Shown: positions 1-64,000 of the stretch, one piece after another | Position numbering within the stretch: position 1 is the stretch's first letter | Layout: every line of letters begins with the position of its first letter | Origin: Oscillospiraceae bacterium | GTDB taxonomy: Bacteria > Bacillota > Clostridia > Oscillospirales > Oscillospiraceae | Reading direction: 5' to 3' | NCBI GenBank assembly: GCA_017395085.1 | Contig: JAFPWF010000017.1 | Location: 1-64,000 of the forward strand | Length of the DNA stretch: 64,000 nt | The notes under the pieces: generated by a model | Seen by the model: only the letters and a program-made list of their open reading frames with translations | Told to the model about the DNA's origin: nothing | Database searches by the model: none | Translations under genes and position numbers: made by a program

Positions 1-712
1 GAAAAAGCTCTACGCCGAGGAGCTCGCCGTCATCATCCCCATCCCCGAGGCCGTGCTCGACGACTCGAACTACGACATCTGGGGCGAGGTGAAGCCCCGC
101 ATCGTCGAGGCCATGGGCCGCCGCATCGACGACGCCGTGCTATTCGGCAACGGCGCGCCGAGTACCTGGCGCGACAGCATTGTCGACACCGCCGTGAACG
201 CCGGCTGCAGCGTCACCCTCGGCACCGATCTCTTCCAGGACATCATGGGGGAGAACGGCCTCATTGCCAAGGCAGAGGAGAGCGGGTACCTGCCCACCGG
301 CATCATGAGCGCCGTCACCATGCGGGCGAAGCTCCGCGGTCTCACGGACCAGAACGGCCAGCCCATCTTCCTGTCGAACATGCAGGACGGTGCGAGGTAT
401 ACCCTTGACGGCATCCCCATGGACTTCCCGATGAACGGGGCCTGGGACGCGGACAGCTGCCTGATGATCGCGGGCGACTTCAGCCAGCTGGTATATTCCA
501 TCCGGCAGGATGTGACCTACAAGGTCCTGACCGAGGCCACCATCGTGGACCCCACCAGCCGCGAGGTTGTTTACTCCCTCGCCCAGCAGGACATGGTCGC
601 CCTGCGCGCGGTCATGCGCCTGGGCTGGGAGATCCCGAACCCCGTCAGCGCCTACCGCGCGAACCTCACGGACTACAGCCCCTTTGCGGTGCTGCTGCCC
701 GAGGAACCCTGA
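1..712 (+). CDS. phage major capsid protein, HK97-like (5' end lies upstream of the window)
   Basis: The open frame continues from position 2 (KKLYAEELAVIIPIPEAVLDDSNYD...). Length, composition and C-terminal motifs resemble HK97-fold capsid proteins. Tail, holin and lysin genes follow. Confidence 0.55.
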   Translation, partial: KKLYAEELAVIIPIPEAVLDDSNYDIWGEVKPRIVEAMGRRIDDAVLFGNGAPSTWRDSIVDTAVNAGCSVTLGTDLFQDIMGENGLIAKAEESGYLPTGIMSAVTMRAKLRGLTDQNGQPIFLSNMQDGARYTLDGIPMDFPMNGAWDADSCLMIAGDFSQLVYSIRQDVTYKVLTEATIVDPTSREVVYSLAQQDMVALRAVMRLGWEIPNPVSAYRANLTDYSPFAVLLPEEP

Positions 713-720
713 CACACGGA

Positions 721-750
721 AAAAGGAAGGCGGTTCACCCCGCCTTCCTA
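721..750. terminator. GC-rich hairpin after the capsid gene (ggaaggcgg-ttcac-ccgccttcc)
   Basis: Perfect 9-bp stem directly after the stop codon. No clear U-run on the + strand. Confidence 0.3.
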
Positions 751-812
751 ACCACTAACAACACTGTCATTGCGAAGCGGCTCCGCCGCTGTGGCAATCC
801 GTCCTGTTCATA

Positions 813-1199
813 ATGACTGATTATTCTTTTTACACCGATACCTACCACGGATCCCTCATCCCGGAGGAGGATTTCCCGTTCTGGCTCGGCAAGGCCGACG
901 CCAAACTGGAGGAGCTGACCTACGGTCACTGTTTCCATGAGGATCTCCCGGCTGCCGTACAGACGCGGGTCTCCCTTGCGGAGTGCGCCATCGCCGACAC
1001 GCTCTTTTCCTTCGACTCCGCATCCGCAGCACCCATAGCGGCCGCAACCATCTCGGAGGAAAAGGTCGGCTCCCATTCCGTCAAGTACAACGACGCGATC
1101 TCCGCCTCTCAGGCTCTTTCATCCCAGATCCGAAGCCTTGCCTCGGCCTATCTCCTCACCACCGGCCTGCTGAACCGGGCCTGCCGAATTCTAGATTAA
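813..1199 (+). CDS. phage head-tail connector/adaptor-like protein (hypothetical)
   Basis: 128-aa ORF directly downstream of the capsid gene in the structural module. Confidence 0.4.
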   Translation: MTDYSFYTDTYHGSLIPEEDFPFWLGKADAKLEELTYGHCFHEDLPAAVQTRVSLAECAIADTLFSFDSASAAPIAAATISEEKVGSHSVKYNDAISASQALSSQIRSLASAYLLTTGLLNRACRILD

Positions 1200-1336
1200 A
1201 TCACTTTCCATATTCCCTCGCTTCCTCGACGGAGAGCCCAGCGCAGCGGGTCTTCGCCGAAACGGCGACGAGCAACGGAATGGTCGAGCTTTCCTGACGC
1301 TACAGGGAAGCGAGTGATATGGAGTTTGCGAGGAAG
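1196..1336 (+). repeat. intergenic structured element, copy 1 of a 5-member family
   Basis: Conserved core GAGCCCAG..GGGTCTTC..CGAAA..GACGAGCA..GAGCTTTCC(YG)..(CR)GGGAAGCGA..GATA..GAG.TTG.GAGGA. Two hairpins show compensatory changes between copies. Confidence 0.6.
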
Positions 1337-1338
1337 CT

Positions 1339-1794
1339 ATGTACACGCCTCACACCGTTTCCCTCATCTCTTATCACTCCGGTACGCCTTACCTCACCAT
1401 CCTCCGCGGCGTGATGCTGCAGGGGCCGGACGGCAGGGCGGTGCTGCAGCGGGGTGAGCAGGTCTCGGACAACATCACCCTGTATATCCCGTTCTCCGTC
1501 CGTGCCGAAACCCCTTCCGGCGAAGCTGCGTCCTTCCTTTCTCCCAAAAACTATGCTGACGGCATAGATCCGGAAAAGCATTGGACGCTGCAGCCGGAGG
1601 GGGAGAGCGCGGGACGCTGCGGTTTCTTTGTCAAAGGCGAGCTTTCTGAACCGATTTCCCTGGAGGAAGCCTACGACCGGTATGACTTCGTCTATACCAT
1701 CGCCGGCTTCACCGTGCACGACTACGGCTCTGAACGACTTCAACACTTTGAAGTCGTAACTAAAGTAGCGTCTCGCTACTATCAGGATAGATAG
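1339..1794 (+). CDS. phage structural-module protein (hypothetical)
   Basis: 151-aa ORF. The start codon immediately follows copy 1 of the element, whose 3' tail supplies a GAGGAAG RBS. Confidence 0.5.
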   Translation: MYTPHTVSLISYHSGTPYLTILRGVMLQGPDGRAVLQRGEQVSDNITLYIPFSVRAETPSGEAASFLSPKNYADGIDPEKHWTLQPEGESAGRCGFFVKGELSEPISLEEAYDRYDFVYTIAGFTVHDYGSERLQHFEVVTKVASRYYQDR

Positions 1795-1795
1795 T

Positions 1796-1965
1796 TTTCC
1801 TTGTTCTTTCGTTACTCGACGAAGAGCCCAGTGCAACGGGTCTTCGTCGAAACAGCGACGAGCATCCCGACGCGCGGGAAGCGTGCGACGTACCAAGCTT
1901 GTCTCGGAATGAATGAGCTTTCGTGTTTACACGGAAGCGAACGATATAGAGCTTGTGAGGAGCAG
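1796..1965 (+). repeat. intergenic structured element, copy 3 (carries a ~50 nt internal insertion)
   Basis: Same conserved core as copies 1, 2, 4 and 5. The terminal hairpin has compensatory CGTG/CACG in place of CCTG/CAGG. Confidence 0.6.
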
Positions 1966-2073
1966 ATGCGGCACTACGAAGTCTTCACCATAGTAGCCCG
2001 TTACTACCAGTATTCTTAAACCTGTCATTGCGAGCCAGCCCGCAGGCTGGTGTGGCAATCCGTTTCTATTCCT

Positions 2074-2442
2074 ATGACGCTAAGAGACATTATTACCTGG
2101 CTTTCCGCCTGCCCCGTCTTTGCCGGCGAGGCTCTCGTCCCGAACTTCCTCCCATCCCATAAGGGGTGGAGCATCAGCACGGACAGGCAGTCCGTCCGCA
2201 CGGACATCCTCGGGAACCGCATCACCCAGCGCAGGGTGAAGATTACCCGGCGCGTCACAGTTCCGGACGCGGATACACGCCTCGCCGTGCTGGAGCAGCT
2301 GGAGGATCTTGCCGCCTGGGCGCGGGAGAACCCGCCCGCGGACGGCAGCATCCGCATGACCGGCTTGCCTGAGTTCCAGTCCCGCGCCTCTTCCGGCACG
2401 GAAGATTTCATCGTTTATCTCACCCTCGTCTCTGACGAGTAA
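2074..2442 (+). CDS. phage head-tail joining/structural protein (hypothetical)
   Basis: ORF in the structural module (MTLRDIITWLSACPVFAGE...). The track start at 2050 is GTG; the ATG at 2074 is preferred. Confidence 0.45.
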   Translation: MTLRDIITWLSACPVFAGEALVPNFLPSHKGWSISTDRQSVRTDILGNRITQRRVKITRRVTVPDADTRLAVLEQLEDLAAWARENPPADGSIRMTGLPEFQSRASSGTEDFIVYLTLVSDE

Positions 2443-2444
2443 AT

Positions 2445-2588
2445 TTAAAATACCTTTTCCATATTCCCTCGCTTCATCGAAGGAGAGCCCAGCAAAGCGG
2501 GTCTTCTTCGAAAGGTGACGAGCAACGGAATGGTCGAGCTTTCCTGTTGCCACAGGGAAGCGAGTGATATGGAGTTTGGGAGGAACCC
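2445..2588 (+). repeat. intergenic structured element, copy 2
   Basis: Near-identical to copy 1 (ttccatattccctcgcttc...gagtgatatggagtttgggagga). It ends at the start codon of the next gene. Confidence 0.6.
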
Positions 2589-3113
2589 ATGCCTGATTGC
2601 ACTTTCAATACCATTTCCGGCCGTACCATCGCCCGCGAGCAGGTCGTTGCCTATCTCAACACCGGCACGACTTCCAACCCCATCTGGGATCCGCTCGGCC
2701 GCCGCGTCCAGGACAGCTCCACCGAACTGGACTGGGAGAGCGACACCGTGCGCGACATCCTCGGCAACACCTACGGCATTATGAAGAAGCCGAAGATCAC
2801 CCAGACCTTCGACCCGTGGGACCTTGACGGCGGCGACGACGCCCAGCTGAAGGTCTGGAACCTCGCCGTGAACCGGCAGGATCCGCAGGCCCTCTCTGCG
2901 CAGGACATGCTGATTGTCCATTTCTATGCCGGGGACGTCTCCGCGCCCTTTGCCGAGCGCTACGCCTCCTGCATGGTCGAGGTCACGGGCCTCGGGGGCG
3001 AGGGCGGCGGCAACATCGGCATGCCGATCACCGTCACCTTCGGCGGAACCCGCACCCTCGGCACCGCCACGAAGGATGCCACCACCGGGGCGATTACCTT
3101 CACGCCGCAGTGA
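2589..3113 (+). CDS. phage major tail protein-like
   Basis: 174 aa with a Gly/Thr-rich C-terminus. It sits upstream of a chaperone-like gene and the tape-measure gene. Confidence 0.45.
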   Translation: MPDCTFNTISGRTIAREQVVAYLNTGTTSNPIWDPLGRRVQDSSTELDWESDTVRDILGNTYGIMKKPKITQTFDPWDLDGGDDAQLKVWNLAVNRQDPQALSAQDMLIVHFYAGDVSAPFAERYASCMVEVTGLGGEGGGNIGMPITVTFGGTRTLGTATKDATTGAITFTPQ

Positions 3114-3125
3114 GGAGCGTGACGC

Positions 3126-3542
3126 ATGAAAAACCTATCTTTCTCCGACGGCCTTGAGGAGTACTCCCTCAACGACCGCGTCACCGTCCGCTTCAACCCC
3201 ACCGACGCAAGCTTCCTCGAGCGGCTTGCCGAGCTCTTTTCCCGGCTCGACGCCCTGCAGGAGGAGGTCGCAGCCCTGCAGGAAACCACGCCGGAAGAGA
3301 AGGTCTTCCCGTTGGCCAGGTCCCTGGACGCCCGCATGCGGGACCTGCTGGACGGCTTCTTCGGCCAGCCGGTGTGCGAACAGCTCTTCGATTCCATGAA
3401 CCTCTTTGCCTCGGCGGGGGGACTCCCCGTGTGGGCAAACCTGCTCCTTGCCCTCACCGAGGAGGTCGAGTCCGCCATGCAGGGAGAGCTTTCAGCCCGC
3501 GAGGCCCGCATCGCAAAGTACACGGAGAAGTATAAAAAATAG
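3126..3542 (+). CDS. tail assembly chaperone-like protein
   Basis: 138-aa acidic, helical protein placed between the major tail and tape-measure genes. Confidence 0.4.
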   Translation: MKNLSFSDGLEEYSLNDRVTVRFNPTDASFLERLAELFSRLDALQEEVAALQETTPEEKVFPLARSLDARMRDLLDGFFGQPVCEQLFDSMNLFASAGGLPVWANLLLALTEEVESAMQGELSAREARIAKYTEKYKK

Positions 3543-3565
3543 CAGAGGAGGAAAGTTCTCCTCTG
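3530..3565 (-). terminator. intrinsic terminator (hairpin gcagaggag/ctcctctgc plus a U-run on the - strand)
   Basis: Perfect 9-bp stem followed, on the reverse strand, by TATTTTTTATA. It ends the antisense two-gene cassette. Confidence 0.45.
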
Positions 3566-3585
3566 CGGACGTAACGCTTTTCCTG

Positions 3586-3996
3586 TCAGCCTGTGTAGGC
3601 GTCCTCTGCCGTGTTTGTGAAATTTTGCCTCGCCAGCCACTCCCGCTCCTCTTCGTTTTCGGGGATGTCGATGCGCTCGATTTTGAAAATGACCGGCCTT
3701 GTGCCGTCATTGCAGCAGGCGATCATCATCCGGTCGTCGTTGGTCCAGCCCTGCATGATGGATCCGCCCTGAAGAGCCGTGTATACATATCTGCTGACGG
3801 CATCCCAGGCTTCCCCGCAGAACTTTCCATTCATCAGATGATAGAAATCATCCTGCGTCGGAGTACGCTTCAGCAGGAAGGTGTCGCCCGGCTTGAAGAA
3901 CGGGCAGGGGCCGGATTTCGGATCGGCCAGGTATTTCTCCTGCAGATCCGGAAAACACTTTGTCTCCAGTACGGTTATCCTGCATTCATGTTTCAT
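3586..3996 (-). CDS. hypothetical protein co-transcribed with the radical SAM gene
   Basis: 136-aa ORF. Its ATG overlaps the upstream stop (ATGA coupling) and it has a good coding pattern. Confidence 0.45.
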   Translation of the reverse strand: MKHECRITVLETKCFPDLQEKYLADPKSGPCPFFKPGDTFLLKRTPTQDDFYHLMNGKFCGEAWDAVSRYVYTALQGGSIMQGWTNDDRMMIACCNDGTRPVIFKIERIDIPENEEEREWLARQNFTNTAEDAYTG

Positions 3997-4877
3997 GTTT
4001 CTTTTCCCCTCTTCGCTGACTTAGTGATCTCCTCATGATAGAAGTAATTGCACACCACAGGCGGCTCACCGAAGTGCGCACGATGCTGGTCGTCGTCGCG
4101 GATATACAGCATGCCTTCCTTTGCTGTGTACTCCCTGATCTTCTGATCCAGATCCGTCCAGTAGGCGCGGCTTTTCTTCGTGTAGATCTCACGGTACAGC
4201 TCGTCCAATTCCGGATGATGCTTGTGAATCCAATCGAGGATGCGCTTCCTGTAGTCCCCGCGCAGGTTCAGGTTCTCCAGCCATACGAGGTTGCACTGAC
4301 CCTTTGCCCGCTCGATGATCTCGATCGGGTCCGTGATGCCGGGGAAGATCGGCGAGATGAAGCATGTGGACTGGATACCCGCTTCATAGAACTGACGCAT
4401 GGCCTCCAGCCTCCGCTCAATGCTGACCGCCCGGTCCATCTCTTTTCGGAAGCCCTCGTCCAGCGTGTTGATGGACCAGGATACGTGGGCGCTGGGAAAC
4501 TGCCTGATCAGGTCGAGATCCCGCAGGATCAGGTCGGACTTCGTGGAGATGCTGATGCTGATCCCGGTGTCCAGCAACTGTTCCAGCAGGGCGCGGGTTC
4601 GGCCGTACTTTGCCTCCAGCGGCTGATAGGGGTCGGTGACCGAGCAGAAAAAAGCTTCCTTCCCGGCATACTTCCCAGGCTTATGGATCTCCGGCCAGAC
4701 CTTGACATCCACGAACTCTCCCCAGGGCTCCGGGTGGTTGGTAAAGCGCTTCATGAACGATGCGTAGCAGTATTTGCAGGCATGTGTGCAGCCCACATAG
4801 GGATTGACAGCGTAATCCGACACCGGCAGATTCGTCTTTGTCATGATATCCTTGACTTCGATTTCTTTGATAACCAT
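3993..4877 (-). CDS. radical SAM protein, spore-photoproduct-lyase/'DNA repair photolyase' (COG1533-like) family
   Basis: N-terminal NPYVGCTHACKYCYA contains the CxxxCxxC radical-SAM cluster motif in the context typical of SplB-like enzymes. Length 294 aa. Confidence 0.65.
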   Translation of the reverse strand: MVIKEIEVKDIMTKTNLPVSDYAVNPYVGCTHACKYCYASFMKRFTNHPEPWGEFVDVKVWPEIHKPGKYAGKEAFFCSVTDPYQPLEAKYGRTRALLEQLLDTGISISISTKSDLILRDLDLIRQFPSAHVSWSINTLDEGFRKEMDRAVSIERRLEAMRQFYEAGIQSTCFISPIFPGITDPIEIIERAKGQCNLVWLENLNLRGDYRKRILDWIHKHHPELDELYREIYTKKSRAYWTDLDQKIREYTAKEGMLYIRDDDQHRAHFGEPPVVCNYFYHEEITKSAKRGKET

Positions 4878-4892
4878 CTATGCACCTCCGCA

Positions 4893-4925
4893 AATACCGA
4901 TTTGTCAGCGTGATTATACCATCTG
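4893..4925 (-). promoter_or_regulatory. putative promoter of the antisense radical-SAM cassette (extended -10 TGGTATAAT)
   Basis: The reverse complement reads ttcaat-N15-tggtataat, followed by a GGAGG RBS and the ATG. Confidence 0.3.
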
Positions 4926-4950
4926 CTCCGCATATTGAAAAGAAAGAATC

Positions 4951-5484
4951 ATGTTTTCTCTACCAACCACCGTCACCGTCTCCGGCACCGAATACCCCGT
5001 CCGCACGGACTTCCGGGTGATCCTGGAGATCTTTGTGATGCTCTCCGATCCCTCCCTCTCCGATGCCGACAAGACCGAGGCCCTGCTGAGGATGTTCTAT
5101 GAGGAGCGCCCCGCGGATATCCCCACGGCCCTGCAGGCCTTCCGGAGTTTTGTAGATCCCGGCTCCCCGTCGCAGAAGTCCTCCGGCCCGTCTCTCGTGA
5201 ACTGGGCCCATGACTTCCCGCTGCTGGTCGGGCCGGTCAACCACGTGCTGGGCGCCGAGTGCCGCAGCATGCCGTACCTGCACTGGCACACCTTCCTCGC
5301 GGCATACATGGAAATCTCGCCGGACAGCGTCTTCTCTCAGACGCTCCGCATCCGCGAAAAGCTCCGATCCGGCAAAAAACTCGAGAAGTGGGAGAGGGAG
5401 TTTTTCAGGCGCAACCCCGATCTGGTCAACCCGCCCGTTAAACTGACCGACGCCGAGAAGGAAATCCTCAAAGACTGGGCATAA
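4951..5484 (+). CDS. phage Gp15-like tail-module protein
   Basis: 177-aa ORF positioned immediately upstream of the tape-measure gene, resembling Gp15-family proteins of Firmicutes siphophages. Confidence 0.4.
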   Translation: MFSLPTTVTVSGTEYPVRTDFRVILEIFVMLSDPSLSDADKTEALLRMFYEERPADIPTALQAFRSFVDPGSPSQKSSGPSLVNWAHDFPLLVGPVNHVLGAECRSMPYLHWHTFLAAYMEISPDSVFSQTLRIREKLRSGKKLEKWEREFFRRNPDLVNPPVKLTDAEKEILKDWA

Positions 5485-5516
5485 AAAAACAGAGCAGCAC
5501 TCACTGCTCTGCTTGG
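5484..5516 (-). terminator. intrinsic terminator (cagagcag/ctgctctg hairpin with an A/U run)
   Basis: 8-bp stem. The reverse complement gives the hairpin followed by TTTTTTT. Confidence 0.45.
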
Positions 5517-5695
5517 ATTGGTTCAGAATCTCTAATAGGATGAAAATACTTGTAAAACTCAAATTCATCTGTAATCCAAATCTGTTTCCCATCTTGATAA
5601 ATTACCCAACCATCGAGACAAGGCGCACATTCGTATAATACGTCAAAAACAATTGGCGAGTTTTCCGGTGGGTTAAAACATCTGAATTTCTTCAT
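5501..5695 (-). CDS. small hypothetical protein (antisense moron in the tail module)
   Basis: 64-aa ORF with its own terminator. Weak support. Confidence 0.3.
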   Translation of the reverse strand: MKKFRCFNPPENSPIVFDVLYECAPCLDGWVIYQDGKQIWITDEFEFYKYFHPIRDSEPIQAEQ

Positions 5696-5759
5696 AATAC
5701 ATCACCTAATTCTTCTTCTAGTTCAGATTATACCATTACATCAATCTGGTGAAAACCCC

Positions 5760-7076
5760 ATGCCATCTATTACTTTTGAAACTGAAGCCGCAAATTACGA
5801 GGCTTCCGCCATCGCCCTCCGCTCGCTGACAAAGGAATACACCAAGCTCAACCGGGTCATCGTGCAGACCGAGAAGCAGCTTTTGAAGTTCGACGAGATC
5901 AACCGCCTCGTCGCTTATGCCGACAAACCCGCCTCAGCCGGCAGGACGTCCTCCGGTCGCAGCAGTTCCTCCAAGTCAGCCTCAAAGACTACCACGCCCA
6001 AGACGACAACCGGCACCGGCTCCGGGGAGAAAAAGCCCTACATGCCCTCCACGCGTGACACTTCCGCCTCGCTGCCGCTGCACCTCGCCATCAAGGACAT
6101 CTTCTTCGAGTGGGGCGACCTCAACTGGGAGGTCATCCTCATGAAGCTGATTGCCGGCGTGAACGCCATCGGCCTCGGGGTGATCGGCCTGGTCGCAGCG
6201 GGGCCCGCAGGCCTTGCCCTCGGCCTCACGGCGGGGCTCCTGTTCAGCATCCTTGCGGACGCCACCATCTTCAACTTTGACGGAAAGGTCCAGCCGGAGG
6301 AACTGCGCAAGGCGCTCTACGCGCTGCTGCCCGTGGCGGGGGCGGGGGTCGGCCTCATCGCCGGCGGGCCCGCCGGTGCGCTCATCGGGCTTGCGGTCGG
6401 CACCTTCCTGAGCCTGAAGCTCATCGGGCTCGACTGGAGCGAAGCCGAGCGGCAGCTTACGCAGTTCTTCACCGACCTGCACGACTTCTTCGACCTGCGC
6501 TTTCAGAGCGTCAGCAGGTTCTTCCATGAGAGCATCGACGGCCTCAAAACCTGGTGGTCAAACCTCAGCTTCCGGGGCTTCCACCTCAGCCTGCCGCACC
6601 TGCATGTACAGTGGGAGATGTTGAACGCCAATTCCGCGCTGGCCCGCTTCCTCGGCATCAGCGCCGTGCCGCACCTCAGCGTGCAGTGGTACGCGAGAGG
6701 CGGCATCGTGAACGGCGCCACCCTCATCGGCGCGGGGGAACAGGGGAAGGAGGCCGTCATCCCGCTGGAAAGGCATACCGAGTGGATCCGCCTGGTGGCG
6801 AGCGAGCTCCGCGCGCAGCTGGAGGCCCTCGGCCCCTCGCACACCTGGGCGCTCTATCCTCTGCCGGCGGCCGCAACCGGTTCCCTCATTCCGCCTTCCG
6901 CCCTGCAAAGCGAAAGCCGCCCATCTCTGGACGGCCTTGCCGATGCGATTGTCAGCGCAATCTCCACGCTGCAGGCGGTTTCTCCCGAGCCCGTGATCCG
7001 CGTCTACCTCGACGGAAAGCAGCTCTCCGACGCGGTCACCAGGTACCAGCGCCGGGACGCGAGAGCATCAGGCTGA
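5760..7076 (+). CDS. tail tape-measure-like protein
   Basis: N-terminal coiled coil, a Ser/Thr/Lys-rich linker, and a Gly-rich hydrophobic segment (GLGVIGLVAAGPAGLALGLTAGLL) typical of tape-measure proteins. At 438 aa it is short for that family. Confidence 0.5.
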   Translation: MPSITFETEAANYEASAIALRSLTKEYTKLNRVIVQTEKQLLKFDEINRLVAYADKPASAGRTSSGRSSSSKSASKTTTPKTTTGTGSGEKKPYMPSTRDTSASLPLHLAIKDIFFEWGDLNWEVILMKLIAGVNAIGLGVIGLVAAGPAGLALGLTAGLLFSILADATIFNFDGKVQPEELRKALYALLPVAGAGVGLIAGGPAGALIGLAVGTFLSLKLIGLDWSEAERQLTQFFTDLHDFFDLRFQSVSRFFHESIDGLKTWWSNLSFRGFHLSLPHLHVQWEMLNANSALARFLGISAVPHLSVQWYARGGIVNGATLIGAGEQGKEAVIPLERHTEWIRLVASELRAQLEALGPSHTWALYPLPAAATGSLIPPSALQSESRPSLDGLADAIVSAISTLQAVSPEPVIRVYLDGKQLSDAVTRYQRRDARASG

Positions 7077-7337
7077 TCGTCTGCCGAAGTATCCCGGGTT
7101 CACTTCTCCGTAAGTGCTGTGGATGTCTTTCAGCTCAAACAGCAGGTACGGGTCGCTTGCAAAATAGCTTCCAAGTCTGCAGCCTTGCATCGTGACGGAT
7201 CCGTCCCTGTCGACGGTAAAGATACGCAGCGTGTTTTCCGTTCTGCCGTCCTGATTCGTCAGGATGTATTCCTCCCGGTCTACCAGATAGTATAGCACTC
7301 TGGTGCTGGGCTTCAGTTTATAGTCAAGTTCTTTCAT
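7068..7337 (-). CDS. small hypothetical protein (antisense)
   Basis: 89-aa ORF between tail genes. It overlaps the tape-measure gene end by 9 nt. Confidence 0.25.
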   Translation of the reverse strand: MKELDYKLKPSTRVLYYLVDREEYILTNQDGRTENTLRIFTVDRDGSVTMQGCRLGSYFASDPYLLFELKDIHSTYGEVNPGYFGRRSA

Positions 7338-7363
7338 CTTTGGTCTCCAGTCTGTGAGGTATT

Positions 7364-7735
7364 ATGGCAAACTTTGTTTTCACCGTGAATAACGTCAATC
7401 TTCTGCCGTATATCGTCGAGGACGGGCTCAAATGGACCCGCTTCGACGTCGAGGCGCCGGACACCGGGCGTACGCTGGACGGAGTGATGCACCGGGGCAG
7501 GGTGGCCGTCAAGGTCCGGCTGGACGTGACCTGCCGCCCCCTCACGGCCGCGGAGACAGCCACCGTCCTGAACGCCATCGCGCCGGAGTTCGTCACTGTC
7601 CGCTACGAGGACCCGATGTTTGGATCCGTCACCAGGACGATGTACTCCAACAATATCCCGGCTCTCTGCGCCACCGTCTATCCTGACGGCACCGCCCGCT
7701 GGGAGGGGCTGGCTTTCCCATTGATCGAGCGCTGA
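7364..7735 (+). CDS. phage tail component (hypothetical)
   Basis: 123-aa ORF in the tail module. Confidence 0.4.
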   Translation: MANFVFTVNNVNLLPYIVEDGLKWTRFDVEAPDTGRTLDGVMHRGRVAVKVRLDVTCRPLTAAETATVLNAIAPEFVTVRYEDPMFGSVTRTMYSNNIPALCATVYPDGTARWEGLAFPLIER

Positions 7736-7793
7736 TCCTACCAGAGAAAGATGAAGGGGAACTGAATCTTCCATGAACAATTCGTGAATCCGT

Positions 7794-9458
7794 ATGATTT
7801 CTACTTCTGCCCTTTATAACCAGATCCTCTCCGGCCCGCACGCCAAAGAGGTCAAAATCAACATCGCCGGGGCCGATTACGGCATGGACGTGCTGACGTC
7901 CCTGCGCACTTCGCTCGCGCCCTTTGGGAGCGGCTCGCCAACGATCGGCCTCGCTCCTGCGGCGGAGATCACGGCCTCGCTGTACCTGGCCTCGTCCAAT
8001 GTGCCACGCATGGCGGCCTTAAGGCCTTATGTGCGGCTGGTCAACGACACCCAGCAGTCCGAATGGCTGCCGCAGGGCCTGTTCTATGTTGACACCCGGC
8101 AGCAGGATGAATCGGGACTCCTGACCCTGCACGGCTACGACGGCATGCTGAAGGCCGAGCGCCCCGCGCCGTATTCCACCCTGCAGTGGCCCGCGCTGGA
8201 CATGGATGTGGTCGCCGAGATCTGCAGCATCCTCGGCTTTTCCGTGGACGCGAGGACCACGGCGATTATGACTTCCGGGTTCCGTATTAATCTTCCGTCT
8301 CAGTACACCATGCGGGAGACGCTGAAGTATATTGCGGCGCTCTACGGCGGCAGCTTTGTCCTCACGGCCTCCAACACGCTGCGCCTGCTGCCTCTGTGGC
8401 AGCGGGGGAGTTCTGCCAATCACGACCTGACGGCCTCCGTGCAGTCCGTCTCCGTCAGCCCGGCCTTCCCGGCCTGCACGGGCATCCGCTTCCTGACGGA
8501 GGACAATGCGGAGTTCTTTGCCGGCAGCGAGACGGGCTACGTATATGAGATCGCTTCGCCCTTTGCCACGCAGGCCGCGGCCAATGCGCTCTTAAACCGC
8601 ATGCAGGGCTTTGTCTACCGGCCGTATTCCGCGGAGGGTGCAATCCTCAACCCGGCCGCCGAGCCGGGGGATACGGTGCTGATCCCCTCCGGCAATACCA
8701 CTGCGCTCTCGTCCCTCTTCACCCTCTCCCGCAGCTTCGACTCGCTCTTCCCGGCGGATTGCTCCGCCCCGGAGGACGAGGAGCTCGACCACGAGTACCC
8801 GTATGAGTCGACTGCGGACAGGGTATACGAGAGGAAACTGCAGAATATGCAGTCGGAGCTCAACGTCCAGGCGCAGGCCATCTCCGCCAAGGTCAGCCGC
8901 ACGGGCGGGGATTCCCGCAGCTTCGGCTGGTACCTGGACGCCGACCGCTTCTCTCTCTACTCCGACACGGTTGAAGTGATGCATGTGGATGATGAGGGGC
9001 TCACAGTCCGGGGTACGATCACAGCCGACGCCGGCTGTATCGGCGGCTGCGACATCGAAAACGGCACCCTGAAGATCGCGAACGCCAACATCGAGAACCT
9101 GAACGCCTCCAAGATCACCGCGGGAACCCTGAACGTGGACCGCATCGGCACCGGCTCGATCACCGGCGGGAAGATCGCCGACGAGACCATCGAGTCATAT
9201 AACCTGGACGACGGCTCCGTGGTGAACCGGGTACTGGGCTCGAGCTCCGTTTCCTACGGCAAGACGAGCTTCCAGACCACGCTGGACCAGGTGGGTACCA
9301 ACAAGGCGAACATCGACGTGCTGTACGGTTACTTCACGGGCTACGCGCACTTCAGCCAGCTGGAGATCGACAACGGCTTCTACTACGGGGGCAAAACAAT
9401 AGGCATCGCCACCGCAACCATCAGCGGAAGAACTCTACAATATTTGGGGTGGGTATAA
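7794..9458 (+). CDS. phage tail protein (tail tip/minor structural protein)
   Basis: 554-aa ORF following the tape-measure gene. Size and position are typical of a distal tail/tail-associated protein. Confidence 0.5.
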   Translation: MISTSALYNQILSGPHAKEVKINIAGADYGMDVLTSLRTSLAPFGSGSPTIGLAPAAEITASLYLASSNVPRMAALRPYVRLVNDTQQSEWLPQGLFYVDTRQQDESGLLTLHGYDGMLKAERPAPYSTLQWPALDMDVVAEICSILGFSVDARTTAIMTSGFRINLPSQYTMRETLKYIAALYGGSFVLTASNTLRLLPLWQRGSSANHDLTASVQSVSVSPAFPACTGIRFLTEDNAEFFAGSETGYVYEIASPFATQAAANALLNRMQGFVYRPYSAEGAILNPAAEPGDTVLIPSGNTTALSSLFTLSRSFDSLFPADCSAPEDEELDHEYPYESTADRVYERKLQNMQSELNVQAQAISAKVSRTGGDSRSFGWYLDADRFSLYSDTVEVMHVDDEGLTVRGTITADAGCIGGCDIENGTLKIANANIENLNASKITAGTLNVDRIGTGSITGGKIADETIESYNLDDGSVVNRVLGSSSVSYGKTSFQTTLDQVGTNKANIDVLYGYFTGYAHFSQLEIDNGFYYGGKTIGIATATISGRTLQYLGWV

Positions 9459-9721
9459 TTATGCTTCAATTAAAAACCGCGCAGGGTTTCACCCTGCCTA
9501 TTACATGGATCGGAGTCAGCGACTTTGACGGATCCCTCCGCTTCGAGACCCCGGAGACGGACCTTGCGACCCTGTTCTCTGTCTTCAGCGATCCTTCGCA
9601 CACATCCGCCCTGACCCGCATCTTCGATGAAGACGAAAAGACCTTCTCCGGCTTTACCGCCTTCAAAGGCATAGAAAAAATGGCCGGAGGCGCCATTGTA
9701 ATCCGTCTTCTTCCTGGTTAA
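9449..9721 (+). CDS. hypothetical phage protein
   Basis: 90-aa ORF overlapping the previous stop (ATGA-type coupling). Confidence 0.4.
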   Translation: MGIIMLQLKTAQGFTLPITWIGVSDFDGSLRFETPETDLATLFSVFSDPSHTSALTRIFDEDEKTFSGFTAFKGIEKMAGGAIVIRLLPG

Positions 9722-9845
9722 TCGAATAAGAGCCCAGTGTAACGGGTCTTATTCGAAAAAGGACGAGCAGCGTAGCGACTGAGCTTTCCTGACGCTTCAG
9801 GGAAGCGAATGGATACGAAGCTTGTGAGGACGCGGGAACGGGAAC
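9721..9845 (+). repeat. intergenic structured element, copy 4
   Basis: Same family (gagcccagtgtaacgggtctt...gagctttcctgacgcttcagggaagcgaatggatacgaagcttgtgaggacg). Confidence 0.6.
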
Positions 9846-9890
9846 TACGGTGATCCGGCTGATGCCCGCATAATCTTTTTGGAGGACAAA

Positions 9891-10352
9891 ATGAAAGAAT
9901 TCTGGACGATGATTCAAACCGCGTTTTTCGGCCTGGGCGCATGGCTCGGCTATTTCCTCGGCGGCTGCGACGGCCTGCTCTATGCCTTGGTGATCTTTGT
10001 CGCCGTCGACTACGTCACCGGCGTGATGTGCGCCGTGGCGGACAAGAAGCTCAGCTCCGCGGTGGGCTTCAAAGGCATCTGCCGCAAGGTGCTCATCTTC
10101 CTGCTGGTCGGACTTGCGCATATTCTGGATACGCAGATCCTGCATGAAACCGGCATTCTCCGCACCGCCGTCATCTTTTTCTTCCTGTCCAACGACGGGC
10201 TGAGCATCCTGGAGAACGCCGCGCACCTAGGCCTACCCATCCCGCAGGCGCTGAAGGATGTGCTGGAGCAGCTGCACAACCGAGCGGAGAAATCCGGTGA
10301 GCCGGAAACGGTTATTGCTGATTATGTAGGAGAACACGAATCCCATGAGTGA
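9891..10352 (+). CDS. phage holin (holin_4-like family)
   Basis: Small protein with transmembrane segments (FFGLGAWLGYFLGG..., LIFLLVGLAHIL). It overlaps the downstream lysin gene. Confidence 0.65.
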   Translation: MKEFWTMIQTAFFGLGAWLGYFLGGCDGLLYALVIFVAVDYVTGVMCAVADKKLSSAVGFKGICRKVLIFLLVGLAHILDTQILHETGILRTAVIFFFLSNDGLSILENAAHLGLPIPQALKDVLEQLHNRAEKSGEPETVIADYVGEHESHE

Positions 10353-11154
10353 AGCAGCCCAAAAGGTTATTGCCATCGCATTGGACGAGGTCGGCTACCG
10401 GGAGAAGGCTTCCAACGCTGCTCTCGACGATCCGCTGGCCAACGCCGGCAGCGGCAACTGGACCAAGTACGCGAGGGATCTTGCAGCCGCCGGCTACTAC
10501 AATGGTGACAAGAGCGCGTGTCCTTGGTGCGAAATTTTTACAGACTGGTGCTTCTGGAAGGCTTTCGGTCCGGACGGTCAGCGCATCCAGTGCCAGACCG
10601 GCGACCTGGGTGCTGCCTGCATCTACTCCATGCAGTATTACCGGCAGCAGGGGAGATGCGATCAGAATCCCAAAGAGGGGGATCAGGTCTTCTTTTATGG
10701 CGGCGGCACCGTCGGCCACACCGGCATCGTGGTTGAGGTATCCGAAAGCAGTATCACCGTGGTCGAGGGCAACAGCTCCGACCGGGTGCAGAAGCTGAGC
10801 TACCCCCGCAGCAGTTCCGTCATTGCCGGATACGGGCACCCTTGGTACAAAGAGAACGTTCCGGCAGAAGAAGAAATTGAGACGCTATCGGCTCCCATAG
10901 AGCAAACCTGTTCTGTTCTTCTTCCTCTCCTCAAACGCGGTGCCACCGGCACCGCCGTCGAGTCCGCCCAGGTCCTCCTGATCCACCGCGGCTATTACTG
11001 TGGAGGTCGTAAGAACCTCCTCGGCCGCGAGACGCCAGACGGCGACTTCGGCCCCGCAACCGAAAAAGCCGTCAGGGACTTCCAGACCCTGAAAAGTCTG
11101 GAGCCTGACGGCAAAATCGGGGCAGATAGCTGGACAGCGCTGATAACTGAATAG
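10345..11154 (+). CDS. endolysin: CHAP-domain peptidase with a C-terminal peptidoglycan-binding domain
   Basis: N-terminal Cys/His CHAP signature (CPWCEIF...VGHTGIVVEV). C-terminal PG_binding_1-like repeat (LKRGATGTAVESAQVLL...DGDFGPATEKAVRDFQ). Confidence 0.75.
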   Translation: MSEAAQKVIAIALDEVGYREKASNAALDDPLANAGSGNWTKYARDLAAAGYYNGDKSACPWCEIFTDWCFWKAFGPDGQRIQCQTGDLGAACIYSMQYYRQQGRCDQNPKEGDQVFFYGGGTVGHTGIVVEVSESSITVVEGNSSDRVQKLSYPRSSSVIAGYGHPWYKENVPAEEEIETLSAPIEQTCSVLLPLLKRGATGTAVESAQVLLIHRGYYCGGRKNLLGRETPDGDFGPATEKAVRDFQTLKSLEPDGKIGADSWTALITE

Positions 11155-11516
11155 AGATCACGCCGCTGCAGCGTCGTGCAACCCGCAACTCCAGTGCAAA
11201 TGCTTTTGCAACTGTACAGAGCTGCGGGTGTTTTTGTTCTGTATCGCGTTCGTGCAATATTACAATTTTTGGCAAATAAGCATATGACTTTCATCAGCAT
11301 GCCCCTTTGATGCATTCTTGAAATGATACTCACAGGGACACTGTCGTTTCGTTTTTCCACATCCCACATCTTGTGTTTTCTGACGAAAACTCCGGATGAA
11401 AGCAAAGACTTCTTGTTGCGTGTTGAATACATTTGTAGTAGTATAACATTGGTTTAATGGATCTTGACGAAACAACTACATATGTAATACAATAGTAAAT
11501 GAATTAGGAGCTGTCT

Positions 11517-11708
11517 ATGGCTGAATCAAAGTTTCAGATCACACCGAAAAAATACATTGGAGAATCGTCAGTGGTTTCCCTGCGCATGCCGAAGGACATG
11601 CTGCGGGACATTGATGAGATTGCGGCAAAAACAGGGCGTACGAGGAACGAGTTTATGCTGATGAGCTTGGAATTTGCCTTGGATCATCTTGAGATTGAAG
11701 AGAAATAA
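11517..11708 (+). CDS. ribbon-helix-helix (CopG/Arc-like) DNA-binding protein
   Basis: 63 aa. A beta-strand-like stretch followed by two helices (SLRMPKDMLRDIDEIAAKTGRTRNEFMLMSLEFAL). Confidence 0.45.
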   Translation: MAESKFQITPKKYIGESSVVSLRMPKDMLRDIDEIAAKTGRTRNEFMLMSLEFALDHLEIEEK

Positions 11709-11726
11709 CACGGGGAGTTGAGTATC

Positions 11727-14429
11727 ATGCCCATCATCAAATGCAAAATGTGCGGCGGCGATATAGACCTCGCTGCGGATAAGACTTTTGGAACCTGCGA
11801 ATACTGCGGCTCCACCATGACGCTGCCAAAGGTGTCGGACGAACAGAAGGCGGCCGCATTCAACCGCGGCAACCACTTCCGGAGGATCGGCGAGTTTGAC
11901 AAAGCTCTTGCCGTCTATGAGCGCATCGTCGCGGAGGACGACACCGATGCGGAGGCGCACTGGTGCTGCGCCCTCTGCCGCTTCGGCATCGAGTATGTGG
12001 AGGATCCCGCCACCTATGAATGGATGCCGACCTGCCACCGTGCAAGCTTCGACAGCTTCCTGGAGGATGTGGACTACCTTGCCGCGATAGAGAATTCAGA
12101 CGGTATAACGCGCCGTCAGTACCAGAAGGATGCCGCGAAGATTGCAGAGGTGCAGCGCGGCATTCTGGCGACCTCCCAGAACACGGAGCCGTATGACGTA
12201 TTTATCAGCTACAAGGAACTGGATGAAAACGGCAGCCGTACCCGCGACAGTATTTTGGCGCAGGAAATCTACTACCGGCTGACGGAAAAGGGCTGGCGGG
12301 TGTTCTTCTCACGCATATCCCTGGAGGACGTGCCCGGCACGCAGTATGAGCCGTACATCTTTGCTGCTCTGAATAGTGCAAAGGTGATGATTGTTGTTGG
12401 AACCAGCGCAGAAAATCTCAATGCGGTGTGGGTCAAGAACGAGTGGAGCCGCTTCCTATCCATGATGCGCAAGGATCGCTCGAAACTCCTGATTCCCTGC
12501 TACCGCGACATGGATCCTTATGATCTTCCGGAGCAGCTCGCGGTGCTGATGAGCTATGACATGGGGAAGATCGGTTTTGTGCAGGATCTGATCCGCGGCG
12601 TGGATAAAGTGTTGACCGCGGAGAAGAAGGAGCCGGTTAAAGAGACGGTGAAAGAAACCGTTGTCGTCCAGCAGCCCGGCGGCGGGCCGAATGTTACGGC
12701 GCTTCTCAAACGCGGCCAGCAGGCGCTTGAGGACAGCGAATGGGACAAGGCCAGAGAATACTATGATCAGGTTCTCAACATGGATGCTGAGAACGCAGAG
12801 GCGTTCCTCGGTCTGTTCCTGGCAGGCGAAAAGTGTGAAGAAGAGAACGCTTATATAGAGAGGGCCTGCACGAAGAAAGGCGCGACAGAGACCCTGAATG
12901 TTCCGTCCGCGGCTGACCGCATCAATGAGAATGCTGCAAAGTACAAGCTCGACCATTACCTATTCGATGGCGACATTCGAAAACTGTTCGATTATGATTT
13001 ACAATATCCAACCACACTCCGGACGCAAAAGCTTGTCGCAGAGCAGGAAAAAGCAAGCTTTCAGAATGATAGGAATCTCAACCGGGCATTTCGCTATGCA
13101 AAGGGCGATGTGGCAGCGAGACTGAACGCATTCAAAACGCAGTTGTTTGCCGGGTTGGACCGTAACGTCACACAAGCAGAGGAACAGGAAGAAGCAGCTA
13201 GAGAAGAGAAGAAAGCTGCATACGAGGTGTTCCTGGACAATGCGGAAAATCTTGCACAGGAGAAAAACGAGCAGGCACAGGCGAGGAAAGAAGAAGATTA
13301 TCAGGCACTTTGCCGCCGTATTTCAGAAGCGAAAACGATAAAAGAATTTGACGTTGCAAAATATAAGCTTTTCCCCTACTTCAATGACTATAAGGACAGT
13401 GCGGAGCAGTACAAGCGCATAGAAGAAGGAATTGCAAGGTTGGAAAAAGAGGCTGCAGAAGAAGCGGAAGCGGAACGCCTGCGCAAGGAAGTCGAAGCAA
13501 AAGCCGTCGCGGAAGAAGCTGAGCGTCAGGAGGAGCAGAAGCGTATTGCAGCAGAAAAGGCAGATAAGAAACGTAAAAAAACGATCGCAACTAACACGCT
13601 GATCATTGTTGCCTGCATTGTGTTTGTAACCGTGTTGAAGTTCGTGATCATTCCTAACCAGAGACTCAATAAATCAGTGGCAATGATTGATGCTGGCGAT
13701 TACAAGGCGGCATACCTTCTTCTAGATGGTATGGATTATAAAAATAGCAAGGAGCTTCAGGAAAGCATAAAATTGCAATACGAAAAAGAATGCATTTCTG
13801 AAGCGCAGGTCCGTTCATATGTTCCTTTTGGTTCTTATGAACAGGATAACGATTCCGAAAACGGGAAAGAAGACATAGAGTGGCTTGTGCTAGCAAAGAA
13901 AGATGATAGAATCCTAGTCATTAGCAGATATGCTCTAGACTGCCAGCGATTCAACACTTCAGCGACAAGTGTTACATGGGAAACCTGTTCAGTGCGTAAA
14001 TGGCTAAATGAAACATTTCTGAACAACGCTTTTTCCGAGGAAGAGCGTGCCATGATTCCCAATATGATTGTCACTGCGGACAATAACCCTGACTACAGCA
14101 TAAGTCCAGGAAAAAGCACGACGGATCAGATGTTCCTGTTTAGCATTAGAGAAGCGAATAACTATTTCAATACAAATAATGCACGGCAGTGTCAGGGAAC
14201 TCCTTACTGCTTTGCACAGGGGGCCTATAAAGACAACAGTGGTAATTGTTGGTGGTGGTTGCGGACCCCTGGATTTGATACCGAACACGCTGCGATCGTT
14301 CGTAGTGACGGCTCCATCTATTCCACCTCGGATATTAACGGGGATGGCTCTTTATATTCCAGCGGTTATGGAGTCACTCTCAAAGATGTAGCCGTCCGTC
14401 CTGCGATGTGGATAGATTTGACGACATAA
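11727..14429 (+). CDS. membrane-anchored TIR-domain protein with an N-terminal zinc ribbon + TPR module and a C-terminal extracytoplasmic domain
   Basis: CKMCGG..CEYCGS zinc ribbon. TIR motifs (YDVFISYKELD..., WVKNEWSRF with conserved Glu). Long coiled coil. Transmembrane helix (TLIIVACIVFVTVLKFVII). DUF6273-like C-terminus. Confidence 0.7.
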   Translation: MPIIKCKMCGGDIDLAADKTFGTCEYCGSTMTLPKVSDEQKAAAFNRGNHFRRIGEFDKALAVYERIVAEDDTDAEAHWCCALCRFGIEYVEDPATYEWMPTCHRASFDSFLEDVDYLAAIENSDGITRRQYQKDAAKIAEVQRGILATSQNTEPYDVFISYKELDENGSRTRDSILAQEIYYRLTEKGWRVFFSRISLEDVPGTQYEPYIFAALNSAKVMIVVGTSAENLNAVWVKNEWSRFLSMMRKDRSKLLIPCYRDMDPYDLPEQLAVLMSYDMGKIGFVQDLIRGVDKVLTAEKKEPVKETVKETVVVQQPGGGPNVTALLKRGQQALEDSEWDKAREYYDQVLNMDAENAEAFLGLFLAGEKCEEENAYIERACTKKGATETLNVPSAADRINENAAKYKLDHYLFDGDIRKLFDYDLQYPTTLRTQKLVAEQEKASFQNDRNLNRAFRYAKGDVAARLNAFKTQLFAGLDRNVTQAEEQEEAAREEKKAAYEVFLDNAENLAQEKNEQAQARKEEDYQALCRRISEAKTIKEFDVAKYKLFPYFNDYKDSAEQYKRIEEGIARLEKEAAEEAEAERLRKEVEAKAVAEEAERQEEQKRIAAEKADKKRKKTIATNTLIIVACIVFVTVLKFVIIPNQRLNKSVAMIDAGDYKAAYLLLDGMDYKNSKELQESIKLQYEKECISEAQVRSYVPFGSYEQDNDSENGKEDIEWLVLAKKDDRILVISRYALDCQRFNTSATSVTWETCSVRKWLNETFLNNAFSEEERAMIPNMIVTADNNPDYSISPGKSTTDQMFLFSIREANNYFNTNNARQCQGTPYCFAQGAYKDNSGNCWWWLRTPGFDTEHAAIVRSDGSIYSTSDINGDGSLYSSGYGVTLKDVAVRPAMWIDLTT

Positions 14430-14772
14430 TGTTCCAGTTTTCTGACTTCTGAACGAAATTGTTATGTAGGATAAGGTGTTCCTTCTGAGTCAACTTGAGG
14501 CAGAGAAATACTTTTCTTCTGACTATGAACGAAGGTGCGAGCCGACTAAATACGCTGAAGAGATGGGCTGTAGGACTCTTGTGTGGTAGAGCGACTGGTG
14601 GCTGCGAATACGAGGTATCGACTCGGTGTGGATTATATGGTCCACGTATGACGGCGAAGTAGGTGTTGCAGGAGCGATAGCCAATGCTGAAGGGGCTGTG
14701 GTGAGACCGATTTTATTGGTAGATTTTGAATCTTGATTCTTACAGGAATGGGAAAGAAAAGGAGTGCGTGCC

Positions 14773-15693
14773 ATGGATACTATGGCGTTGTCATCAGTTG
14801 AATTAAGAAAATACAATCCAAGTACTCCAGATGAATTTTACAAATTGGCCGCTAGGACAGCAAGCTTCTATTATCACACACGATTAGAGACGGCTATAAA
14901 GATTCTTTCTGGGGAAGAAATAGTGTTTTTTATCAGCCCGATAAGCAACATGAATGATGAAAACGAAATAATTCTTCACGAAAGAGAACAAAATTGCACC
15001 TATATACTTTGCTTTTCGCATATACAAACTGAAAGCATTCCCATGTGGTATTTGTATAGTGGGATAACAGGAGAGGGATCACGAATAGGATTCACGCCAG
15101 CAAGAATGAGAGATATTCTTGAAAGCGCTATTGAAGTATACCCTGTCTATCGGAGGCAGATAGATACTTCCAAATCGTTACACATCGACGATGACTACGC
15201 TGTTGAGTATGGTTGGGTATTCTATCGCAATAAAGAGGACAATTCTATCAAGTATAAAGGAGACAAGTGTATTATACGTGACTCAATGCATTCATTTGAA
15301 AAAGGCAATTTTTTTGTCAAAGACAGTGAATGGAGTTATGAAAAAGAATTTCGTATCGTATTTAAACTAAATCGCACCTTACCAGAGCAAATAGCACTCG
15401 TGCTAAATAAAAAGAAGATGATGGCAGATGATGGATTGAAAGTGACACTATCGCCAAGGATTAGTGAGGCAGATATGGAAATGATAAAAGCCAAAATGGG
15501 TTTACCGGCTAAGCACATTTCAACAAGTAAGATAAAAGCCAAAATGGATTTGCTTAGCCGAAATCGGCAGAGTATAGTGGAGCATTTTCCGGAGGTCGTT
15601 TCTGGACTAAATATGGATGAACTAGAGTCAATCATCAAGCAAGTTGAAGCCGAACTCATTGTGCAGAAAGAAAAGGAGTTAGCCCATGTCTAA
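14773..15693 (+). CDS. DUF2971-like hypothetical protein
   Basis: Low-GC gene. The SPISNMNDENE segment resembles the DUF2971 'FNDPxE' motif. Confidence 0.35.
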   Translation: MDTMALSSVELRKYNPSTPDEFYKLAARTASFYYHTRLETAIKILSGEEIVFFISPISNMNDENEIILHEREQNCTYILCFSHIQTESIPMWYLYSGITGEGSRIGFTPARMRDILESAIEVYPVYRRQIDTSKSLHIDDDYAVEYGWVFYRNKEDNSIKYKGDKCIIRDSMHSFEKGNFFVKDSEWSYEKEFRIVFKLNRTLPEQIALVLNKKKMMADDGLKVTLSPRISEADMEMIKAKMGLPAKHISTSKIKAKMDLLSRNRQSIVEHFPEVVSGLNMDELESIIKQVEAELIVQKEKELAHV

Positions 15694-17521
15694 ATTTGTA
15701 ATCGAATGTCCCAATTGTGGGAAATATGCGGAAGCGCGAACCGGCTTTTTCGCCCGCAAGAAGCTCGACTGTTCCTGCGGTTACACCATCAATGTCCGCA
15801 CAGATAAGCTTACTGGTCGGGAGTGTCCGCACTGTGGCAACATGGTCGTTTTCGACCAAAGTGAAGGTGAAAGGGCAAAATGTCCCGTTTGCGGTGAGCC
15901 GATCAACACCATGACCGAGCAGGACAAGATGGCAGAGTTTTCCTGCGCCCAGTGCGGCGTGCGCCTGCGCACGAATAAGAGCGCGGAGAAGTACGTCTGC
16001 CCGGTCTGCGACTTTGAGAATTTCATTCCCGAGCGGCTCATGAGCGAGCAGATCAAGAAGGACGGTCTCGCCAGCATCATCAAGTACGAGGGCGATAACG
16101 ACACCCTGGTCTGGAAGCATCCCATCGAGGACTTCAACTACGGCTCGCAGCTCATCGTCCATGAGAGCCAGGAGGCGATCTTCTTCCGGGACGGCCAGGC
16201 GCTTGATCTTTTCGGACCGGGCCGCTACACGCTGGAGACGCAGCAGCTCCCGCTCCTGGAGAAGGTTTATAAGCTTCCCACCGACACCGAGGGCACCTTC
16301 CACAGCGAAGTATACTTTATCAACAAGGCCGTGCAGATGGCCATCAAGTGGGGCACGCCCGAAAAGGTGCGCTTCATCGATCCGCTGACCGGCGTTCCGC
16401 TGGAACTCGGCGCGTCCGGGGAACTGAACCTGATGGTCTCCGACTCCCGCAGGCTGCTCCTGAAGCTGGTCGGAACCATGAAGGGCATTGCCTGGGGCGA
16501 CAGTGAGGGTTTCACCAAGTCCGTACAGGCCTCTTTTCGCCCCCTGATCACCACGGCGGTCAAGGCAAACCTCTCCAGCGTCATCAAGGACAACGCCATC
16601 GACCTGTTGGAAGTGGACGAGAAGCTGGAGATGATCTCCGAACACTTGCGTGAGAAACTGCTTCCCGGCTTTGAGGAATACGGTCTTACGATCCCGCAGT
16701 TTTATGTGACGAGCATCGTCCTGCCAGAGAACGATCCCAACTTCAAGCGCATCCGCGAACTGCACACCATCACCCTGCAGGCGAGAGCGTACCAGGCAGA
16801 AGCGACCGTCCTGACGGCGAAGGCGCAGAGCGAGGCGCAGTACCGCACGGCACAGGAGCAGAGCAAGGCAGCCATCGAGGCTGCCCGCCGCGGCGCCGTG
16901 CTGGAGCAGCAGACGACCGAGACCGAGATTGCCCGCCGTGAAGCGGAGCGGAGGGTTATTGCCGCCCAGGCGGATGCACAGGCGCAGCGCATGGCCGGTC
17001 TGACCGAAGCGGAAATCATGGCCGCCAAGGGTTACAGCCAGAAGGATGTACTGCAGGCCGAAGTGCAGAAAGCCTATGCCGAAGGCATCGGCAACATGGG
17101 ACCGGCCATCTCCGGCGGCGGCGGAAGCGGTATCCTTGGGGATATGCTCGGCCTCGGGGTCGGCATGGCTGCGGCAAGCACTGTCGCGCCGCAGATCGGA
17201 GAGATGATGCAGGGCTTTCGGGCTCCCGGGGCAGCAGCACCTGTTGCCGCGTCAGGCGGCTGGGACTGCCCGGGCTGCGGTACCAGGAATATCCAGAGCC
17301 GCTTCTGTCCGGAATGCGGCGCAAAGAAACCGTCGCCTGCGGCAGCACCCGCAACGGACTTTTGGGATTGCCCCTCCTGTGGAACTAAGGGCATCACGAG
17401 TAAGTTTTGCCCCGAGTGCGGTGCCAGAAGGCCTTCTCTGACCTGGACCTGCCCGGACTGCGGCACTGCGGATATCAGGAGCAAATTCTGCCCCAACTGC
17501 GGCAGAAAAAAGGATGAATAA
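15686..17521 (+). CDS. SPFH/band-7 (flotillin-like) protein with N-terminal zinc ribbons, a coiled coil and three C-terminal zinc-ribbon repeats
   Basis: Multiple CxxC pairs at the N-terminus. SPFH-like core. Ala/Gln-rich coiled coil. Three repeats of W(D/T)CPxCGT..I.S(R/K)FCPECGA at the C-terminus. Confidence 0.6.
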   Translation: MSKFVIECPNCGKYAEARTGFFARKKLDCSCGYTINVRTDKLTGRECPHCGNMVVFDQSEGERAKCPVCGEPINTMTEQDKMAEFSCAQCGVRLRTNKSAEKYVCPVCDFENFIPERLMSEQIKKDGLASIIKYEGDNDTLVWKHPIEDFNYGSQLIVHESQEAIFFRDGQALDLFGPGRYTLETQQLPLLEKVYKLPTDTEGTFHSEVYFINKAVQMAIKWGTPEKVRFIDPLTGVPLELGASGELNLMVSDSRRLLLKLVGTMKGIAWGDSEGFTKSVQASFRPLITTAVKANLSSVIKDNAIDLLEVDEKLEMISEHLREKLLPGFEEYGLTIPQFYVTSIVLPENDPNFKRIRELHTITLQARAYQAEATVLTAKAQSEAQYRTAQEQSKAAIEAARRGAVLEQQTTETEIARREAERRVIAAQADAQAQRMAGLTEAEIMAAKGYSQKDVLQAEVQKAYAEGIGNMGPAISGGGGSGILGDMLGLGVGMAAASTVAPQIGEMMQGFRAPGAAAPVAASGGWDCPGCGTRNIQSRFCPECGAKKPSPAAAPATDFWDCPSCGTKGITSKFCPECGARRPSLTWTCPDCGTADIRSKFCPNCGRKKDE

Positions 17522-17562
17522 ACTTGCAGGGGAATTGATAATAAGAGAAGGGATGGTTGAGC

Positions 17563-18261
17563 ATGGCGAACTGCGCTAATTGCGGAAGAAGAATTACAGC
17601 TTTTAACTCTGATCCTCACTTTAATTTCAGCGACCAAACGTTGTGTCAGAACTGTTCGGACACTTTTAATTCGTTGCTGATGGATAATAAAATGGGTTGG
17701 AACAGTGTAGGTATCACAAGAAGATTTATTAGACAGAATAAAGACAGACTCAGATTAAATGATTCAGGTATTGAGTTTCTGCTTTCGTATGCTGACTACA
17801 TCCAAAAAAACAATCCGGATGGGGCGGAAGATGAAGAAGATGAGGAAAAGTTAGAGGAGGAAGAACTTAAAAGAAAAGAGGAAGACTTGGAAAAAAGAAT
17901 CGCTCTGTCCAAGATGCTGATCTCTTCCGGGTTCAATTTTGAAGGATATCGTATCGTAAAATATTCGGGTTATATTTCGGGTGACGATGCCATTCAGATT
18001 CCCCGAAGTGGTATATTTGATCGGGGAAGGAATGGCGAAAACCTGACGGATGCTCTTGTTAAGATCAGGAGAAGAGCGCTGATCGAATTAAAAGAAGCTG
18101 CGTATGATCTCGGCTGCAATGCGGTAATCGGCGTAGACTTTGACTATCTTACGCTGGATCCGGAAACGGCGTCACTGACAGGCGGAACTGTCTACGAACC
18201 GTATGTCATCTGCGTTACCGCAAACGGCAACGCTGTGGTGATCGAGAAAATCGAGGATTAA
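17563..18261 (+). CDS. zinc-ribbon protein with a C-terminal YbjQ/UPF0145-like domain
   Basis: CANCGRR..CQNC at the N-terminus. The C-terminal GYRIVKYSGYISGD...LGCNAVIGVDFDY matches the UPF0145 pattern. Confidence 0.5.
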   Translation: MANCANCGRRITAFNSDPHFNFSDQTLCQNCSDTFNSLLMDNKMGWNSVGITRRFIRQNKDRLRLNDSGIEFLLSYADYIQKNNPDGAEDEEDEEKLEEEELKRKEEDLEKRIALSKMLISSGFNFEGYRIVKYSGYISGDDAIQIPRSGIFDRGRNGENLTDALVKIRRRALIELKEAAYDLGCNAVIGVDFDYLTLDPETASLTGGTVYEPYVICVTANGNAVVIEKIED

Positions 18262-18263
18262 AC

Positions 18264-18527
18264 ATGCTGGCAAATGCAATAAAATGCCCGATCTGCGGCG
18301 GGAAAGAATTTGAGGAAAACAAGGGGGTCCGGACCTGCCTCTATTGTGGTACACAGTTTCAGATTCCCAAAGAGGAACTGCCGAAAAAGAAATCGGAAAT
18401 TGCTCTGAACAGCGATGTGGAAAGACTCCTTGATAAGTGCAGAAAAGATCCGAAGAACGCACGAAAGTATGCGAATCTGATACTGGATATTGATCCTACA
18501 AATCGCGATGCCCTGAAGTATCTGTGA
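18264..18527 (+). CDS. small zinc-ribbon + TPR-like protein (resembles the TIR protein's N-terminal module)
   Basis: CPICGGKEFEE..CLYCGT followed by a helical TPR-like tail. Confidence 0.4.
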   Translation: MLANAIKCPICGGKEFEENKGVRTCLYCGTQFQIPKEELPKKKSEIALNSDVERLLDKCRKDPKNARKYANLILDIDPTNRDALKYL

Positions 18528-18553
18528 GCAGGATAGGAAAGAGAGGAAAAACC

Positions 18554-19240
18554 ATGAGTAAAAACAAGTTGCGTTTCTATGTCGCCATAGCGATCATTTT
18601 TGTGGTTCTTACCGTGATCGCATTTGCATTGCCACTTGCAAAAACAGCCACTTTTTGGATCAGCTACATCTTCGCTGTGATTGCCCTGGCAGTGCAGATT
18701 TATGCCTATCCCAAGGCGTTTGAGGGAGAGAGCGTTAAGAGCAAATTCTACGGGTTCCCGATCGCTCGGATCACCACAATCTATCTTATCGCCCAGCTTG
18801 TTCTCAGCCTGATTTGCATGCTGGCAGGGAAGTGGGTGCCGGTCTGGATTCCGCTGATCCTGTCTGTGGTGATGTTGGGGGCTGCCGCGGTCGGTTTCAT
18901 TGCTGCCGAAGGAATGCGCGATGAAGTGGAGCGGCAGGATGTGGTGCACAAAGCCAATGTAGGCACCATGCGTGCGCTGCAGTCAAAAGCCGTGTTTATA
19001 ACCAACCAGTGTGAGGATGCATCTACCAAGAAGGCACTTGATGCCTTTGCGGAAGCACTGCGTTTCTCTGATCCGGTCAGCAGCGATGCTCTTGCCGACA
19101 TAGAGGAAAACCTCACCGGCTTGGTGGAAGAACTGGGCAATGCCGTTCTTGACAAGGATTACTCCGCCGCTCAATCGCTCTGCACCAAAGCATCCACCAT
19201 CCTTGCCGACCGCAACCGCATGTGCAAGCTGAATAAATAA
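18554..19240 (+). CDS. integral membrane protein (hypothetical)
   Basis: Four predicted transmembrane helices. RBS GGAAAGAGAGG. Confidence 0.5.
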   Translation: MSKNKLRFYVAIAIIFVVLTVIAFALPLAKTATFWISYIFAVIALAVQIYAYPKAFEGESVKSKFYGFPIARITTIYLIAQLVLSLICMLAGKWVPVWIPLILSVVMLGAAAVGFIAAEGMRDEVERQDVVHKANVGTMRALQSKAVFITNQCEDASTKKALDAFAEALRFSDPVSSDALADIEENLTGLVEELGNAVLDKDYSAAQSLCTKASTILADRNRMCKLNK

Positions 19241-19285
19241 AACTGTATTTTGTCGATAATAAACCGGTTGATAGATTAGATAACA

Positions 19286-19320
19286 AAACCGAGAGGTTAA
19301 TCCCTCTCGGTTGTTTCTTA
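19286..19320. terminator. bidirectional intrinsic terminator (aaccgagagg-ttaatc-cctctcggtt)
   Basis: Perfect 10-bp stem flanked by A-run and T-run, between convergent genes. Confidence 0.55.
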
Positions 19321-19800
19321 TTGCTTGCCACCACAATATTTGCAAAATGTGCTATCCGCTTCAATTGTTTTACCGCAATGTCGGCAATACTTTTTACCTT
19401 CTGATAATACCGAAGATTTTGTATCATCGTATATTCTCGTTCCTCTTTCTTTGTACTCGTTGAGGCAGTTAGTTAATGTATCAAGAATTTCACCAAGTGT
19501 TCTCATGTTTTTGCTTGTGTAAGGAAAATCAAAAAAATTTGAACTTGGTGAGATCCCATTTGCACATAGTATACATTGTCTAACAAGATTGGAAGTATAA
19601 TCAAATAGGTAAAACTTTTTAATATCTCTATACCAAAATGTTGTATTGTATGGTACTTCTTTTTTGTTGATGACACCCTCCAACCAGACTTTTGTAATCG
19701 TAACTTGGTCATCATATATTTCTACTTTACCAGACACAAAACCTTTAAAAAAATCACAATTCTCTTTTGTGAGCAAATAGCTTTTCTTAAAGACGGACAT
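19318..19800 (-). CDS. hypothetical protein with a C-terminal zinc ribbon
   Basis: 160 aa, very low GC. CRHCGKT..CKYCGG at the C-terminus. AAGGAG RBS. Confidence 0.45.
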   Translation of the reverse strand: MSVFKKSYLLTKENCDFFKGFVSGKVEIYDDQVTITKVWLEGVINKKEVPYNTTFWYRDIKKFYLFDYTSNLVRQCILCANGISPSSNFFDFPYTSKNMRTLGEILDTLTNCLNEYKERGTRIYDDTKSSVLSEGKKYCRHCGKTIEADSTFCKYCGGKQ

Positions 19801-20093
19801 TTTTTGATCTACTCCTTTTTTTTTAGAGTTTTTTGGAAAGTAAGCACCCTAGGGGAGAGGGTGTTTTCCTTTGGTTGTCATCTTGGATTTCTTCTCATTA
19901 TATGGGCCGGTATAAACGGAATCGACAATTTGTTTTATTTCTCTGTTTGTGAAGCTCATTGTGTTATAAAAAGCGTTATTTGCTGCATATTTGGCGTTTA
20001 ATACAGTAAGAGTATAAATAATAGTCTACTATCTTGTCAACAAGCATTTTGATTAGAATTAGTCCCACTTGACACGCGTGGTATAATATGCCC

Positions 20094-20240
20094 GAACTCT
20101 CGAAAGAGAGCGGTAAGTAAACAGCCAGCCTATACGAGATGCGCGAGGGACAAGCCCGTTGACCGCACGGCAACCTCCCGGAGAGAAAGGTGCCAAAGCT
20201 TGAACGATAGGTATAATCCAGTCCCGCGACTGGTATTTTT
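20094..20240 (+). ncRNA. candidate small structured RNA / cis-regulatory leader (unidentified class)
   Basis: Extended -10 promoter TGgTATAAT (20079-20087). A ~145-nt GC-rich region with several internal helices. It ends in an intrinsic terminator (ccagtc-ccgc-gactgg + TATTTTT) about 55 nt before the next start codon. Confidence 0.35.
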
Positions 20241-20297
20241 GCACCTGTTTGTAGCAGAATCTGAGAGAAAAGGTATTTTAATTGAAAGAAGAAAGAG

Positions 20298-21182
20298 GTG
20301 TGTAAAGCTTTGCCAGGATTAACAATAGGAAACTTTATTTCACTACTTATTCCAGCAGTTATAATTAGTATCATCCCGCTTGGAATTATAAATTTCATTG
20401 CAGGAATAAGTGAGAATAAGTTTGCAACAAGTAACGCAGGAATGATAATCATAAATGGCGGTGGCGTATTATTAATTACATTTTTGTTATATCTTGGTAC
20501 ATATACTCCATGGAAGAATCAAAACACAGAGACAACGAATCAAATTGAGAATCAAATTGAGGTTGTGACTCCACCGGTCAGTTCCTATAGCATCGAGAAA
20601 AAAGTAGAAAAACAAATTGAAAAAGATGGTTTGAAATCCGATGGGAAGATCCATGTATACCTGGTAGGCAGCGGGGAGACTGTGAAAGCGAAAAAAAGCA
20701 GTTCCATCAAGAGCATGACATATTATGAGGAATCGGATCACCTGATTATCAATTTCAACGGAAAAGAATATGTATTTGCAAATGTCAGTTCGTCTCTCTG
20801 GAAATCCTTCAAGGAAGCTTCCTCATCTGATGCATTCTACGATAGTCATTTCAAAGGGAATAAGTCTTATTGGATCAATGACTATAACGGCAAAAACGGC
20901 GATAAAATAGTTATGGAACATGTGAGTTCGACCGCACAATCGTACAGCTCGTCGGACTATGGCTATTCAAGATCTTCAAGCAAGAGCATCGAATCAGAAT
21001 ATGCTGAATGTAAAGATTGTGGCAGAATATACAGCAAAGATGAGATGTGGGAATTAGGCGGATATTATATCTGTGAGAACTGCGTTGAGGATGGGGAGTA
21101 TATCTGGGATGAAGGTTCTGGAGAACTATATTATGAAGATGATTATTGGGATATGATGCATGAGCGGGAATTTGGTTATTAA
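20298..21182 (+). CDS. membrane protein with a KTSC domain and a C-terminal zinc ribbon
   Basis: N-terminal transmembrane helices. KTSC-like block (IKSMTYYEESDHLIINFNGKEYVFANVSSSLWKSFKEASS). CKDCGR..CENC. Confidence 0.45.
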   Translation: MCKALPGLTIGNFISLLIPAVIISIIPLGIINFIAGISENKFATSNAGMIIINGGGVLLITFLLYLGTYTPWKNQNTETTNQIENQIEVVTPPVSSYSIEKKVEKQIEKDGLKSDGKIHVYLVGSGETVKAKKSSSIKSMTYYEESDHLIINFNGKEYVFANVSSSLWKSFKEASSSDAFYDSHFKGNKSYWINDYNGKNGDKIVMEHVSSTAQSYSSSDYGYSRSSSKSIESEYAECKDCGRIYSKDEMWELGGYYICENCVEDGEYIWDEGSGELYYEDDYWDMMHEREFGY

Positions 21183-21221
21183 AATGATATAATACTTGAG
21201 ATTAGGAAATAGAGTGTTGTA

Positions 21222-21262
21222 ACAAACCGCTCCAGCTGTGTCAGTTGGAGCGGTTTTCTATT
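21222..21262. terminator. bidirectional intrinsic terminator (aaccgctccagctg / gttggagcggtttt)
   Basis: 11-bp stem with flanking A/T runs, between convergent genes. Confidence 0.55.
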
Positions 21263-21290
21263 GTTTTTGTTTGTGGCCGTCTTTTCGCGG

Positions 21291-21845
21291 TTAAGTGTTT
21301 TCTGCTTCAATAAGGGCAATCATCTCCGACTCGAGATTAGGCTGGGCGTCATATTCTTCTTTTGTTGCAATGCGTGTAATATATCTGGTTGGCGTTGCTA
21401 GGCCTGGCAAACCTTGTGCTCTGTAAATCCCACAGGATTGAACCTGCCCGATAATAGGCATGTCTCTGCTCCCAAAAGGAACTTCGACATAGGTGCAGGA
21501 GGGTATGTGCCCCATATTGCTGATATAGGGATATACTGACATGATATCTTCGAAGCCTACATCGCAGCACCAGTAACAGGGCGTTTCGTGAAAGATTGTG
21601 AAAGCTAAACTGGATAAAACTGGCATATCGATACTGTCGATGCATGCTGTTTCCAGATATATATTTTCTTTTCTTGCCGCGTCAAGCAGTGCATAGTGAA
21701 TCCAATTAATGTCTTCCTGCTCGAAGAATAGAAGCCCCAGTTCATTTATGAGGTCATCGGTGCGGGCAACCGCTCCGTTAGGCAGAGCGCGGATTCTTGT
21801 CATGAGCTGTTCTGTAATTGCTGGGATTTCTTTGTTTGTTTTCAT
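21291..21845 (-). CDS. hypothetical protein
   Basis: 184-aa ORF on the reverse strand with an RBS and a consistent coding pattern. Confidence 0.4.
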   Translation of the reverse strand: MKTNKEIPAITEQLMTRIRALPNGAVARTDDLINELGLLFFEQEDINWIHYALLDAARKENIYLETACIDSIDMPVLSSLAFTIFHETPCYWCCDVGFEDIMSVYPYISNMGHIPSCTYVEVPFGSRDMPIIGQVQSCGIYRAQGLPGLATPTRYITRIATKEEYDAQPNLESEMIALIEAENT

Positions 21846-22179
21846 TACGAGCCCCCGAAAATGTGTTCTGCAGATATTTGTTTAAAATCGTATCGATTAT
21901 ACCAGATGGAATGAGGTGTTGGTCAAGGCACAATCGATTGCTTCATATCTTTTCTTGTGCCCTCATTATACTCCGAATATTGTCATTATAATACGACAGG
22001 TTCATCAGAAGGGCTAGAAAATGCTGCAATACGAATCGTCAACATCATAAAAATGATCAAATAATACCTTAGGTGTTCTTAAACAGCGACAACACCTGGG
22101 CTTTTTTCTGTTGCGGGCATTATTAATGCAATGATATAATAAAAAACTAAGAATAACATGGTCTTTTAGGAGAAAAAAG

Positions 22180-23154
22180 ATGGCGAATATGAACCGTTCG
22201 AGAATCTTGTATATTCTGCAAATCCTCCAAGAGGGTTCCGATCAGGAGCATCCGGTCACGATAGTAGAGATTATCACACAGCTCCAGGAACGCTGGGGAA
22301 TTGAGGCATATCGCATCACTGTCCAGAATGATATCGAAGCGCTTGTGGAGGCCGGTTATCCGATTGGCGTTATCAGGTCTACACAGAATAAATACTTTAT
22401 CCAGGAACATCATTTCTCGTTGCCGGAATTGAAACTCTTGGTTGACGCTGTTGCCTCGGGCAAGTTTATAACTCAGAAGAAGAGCCAAGTGTTGACGGTA
22501 AAGTTAACATCGATGACAAGCGTCCATCAAGCTGGTGCTTTGAAGCGCAATATCAGTCTGACAGATCGCGTAAAAACGGAAAATGAGGCCGGCTATGAGA
22601 TTATGGATGCGCTGAACACGGCTATCAATGCCGGCGTCAAAGTTAGTTTTCATTATTATGAGTTTAGTGGTACAAAGCGGCGTAAATTAAAGAATGATGG
22701 GGATCCGTACATTCTCAGTCCGTATACGCTGACCTGGAATGGTGATTTCTATTATGTAGTGGGCTGGTCTGATAAACACGGCAAAGTGGCAGTTTTCCGT
22801 GTGGATCGTATAGATGATACTCCGGTACTTCTGGATGAGCCAGCAGTAAAAAAGCCTAAGGGATATAATATCGGTGCGTTTACAGTGAAGGCCTTTCGGA
22901 TGTTCGACAGCGACCATGTAATGGTATCGCTTCTTTGTGAGAACAGTGCGATGAATACTGTGATAGATCACTTTGGCACAAAGGTGAAACCCAAAGCCGT
23001 AGATGAGGATCACTTCCAGGTAAACGTCGAAGTGTCTGCAAGCCCGACATTTTTCTCTTGGATTTTTGAGTTTGGCGGCATGATAAAGATACTGGGACCC
23101 AACAAGGTTAGAGATCAATACCGGGACATGTTGTGGAGAGCGTTGAAAGACTAG
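22180..23154 (+). CDS. brxR: BrxR-like transcriptional regulator (wHTH + WYL + C-terminal extension)
   Basis: 324 aa with an N-terminal HTH (ILYILQILQEGSDQEHPVTIVEIITQL). Size and architecture match WYL-domain regulators. It sits immediately upstream of a BREX-like operon and has a paralog at 41878. Confidence 0.65.
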   Translation: MANMNRSRILYILQILQEGSDQEHPVTIVEIITQLQERWGIEAYRITVQNDIEALVEAGYPIGVIRSTQNKYFIQEHHFSLPELKLLVDAVASGKFITQKKSQVLTVKLTSMTSVHQAGALKRNISLTDRVKTENEAGYEIMDALNTAINAGVKVSFHYYEFSGTKRRKLKNDGDPYILSPYTLTWNGDFYYVVGWSDKHGKVAVFRVDRIDDTPVLLDEPAVKKPKGYNIGAFTVKAFRMFDSDHVMVSLLCENSAMNTVIDHFGTKVKPKAVDEDHFQVNVEVSASPTFFSWIFEFGGMIKILGPNKVRDQYRDMLWRALKD

Positions 23155-23242
23155 AAGTTTTGTTGCAATCCCACTGTTTTTATAGGTATATCTCATGATA
23201 AAACTTGTTAAACAGTTCTGTGTTTGATATAATATTCAATTA

Positions 23243-26200
23243 GTGTTTTTGAGACTGGATAATGTGAATAAATCCTGGAGAGGCGGGTGGAAGCAAGTGA
23301 AGACAAACAAAGAGCTTTTTGCCGATTGGCTGTCCGAAATAGTTTCATCTTCCCGTGTGCCCGCCTGTTTGAGCGCTATGGATCTGATCCAGGAAATAGG
23401 GCATAAGAAGCATGTTTTCCAGGGAAATATTTATGATATTAAAGATCCCGAGATATCAAGAAAGCTGTTTTATACGATTCTGGAAGATGGATATTTATCC
23501 TTAATGCATAGTGAGAGTAAAAGAACGGTTAAGGATGTTGCCACTCTTTTCCACAAGTATATAAGTGAGAAGAATCCGGCAAGTGAAAAAGAGAAGGCGG
23601 TAAAGGTTGACACTCCTGCCGAGCAAGTTGTACGGCGGGAGAGAACCTACGTTCATGAAGATGTCGAAGAGTTCTATTCCTGGCTCAGCAGGAATGATTC
23701 TCTTTCTGCTACTGAATGCAAATCATTAGTGTCGGCACTGAGAGTCGCGGAACTGTTTGCGCAGGAAAACATTTCCGAGGGACTGGCACTGTTTTCTGAT
23801 GATCCTGATGTTGTCAATAAGACAATAGATTTGCTGTCTCAGGATCCGAACTTTAAAAGGAAGAATGATGAGCGTAAGGGAAGATATTTCATAGCTCTTG
23901 GGATTCTTCGTGCGTTCAATAACAGTAAAGAGAGTAAGGGAAATATGCCTGCAGCATCGAAAGTAGCAGAGGGGCAAGAGCAAATGGAAGATCCACTGCT
24001 GGCTTTAGTGATTAGCAAGGGAATTGAGTATATAGATAATCGGGGTAAAGGCGGTCGCCTCTGGTTAATCGGAGATCTTTCTCTGCGTGATAAAATATTA
24101 GAAATACAGGAAAAGGGCTATCGTTCGTTTTATATAGAGAGAGGGTGCAAGACGACTGGTTTTCGCAGTGCATGGTATGTGGATGTAAAGCCTGGGAGCA
24201 TGTATAAGAAAACAAAGGCTAAAGCTTCCGGTGATGAAAGGAAGAAAAAGGAAGCATCCAAATTACAGAAGCCCGCAGTAGAAAAAACGGCGGAAAAGAA
24301 GCAAAAAAAAGATGTTCTGATTGAACTGCTGAAGAGCAAAGGACTCAAATTTATTGACGACCGAACGAACGGCGGTCCGGTTTGGCTCATAGGGGGATTA
24401 GAACTTCAGGATGTAATAAGAAATCTTCGTGATGAGGGCTATTCTTTCTACTACAGTGTTGCCGGTACCGCAGCTACTGAATATCAAAGCGGCTGGTTTC
24501 TCGTAGAAAAATCGAGTGGTTCAAAAACTGGTTCTAAGCCCGAGGTGGGGAAAAAAGAAGCAGCAAAAAAACAAGGTAAAAGTGCTGCGGCATCGGTTGC
24601 TGCCGGACAGGGTAAGGCGATAAAACCGCAAGTTGCTGAGCAGGCGAAACAGGCTGCTCCGGCTAAGGTGATGTCTCCGAACCTCTGTAAATTGCTTGCC
24701 GATGATGATATGGCCGAATTGCGGGAGGAACTGGCTCGGCAGGGCGTCATCACGATGGATCAGTTTAAGACCGTTTCTCTCTGGCCTTTCTTAAACCGAT
24801 ATACGAATTATAGTATCAGTAAGCGGCAGGATATTATAAAGCGCATCAACAAGCGGCTTTGTAATCCTGCGCCGGTTGATACCTCGACACAATACTGCAT
24901 TAAAACTACAAATGCCAGATATTATGGCAATACGCCAGCGGAAGCTTTCGTAAGTTTCTGCGAGTATCTTGCGCAAAAATACCCTTTGAAAATCCGCACC
25001 TTAATCGGCGCACAGTATAACGGTCAGGGTTCCGTTGTCCTTTACAGGGAAGACCAAAAAGGCAATTCGCCGAGATTGACAAATCCGGTAGCGTACGTAA
25101 ATTCTGATTTGACTGAGCAGGCTGCTTTCCATTATGGCAAGTGGCTCAGTGAAATGTGTGGGGATAAAGACTATCCGGTAGAAGTAAAAAAACCTCGGGT
25201 CATCCCGCAGTACAATGATGTGAATCGGGATGCCGTAAAACAGAGTTCGGCAGCCTCAAAGCAAAAGACCGAACAGCGTGCCGGTTCTGTGAGCAGTTCT
25301 GCTCAAAAAACAAAAGCGACGGGCTCAGCAGCTTCAGCTGTCGCTTCATCCGATCAGGGAACTCAAACGGTAAGCAAAGCCGATATTACCAAGGTGGATC
25401 GTGCTGTTTTAAAAGCTGATCTGTCCGGTATCACAGTTGAAAAACTGAGTGAGAAAACTCAGTTTTCAGTTGCTGCAACGAGAAGAATAGTCGCTGCGGA
25501 TCCGAAGATCGTTCAACTTGGCGACAAGCTGGTGCATGAAAATGCATTTGTCGATTGGGAAGATGGCGCGGACAAGCTGGAAGAGATACTGGAGAAGCTG
25601 CTGGACAGAAATGACGGTTATATATCAGCGGCGAAACTATATGAATATGCGCGCTCCGAGATGTATATGTTCCTGAACGATAACGACATGGACGATGAAG
25701 GGTCAGTTTATGAATTGGCCCGGCATCTTTTTGAAAAAGTCGGCTATCATGGGAAAAAGCTGGTCTTTCAATCTAAGACTCATATTTCCCGCAATGAAGC
25801 TGCAGTTACAAGCGTTGTAGATTTGATCCATAACTTTGCACAGCCGGATGGTGGCTTTTTCCGCGAATCTGAATTGATTGAGTACCTGCAGAGCGTGGGT
25901 GTAAAAACAGGTAATCTGCGCGGCGGTTTGATGAAGGTATACACAGAACCGAGTTTTTTGTTCTATGATGAAGGTGTATTTCTGGAAGCAAAGTGCATCA
26001 GGATGGACGATGCCTGGTTTTCAGAGGTGAAGTCGGCGTTAGATAATTTGTTTAATGATCTTGGCGATCACATTGTAATCCGTGATATCCAGCCCTGGTG
26101 GTTTTATCAGTTGCCTGGGCTTCCCGGGGGAAAACAATGGACTCCGGTTTTGCTCCAGAGTGTATTGTACTTCTTCGGCGACAAGGTCGGTGGGGCGCGG

Positions 26201-26479
26201 ACAATTAAAGGTTTAAGTGGCCAGAGCGGTGACACGATTCATGCGATGTTGGTCAGCAAGGATAGCGAAATACAGACTTTCCCGGATGCGGTAGTGGCAG
26301 TTATAGTTGATGAGGGAATTCAGCAGAGGGATTTTGAGACGGAAGAATTGCGTCAGATTCTGATCAAGCGTGGTATGGTAGCAGGGAACGAACTGCTATA
26401 TACGATGCCCAAGGCGTTGGCTGATGACGGCCGTTTTGCATGGGATGCCGCTGGTCAGCGTGTGGTTGTGAAGGTGTGA
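23243..26479 (+). CDS. large hypothetical protein (1078 aa) with a tandem internal ~65-aa repeat and Lys-rich linkers
   Basis: Repeats KGIEYIDNRGKGGRLWLIGDLSL..GYRSFYIERG and KGLKFIDDRTNGGPVWLIGGLEL..GYSFYYSVAG. No catalytic motif recognised. The start may be the GTG at 23297. Confidence 0.5.
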   Translation: MFLRLDNVNKSWRGGWKQVKTNKELFADWLSEIVSSSRVPACLSAMDLIQEIGHKKHVFQGNIYDIKDPEISRKLFYTILEDGYLSLMHSESKRTVKDVATLFHKYISEKNPASEKEKAVKVDTPAEQVVRRERTYVHEDVEEFYSWLSRNDSLSATECKSLVSALRVAELFAQENISEGLALFSDDPDVVNKTIDLLSQDPNFKRKNDERKGRYFIALGILRAFNNSKESKGNMPAASKVAEGQEQMEDPLLALVISKGIEYIDNRGKGGRLWLIGDLSLRDKILEIQEKGYRSFYIERGCKTTGFRSAWYVDVKPGSMYKKTKAKASGDERKKKEASKLQKPAVEKTAEKKQKKDVLIELLKSKGLKFIDDRTNGGPVWLIGGLELQDVIRNLRDEGYSFYYSVAGTAATEYQSGWFLVEKSSGSKTGSKPEVGKKEAAKKQGKSAAASVAAGQGKAIKPQVAEQAKQAAPAKVMSPNLCKLLADDDMAELREELARQGVITMDQFKTVSLWPFLNRYTNYSISKRQDIIKRINKRLCNPAPVDTSTQYCIKTTNARYYGNTPAEAFVSFCEYLAQKYPLKIRTLIGAQYNGQGSVVLYREDQKGNSPRLTNPVAYVNSDLTEQAAFHYGKWLSEMCGDKDYPVEVKKPRVIPQYNDVNRDAVKQSSAASKQKTEQRAGSVSSSAQKTKATGSAASAVASSDQGTQTVSKADITKVDRAVLKADLSGITVEKLSEKTQFSVAATRRIVAADPKIVQLGDKLVHENAFVDWEDGADKLEEILEKLLDRNDGYISAAKLYEYARSEMYMFLNDNDMDDEGSVYELARHLFEKVGYHGKKLVFQSKTHISRNEAAVTSVVDLIHNFAQPDGGFFRESELIEYLQSVGVKTGNLRGGLMKVYTEPSFLFYDEGVFLEAKCIRMDDAWFSEVKSALDNLFNDLGDHIVIRDIQPWWFYQLPGLPGGKQWTPVLLQSVLYFFGDKVGGARTIKGLSGQSGDTIHAMLVSKDSEIQTFPDAVVAVIVDEGIQQRDFETEELRQILIKRGMVAGNELLYTMPKALADDGRFAWDAAGQRVVVKV

Positions 26480-26482
26480 TCT

Positions 26483-27151
26483 ATGGCTAATGCTAGTTTT
26501 ACAAGAGATGAAGCTATTCTTGCATTAGATGTGCTATATCGTTCTAGTGGGCAACTCCCGTCTGCAAATTCAGAAGAGATCAAAGAGCTTTGCGGAGTAT
26601 TACAAGAACTTCCTATTCATCCGAAAGAGAATCGGAGAGTTGATTTTAGGAATGAGAGTGGTGTGAGAAATCAATTAGCTCTTTTCAAAAAAAGTTTTAA
26701 AAAAGGAGAAAAGGATCCTAACGTTGGAGCTGTCTTTTATTCAATAGCGATCGAATTCGAGAACAATTTGGAAGAATTACATCGAATTGCTAATGGTATT
26801 CGTAAAAACGTGACCTGTTTTAACAACCTGTTTGGTTCCGACTCTGAAGATGAGGGTTTTCCGGAAGGTGTTCTACTTGGTCATGCATATCGTGTGATTG
26901 AAAGAAGAGATGGGAAAAAGTGTAAGCTTGAACAAAGGTGTTCAATTTGCCAGATTGAACCAGATGTAATGTACCAGAAGGGAGATAGAATTCTTGAAGC
27001 TCATCTGATAGTAGATCCCTGTGATATAGTAGTCTCAAAAAAGTATTCAGCGCGTTGCTTTATTACAGTATGCCCAACATGCCACGCTGCATTACATAAG
27101 TATAGACCTTGGTTAAAGAAAAATGATTGTTCAATAATACTCCGCAGATAA
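26483..27151 (+). CDS. HNH-type nuclease domain protein
   Basis: C-terminal CSICQ...EAHLIVDPCD...CPTCHAALHKY matches the Cys-pair plus His HNH arrangement. Coupled to the upstream gene with a 3-nt gap. Confidence 0.45.
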   Translation: MANASFTRDEAILALDVLYRSSGQLPSANSEEIKELCGVLQELPIHPKENRRVDFRNESGVRNQLALFKKSFKKGEKDPNVGAVFYSIAIEFENNLEELHRIANGIRKNVTCFNNLFGSDSEDEGFPEGVLLGHAYRVIERRDGKKCKLEQRCSICQIEPDVMYQKGDRILEAHLIVDPCDIVVSKKYSARCFITVCPTCHAALHKYRPWLKKNDCSIILRR

Positions 27152-27165
27152 AGGAGTGATAACCT

Positions 27166-29487
27166 GTGTACGGATATGAGTGGACTGAAGAGTACGGAAT
27201 ATTCCGTTTAACAATAAATGCCAAAGTTCAGAAAGAGATAAGACCTGTCTTCCATGAGGAACTAGATTTCTTTGGCATGGATCAATTTTGGAATTATCCA
27301 AAAGACACAGCTGCTCCTTTGTTATGGGCAGAAGGTGTTCGTAGATATATTTATAATGGAGAATGTGTAGCGGAGGCACAGGGAGGCGGAATATATAATA
27401 AGCCTAAGATAGTCCGTTATACAGAGGAAAGGCTGCAGTTAAAGCCAGTTGATGTCAATAGACTTTATGAGATCAACGAGCCGTTTATGGTTAGCCTTGA
27501 ACAGAAAGCAATTCATTTTATTCAGGAGCAATATGAAAAGTATAGACTAAAGCAATATGCTTTTATATGTGCTTTCTCAGGTGGTAAAGATTCCATATTA
27601 CTATTAGATCTGATTTCAAAAGCGTTAGCGCCAAGCGACTTCTATGTGGTTTTCAGCAATACAGGAATGGAGCTTAGCGATACATTAGAAGCAATTCGAA
27701 GAGCGCGAATCCATTGGTCAGAGTTGCGCTTTGAAGAGGCAAAATGCCATATGGAACCGACCGAAACATGGAAAGAAATAGGTCCGCCTGCAAGCCATTT
27801 GCGTTGGTGTTGTTCTGTTCATAAATCCGTACCAACTGTGCTGCTGATTCAAAATCTGGTGGGCAGAAACAGTAAAGTAGTTGTTTTTGACGGGGTACGT
27901 GGTGAAGAGAGTATTCGGCGTTCAAGATATGAAGAAGTCGGGGAAGGCGTTAAGAATTCAATCCAAATCAATTGCCATGCAATTTTAAAGTGGTCTTCAG
28001 CTGAAGTATTTATTTATCTGTTAAAGAATCAATTACTTTTTAATGATGCTTATAGACGTGGTATTTATAGGGTTGGTTGCAAAATCTGCCCAATGTCTTC
28101 TAAATGGCAAGATGCTCTAATCGCTGCTAATTATCCAGATGAAGTTGCAGATTCAATTCAACAGTTGGAAGAGATTACGGTTTATGCTAAAGGTCGTCTT
28201 GATAAAAAATACATAGAAGATGGTGGTTGGCAGTCCAGGGTAGGAGGAAAAATACTAAAACAAGGCGAAAACAGGGTACAAGAGGAGATTGATGGAGAAA
28301 AGCTTATCTTCAACTTAGTTCATTCAAGACAGAACTGGTTGGATGTTCTTCCTGTTTTTGGGAATGTTGTCGAGAAAAAAGAAAATGAGTATATGCTTCA
28401 TACAAAACACGGCGTATTTGAAATGGAGTATAGTGATATTGAGGGAACACAGACAATAATAATATCACCGTTTTCAAAGCTAGATCGATATGCCATTGGG
28501 GCATTACGTTCGCTTACAAATAAAACCGCATATTGTATCGGCTGTAATTCTTGTATTCCGCAATGCCCAGTAGGTGCATTTCAAATAATCGACGGAAGAA
28601 TAAAAATAAGAGAGTCCGCATGTATCCATTGTTATAATTGTTGTTATGCAATAGATCGTGGGTGCATGGTTGCAAAGAGTCTACATGTAAAGGGTGATAA
28701 TGTGGCTAATCCAGATAAATACCGCAATTTCGGATTTAGACAGGCATTTTACAGTCATTTTTGTGATAATGGCATCCAATGTTTCGAAATGGAAGTGTTG
28801 GGTAAAGATCAGTATAAAGCACTCAAACAATGGCTTGCTGAAGCAGGTGTATTGAAGAGAACACAAAAAGGGAATAAAGAGATTATCAATGCTGAATTGA
28901 CAGAATTAGGCGATAAACTCATTAGTTTTGGTCCGTATAATCCGTTCCCGTGGTCAATTATGTGGGCTAATCTTGCTTATAATTCTATTGTTTCTCGTAG
29001 TTTTTGCCTTAACGTAGATGTTGGAGAGACCTTTGATAGCGGTTTTCTTGTAAATTGTCTGGATAAGGATGTCGATGAAAAGTATAGAAAACAAGCGGTT
29101 AATTCCTTGTTGTCCACATTTAGAGATTCCCCAATTGGTGGAGCGATAAATCAGGGAATTAGTATTGATAAGAACTTGTATCTTCGCGCTGGTTGGGAGT
29201 ATCCGCATGCGGTGGCTTTGCTTTATGCGTCGTATCTCTATGCGGAGCATACAGGGCGCAGGAGCTTTACATTTACTGAACTGGTGAATGCGAAGAAGAA
29301 CTTCGATGCGCCCGGTATCTCGCCGGCAGATATTTATGCGATTGATGTGAAAAAGTTCCGGGAGATTGTGCAAGGCCTGGCGCTACAGTTTCCGCAGTAT
29401 ATCAGAGTTTCATTTGTGGCAAATCTGGATAATATCATTCTTGAAAAATATAGCTCATTAGAGATACTGGATCTGGCGGAAGAGTAA
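27166..29487 (+). CDS. brxP: BrxP-like PAPS-reductase/PP-loop ATP-pyrophosphatase (DndC-like) fused to a 2x[4Fe-4S] ferredoxin-like domain
   Basis: PP-loop motif SGGKDS (FICAFSGGKDSILLLD). CIGCNSCIPQCP and CIHCYNCCYAIDRGC cluster motifs. 773 aa. GTG start with an AAAGGAG RBS. Confidence 0.7.
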   Translation: MYGYEWTEEYGIFRLTINAKVQKEIRPVFHEELDFFGMDQFWNYPKDTAAPLLWAEGVRRYIYNGECVAEAQGGGIYNKPKIVRYTEERLQLKPVDVNRLYEINEPFMVSLEQKAIHFIQEQYEKYRLKQYAFICAFSGGKDSILLLDLISKALAPSDFYVVFSNTGMELSDTLEAIRRARIHWSELRFEEAKCHMEPTETWKEIGPPASHLRWCCSVHKSVPTVLLIQNLVGRNSKVVVFDGVRGEESIRRSRYEEVGEGVKNSIQINCHAILKWSSAEVFIYLLKNQLLFNDAYRRGIYRVGCKICPMSSKWQDALIAANYPDEVADSIQQLEEITVYAKGRLDKKYIEDGGWQSRVGGKILKQGENRVQEEIDGEKLIFNLVHSRQNWLDVLPVFGNVVEKKENEYMLHTKHGVFEMEYSDIEGTQTIIISPFSKLDRYAIGALRSLTNKTAYCIGCNSCIPQCPVGAFQIIDGRIKIRESACIHCYNCCYAIDRGCMVAKSLHVKGDNVANPDKYRNFGFRQAFYSHFCDNGIQCFEMEVLGKDQYKALKQWLAEAGVLKRTQKGNKEIINAELTELGDKLISFGPYNPFPWSIMWANLAYNSIVSRSFCLNVDVGETFDSGFLVNCLDKDVDEKYRKQAVNSLLSTFRDSPIGGAINQGISIDKNLYLRAGWEYPHAVALLYASYLYAEHTGRRSFTFTELVNAKKNFDAPGISPADIYAIDVKKFREIVQGLALQFPQYIRVSFVANLDNIILEKYSSLEILDLAEE

Positions 29488-29506
29488 ATCGGAAGGAGCT
29501 CATAAA

Positions 29507-32500
29507 ATGCCTACTGAAAAATACAACAGTTATCTGGAAATCAATCCGGCATTTGAGTCTGTCGTTGATATTGATGCAGATAAGCGTAATGTCAATTTGT
29601 GGCGGGAGTATATCGTTGGCGATGATATGGTTACGCTGGTGGATTTCCTTTGCCAGTCATTAGGTAATGAAGCGCCGGATCTGCGCCGCTCGTTCTGGAT
29701 CCATGGTTCATATGGTACAGGTAAAAGCTATGCCGCCGTGTTCGTGAAGCATCTGATAGAAGAAAAGCCTGAAGTGATTGATGCTTTTCTTGCCGGTTCC
29801 AGCCGCTTGTCACAGTATAAAAACAGGTTTGCAAAATGCCGTCGTAACGGGGATTATCTTGTCGTTTGGAAAACAGGCTGCACTGGGATCCGTTCCGGGG
29901 ATATGATGTTGCTGGAAGCCGAAAAGGCAATTCAGGATGCTCTTCTCGAGAAGTTCGGTGAGGATGCGAATCTGGGCAGCAGTTCTTTGATGGATGCCGT
30001 TAAAGCAAAGCTTTCTGACCGTACGATCAATTGGGACGTCCTTCTTGAGACAACGGTGTTGGGAGAGGATTATTCCAGCGTGGAAGAACTCCGGCATCTG
30101 GTTGAAGTAGGGGATTTGTCTGCGTTGAAGGCAACTGCATCCGTCATCAGACAGAAAGGTATGGGACTGGTCAACAATCTTGAGACCTTCAAAGCCTGGG
30201 TCAGCGATGTCATTGATGCCAACAATCTTTCAAAGAGCGGTATCTTCTTTATCTGGGATGAATTCACGGAGTATGTAGCGCATAGCGATGATCATACAGT
30301 CATGCAGCAGTTGTCTGAGTTCTGCAAAGAAAAGCCGTTATTTATGTTCTTTGTTGTCCATCGCTCTCAGGAAATGCTGGATAGCATGGGGAATGATCGT
30401 TATCAGATGATTACGCATCGCTTCCATCAGGTTGAATTCCATGTCAGTTCGGATGCGGCATTTGATCTGATTGCCGGTTCTATTACCACGAGAAACGGAA
30501 TGGAAGAGGCATGGAAGGAAGATAGAAAACTGGTCATTAAGACGATCAAGCCCTTCCTGCCGGATATGTCCGGACTGGATGACAAAATCAGTGAACAAAT
30601 AGATACGCTTTGCCCGATGCACCCAATGACAATTCGTTTGTTGTCGCGTGTGGCGGAGAGTTTTGCCGCGGCGCAGAGAACAATGTTCCGTTTCATGAAG
30701 GACCGTTCGAGTAATGAGCATGGCTTCCTGGGCTATATCAACAAATATGGGCCCGACGATCAAGCGTGCTGGCTGACGCCGGATTGGCTCTGGGATTATT
30801 TCTTTACCAGAGAAAGCGATTTCAACGACAAGGATACCAAAGCGGCAGAATTCATCCATCATTATGAAGAGAACCGGCATTTGGTTCAAAATGATGAGAA
30901 TGCTCTCAGAGTTTTTAAGGTATCCATGCTTCTTTTGGCGGTAATGTCATCGACAAAGGGTGTTTATGGCGGCACGAAAACACAGGGCGGCATTTCCTCA
31001 ACCGTTGACTGCCTTGTTAACTGTCTTGCAGGCGTCATGTCTAAAGGTCAGGTGAAAGATCTTCTGGATACGTTGAGCGAGAGCAAGCTCATTCTGCAGG
31101 ATGAGGCCGCAAATGGAGTGGTGCGGCTGCAGCTTCCGTTCCGCGGCGGCAGCGATGATGAATACAAAGTGCGCTATGATGCCAATGATAAGAAGTATAC
31201 ACGGTATCAGATGTTTTCTAAGGACGGCGTTTTTGCCCAGGAGATTGAGAAAAAGTCCTGGGATGAAAATGATGCGGCGTATAAGCGCATGAAGATCTGT
31301 GCCTGCTGTGCAGAGACTAATTCCATCAAGACGAGGCTGGACGAAATTCAAAAGGACCTGGCCAAGTTCCAGTATAAACTTGGGCTTCTCATCGTTACCG
31401 TTCGGGATGAAGCACAGTACATGTCAATTCAGAGCGATCTGGCGCAGCGTTCGCGTGAAATGAATGAACCCCGTCTCATGATTGCTCTTGTCAAGCAGCC
31501 GTTTACGGAGGAGGCTCGGAAGAACTGGCTTAAGAGCCTGACAAAGCAGGAAATTGCTTATGCAAGAGGGCAGACAGCCTCTGGCGGTCAGTATAAACAG
31601 GAAGCGGCATCTGGTATTGCCAGGTGGGTTGGTAGTGCAGTTAGCGGCAGTAAGATTATTGCATGGCATGGCGAACAGGTGTTCAACAACCTGTATGGCA
31701 TGGCACATCTTCGCAAGACGGTCCATACGGCGGTTCTTGAAACGCTTTTCCCGTATGCGCCAGAGAGCGTAGTAGTTACGAATACCGCGTATAAGCCCTG
31801 CAACGATTCGGCACCCGCGGCAGGTATTACCCGTCAGACGAATAATGCCCAGTTGAAGAGCGTGCTGAACAGCCTGAAGACGGCGGGGCTCCTTGATCTT
31901 GTTTCAATAGATAAGATGGCTGAAGCTTCCGGGAGTAAAGCGGCAGATTCTGTCAGCCAGCTTGCGCGCATGATTCGCGATTCAATGCAGTCCGGTCAGA
32001 GGGTCGTTTTGGGCGACCTCTGGGAAAACCTGCAGAAGCCGCCGTTTGGTTATTACAACACCATTGCCTGCGGTGTGCTCCTCGGGTATGTGTTCTCATG
32101 TTACAAAGACAGCGCTTACAGTTGGACGGACAATGCCCAGAGTACGCATGTTTTGGGCGAGAATACACTGAAAACAATGGTCCTGAATATGTGCAAAGGG
32201 ACCATGACCACGGATTATCTGTCTGCCGGTTCCGTCACGTTCCAGAAGTTCCGCGAATATGTGAAAAGAATCCTTCATTTAACGGATGCACAGGTCGCAA
32301 ATGAAACGGAGTGCTGGCATAATATGCGTGAAGCGGTGACTAAAGCAGGCGCTCCGCTTTGGACACTGAAGTATTTGCCGGACATGGGTTACGGCGGGGC
32401 TAACTATAAAGATGCTGCAATGAAGATTATCGACAGCATGCAGCAGTTTATTGCCCAGGAAGGTGATCGCGAAGCTGCCATGAACAGCGTTTTGCAGGAG

Positions 32501-33712
32501 TTTAACGGCCGGGGTAAATTGAGATCATCGCTTGAAAAAGCGTTTCACGACAAGAATGTCATGAACACTGCATTCCGGACATTCCTGTTCACGGTATCTC
32601 CCGAACTGAATGAGATTGCCACAAGGCTTTCAGTACAGCCGGAAGAGTTGAGCGATAAGCTGCATATGGTCATGCAGAATGCGATCTACACATGGACAGA
32701 AGACCAGGTCAAAGAAAAACTACCCGATGTCGTAAGCGATTACAGTTATCTGGATACACTTAATGGAGTGATGGGCAAGGTTTATCACAGCACGGATAGT
32801 GCCAAGAGAGATCTTGTCAATGTGTTCAAATTCCTGCGCATATCGTTGGCAGCGATTAAGAAGACAAATGTTGCGTGGTATCCGGCGTTGGAAATCCTGC
32901 ACAGAGTGTCCCAGAAAGGCACTGCACAGATGACAGCCGAAGAGCGGTCTGCAGAGGTCGAAGTGCTGAAGCAGCATGGGCAAAAAGCATATGATTGCCT
33001 GAAAGATGCCAAGCCCGTTCTTGCGGAAGTGCTGGAGTCCGAGGGGATCGAGTGCACAAAACCGGAACTTGACTCGATTTATGCCAATTTGAAGGACATG
33101 CCCTGTGATGCAAGCCTTTCTCAGTTTGAGAAGGAACTGAAGTCTCAGATTAGTAAGATCAGTCACGCGAGAAATAGGGTACTTCTGAAAGAACGCTGGT
33201 TTATTCTTACAGGTGAAGACAGTGTCAAAAACTGGTGTAAAACTCACAGCGTCCCGCTTCTCTGGATTTTAGAACGCGATCAGCAGAAGGCGGTCAGAAC
33301 ATTGATAGAAGTGCAGAACGGGGAAAGAACTCTGGATCAGAACGTGCAGTTCGCTCTCGAAACTTTGGGCACAATGGATACTTCGATTCTTACAGATAAC
33401 GCCCGGATTGAAAAAGCGTTTATAGAAACTGTCGGTGAAGAGTATAGGAGTATTTACGAGGAAGAGCGTGATGTCCTGATTGCACAGGCGAAAATGAAGT
33501 TTGGCAATGATATGAGCGCCTGGAATATCAGTGATCTTGCGGTTCTTCAGAAAATGCTGAAACAGGCGCAGCAGGAAAAGGCCAAGAAAGAAAAACTGGC
33601 AAAGGCAAAAAGCTACGCGGAGGAAATGGATGCGTCCCTGTTGCGCAATCGTGTTGTTGCCTTCATGGAGAATCATCCGGAGTATTGTGACGACTTTACA
33701 AAAGAGCGGTAA
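29507..33712 (+). CDS. brxC: BrxC/PglY-like large P-loop ATPase
   Basis: Walker A GSYGTGKS near the N-terminus. Walker B-like IFFIWDEF. 1401 aa, typical of BrxC. Confidence 0.65.
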   Translation: MPTEKYNSYLEINPAFESVVDIDADKRNVNLWREYIVGDDMVTLVDFLCQSLGNEAPDLRRSFWIHGSYGTGKSYAAVFVKHLIEEKPEVIDAFLAGSSRLSQYKNRFAKCRRNGDYLVVWKTGCTGIRSGDMMLLEAEKAIQDALLEKFGEDANLGSSSLMDAVKAKLSDRTINWDVLLETTVLGEDYSSVEELRHLVEVGDLSALKATASVIRQKGMGLVNNLETFKAWVSDVIDANNLSKSGIFFIWDEFTEYVAHSDDHTVMQQLSEFCKEKPLFMFFVVHRSQEMLDSMGNDRYQMITHRFHQVEFHVSSDAAFDLIAGSITTRNGMEEAWKEDRKLVIKTIKPFLPDMSGLDDKISEQIDTLCPMHPMTIRLLSRVAESFAAAQRTMFRFMKDRSSNEHGFLGYINKYGPDDQACWLTPDWLWDYFFTRESDFNDKDTKAAEFIHHYEENRHLVQNDENALRVFKVSMLLLAVMSSTKGVYGGTKTQGGISSTVDCLVNCLAGVMSKGQVKDLLDTLSESKLILQDEAANGVVRLQLPFRGGSDDEYKVRYDANDKKYTRYQMFSKDGVFAQEIEKKSWDENDAAYKRMKICACCAETNSIKTRLDEIQKDLAKFQYKLGLLIVTVRDEAQYMSIQSDLAQRSREMNEPRLMIALVKQPFTEEARKNWLKSLTKQEIAYARGQTASGGQYKQEAASGIARWVGSAVSGSKIIAWHGEQVFNNLYGMAHLRKTVHTAVLETLFPYAPESVVVTNTAYKPCNDSAPAAGITRQTNNAQLKSVLNSLKTAGLLDLVSIDKMAEASGSKAADSVSQLARMIRDSMQSGQRVVLGDLWENLQKPPFGYYNTIACGVLLGYVFSCYKDSAYSWTDNAQSTHVLGENTLKTMVLNMCKGTMTTDYLSAGSVTFQKFREYVKRILHLTDAQVANETECWHNMREAVTKAGAPLWTLKYLPDMGYGGANYKDAAMKIIDSMQQFIAQEGDREAAMNSVLQEFNGRGKLRSSLEKAFHDKNVMNTAFRTFLFTVSPELNEIATRLSVQPEELSDKLHMVMQNAIYTWTEDQVKEKLPDVVSDYSYLDTLNGVMGKVYHSTDSAKRDLVNVFKFLRISLAAIKKTNVAWYPALEILHRVSQKGTAQMTAEERSAEVEVLKQHGQKAYDCLKDAKPVLAEVLESEGIECTKPELDSIYANLKDMPCDASLSQFEKELKSQISKISHARNRVLLKERWFILTGEDSVKNWCKTHSVPLLWILERDQQKAVRTLIEVQNGERTLDQNVQFALETLGTMDTSILTDNARIEKAFIETVGEEYRSIYEEERDVLIAQAKMKFGNDMSAWNISDLAVLQKMLKQAQQEKAKKEKLAKAKSYAEEMDASLLRNRVVAFMENHPEYCDDFTKER

Positions 33713-33744
33713 TTCTTATTCCATATTACGAGGGGCGTTTGAGC

Positions 33745-36096
33745 ATGACAGTTGATCAGGTAATTCAAGATTTGATGAAGGAAAAACAGCTCGGTGTTCC
33801 TTCACGTTTCCCTTGTCGGGCCATCATGGTCAAGAACATAGAGGATTATTCTGAGTTGCTTTCCAAACTGAACAGAATCCCGGATGTTTCATTTGTCCTT
33901 TCCGCCGATCTGTTTCCTTCTGCAGATGTTATGCCGCGCTTTGAAAAACTGAGGGATGAAAAATATCGCGATCAGTGGTTGATTCTGCCTGGTGTCAGTG
34001 AGTATCTGCGCCTGTTCAATAAAAGCGAAGCGGATACGCAGCGCTTTGCGAAACTGTGGAATGGCCAGGTGCCGGCAACCAGTAAAGGGAGAATTCTGAT
34101 TCCGTTATGGGGCTGCGAAGCTCAGTGGTATGATAAAGCGCTTCATCTTTGTGAAGATGAACGTCAGCTGGACTATTACTATGATTGCATAAACGAAAAC
34201 TCAGAGGAACAGCATCTCAATCTTACCGTGTTGTCCGGCGAATTCGAACAGTATGTTTTCCAGCTTTCTGCCAGAAACAGCAGTATTTGTTTTGGTTTGC
34301 AGGATTGGTACGATTATTGGGCGGAAGCGGACAGGATTCGTGAAGAGCAGATTTTGCTGACGAAACGGTATGCAACGATCCAGCCTACAAGCGGGAGTAT
34401 TCGGATCCGGGTAATCAGCGACAGCCTCTCGTTTATTCGTGAAAATATGCCTGGTGCAGAGATGCTGGATGATGAAGTGTGTCCAAAACAGGCGCAGGAT
34501 TTGCTGTTTGATTACGCACTTCATGACTGCACGCTGGATGATGCGATTCTGGCAATCCTGAATGCCAACAAGTTCGTGGGCAAAGAAGTTATGAGCAAAT
34601 GGAGCATCATGGGCCATGGAGAAAAGTATCTGGTAGTTCTTTGGCTGAAATTGCACGAAAAAGACGATTATCTTTGCCATTGTGTTTCAAAAGCAAAAAA
34701 TGTAGATGATATCCCGGAACATATCCTGCATGATGTTTTTGGTATGTATCGCACATATCCGAAATGGATCGCCGAGAGCCAGGAACTCGTCAATGCCATG
34801 GGCCTTGAAAGAGATGAGGATTACTTCAAAGCCCTGGATGAAATACCGGCATATGAAGACAGACTTCAGTTTCTTTCTGGGAAGGACAGGAACGACAGGA
34901 TATATTTGCTCAGACTTGTCGGCAAATGGCTCCGCTTGGATTCTGATCAGGTGTTTGCATCAAAGGAACTGGCCAGTATGTATCCGGCTCTTTTTGCCTA
35001 TCTTGATGAGTCCGCTTATGACAGCGATCTGAGCAGATATTTCTCGCTTTATAAGGCCCATAAGCTTGAGAATTCCCTTCCAGAAGATGAAGATTTGTAT
35101 TTCAGCGGTATACAGCCAGAGGATTATGATTTCCGATATGCTCAGCTGAGCAGCGAACTGACAGATGATTGCGTTATTCTCTGGGTCGATGCATTGGGCG
35201 CAGAATGGTTGCCGCTGCTTCTTTCAAAGCTGAAACAGGATAAAAAAGGAAAGATTAAGAAGTACGAGGTGGTACAGGCGACCCTGCCTACGGAAACCTG
35301 CTTCAATGATCAGTGGAATCAGATTGATGCACCGTATAAAAAACTGGATCTTCTGGACAAGTTGGCACATAAAGGCGTGATCGATGAGCCCGATTATTAT
35401 ACCTGTATCGAGGAGCAGCTTTCGTTTGTGTCCGGTATTCAGAGGAAAGTCGATGAGCTCCTGAAAGAATACCACCGTGTCATCATTACCGGCGATCACG
35501 GGACAAGCCGGTTGGCAGCACGCTTCTTCCATAAAAGGAGCGGTGCAAGTGTGCCTCATGGTGCAAAGGTTTGCAGTCATGGTCGCTACTGCCAGATACA
35601 GCCACAGACCGTTCTCACTCAGCCTGATATAGTCCTGGTTAAGGATAAAGCGGGAAATCAGTATGCTGTTTTCAATAATTATGATCATTTTATCCAGTCT
35701 GGTTTTGCAGCTGGTGCCGATGATGATAATGCGATTTACGGTGAAGTTCATGGTGGCGCAACGCCGGAGGAGATGCTGGTTCCGCTTATCGTGTTTGACA
35801 GCAATCAGGAGATTCCTCTAAAGGCTGAATGGCAAAGCAGCATGGTCAAGATCATGGCAAAAAAGGCGAAAGCGACGCTGAAGTTTAATCGCCCGGTAAA
35901 CAGTCTGAATGTTAGGATCGGCGCTGTCTTGGGTACAAGTTCGCAGACAGCCGACAGCAGGGTATGGACTGTTGAGTTCCGGGGGGTTGAACCCAAAACG
36001 CATAATGTCACTGTTGCAGCAAACGGAGCTCTTGTTCAGGTTGAGATGCTGACGATTAAACCGGCGTTGGGTGGCGGAGAAGGAGATCTCCCATGA
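33745..36096 (+). CDS. pglZ: PglZ-domain (alkaline-phosphatase superfamily) protein
   Basis: VILWVDALGAEWLPLL metal-site block and ITGDHGTSR motif, characteristic of PglZ/alkaline-phosphatase fold. 785 aa. Confidence 0.6.
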   Translation: MTVDQVIQDLMKEKQLGVPSRFPCRAIMVKNIEDYSELLSKLNRIPDVSFVLSADLFPSADVMPRFEKLRDEKYRDQWLILPGVSEYLRLFNKSEADTQRFAKLWNGQVPATSKGRILIPLWGCEAQWYDKALHLCEDERQLDYYYDCINENSEEQHLNLTVLSGEFEQYVFQLSARNSSICFGLQDWYDYWAEADRIREEQILLTKRYATIQPTSGSIRIRVISDSLSFIRENMPGAEMLDDEVCPKQAQDLLFDYALHDCTLDDAILAILNANKFVGKEVMSKWSIMGHGEKYLVVLWLKLHEKDDYLCHCVSKAKNVDDIPEHILHDVFGMYRTYPKWIAESQELVNAMGLERDEDYFKALDEIPAYEDRLQFLSGKDRNDRIYLLRLVGKWLRLDSDQVFASKELASMYPALFAYLDESAYDSDLSRYFSLYKAHKLENSLPEDEDLYFSGIQPEDYDFRYAQLSSELTDDCVILWVDALGAEWLPLLLSKLKQDKKGKIKKYEVVQATLPTETCFNDQWNQIDAPYKKLDLLDKLAHKGVIDEPDYYTCIEEQLSFVSGIQRKVDELLKEYHRVIITGDHGTSRLAARFFHKRSGASVPHGAKVCSHGRYCQIQPQTVLTQPDIVLVKDKAGNQYAVFNNYDHFIQSGFAAGADDDNAIYGEVHGGATPEEMLVPLIVFDSNQEIPLKAEWQSSMVKIMAKKAKATLKFNRPVNSLNVRIGAVLGTSSQTADSRVWTVEFRGVEPKTHNVTVAANGALVQVEMLTIKPALGGGEGDLP

Positions 36097-36293
36097 GCAG
36101 GAAAAAGGTATGCTGTGATTGCGGCAGGTCGTTAAAAAAAGATGAAGTTGCGCTGACGAAGAAGCTGATTGATATCGATTCGGAAGAATTCTATTGCTTG
36201 GATTGTATGGCCGATTTTATCGGTTGTTCGGTTCAGGATCTGAAAGAAAAAATTCAGGAATTCAAAGAGCAGGGTTGCACCCTGTTCCTGTGA
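36093..36293 (+). CDS. small zinc-ribbon protein, translationally coupled to pglZ
   Basis: 66 aa. CCDCGRS...YCLDCM. The start overlaps the pglZ stop. Confidence 0.4.
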   Translation: MSRKKVCCDCGRSLKKDEVALTKKLIDIDSEEFYCLDCMADFIGCSVQDLKEKIQEFKEQGCTLFL

Positions 36294-36305
36294 CGGAGGG
36301 CTAAT

Positions 36306-37766
36306 ATGCTGGAAGATAAAGTCAGGGAAGTATTTGCTGATATGATTGTTTTGAAAGACCCGCAACGCAGCGAGTATTTTTCAAATCTCAGTATTCCCTC
36401 ATATATGCGCGATTGGCTGGTCATGAAGTTTTCGGATGAAGACGGTTCGATTGACTACGACAGCGTTCGTCGTTATATCAAGCGGTACATTCCGAGTCGT
36501 GAGGACTTCGAGCAGTACAAGTTCCAGATGGTAAATGGTGAAATTGTTCAGTTTCTTGCCCGTGTTCGTGTTTCTGTCGATGTTAAGCGTGGTAAGACAA
36601 TGTTTGAACTGCCGGATTTCGGCGGTTCAAGAGGCGGTGCTGCCGGTGTCGTTGCTTATGATGTGGCTGAAGAGTGGCAGGAAACGCTGCTCCGCGAGAG
36701 CGAAAACTGGGGTATTGTCACATTATCCTGGGTTATGGAGGGGACACCATCCAATCCAAAGGGCGTTATCAGCATGGTAGATTACAGGCCGTTCTGCCCG
36801 TATTCAGTTGATCTGGAAGTTTATCGCGAAGCCCGGCGTGAATTTGACATTCATGAGTGGATTGATACGGTAATCCGGGCTGTGGATTATAATCCGGACG
36901 GTTACTGCGACAAGGATGGCAATGTGAGCGAGGAGACAAAGCTCTTCTTTCTGAGAAGGCTTCTGCCGTTTGTTGAGAAACGGGTTAACTTGATTGAGCT
37001 TGCTCCAAAAGGCACAGGCAAAAGCTACGTTTTTGAAAAAATCAGCAAACGCGGCTGGCTGATCAGCGGTGGTACTGTATCAAGGGCGTCTCTCATTTAT
37101 GATAATGCCAAGAAAACCGGCGGGTTGCTGACACGATTTGATTATGTCGGCTTTGATGAAGTGCAGTCCATCACATTTGAGCAGCCAGGTCAGATCCAAC
37201 AGGCGTTGAAACACTATATGGAATTTGGCGAGATTAAAGGCTTCGATGCCATGCTAACGGCGGATGCGGGCGTTATTGTTCTTGGCAACATTAACGCAGA
37301 TCGCTTTGATATCAATAAAAACATGGTTGAGCATATCAGTGATGTGTTTGGTGAATCTGCAACCTTGGACCGTTTCCACGGGTTTATCCCTGGATGGGAG
37401 ATCCCGAGAATGACTACGGGGATGATCGCCAAAGGCTGGGCGATTAATACGGAATATTTCGCAGAAGTGATGCATGCGCTTCGGGATGATCTGAGTTACG
37501 CGGCTATTGTGGATGAGCTGATTGATTATCCCTCAAACGCAGATAAACGCCATATGACCGCAATTAAACGTCTGTGCACTGCTTTTATGAAGCTTTTGTT
37601 CCCGCATGTTCAATCGGTAGAGGATATTGATAAGCAGGACTTTATCAAGTATTGTCTGAATCCCGCTATAGAGATGCGGTCGGTTATCTACAGGCAGCTC
37701 TGCATTATCGATCCGAAAGAATATAATGTGAAAAGCAAGCAGATACCTGAAGTTGTTTGTGTGTGA
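36306..37766 (+). CDS. brxL: BrxL-like AAA+ ATPase (N-domain + ATPase; appears to lack a Lon-protease-like C-terminal domain)
   Basis: N-terminal MLEDKVREVFADMIVLKD..YMRDWLVMKF resembles the BrxL N-terminus. Walker A APKGTGKS. Walker B YVGFDEVQS. Only 486 aa. Confidence 0.5.
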   Translation: MLEDKVREVFADMIVLKDPQRSEYFSNLSIPSYMRDWLVMKFSDEDGSIDYDSVRRYIKRYIPSREDFEQYKFQMVNGEIVQFLARVRVSVDVKRGKTMFELPDFGGSRGGAAGVVAYDVAEEWQETLLRESENWGIVTLSWVMEGTPSNPKGVISMVDYRPFCPYSVDLEVYREARREFDIHEWIDTVIRAVDYNPDGYCDKDGNVSEETKLFFLRRLLPFVEKRVNLIELAPKGTGKSYVFEKISKRGWLISGGTVSRASLIYDNAKKTGGLLTRFDYVGFDEVQSITFEQPGQIQQALKHYMEFGEIKGFDAMLTADAGVIVLGNINADRFDINKNMVEHISDVFGESATLDRFHGFIPGWEIPRMTTGMIAKGWAINTEYFAEVMHALRDDLSYAAIVDELIDYPSNADKRHMTAIKRLCTAFMKLLFPHVQSVEDIDKQDFIKYCLNPAIEMRSVIYRQLCIIDPKEYNVKSKQIPEVVCV

Positions 37767-37786
37767 TTGTTTAAGGGGAGTTCATT

Positions 37787-38902
37787 TTGATTTATGCTGA
37801 CAACGCGGCCACAACAAGAATGGATCTTGCCGCTTATCATGCTATGCAGTCCTGGCTTCAGGTAGAATACGGGAATGCATCGCAGCCGTATTCTTATGCC
37901 CGGAAACCGAAACAGGCGCTTGCAAATGCACGGGAGATCATAGCGGCTTGTATCAACGCTCAACCGGATGAGATATATTTCACTTCCGGTGGAACGGAAA
38001 GCGATAACTGGGTGATTAAAAGTTCGGCTTTCTCTGATCCGGATCATCGTGAGACAATAACGACAGCTTTCGAGCATCATGCTGTTTTGAATTCGTGCGC
38101 GGTGATTGAGCGGCTGGGGTATCCGGTTTCTTATCTTATGCCAGATGAAAGTGGCAAGGTGTTGCCGGAGGCTCTCAGGGCTAAAATCACAGACAGGACC
38201 AGACTTGTTTCCGTCATGTTCGCGAATAATGAGATCGGGAGCATTCAACCGATTCGCGAGTTGTGTTCCGTGGCGCATGAGCATGGCGCGTTGTTCCATA
38301 CCGATGCGGTGCAGGCTGTAGGGCATGTGAAGATTGATGTCAAAGAACTGGGAGTTGATTTTCTCTCTTCTTCCGCTCATAAATTCAATGGCCCGAAGGG
38401 AATAGGTTTTCTCTATATTCGCAACGGCGCTGATTTACTGCCCTACATGGACGGCGGTGCGCAGGAAAAGAAGCATCGTGCAGGGACAGAAAACATTGCT
38501 GCAATATCGGGTATGGCGGAAGCATTAAAGGGAAATTGTGAGTACATGGAGCAGAATGAGGAACACATACGCGGTCTGGAAACCATGATCCTTAATGCCC
38601 TCTCAGCTGCCGGCGTTCGGTTTCAACGCAACGGCGGGGATTATACTCTGCCGGGGTTGATGAGTTTGTCATTCCCCGGGTTTTCAGGTGAAGCGATTCT
38701 TCACAGGATGGATTTGATGGGGATTTGCATATCAACCGGGTCGGCTTGCGACAGTGTAAATACGGAGATTTCTCATGTACTGAGGGCCATTAATCTGGAA
38801 GACTCCCTGGCAACGGGGACAGTTCGAATCTCGCTGGGCAAGTTCAATACAGTTGAAGATGCTGCTAGGATTTCTGAGTCGCTGATCAGAATCGTAAAGT
38901 AA
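37787..38902 (+). CDS. cysteine desulfurase (class V aminotransferase, NifS/IscS/DndA-like)
   Basis: IYADNAATT..., FTSGGTESDN, PLP-lysine region SSAHKFNGPKGIGFLY, and active-site Cys region GSAC. 371 aa. Confidence 0.8.
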   Translation: MIYADNAATTRMDLAAYHAMQSWLQVEYGNASQPYSYARKPKQALANAREIIAACINAQPDEIYFTSGGTESDNWVIKSSAFSDPDHRETITTAFEHHAVLNSCAVIERLGYPVSYLMPDESGKVLPEALRAKITDRTRLVSVMFANNEIGSIQPIRELCSVAHEHGALFHTDAVQAVGHVKIDVKELGVDFLSSSAHKFNGPKGIGFLYIRNGADLLPYMDGGAQEKKHRAGTENIAAISGMAEALKGNCEYMEQNEEHIRGLETMILNALSAAGVRFQRNGGDYTLPGLMSLSFPGFSGEAILHRMDLMGICISTGSACDSVNTEISHVLRAINLEDSLATGTVRISLGKFNTVEDAARISESLIRIVK

Positions 38903-38924
38903 GTACCGGAAAGTTGGTTTTGCT

Positions 38925-40007
38925 ATGTCCATCATTTTTGAGGAAAGTTCTGAACCTGTAGTTTCCACTGCTTCTAAAGATAATTCCGGTAGAAGAAGTG
39001 CTTTTGCGCTTGATGCTATTCAAGGACAGTCTAAGGCAGTTGACTTATTGAAATCATACTGTCGTGAAGCAAAAGAAAAGAATATTCCTCTGGAGCATAT
39101 ATTGCTATCCGGTTCTAGCGGTTTAGGAAAAACAGTGCTTGCTGAAGCAATAGCAGGTGAGATGGATGCCGTTTTAAGAGAGTTTTCAGGCAGTTCCATC
39201 TCCTCCGATGCTGCTCTTGTTAAGGCATTGACCACTATCAATGAAGGCGATGTGCTGATAGTTAAAGATATCCACAAGTTGAATATCGTGAAAATGAAGT
39301 ATTTCAGCCAGCCTCTGAAGCGTTTCGAAATTGATTTGGATATTATGGATAGTACTATTCATCTTGAACTGCCACATTTCACGATGATTGCGACGACGAA
39401 TCAGCCTGATCTGCTCGCTGATGAAGTGAGAAATGCTTTTGATATCCAGCTTGAATTAGAGTCGAATGTGGTCGAAAACATTCACCTGAGGAAAGGCAAC
39501 AGGGTTTGTTTTAACTCGTTGCCTTTTGTCTCTCTATATATTGCAAATGTCATCGGTTATTATGATGCTCAAGGAAATGCTTTTTTTGTATCTGATCGGA
39601 ACATGGATGCAGATTTCAAAGACGATATAGTTTTGATCAAGAAATCTTCTGCTCTGGATAGTGTTTTTAAGAATGTTTCAGAGTTTACTATTTCGCCCTG
39701 CCTTTGCGTGGGAAGGAAGCGAGGCGTTTATTATGTACAACCTTCGGAGACGGTTGAGTTATTATTAGAAAGAGATGTTGAGAGAAAAGCGAAAAAAGTC
39801 AATGCCCCTTTTCTGCCGTCGCATCCCTTAACTGTGGAATGCAGAGTTGAAAAACAGGACCCATGGCTGTTGGAAGCCAGAATAATCAATGTATCTGCAG
39901 ATACTTCAATTCTTGATGACGAAGGGAACATTGATCCAACGGCGCTGTTTCATGAGTTGATGTATCTTCGAATGGGTGATTATCAAGAGAATGAAGCATT
40001 AGAGTAA
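38925..40007 (+). CDS. RuvB-like AAA+ ATPase paralog with a degenerate Walker B
   Basis: Collinear similarity to the RuvB N-domain: [23 protein letters not shown] ~ [33 protein letters not shown] aligns to RuvB VLFIDEIHRL, so D-E is replaced by K-D. The C-terminal 150 aa are unrelated. Confidence 0.6.
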   Translation: [360 protein letters not shown]

Positions 40008-41401
40008 TGATGAGGTTTAATGAGAAGTTAAAAGAGAATATATCCGAAATAGTTGTAACAGTCCGCAAAATAGAGAAGATCCTGACTGAGAAACAGGTAT
40101 TGCAGGAGTCTGTAATTAATCAGATCGCACACACATGCACGAGACTGGCGCTGCTGGCAATGGCAGCCTCAGATGAACTTGAGGTTGCAGGTGCTGTTGA
40201 AGACCGTCTGGTTCAAAGAGAGGTTGCGACTGCTCTATGGCAGATGGCACTCCATTTTATTGATATCCAGCAGGGCTGTAAGCTTGATGAGTTGCGTTAT
40301 CATTTCAAGCTGATAGGGAAACACAGTAACAGTGTTTTACAGCTGCTCGGTCTGCCTGAGCCGTTGTTTGTGGATAGTGGTGTTGTAGAGGGGAAGCCCT
40401 CTAATGATTCTGTGATTACCCGTGCGCAACCAATGGCATCTCCGCAAGATGATGGTAATGGTGTGTTTTCGGCCGGTTCTTCAATTGCTGTTCCCTTGAA
40501 TAATGTAAATGAAGAAGAGCGGCTGAGACGCGAAGTAAAGTCTTTGCGAGAGATCCTTTCTTCTTTGCTTCTGAAACGCGACCATCTTCTGCTGGTAGAA
40601 AGCAAGGAATTGGAAGCGTGGTATCTGAGGGAACTCGGCAATCTTGAGATTGAGGTCTTTTATGAAGAAAGCAATGCCAGATATTTGCAGCGGAAATATG
40701 AGCTTCTGGTGGCGGCGGTTAATCGCAGCGAGAAGATATCCAGGGAAGAGGTAGAGAACAAACTCAAGGAACAGGCAGAAACCTTCCGTAAAGCTTATGA
40801 GGAATATATGCGTCACGCGCAGGAGACCAACGATACGGTTCGGCAGCGTCGCGAAAACGTGAAAAATGCTGCCAATAAAAACGGACAGGAAGAAAAAAGG
40901 AATGAGGATGCTGTTGAGGCTGATGATGTAAGCAACGTCAAAGATCAAAGATCTGAGGAAGAGCCGCCAGAGGGAGAGAAGCGCCTGAAGCAACTCTACC
41001 GGAAACTCGTTAAGGCAATGCATCCGGACCTGCATCCCGATCAGGATGATAAAACGAAAGAACTGTTTAAGAGAGTGATTCATGCCTACGAGACGGGCGA
41101 TCTTCAGACGCTTGAAGAAATAGACAGCATAATCAACGGATTTGTTCCGGAAGAAAGCGGAAATCCATATGGTGCGCTTCTAGTAGAAAAGCAACGACTC
41201 CTGCAAATGATTCAGAGCATCCGTGCTCAGATTTTTATGATTCTTGGTCGTTTCCCCTTTACAAAACGAGAGCTGTTAAATGACCCCGCAAGATTGAAGT
41301 TAGAGCGTGAAAAACTGGAGGATCGTTTGATAAAGGCAAAAGAAAAGGCAAGAGCCTACAATGAGCGTATTATCGAGATTGAAAGGCAGCAAAATGGATG
41401 A
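40007..41401 (+). CDS. coiled-coil protein with a C-terminal J-domain (DnaJ-like)
   Basis: LYRKLVKAMHPDLHPDQ...ELFKRVIHAYE shows the helix II/III spacing with the HPD tripeptide. Long N-terminal coiled coil. The start overlaps the upstream stop (TAATG). Confidence 0.55.
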   Translation: MMRFNEKLKENISEIVVTVRKIEKILTEKQVLQESVINQIAHTCTRLALLAMAASDELEVAGAVEDRLVQREVATALWQMALHFIDIQQGCKLDELRYHFKLIGKHSNSVLQLLGLPEPLFVDSGVVEGKPSNDSVITRAQPMASPQDDGNGVFSAGSSIAVPLNNVNEEERLRREVKSLREILSSLLLKRDHLLLVESKELEAWYLRELGNLEIEVFYEESNARYLQRKYELLVAAVNRSEKISREEVENKLKEQAETFRKAYEEYMRHAQETNDTVRQRRENVKNAANKNGQEEKRNEDAVEADDVSNVKDQRSEEEPPEGEKRLKQLYRKLVKAMHPDLHPDQDDKTKELFKRVIHAYETGDLQTLEEIDSIINGFVPEESGNPYGALLVEKQRLLQMIQSIRAQIFMILGRFPFTKRELLNDPARLKLEREKLEDRLIKAKEKARAYNERIIEIERQQNG

Positions 41402-41843
41402 TTTAATTCTGAAACCTGCAGATGCCGAACTGGTTTCAATGCTCGACAGCTGGAAAGCTTTGAGCATGCCAATGCCTTATGAACGCGATATTTATCTTTT
41501 AGCTGTTCCGGTTGCAGGTACAAGTTATAAAGAGAATATCGGCGAGCTGGCAGAGCATCTGTCAGAAGGAGATCTGGTAACGCTGATCCGTGAGCCGGAG
41601 AATCCATACGATGAATTTGCCATCAGAATGGATGTGGATCTGGATGGCGTTCCGGGCATTGGTCCGGGTGAAGGGGATAAAAACAATCTGACTAGGAAGA
41701 TGGGTTATATTCCGCGGGCGACAAATAAAGTGTTTGCCCGCCTGATGGATGCTGGAAAACTGCTGTTTGGCGTGATTAGAAGTGTAGATATGATAACGGA
41801 TGATTATTACCGTATCATGGTAAAAATCTACATGCGTGATTAA
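41394..41843 (+). CDS. HIRAN-domain protein
   Basis: VAGTSY...GDLVTLIREPENPYDEFAIRMDV...GYIPRATNKVFARLMD matches the HIRAN consensus. ATGGATGA overlap with the upstream gene. Confidence 0.6.
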   Translation: MDDLILKPADAELVSMLDSWKALSMPMPYERDIYLLAVPVAGTSYKENIGELAEHLSEGDLVTLIREPENPYDEFAIRMDVDLDGVPGIGPGEGDKNNLTRKMGYIPRATNKVFARLMDAGKLLFGVIRSVDMITDDYYRIMVKIYMRD

Positions 41844-41877
41844 AGAACCGTTATCGTAAGTGCCGGGGGGTGCTTTT

Positions 41878-42801
41878 GTGGCGAAGGACAACAGACAGAA
41901 GATTAAGCTTTTGTATCTCATGGAGATGCTGCGGCAGGATACGGACGAGCAGCACCCGCTGACTACCAGTGAGATCTGCAGGCGGCTGGGGGTGAAGGGC
42001 ATCACCTGCGAGCGGCGCACCGTCGGCATGGATATGAAGGTGCTGAATGATTTCGGATACGAGGTCATGTCCTGCACGGTCGGGCATGAAAAGGCCTACT
42101 ATGTGGACGACCGCAGTTTTTCCGTACCGGAGATCAAGATTCTCATGGACGCGGTGCAGGCGGCAAAGTTCATCACGCCGGGAAAGAGTGATGCGCTGGT
42201 TTCAAAACTCGCCGCACTGGGCGGCAGCCATCAGGCGGAGATCCTGAAGAGCAACATCGTCTGTTTCAACACGCGCAAGCACACCAACGAGATGATTTTC
42301 TATAATGTTCAGGCGTTGGAGGATGCGATCCGGGAGCGGAAAAAGGCTTCGTTTCTGTACTTCGACCTGAATGAGAAGCGGGAGCGGGTATACCGCAGGG
42401 ACGGCGCGAGGTACGTGGTGGATCCCATGGCGCTCGTGTACGACGAGGACAATTATTATCTCCTGTGCTACAATCTGAAGCACGAAAACGTGACCACCTA
42501 CAGGGTAGATCGGATGGAACGGGTTTGCGTGGAAGAGGAGGATGTCTGCCCGCAGGCAATTGTGGAAAGGGACATCCACGGCTACACTTCGCAGGTCTTC
42601 AAGATGTTCAACGGCGAAGCGAAGGAGTTTACCATCGTGTTTGACGAGTCCCTGCTCGGAGCGGTTTATGACCGGTTTGGGGAAGAGGTCGAAGTCCGGC
42701 GGGTCGGGGAGAAGCTCTGCAGCATTACGGTCACCGTGCAGGACAGCCCGGTGTTCCGTGGCTGGCTTGCGCAGTTCGGCGATCTGGTTAACATCGCATA
42801 A
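41878..42801 (+). CDS. second WYL-domain transcriptional regulator (paralog of the gene at 22180; high-GC copy)
   Basis: N-terminus KIKLLYLMEMLRQDTDEQHPLTTSEICRRL parallels RILYILQILQEGSDQEHPVTIVEIITQL. About 300 aa. Confidence 0.6.
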   Translation: MAKDNRQKIKLLYLMEMLRQDTDEQHPLTTSEICRRLGVKGITCERRTVGMDMKVLNDFGYEVMSCTVGHEKAYYVDDRSFSVPEIKILMDAVQAAKFITPGKSDALVSKLAALGGSHQAEILKSNIVCFNTRKHTNEMIFYNVQALEDAIRERKKASFLYFDLNEKRERVYRRDGARYVVDPMALVYDEDNYYLLCYNLKHENVTTYRVDRMERVCVEEEDVCPQAIVERDIHGYTSQVFKMFNGEAKEFTIVFDESLLGAVYDRFGEEVEVRRVGEKLCSITVTVQDSPVFRGWLAQFGDLVNIA

Positions 42802-42836
42802 AAATCGACAGTTAAAGCGCGTCCCGTTTTTCCCTC

Positions 42837-42891
42837 TTGACGGGGAGACCGGGCGCGTTTATAATGCAGTCAAACAGAAATAATTATTTCT
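42837..42891 (+). promoter_or_regulatory. putative lexA promoter (TTGACG-N17-TATAAT) with a 16-bp perfect palindrome AGAAATAATTATTTCT just downstream
   Basis: -35 at 42837-42842, -10 at 42860-42865. Palindrome at 42876-42891, about 25 nt upstream of the lexA ATG. Confidence 0.35.
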
Positions 42892-42914
42892 TTTTGAGAA
42901 GCAGAGGTGTCTGT

Positions 42915-43517
42915 ATGCAGTACAAGAAGCCGGAGTATTTTGCCGGGATCGAGCGTTTCATCGATGAATACAAGGATATGAACGGGGGAGCCTCCCCGTC
43001 CATGAAGGTGATCGCCCGGGGCGTCGGCCTTTCGGAAGGCACCGTGTGCAAGTATCTCAAGGTGATGCGGGAGAAGGGGATTGTCGAGTGCGAGGGCCAC
43101 AGGCACATCACGACCCGCCGGTCGCGGGGTGACGCGCAGGGGTCCTTCCAGGCGCCCGTCGTCGGCACGATCGCCTGCGGGCTCCCGATTCTCGCGGAAG
43201 AGAACATCGAGGAGTATGTGCAGCTCCCCGTGTCGCTCTTCGGGAAAGGGGAGTTCTATGTTCTCCGGGCGAAGGGCGACTCGATGATCGACGCCGGCAT
43301 TGACGACAGGGACCTGGTTGTGGTAAGGCAGCAGAACACAGCGGACTATAATCAGATTGTGGTGGCGCTCATTGAGGACGAGGCCACCCTGAAGCGGTAC
43401 CGTCCTGAGGCGGACCGGGTCATCCTGCATGCGGAGAATCCGGAGTTTGAGGATATCATTGTGGATTCCTGTGCCATTCAGGGTGTGGCCGTCAAGGTGA
43501 TCAAGGATCTCACCTGA
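42915..43517 (+). CDS. lexA: LexA-family repressor (S24 peptidase)
   Basis: N-terminal wHTH. Ser-Lys dyad context (GDSMIDAGI...; ...EATLKRY) and a VVALIEDEATLKR-type C-terminal domain. Confidence 0.7.
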   Translation: MQYKKPEYFAGIERFIDEYKDMNGGASPSMKVIARGVGLSEGTVCKYLKVMREKGIVECEGHRHITTRRSRGDAQGSFQAPVVGTIACGLPILAEENIEEYVQLPVSLFGKGEFYVLRAKGDSMIDAGIDDRDLVVVRQQNTADYNQIVVALIEDEATLKRYRPEADRVILHAENPEFEDIIVDSCAIQGVAVKVIKDLT

Positions 43518-43540
43518 ATTGTTTCTTTTTACAATTGCCT

Positions 43541-43590
43541 CTTGACATCCGGCGATCTTTCTGTTATCTTATTACGCAGAACGGCGTAAT
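43541..43590 (+). promoter_or_regulatory. putative promoter/operator of the XRE-ImmA operon (TTGACA plus inverted repeat ATTACGC-N6-GCGTAAT)
   Basis: TTGACA at 43541. 7-bp inverted-repeat arms at 43569-43588. Confidence 0.3.
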
Positions 43591-43652
43591 ATGCGGATTT
43601 TGCGGAAGGAAGCCTGTTGCCGGCCTCGTGCGGGCCGTATGGAGGTATTTGT

Positions 43653-44051
43653 ATGAGAGAAGAGAATATGCGTTTTGGCCAGTTCATCCGCGCCAAACGC
43701 CTTGCCGACCGGCGGGAGCTGACACAGAAGGACGTCGCCGACCGGTTGGGGATCTCGCTGACCCTTCTCAGTGATATTGAGAAGAACCGCAGAAAGCCCT
43801 TTGACAGTGAGAAGATTGAAGCTTTCTGCGCTTTTCTGGAACTGTCAGACGCCGACCGCAGCCGCATGTACGACCTTGCCGCGCGGGAGACCGGTGAAGT
43901 TCCTTCGGATATTGACGACACCTTTATGTACTCCGATATCGGGGACATGGCGCGGCACGCCCTGCGCCTGTCAAATGCCGGTGTGATCGGGGAAGAGGAC
44001 TGGCGGGCCTTTATCCGCCAAATTGAGGAAAAACGGGGGAAACCGGATTGA
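43653..44051 (+). CDS. XRE-family HTH transcriptional regulator (ImmR-like)
   Basis: HTH_3 motif (LTQKDVADRLGISLTLLSDIEKNRRKP). Confidence 0.65.
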   Translation: MREENMRFGQFIRAKRLADRRELTQKDVADRLGISLTLLSDIEKNRRKPFDSEKIEAFCAFLELSDADRSRMYDLAARETGEVPSDIDDTFMYSDIGDMARHALRLSNAGVIGEEDWRAFIRQIEEKRGKPD

Positions 44052-44863
44052 TTCCTTTCCGCTGGCGCATACGGGATAAGACCCGCACGCCGATCATTCG
44101 CAATGAAGACATCTGGGAATATGCCGAGATGCTGGTCGGGGACTACCGGCCGTCCCTGCTGCGGGAGCCGGGCCCCATTCCCGTGGAGCATTTTCTGGAG
44201 AGCTATCTCGGCGCGTCTCTGGACTACCAGGATATTTACTTTGAACGGGGCGCGCAGCCCATTGCCGGCGCGACGGTTTTTAACGATGAGAGGATACGGG
44301 TGTTCGACCGCGAGGGCCAGTGTACACGGGTCATCGAAGTGTCGGCCAACACCATCATCATCGACAACTCAACTGTGGCAGCCGGAAACAGAGGGTTCGC
44401 GGCGTTTACCGGTTTGCACGAAGGCGGGCACTTTACCATGCATCCCGAAGTGTATCAGCTGAACCCGAATCAGTTCTGTCTATTTGAACCGCAGAAAGAC
44501 GGATCGGGCGCGGTCTGCTGCCGCAGGAGTTCTCTGAGCAAACGCTGGTGCGGCAAACTGACCCCCGAGCAGTACCGGGAGCACCAGGCGAACACCTTCG
44601 CCGCATTCACCGCCATGCCCAGGCAGACCTTTATCCCGCTCGCCGGGGAGCTCATCCGGAAGGCCGGATACAGGGACGGCATCTTCGTGGATGTGGAGAC
44701 AGACTGGGAGTGCGAGTCTTATCTGGAGAAGATCTGCAATGAGCTTGCCGGAGTCTACGGCATGTCCTTCACCGCGGTGAAGATTCACCTCCGGGAATTG
44801 GGCCTGCTGATGAATCTCCCTCAGTATCTGGATTATAAGGACCAGCTTGCGGTATCATTCTGA
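44048..44863 (+). CDS. ImmA/IrrE-family zinc metallopeptidase
   Basis: HEGGH zinc-binding motif (FTGLHEGGHFTMHPE). Overlaps the upstream XRE gene in the classical ImmR/ImmA arrangement. Confidence 0.65.
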   Translation: MIPFRWRIRDKTRTPIIRNEDIWEYAEMLVGDYRPSLLREPGPIPVEHFLESYLGASLDYQDIYFERGAQPIAGATVFNDERIRVFDREGQCTRVIEVSANTIIIDNSTVAAGNRGFAAFTGLHEGGHFTMHPEVYQLNPNQFCLFEPQKDGSGAVCCRRSSLSKRWCGKLTPEQYREHQANTFAAFTAMPRQTFIPLAGELIRKAGYRDGIFVDVETDWECESYLEKICNELAGVYGMSFTAVKIHLRELGLLMNLPQYLDYKDQLAVSF

Positions 44864-44971
44864 TTTGGTATTCACCGGCGGCCTGCCCGGCTACAGGTGC
44901 GGACCGCCGTATTTTTATCATGTGAAATTACGCAATTTTGCGGAATTTGCGGAAACAAGGAGGACTGTTGT

Positions 44972-45154
44972 ATGAATGAGATGAAGTACCACCTGAAGTG
45001 TCCCTGCTGCAGGAAAGGGGAGACGCTGTCGGACGGGAGGGCAAAAGTCACCCTCTCGGTCCGCTGCGAAAAGTGCCACCAGTTTTATCTGGCGGATCTG
45101 GACAGTTTAATCACCAGGCGCGCCCTGCCGCAGCGCAGGCGGGGACGTCCGTAA
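44972..45154 (+). CDS. small zinc-ribbon protein
   Basis: 60 aa (KCPCCRKG...CEKCHQ). AAGGAGG RBS. Confidence 0.35.
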   Translation: MNEMKYHLKCPCCRKGETLSDGRAKVTLSVRCEKCHQFYLADLDSLITRRALPQRRRGRP

Positions 45155-45195
45155 CCACTGCTGACTGACCACCGGGGCTGTGTACAGCCACCACT

Positions 45196-45250
45196 AAGGC
45201 CGGAGCAATGCGGGTATGAACCATACCTGCACTGTTCCGGCCTTTTCCTT
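45196..45250 (+). terminator. intrinsic terminator (ggccgga...tccggcc + TTTTCCTTTT)
   Basis: Long hairpin with 7-bp GC-rich outer stem followed by a T-rich tract. Confidence 0.4.
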
Positions 45251-45459
45251 TTGCATCACCCGGCGATAACGGCCGGTTGATCATAATCTTCGGTTGCTGC
45301 GGCAGGCCGCTCCTGCCGACCCTACGGTTCCCGAAGATGACAAATTCATAAGACGGCAGCGCTTAGGGTGCGCTGACCAACACCGAGACGGAGGGATCTC
45401 GATGGTCAGCTGCGCCCTTTTTCGTTGGGGTTCCTCCGAACATTTTTGGAGGGATTTCA

Positions 45460-46050
45460 ATGAATTATCAGGAGATTATTGCAAAAGTCGGCATTTCCTT
45501 GGCTCCCATGGAAATTGAAAGCGTCGAAGATATGGAGTTCATGCCGATTGACCAGGGCTTTGTGACCAGGATTCTGGTTGGCAAACGATGGGTGAAGGTC
45601 TTGCTGGTTGAGGCTGAACCCGAGGTCTGCAGCCTGATGCTGGCGGATCTGAAGAAAAAGTACAACAGTTTTTATCGGCAGCATCGCTGCCTGGTGCCCG
45701 GGGTTCGCAAGGACTGGATTCGTTGCCCGGAAACCAATCACTGCGCTTCCTGTCCATACGGCAGGGAACCGGAGCAGTACGACCCGGGACTCGTAAGTCT
45801 TGAGGGAATGTTCGAAGCGGAGGAGGACGTCCCGGATCCGGGGTTTTCCGTGGAAAGGATCATGGAATGGAGGGAGATGTTCAACGCGCTGGAAGAAGTG
45901 AGCCCTGAGGCAGTTCGGGCGATAAAGCTGAAGATAGCCGGCTTCACCCTTCGTGAGATTGCGGACAGCATGGGCAAATCGGTTGCGGCAGTTAACCGCC
46001 TGATTGAGAAGGCACGGGCGTTTTTCGAGGATTATCTGGCGCAAAAATGA
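45460..46050 (+). CDS. sigma-70 region-4-type HTH protein (ECF/phage sigma-like)
   Basis: C-terminal IKLKIAGFTLREIADSMGKSVAAVNRLIEKARAFF matches the sigma region 4.2 HTH. Confidence 0.45.
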   Translation: MNYQEIIAKVGISLAPMEIESVEDMEFMPIDQGFVTRILVGKRWVKVLLVEAEPEVCSLMLADLKKKYNSFYRQHRCLVPGVRKDWIRCPETNHCASCPYGREPEQYDPGLVSLEGMFEAEEDVPDPGFSVERIMEWREMFNALEEVSPEAVRAIKLKIAGFTLREIADSMGKSVAAVNRLIEKARAFFEDYLAQK

Positions 46051-46109
46051 AAGGTCAGCAATAACAAAAGGAGGAGCCGGCGCAGGGCTCCTCCCTTCCT
46101 TTATGGTAT

Positions 46110-47024
46110 TTACAGGAATTCTCGCAGGGCATCGCTCCGGCTGGGATGACGCAGTTTCCGGATGGCTGTCGCCTCAATCTGGCGGATGCGTTCACGCGTC
46201 AGGCCATACGCCTGCCCGACTTCCTCGAGTGTTTTCGGTACGCCGTCGTCAAACCCGTAGCGCAGTTCCAGGATCTTCCGCTCGCGCGGCGCCAGGGTAT
46301 CCAGAGCCCTGCGGATCTCTTCTTTCATCCGGGCTTCCATGGTGATCTCTTCCGGGTCGGCGGCATTTTCGTCAGGGATCACGTCAAGCAGGGTGCTGCT
46401 GTCGTCTTCCGGGCAGAGCGCCGCGTCCAGGCTCAGCGGCTCCAGAGTGTACATCCGGAGTTCCCGCACGGTCTTTAAAGGCAATGCAGCTGCCGCGGCA
46501 ATTTCCTCCTCGCCGGGCTCGCGTCCGAGCTTCTGCCGCAGCTCGTCTGTGGTTCGGATCAGCCGCCTGCAGTGTTCCGCAATATGCTCCGGGAGCCTGA
46601 TCACGCGGCTCTGTTCGGCGGCGGCCCGCTGGACAGCCTGCCGGATCCACCAGACTGCGTAGGTGGAAAAGCGGGTACCGCGGCCGGGGTCATACTTTTC
46701 CACGGCTCTCATCAGCCCGAGGTTGCCCTCCTGGATCAGGTCCTCCAGAGGGAGATCAACCCTCTGGAAGCGCTTGGCGACGTAGACCACGAGGCGCAGG
46801 TTTGCTTCGGCCATTTTACGCTTTGCCTGCTCGTCTCCGCCGGCTGCGGCTTCCGCCAGCTCTTTTTCTTCCTCCGGCGAAAGCAGGGAGTATTCCCCGA
46901 TTTCTTTCAGGTACCGGTTTAGACTGTCATCGGCAGGGGAGTCATCGGGCTCTTGGTCCGGAATTTCGTCTCCCTCTTCCGGGTAGATCTCCGCGTCATA
47001 CCGGAGAACCGGGTCAAACATCAC
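46110..47024 (-). CDS. RNA polymerase sigma factor, sigma-70 family (regions 2-4)
   Basis: Region 2 ([11 protein letters not shown]..., [36 protein letters not shown]) and region 4 ([18 protein letters not shown]). Confidence 0.7.
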
Positions 47025-47037
47025 GGTTTCCTCCTTG

Positions 47038-49026
47038 CTATTCCTTCCGGTACGTCCGGCAGGTGTAACCGTCGGCGCGCAGCTTCAGCCCGGGCAGCCA
47101 GTCCGGCGTCTGCCCCATCAGCCGACAGATTTCCTCCACGTCGTCCGATTCGATGATCACTTCGTCATGCACATGCCCGACGACCGGGTACCGCCACAGG
47201 CGTTTCATGGCATCCGCCAGCAGGTCGCGGCTGATGGCCTGGACAATGTTTTCCGTCAGCTTCGGCCCGTAGGTTTCGATGCGGCTCCAGTGCCTGGCGG
47301 CGTCGAGACCGTCATAGGTGATGACCTCGCTGCCGTAACGGCCTTCCTCGATTTTGGCTCTCAGATAGCAGAGCTCCCGTCCGGAGGGAATGGCAACCCG
47401 CAGCATCTGATTCTTATACTCAAAGCTAAGCGGTCCGGCCACGGCAGTCATCCTCTCGGTGACGGCCTGTTTTGCGGCGCGGTCCACGTCCCACCAGAAT
47501 TTCACGATCCTGGGGTTTGCCTCCCGCCAGGAACTGACCAGTTCGTCCAGTTCCTCTTCCGGCGCGCCCATCTCGAGAGCGCCCATGCTTTTCAGCGCCC
47601 CGGTGCTGCCGCCGTAACCCAGCGCCAGTTCGGCGATCTTGCCTTTCTGGCGGAGCTCTCCGTTGATGCCGTGCTTTACCACGGGTACGCCAAACATTTT
47701 GCTGGCGCTTGCGGCGTATATGTCTCCGCCCTCATCGAATACCCGTTCCCTCCAGCGTTCACCGGCAAGGTGCGCGAGCACTCTGGCTTCAATGGCGCTG
47801 AAATCCGCCACTGTGAATTTCTTCCCACTGCTGGGAATGAATGCGGTTCTCACCAGTTCGGAGAGTACGGCAGGTACTTCGCCGTAGAGGAGCGCTACGG
47901 TTTCCTCATCGCCGGCCTTTACCAGCGCCCTCGCCACATCCAGATCCGGGAGTTTGTTCTGCGGCAGGTTTTGCAGCTGGACCATCCGCCCGGCCCAGCG
48001 GCCGCTTCTGCTTGCTCCGTAGAATTGGAACATGCCGCGGCATCTGCCGTCGCTGCAGACGCAGTTCAGCATCGCCTCGTATTTCCGTACGCTGCTTTTG
48101 GCTGCCTGCAGCCGCAGCGAGAGGACTTCCTGTATCAGAGGGTCTGTGCTTTCTTTCATCAGGGCTTTGGCTTCCTTCCTGCCGAGGCTGTCCGCTTTCA
48201 GTCCGCGGCCCTGCAGCCACTCTTTCAGTTGAAGGACTGAGTTCGGGTTTTCCAGCCCCGTCAGGTCCCTCATGCATCTCGTGAGTTTCGCCCTGGCGCC
48301 GGCGTCCATCTTCACGGCCTGCTGCACGAAGTCCGTGTCGATCCGGATGCCCCGGTCGTTAATTTCCTGATCGAGGGCATATTCCTCCCAGACCCGGTCG
48401 GGAACGGGGAAGTTCTTCAGCTTTTCCTGTATCTGCAGTTCCGCATCCACGTCCCGCCTGTTGTAGGCAAGGAAGCGCTCCCATTCCAGCGGCGCATCCG
48501 CCGGACGCGTAAAACGCCGTTCCGCAAACAGCGTCTGCTGGCTGTCATTGCCTTCAGCCTCCTTCGTCATGGTCGGTACGCAGAACTTCCGGATCAGCTC
48601 TTTCCCTTCGCTCAGTTTCTGCTTTTCCAGCCCGAGCACGGCGCCGGTCATTGCCAGCCCCGGGGGCAGCCCGTTGTAGGCGCTCAGCACCATGCTGCAT
48701 CGCCAACCGGCGGGGTCGAGGAAGGGGAGACCGTGGTAGCCCGGTACCAGTTCCGGTTTGATTCTGTTCAGCCAGCGGCTCAGGCAGACGCGCTCGAAGC
48801 CTGCGTTGTAAGCCCATTTCAGCACGCGTCCGTCATTCAGCGCTTCCAGGATCTCTTCCGGCGGCAGCTGTCCGCCGGCCACGTCGTATACAAGCGGCTC
48901 CGCGCCGTCCACGCTGACGCCGAAGAGCAGGATGTCGAAATCCGGGTCTTCTGCGTAGCGGTACACGCCGCATTTGGAGATGTCCGCCCCGCTGCGGGTT
49001 TCCAGGTCAATGCTCAGGGTTTTCAT
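47038..49026 (-). CDS. family-A DNA polymerase with an N-terminal 3'-5' exonuclease domain (phage type)
   Basis: Exo I motif LSIDLETRS. Pol A palm motifs (e.g. [28 protein letters not shown]). Confidence 0.7.
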
Positions 49027-49523
49027 GCCGTGCACCATCCGTATCTCTTCCCGTTCCGGATGCGGTTGATCATGCTGATATCCACGTCAAAGTTCCAGGC
49101 AAGCTGCCTGTCCGTGTGCCCTGCGAGCATGCCGAAGCGGATGCCTTCTACATCCGCAAGGTCCAGTTTGCAGCGCTTCCCGCCCTGAAGGTAGATGTCG
49201 TGGTTGTTTTCCGCGGCATTGCCAAAGCGCAGGTTTTCGGGCCGGTTGTCCGTGGGATCTCCGTTGTTGTGCAGCACCATCATGCCTTCCGGGCAGGGGC
49301 CGAGAAAAGCGGCGGCGACCATGCGGTGCACCTGCTCCTCTTTGTTGTGGTGAATGTAAAATGACAGATGTCCGCTCCGGTCGCGCACCCGGGGCCGGAT
49401 GATGTTGTTTTCATCCAGTCTCCTGCGGCGTCCGCAGTCATGGCAGCGGATTCTTCCCGCCGTACTGGCCTGCAGGATGCCTTCGTAACCGGGAACATCT
49501 TTCCATGTTTCAGGTTCCATCAT
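49023..49523 (-). CDS. HNH homing-type endonuclease
   Basis: HNNGDPTDNRPENLRFG..NNH is an HNH_3-type motif. 166 aa. Confidence 0.6.
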   Translation of the reverse strand: MMEPETWKDVPGYEGILQASTAGRIRCHDCGRRRRLDENNIIRPRVRDRSGHLSFYIHHNKEEQVHRMVAAAFLGPCPEGMMVLHNNGDPTDNRPENLRFGNAAENNHDIYLQGGKRCKLDLADVEGIRFGMLAGHTDRQLAWNFDVDISMINRIRNGKRYGWCTA

Positions 49524-49654
49524 GTTCTCCCAAATAAAAGATTCTCCTACTCACTCCTGCCGCACACAGGCGGCAGGAGCTTTCGGCGTTTCAGACGTTA
49601 TCGGGGCGGGGGAGAAAGGAGAAAGCCCCTTGCCCCGTCCGGTTAAATCCGTAT

Positions 49655-49790
49655 CCCTCGTCCCCTCGAAGAAGAGCCCAACGCAGTGGGTCTTCATCGA
49701 AAAAGGACGAGCAGCGTAGTGACTGAGCTTTCCCGTTACGCCGGGGAAGCGAATGGATACGCAGCTTGTGAGGACGTCATCCGAGAAAGT
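49655..49790 (+). repeat. intergenic structured element, copy 5 (in the replication module, antisense to flanking genes)
   Basis: Same conserved core. Hairpins carry compensatory variants (cccaac..gtggg; gctttcccg..cggggaagc). Confidence 0.6.
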
Positions 49791-50328
49791 CGTCCTCGTC
49801 ATCGTCGTACCCGGCAAAATCAACGTCGGGGGAGGCGCTGAAGCCGAGCGGGGTACCGTCGCGCAGCTTCTTCAGGCAGCGCAGGCCGCAGCCGATTCCT
49901 TTGTTTACGCCCATGTTGTACGCGTAAAAGTTGACGCTCGCTCTCCCGATCACACCGGGGTAGAAGTCCGCCGGGTCGATAATTTCCTGTTTGTCCCGTC
50001 CAATGAGCCTGGGCCTGGCAACGCTGGAAGCGTCCAGGTAGTAGGCGTTCCTGTAGGCAGGATCCTGATCCTTCCGGGTATCGCCGTCTTTCAGGGGGTT
50101 GTTTACGTCCTTGAAATCCGCCTTCAGGAATCCGGCGTTTTCCTCGTAGCAGTGCCGGATCGCTTCGCGGAGTTTCTGGACGGTCTGCGTGTCGCTCTTC
50201 GGGACGATCAGGCAGGCTCTGTATTTCGGCTTGCCGCCGGAGACGGGAGCATACGGCTCAAAGAGGTGAGGGTAAGCGAAAACCGTGTCGGGTCCGGTAA
50301 CTACTACTTCAATTTCTTTTTTAGGCAT
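49777..50328 (-). CDS. DUF2815-like phage protein
   Basis: 183-aa ORF in the phage replication module with an acidic C-terminus. Confidence 0.45.
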   Translation of the reverse strand: MPKKEIEVVVTGPDTVFAYPHLFEPYAPVSGGKPKYRACLIVPKSDTQTVQKLREAIRHCYEENAGFLKADFKDVNNPLKDGDTRKDQDPAYRNAYYLDASSVARPRLIGRDKQEIIDPADFYPGVIGRASVNFYAYNMGVNKGIGCGLRCLKKLRDGTPLGFSASPDVDFAGYDDDEDDFLG

Positions 50329-51466
50329 TTTCTAAATCCTCCAGTTCATAATCTTTAAAATCTTCCGCCGCCGCGTTCCAACCGGGGCGTTTGTCGCTCT
50401 CCGGTACAAGTACCGGCTTTCCGGGTGGTTTCACCACATAGTCGCTCAGCAGTTCTTCAAACTTCTTCCTGCCGAGCTGCCTGGTCAGCGCGGTGATGCC
50501 GCGCAGCTTTTTTTCATACGGGTCGTAGCCGGCTTCCGCCACGATGGCGGCAACCGTCGGTTCATTCCGGAACCGTCTGGTACTTCGCCCTTCCGCGAGC
50601 TTCCATCCGGGGTAGGTGACGCCTTTCAGCGCCTGCTTCAGGGCGAAAGCTTTCAGGTCATCCGCCCAGCTGACAAGGGTTTCCACCCTGGGCAGCAGTT
50701 CGCTGATTTCCTCCGGCGTCAGCTTCGCCGGTTCCTTCAGTTCCTCTTTCGCCAGTTCCAGTGCATACTCCGAACGCGCCCGGCAGCTGGCCTTTACCTT
50801 GCAGAACACACAGTGCGCACCGGCGTGGAATTCGCCGTCTCCGGCGTAGGCCAGTTTTGCAGCGGGTTTCAGCACTTCTTCCGCCCATTTCAGCAGCTCG
50901 TCCACCCCGGTTTCCCAGGTGTCCACGTTGTCCCTTCTGGGCTGATAGATGCTCATCTTCACTCTGCGGATCTCGTACAGGTCGCCGAAGGTGTCCAGGG
51001 CTCCCAGGGCGTAGCACATCAGCTGGCTGTTTTCTTCCGCCTGTACCAGAACCCCGATCCCGTATTTCAGGTCGATGATGTGCAGCGTGCCGTCGGCCAC
51101 AATGACGCAGTCGCCGGTGCCGAATCCGTGCTCCACCCATTTCGAGAAGTCCAGCGTCTGTTCCACGCAGACCAGCGGGTCTTTGCAGGTTTTCTTCGCT
51201 TCCGCGATCTGTTCCAGTACAAAGTCCCGGTAGCCCTCGGCGGCTTCCTGCATCTCCCCGTCGTAGTAGGAGAGGTTCTCCGTGGGATCCTGACAGGGCC
51301 GGCCGAGCGCTTTCTCCAGCAGGTACTGCGCCAGCTCATGGGCGCAGGTGCCCTGCATGGCGTATTCGCTGCCGTAGTCCGGTTCCTCGGCGCAGAGCCT
51401 CGCGCTCGGCGGACAGAGCAGCCAGCGGTGGCTGGCACTGGCGCTCAGGTAGGCGTGTTTTGCCAT
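50321..51466 (-). CDS. DUF2800-like phage protein (PD-(D/E)XK nuclease-like)
   Basis: N-terminal AYLSASASHRWLLCP motif. 381 aa. Confidence 0.45.
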   Translation of the reverse strand: MAKHAYLSASASHRWLLCPPSARLCAEEPDYGSEYAMQGTCAHELAQYLLEKALGRPCQDPTENLSYYDGEMQEAAEGYRDFVLEQIAEAKKTCKDPLVCVEQTLDFSKWVEHGFGTGDCVIVADGTLHIIDLKYGIGVLVQAEENSQLMCYALGALDTFGDLYEIRRVKMSIYQPRRDNVDTWETGVDELLKWAEEVLKPAAKLAYAGDGEFHAGAHCVFCKVKASCRARSEYALELAKEELKEPAKLTPEEISELLPRVETLVSWADDLKAFALKQALKGVTYPGWKLAEGRSTRRFRNEPTVAAIVAEAGYDPYEKKLRGITALTRQLGRKKFEELLSDYVVKPPGKPVLVPESDKRPGWNAAAEDFKDYELEDLENA

Positions 51467-51936
51467 CAGCTTTTCTCCTCCGGCATGTTCAGCTCAATGC
51501 CGTTTTTCCGTATGAACTCTTCCACTTCGGCATCCAGTTCAGCCAGGACGGCGGGATCAGTCAGCTGCGTCAGGGCAGTGGCGCCGCGCTTTACGATCAT
51601 GTCCCGCATTTCCTCCCGGTAACCCATGGATTTCAGCGCTGCCATTCGCTGCCGGACTTCCACCGTGGTAACAACGTGCACAGGTTCCGGCTCCCGTGTC
51701 GGGGCCTCCTGCCGCTCAGGCTGTTCCGGCTCGTCTCCGTCTTCCTTCTTTAGTTCCGGCGGTACGGCACTCGGATCCTGCAGCGGCTCTCTTTCGCCCT
51801 TCTGACCGCTCCGGCGTTCTAGTAAATAAAAGAATGCTTCCAGGTCGTTCAGGGCTTCCCGCGTGCTTGCGATCATTTTGTATCCCATCGTGATCAGATC
51901 GCTCAGCGTAACCGCGGTTTCACTCATAACGCTCAT
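51466..51936 (-). CDS. hypothetical phage protein
   Basis: ORF with an AAAGGAA RBS upstream of the ATG at 51936. Overlaps the next gene by 1 nt. Confidence 0.4.
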   Translation of the reverse strand: MSVMSETAVTLSDLITMGYKMIASTREALNDLEAFFYLLERRSGQKGEREPLQDPSAVPPELKKEDGDEPEQPERQEAPTREPEPVHVVTTVEVRQRMAALKSMGYREEMRDMIVKRGATALTQLTDPAVLAELDAEVEEFIRKNGIELNMPEEKS

Positions 51937-52048
51937 ATAAAGATTGTTCCTTTCCGAGGTGAGTCTCACCGTCGGCCTTCGTATCCGGTTTCGCATTGCT
52001 GCAGTCAATGCGGCGCGGGTCCGCCGGCCTTCGGTGGAATTTGTCCCT

Positions 52049-52153
52049 CTACTTATAGAACCCCAATTACGGCCCGTTTTTTTCGCTGCGCGGTGAAAAA
52101 CATTTTGAATGTCCACCGAAAAATCTGCCCTCTGTCTGGGGTTCTATAAGTAG
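52049..52153. promoter_or_regulatory. 16-bp perfect inverted repeat pair (CTACTTATAGAACCCC / GGGGTTCTATAAGTAG) in a divergent intergenic region
   Basis: Arms at 52049-52064 and 52138-52153, between divergently transcribed replication genes. Confidence 0.35.
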
Positions 52154-52383
52154 GAGGAGTTTTTATGCTCCCGCCGGTCGCACGCGCGTTTCTTTTTCAT
52201 CCGTGTGCGCGGAAAAGCCGCGGCATCCGGCACGGTGCAGCTCGGTGAAGGGCGTTTCCGGTATTTGCCCAATGCATCGTGATTTTCTTCCAGTGGAAAG
52301 TCCCTGCAGCGAGGTACACCGACATTCATCCTCACAGGCTCTATCGGGTTTTGCCGGGAGCCCTATCTTTGAAAGGAGTTTCC

Positions 52384-54633
52384 ATGAACTTTACCCTTTA
52401 CACCGCCGACTGTACCGGCGACCGCAGGAACTGCCTGTATCCCCATAAGACCCCGATCCACTCCGCGGAGGATCTTGCCGCAGCCGCGGCGTCAGATCAT
52501 GTGGCTGCCGCCTACGCCGGCAATTACCGCAGCGTCCAGAACTTTCTGTCCTCCGATGTCGTCGTCATGGATGTGGACAACGAGGGCACGGATGATCCGT
52601 CAGTCTGGGTTTCGCCGGAAGATCTCTTCCAGGAGTTTTCGGACATCTGCTATGCCATCGTACCTTCCCGCAATCATATGAAAGAAAAAGCGGGCAGGTC
52701 CGCCCGCCCGCGTTTCCATGTGTATTTTCCCATCCGCCCCTGTACCGACGCGACGGCCTATGCCGCCGTCAAGCGGGAGATCCGGAAGCAGTATGCCTTC
52801 TTCGATCCCAACTGCCTGGATGCAGGCCGCTTTCTCTTCGGTGCGCCTGCCGCAGCGGAGCAGATCCTCTTTCATTCTGGTCCCTCGACCATTGACGAGG
52901 TCCTTGCCGCCATGACTGCCTCCGCCTCCGATTCCATTCAGGAGGGCCGCCGGAATGCCACGCTTTCCCGTATCGCCGGCAGGCTGGTGAAGCGTTACGG
53001 CGTGACAGAGGATTCCTACAGGCTGTTCCTGGAGCAGGCGGAGCGCTGCAGTCCGCCCCTCAATGATGCGGAGCTCTCCACCATCTGGGGCAGCGCCCGC
53101 CGCTTTGCGGCGAAAGTGCAGGCCCAGCCGGGGTACATCCCGCCGGAGGCTTACAGCCCTGCGGCCCAGGAGTCGCTCCGCCCCGCGGACTATACGGATA
53201 TGGGCCAGGCGAAAGTCCTCTGCATGGATGCGGCAGGGGAACTGGCCTACACCGCGGCCTCCGGGTTCCTCTGCTATAACGGCAGGTACTGGGAGGAATC
53301 CGACGTCAAGGCCGACGGCCTCGCCATGCGCTTCCTGGACCGCCAGCTGGAGGATGCTGCCGCGAACCTTTCCGCCACCCGGGAAGCCCTCCTGGCTTCC
53401 GGCGTCAGCGAGCTTGCCATCCGTTCCGGAGGCAAGACGCTGGAGCGGCAGATCGGCCTCTCCCAGCTTCCTCTGTACAACGCTTTCGGTTCCGCCCTGG
53501 AGTACCACAAATTCGTGCTGCAGCGCCGCAATATGAAGTACGTCAAGTCTGCCCTGGACGCCGCGAAGCCCATGCTGGAGATGGCGCCCACCGACTTCGA
53601 CGCCGATGAAAATCTACTCAACACCCCCGAAGGCACATGGAATCTGCGGACAGGGGAACGCCATGATCACGATCCTTCGGATTACCTCACCCGCATGACC
53701 GCCTTCGCCCCCGGCGAGGAAGGCAGTGCGGTCTGGCAGGCTGCCCTGAACACCTTCTTCCGCAATGACGCGGATCTCATCCGCTATGTCCAGCAGATTG
53801 TCGGTCTGGCCGCAATCGGAGCGGTGTACCAGGAAGCGATGATCATCGCATACGGGGACGGCAGCAACGGCAAGTCCACCTTCTGGAACACGGTCTCCGC
53901 CGCACTGGGGAATTATTCCGGCCTGATCTCCGCCGATGCCCTTACCGTCGGCTGCCGGCGCAATGTGCGTCCGGAACTCGCGGAAGTCATGGGCAAGCGT
54001 CTGCTCATCGCCTCAGAGCTGGAAGAGGGGACCCGCCTCTCCACTTCCGTGGTGAAGCAGCTGTGCAGCACCGATGAGATTTCCGCGGAAAAGAAGTACC
54101 GGGATCCGTTCCGCTTCCGTCCGACCCACACGCTGGTGCTGTATACGAATCATCTGCCGAAGGTCGGTGCGTCCGATCGCGGGATCTGGCGCCGCCTGAT
54201 CGTCATCCCATTTGACGCCGTCATCACAGGGAAGGGGGATATCAAGAACTACAGCAAGCATCTGCTGGAGCATGCCGGTCCCGCAATCGTTCAGTGGATC
54301 ATTGACGGAGCGAAAGCGGTCATTGAGGCAAATTATGTGCCCGCAGCACCGCCCTGCGTCCGGGAGGCGATAGAGGCGTACCGCGGTGAGAATGACTGGC
54401 TCTCCCACTTCCTGGATGAATGCTGTGACACCGGTGAGCCGTTCAGCGAGAAGTCCGGAGAACTCTATGCTGCGTACCGTGCTTTCTGCGCAAGAACAGG
54501 GGAGTATACCCGTTCCACGACCGATTTCTACAAGGCGCTGGATCAGCGCGGTTTCGACCGCAGCCGCAAGAAAAACGGCGTTACCGTGTACGGCCTGCGC
54601 CTGCGGAATGCTGAAGATGACCTTCCGCTTTAA
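52384..54633 (+). CDS. primase-helicase (prim-pol N-domain + D5_N/P4-type SF3 helicase)
   Basis: Walker A AYGDGSNGKSTF and Walker B LIASELEEG in the C-terminal half. N-terminal primase-like domain. AAAGGAG RBS. Confidence 0.65.
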   Translation: MNFTLYTADCTGDRRNCLYPHKTPIHSAEDLAAAAASDHVAAAYAGNYRSVQNFLSSDVVVMDVDNEGTDDPSVWVSPEDLFQEFSDICYAIVPSRNHMKEKAGRSARPRFHVYFPIRPCTDATAYAAVKREIRKQYAFFDPNCLDAGRFLFGAPAAAEQILFHSGPSTIDEVLAAMTASASDSIQEGRRNATLSRIAGRLVKRYGVTEDSYRLFLEQAERCSPPLNDAELSTIWGSARRFAAKVQAQPGYIPPEAYSPAAQESLRPADYTDMGQAKVLCMDAAGELAYTAASGFLCYNGRYWEESDVKADGLAMRFLDRQLEDAAANLSATREALLASGVSELAIRSGGKTLERQIGLSQLPLYNAFGSALEYHKFVLQRRNMKYVKSALDAAKPMLEMAPTDFDADENLLNTPEGTWNLRTGERHDHDPSDYLTRMTAFAPGEEGSAVWQAALNTFFRNDADLIRYVQQIVGLAAIGAVYQEAMIIAYGDGSNGKSTFWNTVSAALGNYSGLISADALTVGCRRNVRPELAEVMGKRLLIASELEEGTRLSTSVVKQLCSTDEISAEKKYRDPFRFRPTHTLVLYTNHLPKVGASDRGIWRRLIVIPFDAVITGKGDIKNYSKHLLEHAGPAIVQWIIDGAKAVIEANYVPAAPPCVREAIEAYRGENDWLSHFLDECCDTGEPFSEKSGELYAAYRAFCARTGEYTRSTTDFYKALDQRGFDRSRKKNGVTVYGLRLRNAEDDLPL

Positions 54634-54663
54634 TACTATGTAAACCGAAAGGAGATTGTATTT

Positions 54664-54993
54664 ATGCTCGAAAGATTTATTGAACAGAAGCTAGTCGCCC
54701 GTGTTCGGCGCGAAGGCGGGCTTTGCCCCAAGTTTGTCAGCCCCGGCTCAGACGGCTGGCCGGATCGTCTGGTATTGATGCCCGGCGGAAAGATTGCCTT
54801 TGTCGAACTCAAGGCTACGGGTGTAAAGCCACGTCCGCTGCAGCTGCAGCGTCACGCACAGCTGAGGGATCTTGGCTTCTCCGTATTTGTCGTGGACGAT
54901 CCCGCGCAGATCTCTGATGTGATAGCCCTGCTCACAGCGAAAAACCGCCGCAAAAAAACAGCTGCCGAGCCCAATTCGGAAGCCCGTCCATGA
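54664..54993 (+). CDS. VRR-NUC domain nuclease
   Basis: GWPDRLVLMPGGKIAFVELKATG matches the VRR-NUC PD-(D/E)XK core. Confidence 0.55.
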   Translation: MLERFIEQKLVARVRREGGLCPKFVSPGSDGWPDRLVLMPGGKIAFVELKATGVKPRPLQLQRHAQLRDLGFSVFVVDDPAQISDVIALLTAKNRRKKTAAEPNSEARP

Positions 54994-56570
54994 GTATTCC
55001 GGTTCAGCGCATCTCGCACCCTTCGGGCACTCGGGTCGCATCACCGGCACAAAAACCGATAGAATTCATTCCTCACGCTTATCAGCAGTTTGCCATTGAC
55101 TTCATCCTGTCTCATCCTGTTTCCGCAGTTCTTTTGGATATGGGCCTTGGCAAATCGGTGATTTGCCTGACCGCTATTGAGCAGCTCATCTATGACCGGT
55201 TTGAAGTGAATCATGTGCTGGTTGTCGCGCCGCTGCGTGTGGCGACCATGACGTGGCCGAATGAGCTCCGCAAATGGGTTCACTTATCTTCGCTCACATT
55301 TTCTGTTGCCACTGGAACTCCGTCGGAGCGCCGTGCGGCCATTCTGGAGCGCTCGGATATCACCATCATCAACCGTGAGAATCTGTCTTGGCTTGTCTCC
55401 TCCGGCCTTTCCCTCGACTATGACATGCTGGTCATTGACGAGCTCAGCAGTTTCAAAAACCATCAGTCCCAGCGCTTCAAGGCCTTCATGAAGCTCAGGC
55501 CGCATGCCGCCCGGGTGGTCGGCCTCACCGGTACGCCGTCCTCGAACGGCCTCATGGATCTGTTCGCAGAGTACCGCTGCCTGGACATGGGTCAGCGTCT
55601 CGGGAGGTTTATCGGGCAGTACCGGGAGCTGTACTTTACCCCGGACCGCCGGAACGGGAACATCATCTATTCCTACCGGCCCCGTCCGGGTGCACAGGAA
55701 CAGATCTACAACAGGATCCGGGATATTACCGTATCCATGAGGGCAATGGATCATCTTCCCATGCCTGAGCTGATTTTCAACACCTGTCCCGTCCGGTTCT
55801 CCGCTTCCGAGCGGGAACAGTACAACACCCTGCGCGCGGACCTGCTTGTTCCCCTGCAAACCGATGAGTCCGGCAGACACATGATCACCGCCGCCTCGTC
55901 CTCACAAGTTCCGCATCCATTCGCTTCCGCCACTGGAGTGCCGAAAGCTCAGTCGCTCCACTGCTCGTCCTCTTCACGTCAAACCCGCTCCGCTGGGCTT
56001 TGCCGTGATAATACCAGTGTAGTGACTGCGGCAAATGCCGCAGCGCTTTCAAATAAACTCTGTCAGCTTGCCAACGGCTGTGTCTATTCCGATGACGGGA
56101 AAGCGGTTGCGTTCCACTCCCGGAAACTGGACATATTGGAGGATCTCCTTGAATCCGCGACGTCACCGGTTCTGGTGGCTTACTGGTACCGGCATGACCT
56201 TGCCCGCATCAGGGAGCGTCTTTCCTCACTTGGGATCAGCTTTGCCGAGCTGACCACACCTGCTGCAATCCGTGAATGGAATGCAGGGAATCTGCAGGTC
56301 GGCCTGATCCACCCGGCATCCGCCGGCCACGGCCTGAACCTTCAGCAGGGGGGTCATCATCTCATCTGGTACAGCCTGTCATGGTCATTGGAGCTCTATG
56401 AGCAGGTGAATGCGCGTCTGTGGCGGCAGGGGCAGCAGTCCCGTACCGTCATCATCACGCACATCATAGCGGAGGGAACAATTGACGAGCACATCCTCTC
56501 AGCCCTTGCCGCAAAGTCAAGCACACAGAACGCGCTCATCTACGCCGTCCGCGCAGTATTGCCGTCATAG
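54990..56570 (+). CDS. SNF2-family helicase
   Basis: Motif I/II region (LDMGLGKS; LVIDELSSFKN) and a helicase-C-like C-terminus. Confidence 0.6.
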   Translation: MSIPVQRISHPSGTRVASPAQKPIEFIPHAYQQFAIDFILSHPVSAVLLDMGLGKSVICLTAIEQLIYDRFEVNHVLVVAPLRVATMTWPNELRKWVHLSSLTFSVATGTPSERRAAILERSDITIINRENLSWLVSSGLSLDYDMLVIDELSSFKNHQSQRFKAFMKLRPHAARVVGLTGTPSSNGLMDLFAEYRCLDMGQRLGRFIGQYRELYFTPDRRNGNIIYSYRPRPGAQEQIYNRIRDITVSMRAMDHLPMPELIFNTCPVRFSASEREQYNTLRADLLVPLQTDESGRHMITAASSSQVPHPFASATGVPKAQSLHCSSSSRQTRSAGLCRDNTSVVTAANAAALSNKLCQLANGCVYSDDGKAVAFHSRKLDILEDLLESATSPVLVAYWYRHDLARIRERLSSLGISFAELTTPAAIREWNAGNLQVGLIHPASAGHGLNLQQGGHHLIWYSLSWSLELYEQVNARLWRQGQQSRTVIITHIIAEGTIDEHILSALAAKSSTQNALIYAVRAVLPS

Positions 56571-56581
56571 AGTCATGTCCC

Positions 56582-56883
56582 ATATGAACAAAGGAGTTGA
56601 CGCCTTGTACTTAATCGATACCGACTATGTCCCGGAGCAGAGCGCCTTCCGCGGCCGCCCGCAGAAGCCCCTGCTGATCCTGATGGAGTTTCTCCGCCGG
56701 GACAGGAAAGTCATGGAGATCTGCTTTACCCGTTATGAATATAAGGACGCGGCAAGCTGCCGCTCCACATTTGCCAAGACCATCAAGTATTACCATCTGG
56801 ACGGCCAGGTTGCCGTCCGTCTGGCCGGAAAGCAGGTATATCTGATCCGGCTCGACCCGGAAGGAGAGGAGGAATGTCCGTGA
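56582..56883 (+). CDS. hypothetical phage protein
   Basis: 100-aa ORF overlapping the next gene. Confidence 0.35.
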
Positions 56884-57272
56884 ATAAAAAGGATGAAATT
56901 CTCAGCATCCTGAGGAATCTGGAACTGGACCGCACGGCAGTCACGCTGATGCAGGAAGATATTGCCCGTATCGCGGAGGACCAGAAAAGGGAAGGGCTCC
57001 CCGCCCTGCAGCGGGAAGCTCTGGAAAAAGAAAGGTTGGAGCTGCTCTCCTGTATGGTTGCCACGGAGAATCACATCCGTCGCGTGGAACGGCTGTTGGC
57101 CCTTCTCGCGCCGGAGGAGCGTGAGGTGCTGGTGAAGACGCTCATCTGTCCGTATCCGGAAGCGGTCTTTGATCTTGCGTCAGATTTCAAATGCGAGACC
57201 ACACGCATCTACCGCCTCCGCGCCCGCGCCATCAGCAAGCTCGTCCGCCTGCGTTTCGGCGCGGGGGAGTGA
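56874..57272 (+). CDS. ArpU/RinA-like phage late transcriptional regulator (sigma-70 region-4-like)
   Basis: 132 aa with a C-terminal HTH (TTRIYRLRARAISKLVRL). Confidence 0.35.
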   Translation: MSVNKKDEILSILRNLELDRTAVTLMQEDIARIAEDQKREGLPALQREALEKERLELLSCMVATENHIRRVERLLALLAPEEREVLVKTLICPYPEAVFDLASDFKCETTRIYRLRARAISKLVRLRFGAGE

Positions 57273-57287
57273 GAAAGGAGTTTTCGT

Positions 57288-57485
57288 ATGAAGTATGAAG
57301 TTCCCATCTGGCTGAAAGCCAACCTGACACTCGAAGAGGCCGCAGCCTACTTCGGGATCGGTATCAACAAGCTGCGGGAGATTACGGAAAGCGACCACTG
57401 CCCCTGTGTTCTCTGGGTAGGTTCCAAGAGACTGATCAAAAGAAAAAACATGGAAGAATATCTGTCCCGATTGTACTCAATTTAA
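57288..57485 (+). CDS. excisionase-family DNA-binding protein
   Basis: 65-aa HTH protein (LTLEEAAAYFGIGINKLREI) immediately upstream of the integrase. Confidence 0.5.
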   Translation: MKYEVPIWLKANLTLEEAAAYFGIGINKLREITESDHCPCVLWVGSKRLIKRKNMEEYLSRLYSI

Positions 57486-57592
57486 CAGAAAACAGACATT
57501 TTTTCATAAAAAACATGGACGAAGAGTTCATTCTGTGGTATAATAATATTGTGCAGCATAACTCTTTGCCCATAAGAAAGGAGACTTATCTT

Positions 57593-58849
57593 ATGGCAGT
57601 AGAGAGACGCAAAGACAACAGTCGTAAAGTATTGAAGGAGGGTGAATACCAGAGGGCAAACGGCACTTACGAATACAGGTGGACTGATTACAAAGGGGTG
57701 CGGCATTCCCTTTATGCCAAGACGCTCAAAGAGCTCCGGGTGCTGGAAGATCAGCAGATCCATGACAGTGTGGAAGGCCTTGAGGTTTGCAGAAAAGATC
57801 TTACCATAAACGATCTTTATGAGCTCTGGATCAGAATCAAACGGGGTCTGAAAGATAATACGTTTCAGAACTACAAGTACATGTACACACAGTTTGTACA
57901 GGACGGTTTCGGTAAACGTAAAATCTGGAACCTCAAAAGGACGGATGTCCGGGCGTTCTACAACACTCTTGCGGATGAAAAAGGCCTGAAGCCAGCCACG
58001 ATTGACAGTATACACTCGGTTCTTCATCAGGTCCTGGAGCTTGCGGTCGAGGATGAATATCTCCGGTACAATCCTGCAGACAAGGCGCTTAAGGAACTGA
58101 AAAAGGCTCACGCCGATGTTTCGGAAAAAAAGCGGTCGCTGACCGTTGAGGAGCAGGAACTTTTTGAGTCGTTTCTGAAGAACAGTGAGGAGTACGGCAA
58201 ATGGTGGCCCATCTTCACAGTCATGCTCTGGACGGGCATGCGTGTCGGGGAAATCACCGGTCTGAGATGGTCTGACGTTGATTTTGATGCCGGCATCATC
58301 CATGTCAATCATACACTTGTATATTACGATAAGGGCAAAAAAGCCGGTATGACATTTGCAATCAACACACCGAAATCAAAGGCAGGTCAGCGCACAATCC
58401 CCATGCTGCCCATCGTCAGGGAAGCCCTGGAACAGGAAAGAAAAAATCAGGCAGAGTCCGGGATCTGTTGCAAGGTAACCGTTGATGCTTATACGGACTT
58501 CATTTTTGTCAACCGTTACGGCGGCGTTCAGCATCAGGGGACACTGAACAAGGCACTTGCGCGGATTATCCGTGACTGCAACTATGAGCAGCTGGACAGC
58601 CATCAGGGAAAGGAGAATGTTCTTCTGCTCCCTCACTTCTCCAATCACTCCCTGCGGCATACCTTTACCACAAGGATGTGTGAGGCAAATGTCAACGTAA
58701 AAGCCATGCAGGCGATTCTCGGCCACGCAGACGCAGTGACAACTTTGGATATTTATGCGGATGCAACGGATCACCTGAAGCAGGCTGAGCTCATCCATTT
58801 TGCAGATTACTTCCAGAAGAGACAGCCGGTAAAAACAGGGGTTTGCTGA
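57593..58849 (+). CDS. int: tyrosine-type site-specific integrase
   Basis: N-terminal SAM-like and core-binding domains. Catalytic box residues (R...HSLRHTF..., LGHADAVTTLDIYAD with the tyrosine). Confidence 0.8.
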   Translation: MAVERRKDNSRKVLKEGEYQRANGTYEYRWTDYKGVRHSLYAKTLKELRVLEDQQIHDSVEGLEVCRKDLTINDLYELWIRIKRGLKDNTFQNYKYMYTQFVQDGFGKRKIWNLKRTDVRAFYNTLADEKGLKPATIDSIHSVLHQVLELAVEDEYLRYNPADKALKELKKAHADVSEKKRSLTVEEQELFESFLKNSEEYGKWWPIFTVMLWTGMRVGEITGLRWSDVDFDAGIIHVNHTLVYYDKGKKAGMTFAINTPKSKAGQRTIPMLPIVREALEQERKNQAESGICCKVTVDAYTDFIFVNRYGGVQHQGTLNKALARIIRDCNYEQLDSHQGKENVLLLPHFSNHSLRHTFTTRMCEANVNVKAMQAILGHADAVTTLDIYADATDHLKQAELIHFADYFQKRQPVKTGVC

Positions 58850-58870
58850 CCGATATCTTTACGACAGAAT

Positions 58871-58899
58871 TACCACAAGCATACCACAATCGTACCACA
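58871..58899 (+). promoter_or_regulatory. three direct TACCACA repeats at an exact 11-bp period; candidate integrase arm-type binding sites (att region)
   Basis: TACCACA at 58871, 58882 and 58893, immediately downstream of int. Confidence 0.35.
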
Positions 58900-59032
58900 A
58901 AAAACGCTGTTTTATGTAGAGCAGCAAAGAGTTGCAAAGGCTGAATAAGTTTCGGATTTCTCCAATAGTGCCCAATAAAGACTTTTAAAGGCCTAAAAAG
59001 TTCTGTAAATTGGGCAATTGGAAATCCCGACC

Positions 59033-59512
59033 ATGAAGCCGTTGGATCTGCCGAAAAAGGATGCGCAGGAAACTGTTGCAAAAGCTGCGGCGTCTTCAAC
59101 TGCAGTTCCGCAAGAATCTGTGGCGGAAGAAAAGATCGACTTTTCCAGCGTCGTAATTGAACCTCTGTTCCGGGATCAGGTTGATTTTGAGACCTTCTCC
59201 AGGTCTGACTTCCGTGCAGTCAAAGTGCTTGCCTGTAAAGCGGTTCCGAAATCCAAGAAGCTTCTGCAGTTTACTTTGGACGACGGAAGCGGCGAAGATA
59301 GGACCATCCTGAGTGGAATTCACCCCTACTATGAACCGGAAGAACTGATCGGAAAGACATGCATTGCCATCACGAATCTTCCTCCGCGCAAGATGATGGG
59401 CATCGACTCCTGCGGTATGCTGATCAGCGCAGTGCACCATGAGGGCGAAGAGGAAAAACTTCACCTGCTGATGGTCGATCCTCACATCCCGGCAGGGGCA
59501 AAACTGTACTGA
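59033..59512 (+). CDS. tRNA-binding protein (Myf/EMAP/CsaA-type OB fold)
   Basis: RAVKVLACKAVPKSKKLLQFTLDDGSG...GMLISAV matches the tRNA-binding OB-domain pattern. Confidence 0.55.
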   Translation: MKPLDLPKKDAQETVAKAAASSTAVPQESVAEEKIDFSSVVIEPLFRDQVDFETFSRSDFRAVKVLACKAVPKSKKLLQFTLDDGSGEDRTILSGIHPYYEPEELIGKTCIAITNLPPRKMMGIDSCGMLISAVHHEGEEEKLHLLMVDPHIPAGAKLY

Positions 59513-59565
59513 TTCAGATCTGCCGTTGATAAGTTATACTTAATAGTGAAATCTGGAAGATATTC

Positions 59566-59603
59566 AAGGCATAAAACCACCTAAGAAGGTGGTTTTATGC
59601 CTT
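59566..59603 (+). terminator. intrinsic terminator (aaggcataaaaccacc-taag-aaggtggttttatgcctt)
   Basis: 16-bp near-perfect stem. Confidence 0.5.
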
Positions 59604-59811
59604 GTGTGTATTTATATTCAGAATACAACAAACCGTTATTTGCGATAAAAATTCGGTTTTCGTTAGCGCTAAGAAGCCAGAGGAATCTGCTGCCTTTACG
59701 AAAAATCACTTTACAATCAGAAAGCATAGCTGTATAATTGCATACAATCACACAGCTATTATCTGCGTACTACTGTTATGCTGTTTGTTAAGAATCAAAG
59801 GAGAAACCGTT

Positions 59812-61191
59812 ATGTTGGAACTGTCACCGAAAACCAATCTGTTGGAAGAGAACGACTACCGCTATTCACTTCAGGATGTTAAAAACCCGGTTCTTTACCG
59901 GGATGTCTATAACTATGATGAGATACCGAAGGTTGCGTTCAACCATCGGCGTGTGCCGATGAGCATGCCTGAGGATATTTGGATAACCGATACTTCCTTC
60001 CGTGACGGGCAGCAGGCATTTCGCCCGTACACGCCCGAACAGATTGAAACATTGTTCAAACTGATGTCGCGCCTGGGGGGGCCTTATGGACTCATCCGGC
60101 AAACGGAATTCTTCATCTACTCCAAACGCGACCGCGAAGCGATTGAACGCTGCATGTCGTTGGGGCTTCGTTTTCCGGAGATTACGACCTGGATTCGGGC
60201 TAGTCGCGAAGACTTTCGCATGGTTCGGGATCTTGGCATCCGGGAGACAGGCATTCTGGTTTCCTGCAGCGATTACCACATTTTTAAAAAGCTGCAGATG
60301 ACTCGAAGACAGGCAATGGACATGTATCTTGCAACGGTAAAGGATGCATTTGAAGCTGGAGTGATGCCGCGCTGCCATCTGGAGGATATCACCCGCGCGG
60401 ACTTCTACGGTTTTGTAGTTCCTTTCGTGAATGAACTCATGAAACTTTCCGATGAAGCCGGGATTCCGGTACGCATCCGTGCCTGCGATACTATGGGATA
60501 CGGTGTTCCGTATACTGAGGTTGCTCTGCCGCGAAGTGTTCCTGGAATTATTTACGGCCTTCAGCATTATTCCGGTGTTGAGAGTGAGAATCTGGAATGG
60601 CATGGCCACAACGATTTCTATAAAGCAGTTGCCAATGCGGCAACCGCCTGGCTGTACGGTGCCAGTGGAGTCAACTGCACGCTTCTCGGAATCGGGGAAC
60701 GTACGGGAAATGTACCGCTGGAAGCGATGGTATTGGAATACGCCTCGCTTCGCGGTTCTCTGGATGGCATGGATACAACTGTCATCACCGAAATTGCGGA
60801 GTACTACCAGAAGGAAATCGGATATAACGTTCCGCCGATGACTCCCTTTGTAGGCAGGAACTTTAATGTGACGAGGGCCGGTATTCATGCCGACGGTCTT
60901 CTGAAGGATGAGGAAATTTACAACATCTTCAATACGGATAAACTTTTGCATCGCCCCGCGGGTGTAGCCGTCAGCAAAAATTCCGGCCTGGCTGGAATCG
61001 CTTACTGGATGAACCGTACATACGGCCTGAAAGGGAAAAAACAGTTGACAAAACACAGCTCCCTGGTTCAGGATTTAAAGGCATGGGTCGACACGCAGTA
61101 TGAGGACGGGCGCACGGCTTCTCTTTCGGATGCAGAACTGGAAGAAAAGGTCAGTGAACTGACCGACGGCAGCATGAAGCCGCAGATATAA
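59812..61191 (+). CDS. HMGL-like/pyruvate carboxyltransferase-family synthase (isopropylmalate/homocitrate/Re-citrate synthase family)
   Basis: DTSFRDGQQA motif in a TIM-barrel and HxH metal site (WHGHND). AAAGGAG RBS. Confidence 0.55.
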   Translation: MLELSPKTNLLEENDYRYSLQDVKNPVLYRDVYNYDEIPKVAFNHRRVPMSMPEDIWITDTSFRDGQQAFRPYTPEQIETLFKLMSRLGGPYGLIRQTEFFIYSKRDREAIERCMSLGLRFPEITTWIRASREDFRMVRDLGIRETGILVSCSDYHIFKKLQMTRRQAMDMYLATVKDAFEAGVMPRCHLEDITRADFYGFVVPFVNELMKLSDEAGIPVRIRACDTMGYGVPYTEVALPRSVPGIIYGLQHYSGVESENLEWHGHNDFYKAVANAATAWLYGASGVNCTLLGIGERTGNVPLEAMVLEYASLRGSLDGMDTTVITEIAEYYQKEIGYNVPPMTPFVGRNFNVTRAGIHADGLLKDEEIYNIFNTDKLLHRPAGVAVSKNSGLAGIAYWMNRTYGLKGKKQLTKHSSLVQDLKAWVDTQYEDGRTASLSDAELEEKVSELTDGSMKPQI

Positions 61192-61240
61192 CTAAATGAT
61201 GTAAACTTGTGTGGCAGTTGCATGACAGAAAGGAAATGAC

Positions 61241-62080
61241 ATGAGTAACCAAGGCCCACTGAGACCTGAAGAGTATCTGGAGCCCGATTGTCCTCTTTGC
61301 GGAAATCCCTATGAATCTCAACATCCGGTAAGACCGGTTCCTCAGCAGCGGATTCTGAACAAACTGGATGACTATATGAGCCGCCGGGATTACGATGGCG
61401 CGGAGCGACATCTGCTCTACTGGCTGAAAGAAGCGGAACAGGGAAGAGATCTTCGCGGGCAGCTGCTGGTATGCAATGAGCTGATTGGGCATTATCGAAA
61501 GACAGGCAGCAGGGAGAATGCTTTCTGCTATGCGGAACTGGCACTTTCGCTTTTGGAAGAGATGGATTTTGAAGGCAGCATCAGTGCCGGCACAACATAT
61601 GTAAACGCCGCGACAGCATACAGCGCTTTTGGTGACAACCAGCGCGCATTAGAACTGTTCGAACGTGCAAAAGCACTATATGAATCCACACCGCATACCC
61701 AGGCGCATCTGTTGGGCGGGTTATATAACAACATGGCCCTTGTCCTGCAGACGCTGGGCAGATTCCCGGAAGCGTTTGAGCTTTATAACAAAGCCATGAA
61801 AACGATGGAGACAGTTCCCGGTGGCGTACTGGAACAGGCGATTACCTGCTTGAATATGGCGGACGCCGTTGCGGCACAGTTTGGCCAGGAAGAGGGAGAA
61901 GCGCGCATTTTTGAACTATTGGATCGTGCTGATGAGCTGCTTCACGACAAATCTGCGCCTCATAACGGGTATTATGCGTTCGTCTGTGAAAAATGCTCGC
62001 CCACTTTCTCCTACTACGGATACTTCGCCGTGGCGGAGGAACTGCAGCGTGAGGCTAAAGAGATCTATGAAAGGGCTTGA
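61241..62080 (+). CDS. TPR-repeat protein
   Basis: Repeated A/L/Y-rich helical hairpins (ALSLLEEM..., AATAYSAFGDNQRALELFERA..., LYNNMALVLQTLGRFPEAFELYNKA). Confidence 0.45.
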   Translation: MSNQGPLRPEEYLEPDCPLCGNPYESQHPVRPVPQQRILNKLDDYMSRRDYDGAERHLLYWLKEAEQGRDLRGQLLVCNELIGHYRKTGSRENAFCYAELALSLLEEMDFEGSISAGTTYVNAATAYSAFGDNQRALELFERAKALYESTPHTQAHLLGGLYNNMALVLQTLGRFPEAFELYNKAMKTMETVPGGVLEQAITCLNMADAVAAQFGQEEGEARIFELLDRADELLHDKSAPHNGYYAFVCEKCSPTFSYYGYFAVAEELQREAKEIYERA

Positions 62081-63008
62081 ACTTTCACAGGCTTTTTTCG
62101 AGGAGCATGGAAGACCGATGCTGGAGACACAGTTTCCGGAGCTTCTGCCTTTTCTCGCGGTTGGGCTGTTTGGAAGCGGATCCGAATGCTTCGGTTATGA
62201 CGATGTGACTTCTCAGGATCATGACTTTGAGCCTGGTTTCTGTATCTTCCTCCCGGGAGAAGACGTGGTGAGCCGGCGGGACGCTTTTCTTCTGGAACGC
62301 GCATATGCAAAGCTGCCCCGTAGTTTCATGGGTTATAAACGCAGTGTTCTCTCTCCGGTGGGAGGCAACCGCCACGGTGTACTGAGGACTGCAGAGTTCT
62401 TTAACCGCACAGTCGGTTCAGTTGATGGAACTCTGGACCTGATGCAGTGGCTTTCGCTGCCGGAGCAGGCCTTGGCGGAGGCCACAAACGGGAAACTCTT
62501 CTTCGACCGGTATGGAGAAGTGTCAGATATCCGCGAGAAACTCCGCTGTTTTCCGGAAGGTATCAGGCGAAAACGCTTGGCAGGTCATTTACTGCTGATG
62601 GCGCAGGCCGGGCAATACAACTATACCCGCTGCCTGAAACACGGAGAGACTGCCGCTGCGCAGCTTGCAGCGGTGGAATATGTCAAAAGCACGCTCTCAG
62701 TGCTGTTTTTGTTAAACCGCAGGTATCAGCCTTATTACAAATGGGTGTTCCGGGCACTGAGGGAACTCCCGGAAGGTGAAAAGTATGCGAAGATTCTGGA
62801 AGAACTTTTAACCACAGGCAATACAGAAACAGAGGCAAAGCAGAAGGCCGAAACCATTGAAAATCTTTCCGCATCCATCAGTTCCATGCTGAACGACCAG
62901 GACCTGACTGCACGCCGCGGAGATGATCTGGAACGGTTGGCGTATTCGGTAAATGACGGAATCCAGGACGGCGAACTGCGCAACATGCATGTGCTTGCTG
63001 CAGTCTGA
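62067..63008 (+). CDS. DUF4037-like nucleotidyltransferase-fold protein
   Basis: GLFGSGSECFGYDD..DHD motif near the N-terminus. Overlaps the upstream gene by 14 nt. Confidence 0.4.
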   Translation: MKGLELSQAFFEEHGRPMLETQFPELLPFLAVGLFGSGSECFGYDDVTSQDHDFEPGFCIFLPGEDVVSRRDAFLLERAYAKLPRSFMGYKRSVLSPVGGNRHGVLRTAEFFNRTVGSVDGTLDLMQWLSLPEQALAEATNGKLFFDRYGEVSDIREKLRCFPEGIRRKRLAGHLLLMAQAGQYNYTRCLKHGETAAAQLAAVEYVKSTLSVLFLLNRRYQPYYKWVFRALRELPEGEKYAKILEELLTTGNTETEAKQKAETIENLSASISSMLNDQDLTARRGDDLERLAYSVNDGIQDGELRNMHVLAAV

Positions 63009-63096
63009 ACTGTCGGTAAACTTGCTTTTTCAACCTTTCCATGCTACACTGTAACAAATCCGTAAAGATGCGGGTGCAGAACTGGAGGAATCGACT

Positions 63097-63858
63097 TTGG
63101 AAACCCGATACACTTTGTGGTACAGCCCGGCTCTCGGTCGGGATATGGCGTGCAAATCGTGGGGTCACGGCGGCAGGCCGGTGCTTTACATTCCCTGCCA
63201 GGACGGGCATTATTATGACTTTGAAAACTTCGGTATGGCGGATGTCTGGGCGCCGTTTATTGACAGCGGCCGAGTAACCGTTTTTGCGATTGATACCATG
63301 GATTCCGAGACCTGGTCTGCCAAGTCGGGGAATCCGTACTTGCGTATTCGGCGGCATGAGCAGTGGATCCGCTATATCACGGATGAAGTGGTTCCCTATA
63401 TCCGTACGGTTTGCCGGGAGCGCGGCTGGGAAACCGACCCGGGCGTGATGGCATTCGGCGCAAGTCTCGGTGCCACACACGCGGTCAATCTGTTCTTCCG
63501 TTTTCCGAAGCTGTTTGATTCGCTTCTTGCCCTCAGCGGACTATACAATGCCGACTACGGATTTGACGGTTATATGGACGATCTGGTTTACTTGAACTCA
63601 CCGCTGCACTATCTGCCGAATATGCCGCTGAACCACGAGTATATCTCCCTGTATAATCAGCATCACGGTGTGGTCTGCACAGGCCAGGGACCATGGGAGA
63701 TTCCTGATTCTACCCGCGCTCTTCACCAGGCGCTCAGCGACCGGGGCATCGAAGTCTGGGTGGATTATTGGGGGTATGATGTGGCGCATGACTGGGATTG
63801 GTGGTTTAAGCAGGTCCAGTACTTTGTCCCGCAGCTGCTCGAGGCAGAGGGCAGATAA
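63097..63858 (+). CDS. alpha/beta-hydrolase esterase (putative esterase family)
   Basis: GASLGATHA nucleophile elbow (GxSxG). About 250 aa. Confidence 0.55.
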   Translation: METRYTLWYSPALGRDMACKSWGHGGRPVLYIPCQDGHYYDFENFGMADVWAPFIDSGRVTVFAIDTMDSETWSAKSGNPYLRIRRHEQWIRYITDEVVPYIRTVCRERGWETDPGVMAFGASLGATHAVNLFFRFPKLFDSLLALSGLYNADYGFDGYMDDLVYLNSPLHYLPNMPLNHEYISLYNQHHGVVCTGQGPWEIPDSTRALHQALSDRGIEVWVDYWGYDVAHDWDWWFKQVQYFVPQLLEAEGR

Positions 63859-63875
63859 AGAAAAGAGAGATTAGA

Positions 63876-64000
63876 TGAAAAACGTTGTATTTATTTCTCC
63901 GAATTTTCCGACTAACTATTGGCATTTCTGCCAGGAACTGAAGAATGACGGGGTAAATGTACTCGGGATCGGAGATCAGCCATACCATGAATTGAGCTGG
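63876..64000 (+). CDS. hypothetical protein (3' end beyond the window)
   Basis: ORF starts MKNVVFISPNFPTNYWHFC... after a plausible RBS. Confidence 0.3.

Follow-up and report, generated by a model that had tools for sequence, protein, structure and literature searches.

The presence of a PP-loop sulfurtransferase and a cysteine desulfurase in one predicted defence operon raised the question of whether the operon marks its host's DNA with sulfur rather than with methyl groups, and whether the desulfurase belongs to the system. The operon lies in the stretch of DNA that we analysed (the window; 64,000 nucleotides of an Oscillospiraceae MAG). A first-pass annotation of this DNA had proposed that a BREX-4 module installs phosphorothioate (PT) instead of methylation and that the operon desulfurase is the sulfur source.

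As shown in Table 1, the plus strand from 27166 to 38902 encodes BrxP, BrxC, a type-4 PglZ, a 66-aa zinc-finger protein, BrxL, and a class-V cysteine desulfurase. The coordinates place these genes in an operon-like array with intergenic gaps of -4 to 26 nt, on an island with a GC content of 0.38 to 0.49 compared to about 0.6 in the flanks. All four genes that define BREX type 4 (brxP, brxC, pglZ, and brxL) were present with matches at or above curated thresholds, and BrxP, with its PAPS-reductase domain, stood in the place of the PglX methyltransferase. Pfam matched none of the ten proteins spanning 22180 to 41401 to a methyltransferase. Based on its gene families, we assigned the locus to the type 4 BREX phage-defence operons, on a low-GC island of a gut or rumen Oscillospiraceae bacterium. 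The genes and motifs named in the first-pass annotation (SGGKDS, CxxCxxCxxxCP, and SSAHKF) were all located where it had placed them, with significant family matches.

Table 1. Predicted features of the BREX-4 locus and its surroundings (positions in the window)
Feature	Coordinates	Strand	Evidence
WYL/WCX transcriptional regulator, BrxR-like, at the head of the locus	22180..23154	+	Pfam WYL E=6.4e-13, WCX E=9.6e-6
Promoter-like site (predicted)	23205-23233		TTGTTA-17-TATAAT with TG
Large DNA-binding protein (predicted), clade-conserved BREX-4 companion	23243..26479	+	
Small McrA-like HNH nuclease candidate, accessory gene	26483..27151	+	Motifs, weak structural matches
BrxP, PP-loop PAPS-reductase-family sulfurtransferase, SspD/DndC-like	27166..29487	+	PADLOC BrxP E=7.2e-207, residues 1-763
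BrxC/PglY P-loop ATPase, SspC homologue	29507..33712	+	PADLOC BrxC 1.7e-62, SspC 1.5e-28
PglZ (BrxZ), type-4 variant	33739..36096	+	NCBIfam NF033445 (BREX_PglZ_4) E=4.8e-79, 266.8 bits vs cutoff 140
66-aa zinc-finger protein, CxxC...CxxC	36093..36293	+	ORF/translation; gene call on public contigs
BrxL, short form (BrxL_N + MCM-like AAA+, no Lon domain)	36306..37766	+	TIGR02688 409.2 bits vs cutoff 329.3
Group-I (NifS/IscS-type) class-V cysteine desulfurase, 371 aa	37787..38902	+	Pfam Aminotran_5 E=4.6e-77, 259.9 bits
RuvB-N-like AAA+ ATPase	38925-40007	+	Pfam RuvB_N 2.8e-26
Coiled-coil J-domain protein with HPD	40007-41401	+	Pfam DnaJ 1.3e-6
HIRAN-domain protein	41361-41843	+	Pfam HIRAN 2.8e-14
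Second WYL/WCX regulator, island edge	41860..42801	+	Pfam WYL 2.7e-13

In the predicted architecture of BrxP, an alpha+beta linker joins the PAPS-reductase domain to a ferredoxin-like region rich in cysteine, and an SspB/DUF4007-like domain, predicted to bind DNA, lies at the C-terminus. The Pfam PAPS_reduct match covered residues 134 to 309 (E=2.4e-22; 80.2 bits, cutoff 22.5), with the SGGKDS PP-loop at residues 138 to 143 (nt 27577-27594) and additional CC/CxxC pairs in the domain; Pfam Fer4_10 also matched the protein (2.3e-5). The CxxCxxCxxxCP motif (CIGCNSCIPQCP) occupied residues 457 to 468 (nt 28534-28569) and was followed by a second group of cysteines at positions 486, 489, 492, 493, and 500. 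Thus, the ferredoxin-like motif reported in the first-pass annotation was present, but it was central rather than C-terminal, and the SspB/DUF4007-like region came after it at residues ~517 to 763 (PADLOC PDLC02511, E=6e-15; Pfam DUF4007 only E=0.037). A ferredoxin-type Cys-rich region is attributed to BrxP in the BREX-4 section of a 2026 survey in NAR (PMC12839542). Compared to the BrxP model, the other PADLOC models gave E values of 2.7e-9 (SspD) and 3.6e-9 (DndC), and the DndC equivalog TIGR03183 scored 31.5 bits against a cutoff of 290.4.

BrxC began 19 nt after BrxP and carried an N-terminal match to DUF6079 (E=4.2e-8) and the Walker A motif GSYGTGKS at residue 67. PglZ also matched the PADLOC PglZ model (9.3e-28), and BrxL matched Pfam BrxL_ATPase (4.6e-105) and BrxL_N (2e-23). 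The zinc-finger gene between PglZ and BrxL, which shares 4 nt with the end of PglZ, had been overlooked in the first-pass annotation. Its product was present in all 19 related loci that reached its position (50 to 83% identity), and it corresponds to the "small zinc-finger protein" that the BREX-4 section of the survey reports with the desulfurase (PMC12839542).

The PT-BREX-4 concept and its link to a desulfurase are already known. Yuan et al. (Nat Commun 2026; PMC12914056) used genetics and LC-MS to show that brxP and brxC make PT. Specifically, Bacteroides salyersiae contained PT dinucleotides that disappeared when brxC was deleted, and such dinucleotides also came from brxPCZL strains in which neither dnd nor ssp was complete. 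Together, brxP, mcrA, and brxC reconstituted them in a host whose cysteine desulfurase function was assumed to come from its housekeeping SufS (PMC12914056). According to the BREX-4 section of the NAR survey, 255 of 457 type-4 BREX taxa (56%) have a desulfurase, a "sixth component" accompanied by a small zinc-finger protein (PMC12839542). The desulfurase of our locus agreed with this description in its class-V PLP fold, PLP lysine, catalytic cysteine loop, and conserved BREX-4 placement with the zinc-finger gene, a pairing found in the same 56% of surveyed taxa.

The locus resembled these systems in other respects. It had the four core genes in the order given for the validated systems (PMC12914056) and in that section of the survey (PMC12839542), a BrxP with PAPS-reductase, ferredoxin-like, and DUF4007-like parts, and a BrxR-like WYL regulator and a McrA/HNH-type gene in the operon. 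The validated systems come from Bacteroidota, with B. salyersiae as host (PMC12914056), in contrast to the Oscillospiraceae MAG analysed here. The two 2026 papers cover the chemistry as well as its tie to a desulfurase, so we regard the locus as an ordinary new example, through which a class shown to write PT gains a member from a gut or rumen MAG of the Clostridia. It is also a compact, full cassette (regulator, DNA-binding protein, HNH, BrxPCZL, zinc-finger protein, and its own desulfurase) that suits heterologous tests of whether a dedicated desulfurase is required for PT synthesis or only boosts it, given that the validated reconstitution was assumed to rely on SufS.

The desulfurase gene began 20 nt past BrxL. 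Its product had a PLP lysine at K199 (in SSAHKF) and a catalytic cysteine at C321 (in GSAC), and it lacked the ~35-residue C-terminal tail of IscS, aligning to residues 5 to 366 of 404. PADLOC matched it to DndA (2.1e-123) and SspA (3.1e-123). Its affinity to DndA, SspA, IscS, and NifS was judged by score comparison. The best NCBIfam model was NifS (TIGR03402, 418 bits), below the cutoff of 530.75, and the scores for DndA (TIGR03235, 317.7 bits; cutoff 480) and IscS (TIGR02006, 293 bits; cutoff 643) also fell below their cutoffs. Among solved structures, IscS and NifS proteins (233 to 268 bits) scored above SspA (201.5) and DndA (197). These scores place the protein among the group-I enzymes, where it probably works like DndA and SspA but lies outside both curated equivalogs.

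The NifS model at the top of the list and the generic IscS/NifS structures among the best matches could indicate a housekeeping gene that merely adjoins the BREX-4 operon. This grouping does not discriminate, however, because the desulfurase scores nearer to IscS/NifS than to DndA/SspA and yet is linked to BREX. The order BrxP-BrxC-PglZ-BrxL-desulfurase was kept in all 12 related loci that extended far enough to cover it (various Clostridia and Negativicutes MAGs), and the desulfurase directly followed BrxL in 6 of 6 sampled nearest homologues (69 to 72% identity, one in a Bacteroidaceae MAG). The gene sample skews toward gut and rumen metagenomes. A linkage this regular, which like the gene content and the motifs was seen directly, is not due to chance. 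In addition, BREX-linked desulfurases were 49 to 68% identical between loci and diverged at about the rate of PglZ and BrxP, which fits a system component better than a conserved housekeeping gene. The position within the low-GC island, the scores under the NifS and IscS equivalog cutoffs, and the missing IscS tail also argue against a housekeeping role, as does the lack of a NifU/IscU-type partner in the operon or nearby in the family profiles of the locus proteins. No paralogue of the desulfurase was found in the window. We consider a housekeeping identity extremely improbable, and synteny effectively rules it out. The linkage thus argues for an enzyme dedicated to the BREX-4 system and, together with the survey's BREX-4 section (PMC12839542), supports the proposal that it is the sulfur source.

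A dedicated enzyme might mainly serve Fe-S cluster assembly or repair in BrxP, the ferredoxin-like region included, instead of donating sulfur directly to DNA; such a role would be compatible with PT marking. The CxxCxxCxxxCP motif, the second cysteine group, and the CC/CxxC pairs of the PAPS-reductase domain point in this direction. In contrast, the operon has no NifU/IscU-type scaffold gene, and the Dnd/Ssp models, as presented in the survey's BREX-4 section, give the same enzyme the persulfide sulfur supply for PT as well (PMC12839542). The two roles are not separable by sequence, and we hold a mainly Fe-S role to be possible but somewhat unlikely. It is also conceivable that BrxP and the desulfurase install a different sulfur modification of DNA or RNA, such as a thiolated base, and not backbone PT. 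The PP-loop/PAPS-reductase-family enzymes ThiI, MnmA, and TtcA thiolate tRNA bases (PMC12914056), and the survey's BREX-4 section gives no settled role for the alpha+beta and ferredoxin-like extras of BrxP (PMC12839542). This idea seems very unlikely in view of the PT dinucleotides from the brxPCZL strains and from the brxP, mcrA, and brxC reconstitution (PMC12914056). Moreover, the BrxP of our locus aligns with the whole of the BrxP model and is partnered by an SspC homologue, BrxC.

Our preferred reading, to which we assign a probability of roughly 85%, is that the operon marks host DNA with PT instead of methyl groups, using sulfur from its own desulfurase. The first part of this reading, sulfur marking by BREX-4 in place of methylation, matches the experiments on homologous brxPCZL systems (PMC12914056). 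For this locus, the modification chemistry, the transfer of sulfur, and restriction are inferred from homologous systems, namely Dnd/Ssp and the validated BREX-4 of Bacteroides. The PLP-dependent desulfurase would draw sulfur from L-cysteine, form a persulfide on Cys321, and hand the sulfur to BrxP. The PP-loop of BrxP would use ATP to activate the target, and the Fe-S/ferredoxin-like region and C-terminal SspB-like domain would act on the DNA. The BrxC ATPase would be required alongside BrxP for PT at short sequence motifs. PglZ, the principal nuclease effector according to the literature, would attack DNA without the mark together with BrxL and, optionally, the HNH nuclease, and the WYL protein would control the operon.

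A similar division of labour is found in SspABCD (Xiong et al. 2020, as summarized in PMC12914056), which has a desulfurase (SspA), a PAPS-reductase protein (SspD), a DUF4007 protein (SspB), and a DUF6079 ATPase (SspC). In our locus, BrxP combines the SspD- and SspB-like parts in a single protein rather than having them encoded separately, PglZ and BrxL take the place of the partners SspE/SspFGH, and the desulfurase is distant from the solved SspA (201.5 bits). The DndABCDE system likewise has a NifS-like desulfurase (DndA) beside a PP-loop Fe-S sulfurtransferase (DndC) and an ATPase partner, but BrxP is only remotely similar to the DndC equivalog and the desulfurase does not reach the cutoff for DndA. 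No match to DndB, DndD, or DndE was among the PADLOC, Pfam, and NCBIfam results for the operon proteins.

The regulator at the head of the locus shares 58% identity with the WYL gene found after the desulfurase in related loci L018-L021. It ends 88 nt before the next gene, and this gap holds the region's best promoter-like site, the only well-placed one in a promoter and terminator scan whose results were not above those for shuffled sequence. The next gene encodes a protein with a variable, Lys-rich N-terminal part that contains two repeated winged-helix-like modules, and a conserved C-terminal array of winged-helix domains (~370 aa). Given a public gene call of 1060 aa, translation probably starts near 23297. 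A homologue search with the full-length 1078-aa query returned only the query itself, probably because of low-complexity linkers, and the family was recovered via aligned locus translations and by searching exhaustively with the C-terminal domain as query. The multi-winged-helix family counts 335 representatives. The gene lies upstream of BrxP throughout the clade, sometimes with the small HNH gene, and is an addition relative to the BREX-4 section of the survey, which makes no mention of it (PMC12839542). The HNH candidate, found in 5 of 14 related loci, has an N-terminal helical domain matching homeodomain-like HTH folds and a C-terminal CxxC...H...CPxCH...H motif. A sulfur-binding (SBD) domain was considered for this protein and was unsupported, given the HTH matches of its N-terminus and a Foldseek E value of only 3.6 for ScoMcrA. 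The gene precedes BrxP, and Yuan et al. cloned brxP, mcrA, and brxC as one block (PMC12914056).

Downstream of the desulfurase, co-oriented genes for a RuvB-N-like ATPase, a J-domain protein, and a HIRAN protein are tightly packed (gaps of 22, -1, and -41 nt). Their membership in the BREX-4 operon is uncertain. The trio was found in the window locus only; in the related BREX-4 loci, the desulfurase is followed by WYL or other genes. No relatives of the AAA and J-domain proteins were found in JGI metagenomes, viral contigs, or plasmids, where the RuvB-like ATPase half matched only genuine ruvB genes, and a literature search for HIRAN and J-domain defence systems found nothing relevant. It is possible, but unlikely, that the multi-winged-helix and HNH proteins are a reader/effector pair for PT-free DNA and that the trio is a new defence or accessory module. 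If so, the trio could, for instance, recruit DnaK/Hsp70 and sense 3' DNA ends, and the parts of the locus absent from the 2026 papers would be new functional layers of PT-based BREX. The second WYL regulator, which follows the trio, had a GC content of 0.56, near the flank value, and just 33% identity to the WYL genes of the related loci.

The locus from 22180 to 42801 comprised 13 genes, all on the + strand, with gaps of -41 to +26 nt from the second gene through the last. It occupied most of an island (~18-42 kb) with a GC content of about 0.41-0.49, as judged from the composition of the window; the flanks were at ~0.6. The same gene arrangement recurred on several public metagenome contigs. 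All of the genes and motifs named in the first-pass annotation were present and gave significant matches in PADLOC, Pfam, and NCBIfam.

Genes of the locus and the matches used to name them
Gene product	Position	Strand	Basis
WYL/WCX regulator	22180-23154	+	family match
1078-aa protein	23243-26479	+	without family match
222-aa protein (putative HNH gene)	26483-27151	+	without family match
BrxP	27166-29487	+	PADLOC BrxP, Pfam PAPS_reduct
BrxC	29507-33712	+	SspC/DUF6079 homologue
PglZ	33739-36096	+	NCBIfam BREX-4 PglZ
66-aa zinc-finger ORF	36093-36293	+	CxxC...CxxC
BrxL	36306-37766	+	TIGR02688
Class-V cysteine desulfurase	37787-38902	+	Aminotran_5
RuvB-N-like AAA+ protein	38925-40007	+	family match
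J-domain protein	40007-41401	+	family match
HIRAN protein	41361-41843	+	family match
Second WYL regulator	41860-42801	+	family match

The match of BrxP to the PADLOC BrxP model was full-length (E=7e-207), and its Pfam PAPS_reduct match had E=2.4e-22. Residues 138-143 were SGGKDS, and residues 457-468 were CIGCNSCIPQCP, with a further cysteine group downstream. The ferredoxin-like motif previously placed at the C terminus was located in the middle of the protein. The last 250 residues matched a second BrxP model (PDLC02511) and showed a weak likeness to DUF4007/SspB (E=0.037). A recent BREX survey (PMC12839542) describes a Mog1p/PsbP-like domain and a ferredoxin-type cysteine-rich region in BrxP. 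BrxC carried a Walker A motif at residue 67, and PglZ and BrxL scored above their NCBIfam BREX-4 PglZ and TIGR02688 cutoffs, respectively.

The small zinc-finger gene between PglZ and BrxL had been overlooked. Its start overlapped the PglZ stop by 4 nt, and it was kept, at 50-83% identity, in all 19 related BREX-4 loci that reached its position; in the related locus L016, it was placed between BrxL and the desulfurase. It corresponds to the small zinc-finger protein that, according to PMC12839542, co-occurs with the BREX-4 desulfurase.

The desulfurase matched Aminotran_5 with E=4.6e-77, and its PLP lysine and catalytic cysteine were K199 (SSAHKF) and C321 (GSAC), respectively. BrxP relatives were sought in one genome per species. 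The 15 loci that carried one came from gut and rumen MAGs of Clostridia and Negativicutes, and BrxP identities were 54-70% where the match was substantial. The order BrxP-BrxC-PglZ-BrxL-desulfurase was kept in all 12 related loci of sufficient length. The best 120 database relatives of the desulfurase were at 69-72% identity, and all six that were looked up, one of them from a Bacteroidaceae MAG, lay directly 3' of BrxL in a BREX-4 locus. No second desulfurase was found within the window. Hence, the desulfurase truly belongs to the BREX-4 system.

Its scores were 233-268 bits against generic IscS/NifS structures, compared to 201.5 against solved SspA and 197 against DndA, and it fell under the NCBIfam equivalog cutoffs of NifS, DndA, and IscS. 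Its alignment to E. coli IscS (404 residues) spanned only IscS residues 5-366, so the desulfurase lacks the IscS C-terminal tail. Taken with the synteny, the IscS/NifS-leaning scores and sub-cutoff equivalog matches show that the desulfurase is a group-I enzyme recruited to BREX-4, outside the curated DndA family. The discriminating evidence is its gene neighbourhood; grouping with housekeeping NifS/IscS genes, which the first-pass annotation would have counted against a role in marking, is not a fair criterion.

Yuan et al. (PMC12914056) established BREX-4 as a phosphorothioate (PT)-writing system. PT dinucleotides were detected in Bacteroides salyersiae and other brxPCZL strains without complete dnd or ssp sets, brxC deletion abolished PT, and PT was reconstituted in B. 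thetaiotaomicron by brxP, mcrA, and brxC with the host cysteine desulfurase present. In addition, brxP could not be deleted, which suggests attack on unmodified self DNA. PMC12839542 reports that 255 of 457 type-4 BREX taxa have a cysteine desulfurase, which could be a sixth core component. The proposal that this BREX-4 module marks DNA with sulfur through its operon desulfurase was thus supported, with minor corrections, by the homologue experiments of PMC12914056 and by conserved synteny. The idea is right, yet already published: the PT function and the desulfurase partner were both described in 2026, so the locus is a further uncharacterised BREX-4 example of low novelty.

By homology, the cassette is most likely a PT modification and defence system; the PT chemistry was demonstrated in homologues and would extend to this locus. 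The desulfurase would take sulfur from cysteine to form a persulfide on C321. The predicted acceptor is BrxP, in which a PP-loop ATP pyrophosphatase domain is joined to an Fe-S/ferredoxin-like region and an SspB-like DNA-binding domain; BrxP would act on DNA with BrxC as its partner. Unmarked DNA would then be the target of PglZ, BrxL, and optional nucleases. In an alternative explanation, compatible with this one, the desulfurase would chiefly assemble the Fe-S clusters of BrxP, a role in cluster assembly having been reported for DndA and DndC; by sequence, this explanation is inseparable from sulfur donation for PT marking.

The C-terminal ~370-residue domain of the 1078-aa protein was found directly upstream of BrxP, or of the HNH gene and BrxP, in 13 of 14 BrxP-related loci (the exception was L013), and family members at only 31-34% identity were placed likewise. 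This family had 335 cluster representatives; the domain was always C-terminal, behind N-termini of very varied length. A confident structure model (pLDDT 94.2) showed a chain of winged-helix domains in which no enzyme fold was found. The protein may correspond to the gene labelled "unknown" in the B. salyersiae operon; no counterpart was found in section 34 of PMC12839542. The 222-aa protein was 100% identical to a hypothetical protein from an Oscillospiraceae bacterium MAG. Only 5 of the 14 related loci had the putative HNH gene, which is therefore accessory. Among the BREX auxiliary effectors, PMC12839542 counts HNH nucleases, some of them linked to modified-DNA readers.

Packed directly 3' of the desulfurase were the AAA+, J-domain, and HIRAN genes (38925-41843, + strand). 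The RuvB-N-like AAA+ protein had a Walker A motif at residue 63 and a novel C-terminal half, and the J-domain protein had a coiled coil and an HPD motif at 339. Among the three, the HIRAN protein alone matched a PADLOC candidate model (PDC-M03B, 1.7e-9). The trio was absent from related BREX-4 loci, where the desulfurase is followed by a WYL gene or by other defence genes, and no relatives of it were found in metagenome, viral, and plasmid scans. It may be part of the BREX unit or a separate inserted system. Two WYL/WCX regulators bracketed the locus. The upstream one, at 58% identity, was orthologous to the WYL gene that lies 3' of the desulfurase in related loci L018-L021; the downstream one had only 33% identity to the WYL genes of related loci and a flank-like GC content of 0.56.

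The neighbourhood looks like a defence island beside a phage-like module. Upstream on the + strand were three genes of defence-island type, encoding a 903-aa TPR-TIR-DUF6273 protein (11718-14429), a DUF2971 protein matching PADLOC PDC-S31 (14764-15693), and an SPFH/Band-7 protein that carries double zinc ribbons (15686-17521). The downstream region (42837-52116) resembles a replication module of a phage-like or mobile element. It began with a LexA-like S24 peptidase (42837-43517), followed by an HTH and M78/ImmA-like pair (about 43600-44863). Sigma factors were also present, and the - strand encoded a sigma-70 factor together with a family-A DNA polymerase (47038-49038), an HNH_3 protein, and an Enc34-type ssDNA-binding protein.

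Relaxase/integrase or TraG/Toprim genes adjoined the related BREX-4 loci L016 and L018. On related contigs (L029 10153-16514; L031), the genes 3' of the BREX-4 desulfurase were other defence genes, among them GmrSD_N/DUF262, HEPN RiboL-PSP, HipA, Shedu SduA_C, and Ser/Thr kinase genes. In L031, BrxL, the small ORF, and the desulfurase alone remained, beside an inserted element with ParB-methylase and SNF2 genes, which suggests decay or rearrangement of BREX-4.

Follow-up and report, generated by a model that had tools for sequence, protein, structure and literature searches.

The HIRAN domain is best known from eukaryotic fork reversal, in which the HIRAN domain of HLTF acts (PMC8262856), and studies of HLTF, cited via the same work, described binding of 3′-OH single-stranded DNA (ssDNA) ends by this domain. 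HIRAN domains also occur in the HipN/HipL modules, for which sensing of phage DNA ends by HIRAN has been put forward (PMC8262856). Antiphage sensing can involve Hsp70/J-protein chaperones as well, since phage sensing by the NLR-like bNACHT25 is mediated by host DnaJ (PMC12169576). The genes of a further defense system, type 4 BREX, have been defined in two studies (PMC12914056, PMC12839542).

Here we analyze a 64,000-nt stretch of DNA from an Oscillospiraceae bacterium (the window), in which a type 4 BREX operon is directly followed by a cassette of three genes encoding a RuvB-like fusion protein (ORF 38925), a J-domain protein and a HIRAN protein (Table 1). As the best explanation we propose that the cassette is a DNA-3′-end-sensing, DnaK-recruiting accessory defense module, a reading that we place somewhat below even odds, at a probability of roughly 0.45. 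No system of this composition was found in the literature or among PADLOC models and PHROG families, as the initial annotation had supposed, and J+HIRAN, with or without the RuvB-like gene, looks like an undescribed defense-island module. If the cassette does serve in defense, directly or as an accessory, no module of this kind before it would have encoded a J-domain co-chaperone of its own.

A type 4 BREX operon on a prophage precedes the cassette

The operon at 27166-38902, which the initial annotation had described as a defense operon, was identified as type 4 (phosphorothioate) BREX, with the core genes brxP, brxC, pglZ and brxL and a cysteine desulfurase gene in one cluster. In addition to these, it codes for a WYL regulator and a 66-aa zinc-ribbon protein; its BrxP carries PAPS_reduct and Fer4 domains. 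Only 22 nt separate the stop codon of the desulfurase gene from the start of ORF 38925; the two units have the same orientation, and no terminator was predicted between them. Both lie inside a low-GC defense island on a prophage, flanked in the window by a phage lysin on one side and a lysogeny module on the other, which shows that prophages can carry a BREX in its complete form. On its 3′ side, the cassette is followed by a WYL gene, a LexA-like S24 repressor and an HTH/ImmA pair.

The RuvB-like, J and HIRAN proteins are not mentioned among the BREX-4 components in a 457-taxon survey and an experimental study (PMC12839542, PMC12914056); they represent uncatalogued add-ons on BREX type 4 loci of gut and rumen Clostridia. 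The association recurs: BREX lies directly upstream of J+HIRAN in the window and in two other loci (L012 and L061), where the pair follows BrxL. However, BREX is missing near most J+HIRAN pairs, and a BrxL gene was present within 4 kb in just 3 of the 60 J clusters.

Table 1. Features of the cassette and its immediate surroundings (positions are those of the window)
Feature	Position	Strand	Basis or remark
DndA/SspA/NifS-like cysteine desulfurase	37787..38902	+	last described type 4 BREX component (PMC12839542); context
Fusion protein, 360 aa: RuvB-derived AAA+ large domain and flavoredoxin-like β-barrel	38925..40007	+	
RuvB_N-like AAA+ α/β domain, residues 1-180	38925..39464	+	Pfam, AF2, Foldseek, motif alignments
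Divergent flavin-reductase/flavoredoxin-like split β-barrel, residues 181-360	39465..40004	+	
TAATG stop/start overlap, RuvB-like/J genes	40005..40009	+	
All-helical J-domain protein, 464 aa	40007..41401	+	
J-like domain: helix II, HPD, helices III and IV; helix I missing	40970..41134	+	
ATGGATGA start/stop overlap, J/HIRAN genes	41394..41401	+	
HIRAN protein, 149 aa	41394..41843	+	Pfam, PDB match, HLTF alignment; ORF open from 41361
WYL/WCX regulator	41860..42801	+	16 nt downstream of the HIRAN gene

The conserved unit is a J-domain gene paired with a HIRAN gene

Translational coupling of the three genes, claimed in the initial annotation, was confirmed at both junctions: in GAGTAATGATG, the TAA stop codon (40005-40007) overlaps the ATG at 40007, and in AAAATGGATGA, the ATG at 41394 precedes the TGA at 41399-41401. 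An overlap of 4 or 8 nt between the J and HIRAN genes recurs in most of ~50 other loci, which argues that the arrangement is not due to chance. The J family falls into 60 clusters when grouped at 70% identity, with 47 loci in species-level genomes (among 185,579) and 71 in metagenomes. A HIRAN gene was found within 4 kb in 55 of the 60 clusters, and directly downstream of the J gene in at least 100 of the 111 loci with room for it, whereas comparison of the loci revealed no third conserved gene. Thus, the three-gene cassette described at first holds insofar as the same three genes co-occur in two other loci (L087 and L010), but it is only J+HIRAN that is conserved as a unit. This two-gene core spans Clostridia to Bacteroidota and Methanobrevibacter, its hosts being Bacillota, Bacteroidota, Verrucomicrobiota, Chlorobiota, a Thermomicrobiales MAG and Methanobrevibacter. 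The pair is missing from sequenced phages, plasmids and IMG/VR, so that a role as mobile defense cargo is unsupported beyond this prophage lineage.

The J protein is predicted to consist of an N-terminal four-helix bundle (residues 6-114), a linker, an antiparallel coiled-coil hairpin (residues 166-294), an acidic linker, a J-like domain (residues 322-376) and C-terminal helices (residues 387-463). The coiled coil with an HPD-bearing J-domain reported initially is therefore present, but the domain departs from the full four-helix J fold, with an acidic, disordered linker preceding helix II in place of helix I. The match to Pfam DnaJ (PF00226) lies just above the cut-off (1.3e-6, 28.8 bits versus 27.8) and covers profile positions 14-52 of 63; PDB J domains were matched at 7e-5, and the helices at residues 322-338 and 348-363 have a pLDDT of ~90. 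Within the family (~30 full-length members, 33-49% identity), the HPD (residues 339-341, nt 41021-41029) is invariant in 30 members, as are the basic helix II and, in helix III, the F..AY positions. These positions are hallmarks of helix II, the HPD and helix III in the co-chaperones DnaJ, CbpA and DjlA, in contrast to which the J protein lacks helix I, a G/F or zinc-finger client-binding region and a membrane anchor, contains long coiled coils, to which the long form adds the N-terminal four-helix bundle, and is encoded beside a HIRAN gene. A J protein of a mobile element is also known from phage RB43 (Rki). From the conserved motifs, we infer that the J protein recruits DnaK.

The assignment of the third gene as HIRAN stood up well, with a Pfam match (PF08797; 2.8e-14) that scored 53.2 bits where 24.7 is required, a match to PDB 3k2y at 1.5e-5 and retention of the NPYD pocket motif (nt 41601-41612). 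In support of the start at 41394, 40 of 46 homologues retain its Met. Across the 46 homologues, NPYD and the residues beside it are unchanged or almost so; an R, the D of NPYD, a G, a D and a G are invariant, and the N of NPYD is kept in 44; an RLMDAGK motif is specific to the subfamily and is shared with the uncharacterized lp_0118 (3k2y). The protein has the HIRAN fold of HLTF/Rad5 by Pfam, and the HIRAN domain of HLTF aligns over the REPxNPYDxxAI segment, but the partner here is a J-domain protein and there is no SNF2 motor. By analogy with HLTF, the HIRAN protein may bind 3′-OH ssDNA ends. The pair also resembles HipN/HipL (PADLOC PDC-M03) in having a small HIRAN protein encoded by the second gene of a two-gene module, and the HIRAN part, and only that part, of the PADLOC candidate PDC-M03B matches our HIRAN protein (1.7e-9). 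Unlike HipN/HipL and HipBST/HipIN (PDC-M03), however, the pair has neither a HipA-like kinase partner nor a HipS-like domain.

ORF 38925 joins an inactivated RuvB-derived domain to a flavoredoxin-like barrel

Pfam, Foldseek and motif alignments agree with the initial annotation that ORF 38925 is collinear with RuvB, the AAA+ motor of Holliday-junction branch migration, in the ATPase core and carries KD at the end of Walker B. Its N-terminal 180 residues follow the RuvB large domain at ~37% identity, with a RuvB_N match (2.8e-26, 92.6 bits) over residues 29-177, pLDDT above 90 for residues 24-180 in the AF2 model, and RuvB 8efv as the best Foldseek match (E 2.8e-17, rmsd ~1.0 Å). As in RuvB, Walker A (GSSGLGKT) and sensor 1 (IATTN) are intact. 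In contrast, alignment with 36 RuvBs placed VLIVKD (nt 39252-39269; hhhhDE in RuvB) and VRNAFD opposite VLFIDE and LRDRFG, leaving an Ala at what we take, by reference to the E. coli RuvB sequence, to be the arginine-finger position (R174). The LRP motif is lost, the β-hairpin is shortened, and neither the AAA lid (PF17864) nor the RuvB_C winged helix (PF05491) was matched by Pfam; the score against the RuvB equivalog (NCBIfam NF000868/TIGR00635) was 100 bits, well below its cut-off of 282. This paralogue therefore probably binds ATP but does not hydrolyze it, judging from its motifs.

Similar proteins are very rare. Among 5.8 billion proteins, a profile search recovered three RuvB-like lineages (441, 432 and 299 bits), compared with at most 257 bits for canonical RuvB, and all three (the window, L010 and L087) adjoin J+HIRAN, in three different gene orders. 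In L087, the RuvB-like gene lies between the J and HIRAN genes, whereas in L010, J and HIRAN are followed by Sel1 and RuvB-like genes on the opposite strand. Walker B ends in KD, DD or ED, with Asp replacing the catalytic Glu in every case, the arginine finger is changed to A, C or S, RFG is changed to xF[D/E], the LRP motif is lost and the RuvB_C domain is missing. This tiny family, inactivated in the same way throughout, is accordingly not one of branch-migration motors, and the description of ORF 38925 as a homologue of such a motor fails at the functional level. As a third partner of J+HIRAN, the RuvB-like gene is rare and optional; it is missing from 57 of the 60 J clusters and thus cannot be essential.

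The kinship with RuvB is also confined to residues 1-180, since the other half of ORF 38925, overlooked in the initial annotation, belongs to a different fold family. Exhaustive phmmer searches of 1.84 billion proteins found ~20 representatives of this barrel family and reached true Flavin_Reduct members at 6e-7; hhalign matched Flavin_Reduct proteins (PF01613) at 99.2% (E 9.5e-20), and PDB flavoredoxin 2d5m was matched at 8e-4. The score against Pfam Flavin_Reduct itself was 13 bits, below the cut-off of 27, and AF2 gave a pLDDT below 50 for residues 181-360, making the model of this region unusable. By these profile comparisons, the barrel is a divergent offshoot of the Flavin_Reduct family, with which it shares the VNAP...P..ECk and terminal ...D..G.iD motifs. 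It differs from flavin reductases and flavoredoxins in having IGYYDEdG instead of their N-terminal AAWGG-type segment and in being encoded beside phosphorothioation (PT) clusters and J+HIRAN rather than in redox metabolism.

Because the barrel also occurs beside PT clusters without J+HIRAN, ORF 38925 may serve the BREX-4 part instead. Its closest homologue (P0151, 39% identity) is encoded directly upstream of a SLFN/DUF2075 helicase and divergently from an SspABCD-like cluster (PAPS reductase, DUF4007, BrxC-like ATPase and cysteine desulfurase), and a second (P0152) directly after GmrSD in a Dnd/Ssp-like cluster. These contexts, the 22-nt distance to the BREX-4 cysteine desulfurase and the electrons that the Fe-S ferredoxin-like region of BrxP would need (PMC12839542) are consistent with two unrelated units standing side by side: ORF 38925, assigned through its barrel to the PT/BREX-4 machinery, where it could be a DNA-tethered redox or sulfur-handling accessory or a PT-linked restriction partner, and J+HIRAN, with or without the WYL gene, as an independent cassette. 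We consider this arrangement unlikely. In none of its three lineages does the RuvB-like half occur away from J+HIRAN, the TAATG overlap joins ORF 38925 to the J gene, and no such component appears in the BREX-4 papers (PMC12839542, PMC12914056) or in a reappraisal of the phosphorothioation machinery. Moreover, a stand-alone barrel (P0153) lies downstream of the J+HIRAN pair in L066/L067, and around L066 no PT gene was found within 3.7 kb upstream or 10 kb downstream.

Neighbors of the pair include defense, regulatory and housekeeping genes

Besides BREX, the defense genes found next to J+HIRAN include GmrSD (in four clusters), type I HsdR, an HmaA-type SNF2 with SACS and an Eco57I-type methylase/T5orf172. 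The raw neighbor counts, taken from the J+HIRAN loci alone, are suggestive of enrichment in defense islands. On the other hand, ribosomal L15e, enolase, glycosyl hydrolase, PTS and AcrB genes are neighbors at many loci, and these housekeeping contexts would suit a function in DNA damage or replication stress rather than in defense, with DnaK recruited to stalled forks, or to DNA nicked by neighboring restriction-type systems, where it could limit self-damage; alternatively, the pair might feed the prophage lysogeny switch. The participation of HLTF HIRAN in fork reversal (PMC8262856) would fit such a stress function, as would the position of the window pair directly upstream of the WYL, S24 repressor and HTH/ImmA genes, the recurrence of WYL regulators beside the pair, and the situation of the L066 pair, which a related phage-like element carries close to the same early genes. 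Since the window and L066 represent related elements, their two contexts are not independent. Occurrence is patchy, however, with the 47 loci in species-level genomes scattered over bacteria and a methanogen in the pattern of a horizontally moved accessory and not of a repair pathway, and neither the recurrence beside BREX, GmrSD, type I RM and Hma-like genes nor the absence from phage collections fits well with these roles, which we judge distinctly unlikely.

The tight coupling and small size of the second gene could also be those of a toxin-antitoxin-like addiction module, in which free J protein would be toxic by uncoupling or titrating DnaK and HIRAN would keep it neutralized for as long as no DNA ends are present. 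In HipN, HIRAN proteins are predicted to act as antitoxins of HipA-like kinases (PMC8262856), the match to PDC-M03B points the same way, and other toxin-antitoxin-like genes are nearby (DUF4258 and Fic in L061, HigB in L066). Nevertheless, the large size of the J protein and its additional conserved domains would be unusual in a toxin, and a HipS-like or kinase partner is missing, making such a module very improbable, although it overlaps with an abortive-infection version of our best explanation.

A proposed mechanism linking DNA-end sensing to DnaK

The anatomy of the cassette, from the identity of its domains and the state of their motifs to gene coupling, conservation and contexts, is well supported, and from it we infer the DNA-end binding, DnaK recruitment and antiphage function of the accessory defense module proposed above. 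In this mechanism, the HIRAN protein, with its NPYD 3′-OH pocket, would bind free ssDNA 3′ ends, candidates for which are phage genome ends, rolling-circle or recombination intermediates and stalled forks; recognition of junctions or replication intermediates by the cassette, as initially suggested, may likewise follow. The J protein, made 1:1 with HIRAN through translational coupling, would engage host DnaK-ATP through its HPD and trigger hydrolysis. DnaK would thereby be steered to protein-DNA complexes at such ends or become trapped there, or else be diverted from phage functions that need it, either of which could block phage replication. The inactivated RuvB-like subunit would serve, with nucleotide bound and without translocating, as an anchor on DNA or junctions or as a switch, and not as a motor. 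Whereas bNACHT25 uses the housekeeping DnaJ, the cassette encodes a dedicated J protein and no NACHT.

In favor of this explanation we counted the conservation of the pair, the invariant HPD and NPYD motifs, the link of the RuvB-like lineages to the pair, the defense neighbors, the recurring WYL regulators, the placement of the island between phage lysin and lysogeny module, and the HipN/HipL and bNACHT25 precedents. Against it we counted the housekeeping neighbors, the near-cut-off J domain without helix I, the rarity of the RuvB-like gene, the lack of a PADLOC model, the barrels beside PT clusters without J+HIRAN, the absence from phage sets and the kinship of the window and L066. If correct, it would link host proteostasis, through DnaK, to nucleic-acid sensing by HIRAN.

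A more far-reaching joint reading, which we find rather doubtful, would make J+HIRAN a new antiphage class with host Hsp70 as the effector: HIRAN would detect phage DNA 3′ ends, the J protein would fire DnaK at the phage replication complex or drain it away, the dead RuvB paralogue would be a junction anchor or a decoy of the host branch-migration motor, and the barrel family would be a new phosphorothioation accessory. The barrel recurs beside PT clusters and could be a so far missing component of PT-based immunity.

Finally, the WYL/WCX protein encoded downstream is probably the regulator of the cassette and would set its expression. Homologues of this WYL gene adjoin J+HIRAN in L003/L057, L060 and L091, and one lies 4.6 kb upstream of the pair in L087.

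The J-domain and HIRAN genes form the core of the cassette

The three overlapping ORFs that the initial annotation had described as a translationally coupled triad were all present, with the last A of the TAA stop of the RuvB-like gene serving as the first base of the J-gene ATG and the HIRAN ATG overlapping the J-gene TGA. Pfam scans bore out the three domain assignments, RuvB_N (2.8e-26, residues 29-177), DnaJ (1.3e-6, residues 324-363) and HIRAN (2.8e-14), and the HPD motif of the J protein was located.

Coordinates of features in the window and in compared loci
Feature	Location	Remarks
CHAP/PG-binding lysin	10345-11154	bounds island
TPR-TIR-DUF6273 protein	11718-14429	903 aa; candidate defence gene in island
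DUF2971 protein	14764-15693	candidate defence gene in island
SPFH/Band-7 protein with double zinc ribbons	15686-17521	611 aa; candidate defence gene in island
YbjQ-like protein	17557-18261	candidate defence gene in island
First ORF of BREX-4 operon head	23243-26479	1078 aa
Second ORF of BREX-4 operon head	26483-27151	222 aa
ORF 38925, RuvB-like with C-terminal barrel	38925-40007	360 aa
Segment lost in public gene calls	38925-39101	residues 1-59; L001 9824-10000
Walker B (VLIVKD) of ORF 38925	39252-39269	
TAA stop of ORF 38925	40005-40007	
J-protein gene	40007-41401	ATG at 40007
HPD of J protein	41021-41029	
TGA stop of J gene	41399-41401	
HIRAN gene	41394-41843	ATG at 41394
Promoter-like site, TTGACG-17-TATAAT	42837-42865	3' of WYL gene
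DNA polymerase A gene	47038-49038	minus strand
J+HIRAN 3' of HmaA-type SNF2 helicase and SACS protein	L003:1-11702; L007:2476-10321	
Sel1/TPR genes	L010:11861-12919; L012:11729-12439; L082:6540-7097; L013:11274-12302; L028:11126-11914	
HIRAN-like ORF 3' of BrxL fragment	L061:3-1797	167 aa
HIRAN-containing protein 5' of J gene	L086:3717-4775	352 aa
Barrel family beside phosphorothioation clusters	L062:6576-9228; L063; L064; L065:8019-11116	
NTPase_1/THEP1-like protein	L023:9453-9968	Ezakiella MAG
Javan584 HIRAN-like protein	L140 3533-4321	262 aa

Comparison across genomes gave good support to a smaller unit than the triad: the pair of J and HIRAN genes (J+HIRAN) is conserved and the RuvB-like gene is a rare elaboration. 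We found about 30 full-length J-protein relatives (33-49% identity), with no variation in HPD, in basic helix II or in the F..AY of helix III, and scans recovered 47 loci in species-representative genomes and 71 in metagenomes. Clustering of these at 70% identity gave 60 groups, and at 50% it gave 28. In 55 of the 60 a HIRAN gene was no more than 4 kb away, and of the 111 loci with room for it at least 100 had it immediately 3' of J; most junctions were 4-nt (ATGA-type) or 8-nt (ATGnnTGA-type) overlaps. The taxa include Clostridia, Selenomonadaceae, Streptococcus, Lacticaseibacillus, Ezakiella, Prevotella and other Bacteroidales, as well as Verrucomicrobia, Chlorobiaceae, a Thermomicrobiales MAG and Methanobrevibacter. 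In the HIRAN partners an Arg, the Asp of NPYD, and G, D and G are invariant; the segment REPxNPYDxxAI aligns to the HLTF HIRAN domain, and the first Met of the window protein is the conserved HIRAN start. The HIRAN proteins also have a conserved N-terminal motif, P-F/Y..I.L.

J proteins occur in a short form of ~270 aa, comprising a coiled-coil hairpin, a J-like domain and C-terminal helices, and a long form of 390-490 aa with an additional N-terminal four-helix bundle, found mostly in Oscillospiraceae/Clostridiales. The J protein is all-helical, and for that reason its model gave no significant Foldseek match in the PDB. When 399 neighbouring proteins were clustered all against all, no conserved third gene emerged near the pair, and the J protein had no match in phage collections, plasmid collections or IMG/VR. 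The HIRAN search of phages returned a single unrelated protein from Streptococcus phage Javan584, a hypothetical protein with a HIRAN-like C-terminal part that lies between repressor-side genes and the integrase and has no J partner.

Three RuvB-like paralogues adjoin J+HIRAN

The triad does recur outside this locus, in L087 and L010, each with J, HIRAN and RuvB-like genes, but the RuvB-like gene accompanies just three of the 60 J clusters, each with a long-form J protein. In L087 all the genes run in one direction: a WYL gene 4.6 kb upstream, then those for a Metallophos protein, a J protein (479 aa), a RuvB-like protein (279 aa) whose gene overlaps the J stop, and HIRAN. In L010 the J and HIRAN genes precede two opposite-strand genes, one for a Sel1-repeat protein and the other for a RuvB-like protein of 253 aa (RuvB_N and lid, no RuvB_C); the sister genome L011 lacks this two-gene insert.

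The three paralogues share derived states: the LRP motif is lost, the C-terminal domain is missing, xF[D/E] stands in place of RFG, Walker B ends in KD, DD or ED, with Asp at the catalytic-Glu position in all three, and A, C or S occupies the arginine-finger position. A three-sequence profile run against 5.8 billion proteins detected only these lineages (441, 432 and 299 bits), the next matches being canonical Oscillospiraceae RuvBs (257 bits or less). Thus every detectable member of the paralogue family adjoins J+HIRAN, in three gene orders, which is hard to explain without a functional link.

A 439-aa gene upstream of J in L003 and L057 was considered as an equivalent of the RuvB-like protein or its barrel and rejected, showing no similarity to either and no Pfam hit. 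The Ezakiella MAG, where the gene for a small P-loop protein overlaps the J start, gives a further example of a nucleotide-binding protein coupled 5' to J+HIRAN.

ORF 38925 is a chimera of a RuvB-like half and a predicted split barrel

ORF 38925 joins a RuvB-like N-terminal half to a C-terminal half of unrelated fold. Alignment with 36 RuvBs upheld the reported collinearity and altered Walker B, with GSSGLGKT as Walker A, VLIVKD where RuvB has VLFIDE, and IATTN as sensor 1. AF2, run with the RuvB alignment, modelled the N-terminal half only (residues ~24-180, pLDDT > 90), and the closest structures to this half were RuvB (8efv, E 2.8e-17, rmsd 1.0 A, Foldseek). It lacks the catalytic Glu (DE to KD), the arginine finger (RuvB LRDRFG reads VRNAFD, the Ala of which presumably corresponds to E. 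coli R174), the LRP motif, the AAA lid and the RuvB_C winged helix. Full-length relatives were solely 100%-identical copies of the same element; these occur on 8 contigs and, together with the homologues found for both halves, rule out an orphan or decaying pseudogene.

Public gene calls begin this gene at an internal TTG (301 aa, P0001). The ATG at 38925 is the likelier start despite a weak ribosome-binding site, since RuvB homology (from residue 28) and the confident model (from about residue 24) already begin within the segment thereby lost.

For the C-terminal half (residues 181-360), AF2 gave no fold (pLDDT < 50) and direct Pfam and NCBIfam scans gave nothing above cut-off. An exhaustive phmmer search of 1.84 billion representatives returned 27 proteins, about 20 of which form one family, whose members either stand alone (155-180 aa) or are the C-terminal domain of larger proteins (300-420 aa); the weaker matches were genuine Flavin_Reduct proteins. 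Profile-profile comparison with Flavin_Reduct proteins (hhalign) gave 99.2% probability (E 9.5e-20) and the family profile reached flavoredoxin 2d5m at 8e-4. On these matches this half is predicted to be a divergent flavoredoxin-like split barrel. For wider scans the full family alignment was too divergent and a three-sequence alignment was used instead; it had no match in JGI metagenomes or IMG/VR. Phage collections held no barrel, and plasmid collections one weak 'flavin reductase' match.

The barrel family adjoins phosphorothioation clusters of three types, BREX-4, Ssp-like and Dnd-like. Its members include P0151 (39% identity), between an SspABCD-like phosphorothioation cluster and an SLFN/DUF2075 helicase; P0152, directly 3' of GmrSD in a Dnd/Ssp-like cluster; P0166, beside an FRG-domain gene; and P0153, a stand-alone barrel that in L066/L067 directly follows J+HIRAN, with identities of 42% for the J protein and 56% for the HIRAN protein. 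The family may be an undescribed partner of phosphorothioation-based systems. L066 and the window both carry an Enc34-like ssDNA-binding gene (44% identity) and a sigma-like gene, so the two contexts may derive from one ancestral association in a phage lineage. ORF 38925 may belong with phosphorothioation or with J+HIRAN, or may bridge the two.

The cassette follows a type 4 BREX operon in a prophage island

The defence-operon setting was verified: the upstream genes constitute type 4 BREX, headed by a WYL regulator and encoding BrxP (PAPS_reduct and Fe-S domains), BrxC, PglZ, a 66-aa zinc-ribbon protein, BrxL and a DndA/SspA-like cysteine desulfurase, in agreement with recent accounts of phosphorothioating BREX-4 (PMC12914056, PMC12839542). 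ORF 38925 begins 22 nt 3' of the desulfurase stop, and a terminator scan found no convincing terminator between these genes. Promoter and terminator counts were close to chance, the sole strong promoter-like site, and the best sigma-70-like site of the 8-kb scan, being a hexamer pair 3' of the WYL gene where a new transcription unit probably begins. This site falls within the 5' end of the longest LexA-like ORF, so the repressor probably starts later (200 aa in public calls).

The operon lies in a low-GC island (~11.7-42 kb; 41-49% GC vs 56-62% in the flanks) bounded by the lysin gene and a lysogeny-type module (WYL, LexA-like S24, HTH, ImmA). Downstream are sigma factors, an HNH protein, an Enc34-type ssDNA-binding protein and a family A DNA polymerase 57% identical to phi-m46.1/Javan-type Streptococcus prophage polymerases. 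The region 10345-49038 looks like a prophage carrying a ~30-kb low-GC defence island; it is unusual for a prophage to carry a complete type 4 BREX. Two ORFs at the head of the BREX-4 operon, which separate the WYL/BrxR-like gene from BrxP, had no Pfam or NCBIfam hit and are not among the BREX-4 components in the published descriptions consulted.

Comparison with known systems and possible mechanism

The composition of the cassette has no described counterpart, and the initial annotation likewise knew of none. Neither the pair nor the triad is covered by a PADLOC model, the only matches there being at domain level, to IetA-type AAA and to HIRAN in the HipA-linked candidate PDC-M03B, and PHROGs gave generic domain matches only. 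Full-text searches linking HIRAN to J domain/DnaJ, or J-domain to antiphage, found no description of this composition, and RuvB, DnaJ and HIRAN go unmentioned in two BREX-4 papers (PMC12914056, PMC12839542) and a reappraisal of the phosphorothioation machinery. The nearest ideas are HIRAN as a sensor of phage DNA ends in HipN/HipL modules (PMC8262856) and phage sensing mediated by host DnaJ in bNACHT25 (PMC12169576).

The make-up of the locus has good support. J+HIRAN forms its core, to which a dead RuvB paralogue and a flavoredoxin-like barrel are optional additions; together with a WYL regulator, the set is attached to BREX-4 in a prophage island. The initial observation is confirmed, and its interpretation is partly supported. 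We propose, with a probability of roughly 0.45, a joint mechanism with a defence or defence-accessory role, in which HIRAN would sense 3' ends, the HPD of the J protein would recruit DnaK and the RuvB-like protein would act as a non-motor anchor or switch.

Genomic contexts of other J+HIRAN pairs

J+HIRAN lies 3' of BrxL in L012 and L061 and flanks GmrSD in four clusters. Other neighbours are type I HsdR, HmaA-type SNF2 with SACS, an Eco57I-type enzyme with T5orf172, WYL regulators and Sel1/TPR proteins; many other pairs sit among housekeeping genes.

In L003 and L007 the pair lies 3' of genes for an HmaA-type SNF2 helicase, fused in L003 to HEPN_Swt1, and for SACS, a sacsin-type Hsp90-like ATPase. 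In eukaryotes a single protein, sacsin, unites SACS repeats with a J domain and a HEPN domain, so that the same domain set is distributed here over neighbouring genes. Next to HIRAN, several unrelated lineages, one of them a Methanobrevibacter, encode Sel1 or TPR repeat proteins, which are often chaperone adaptors. Additional HIRAN-type genes accompany two pairs: one upstream of J+HIRAN and directly 3' of a BrxL fragment in L061, the other directly 5' of the J gene in L086.
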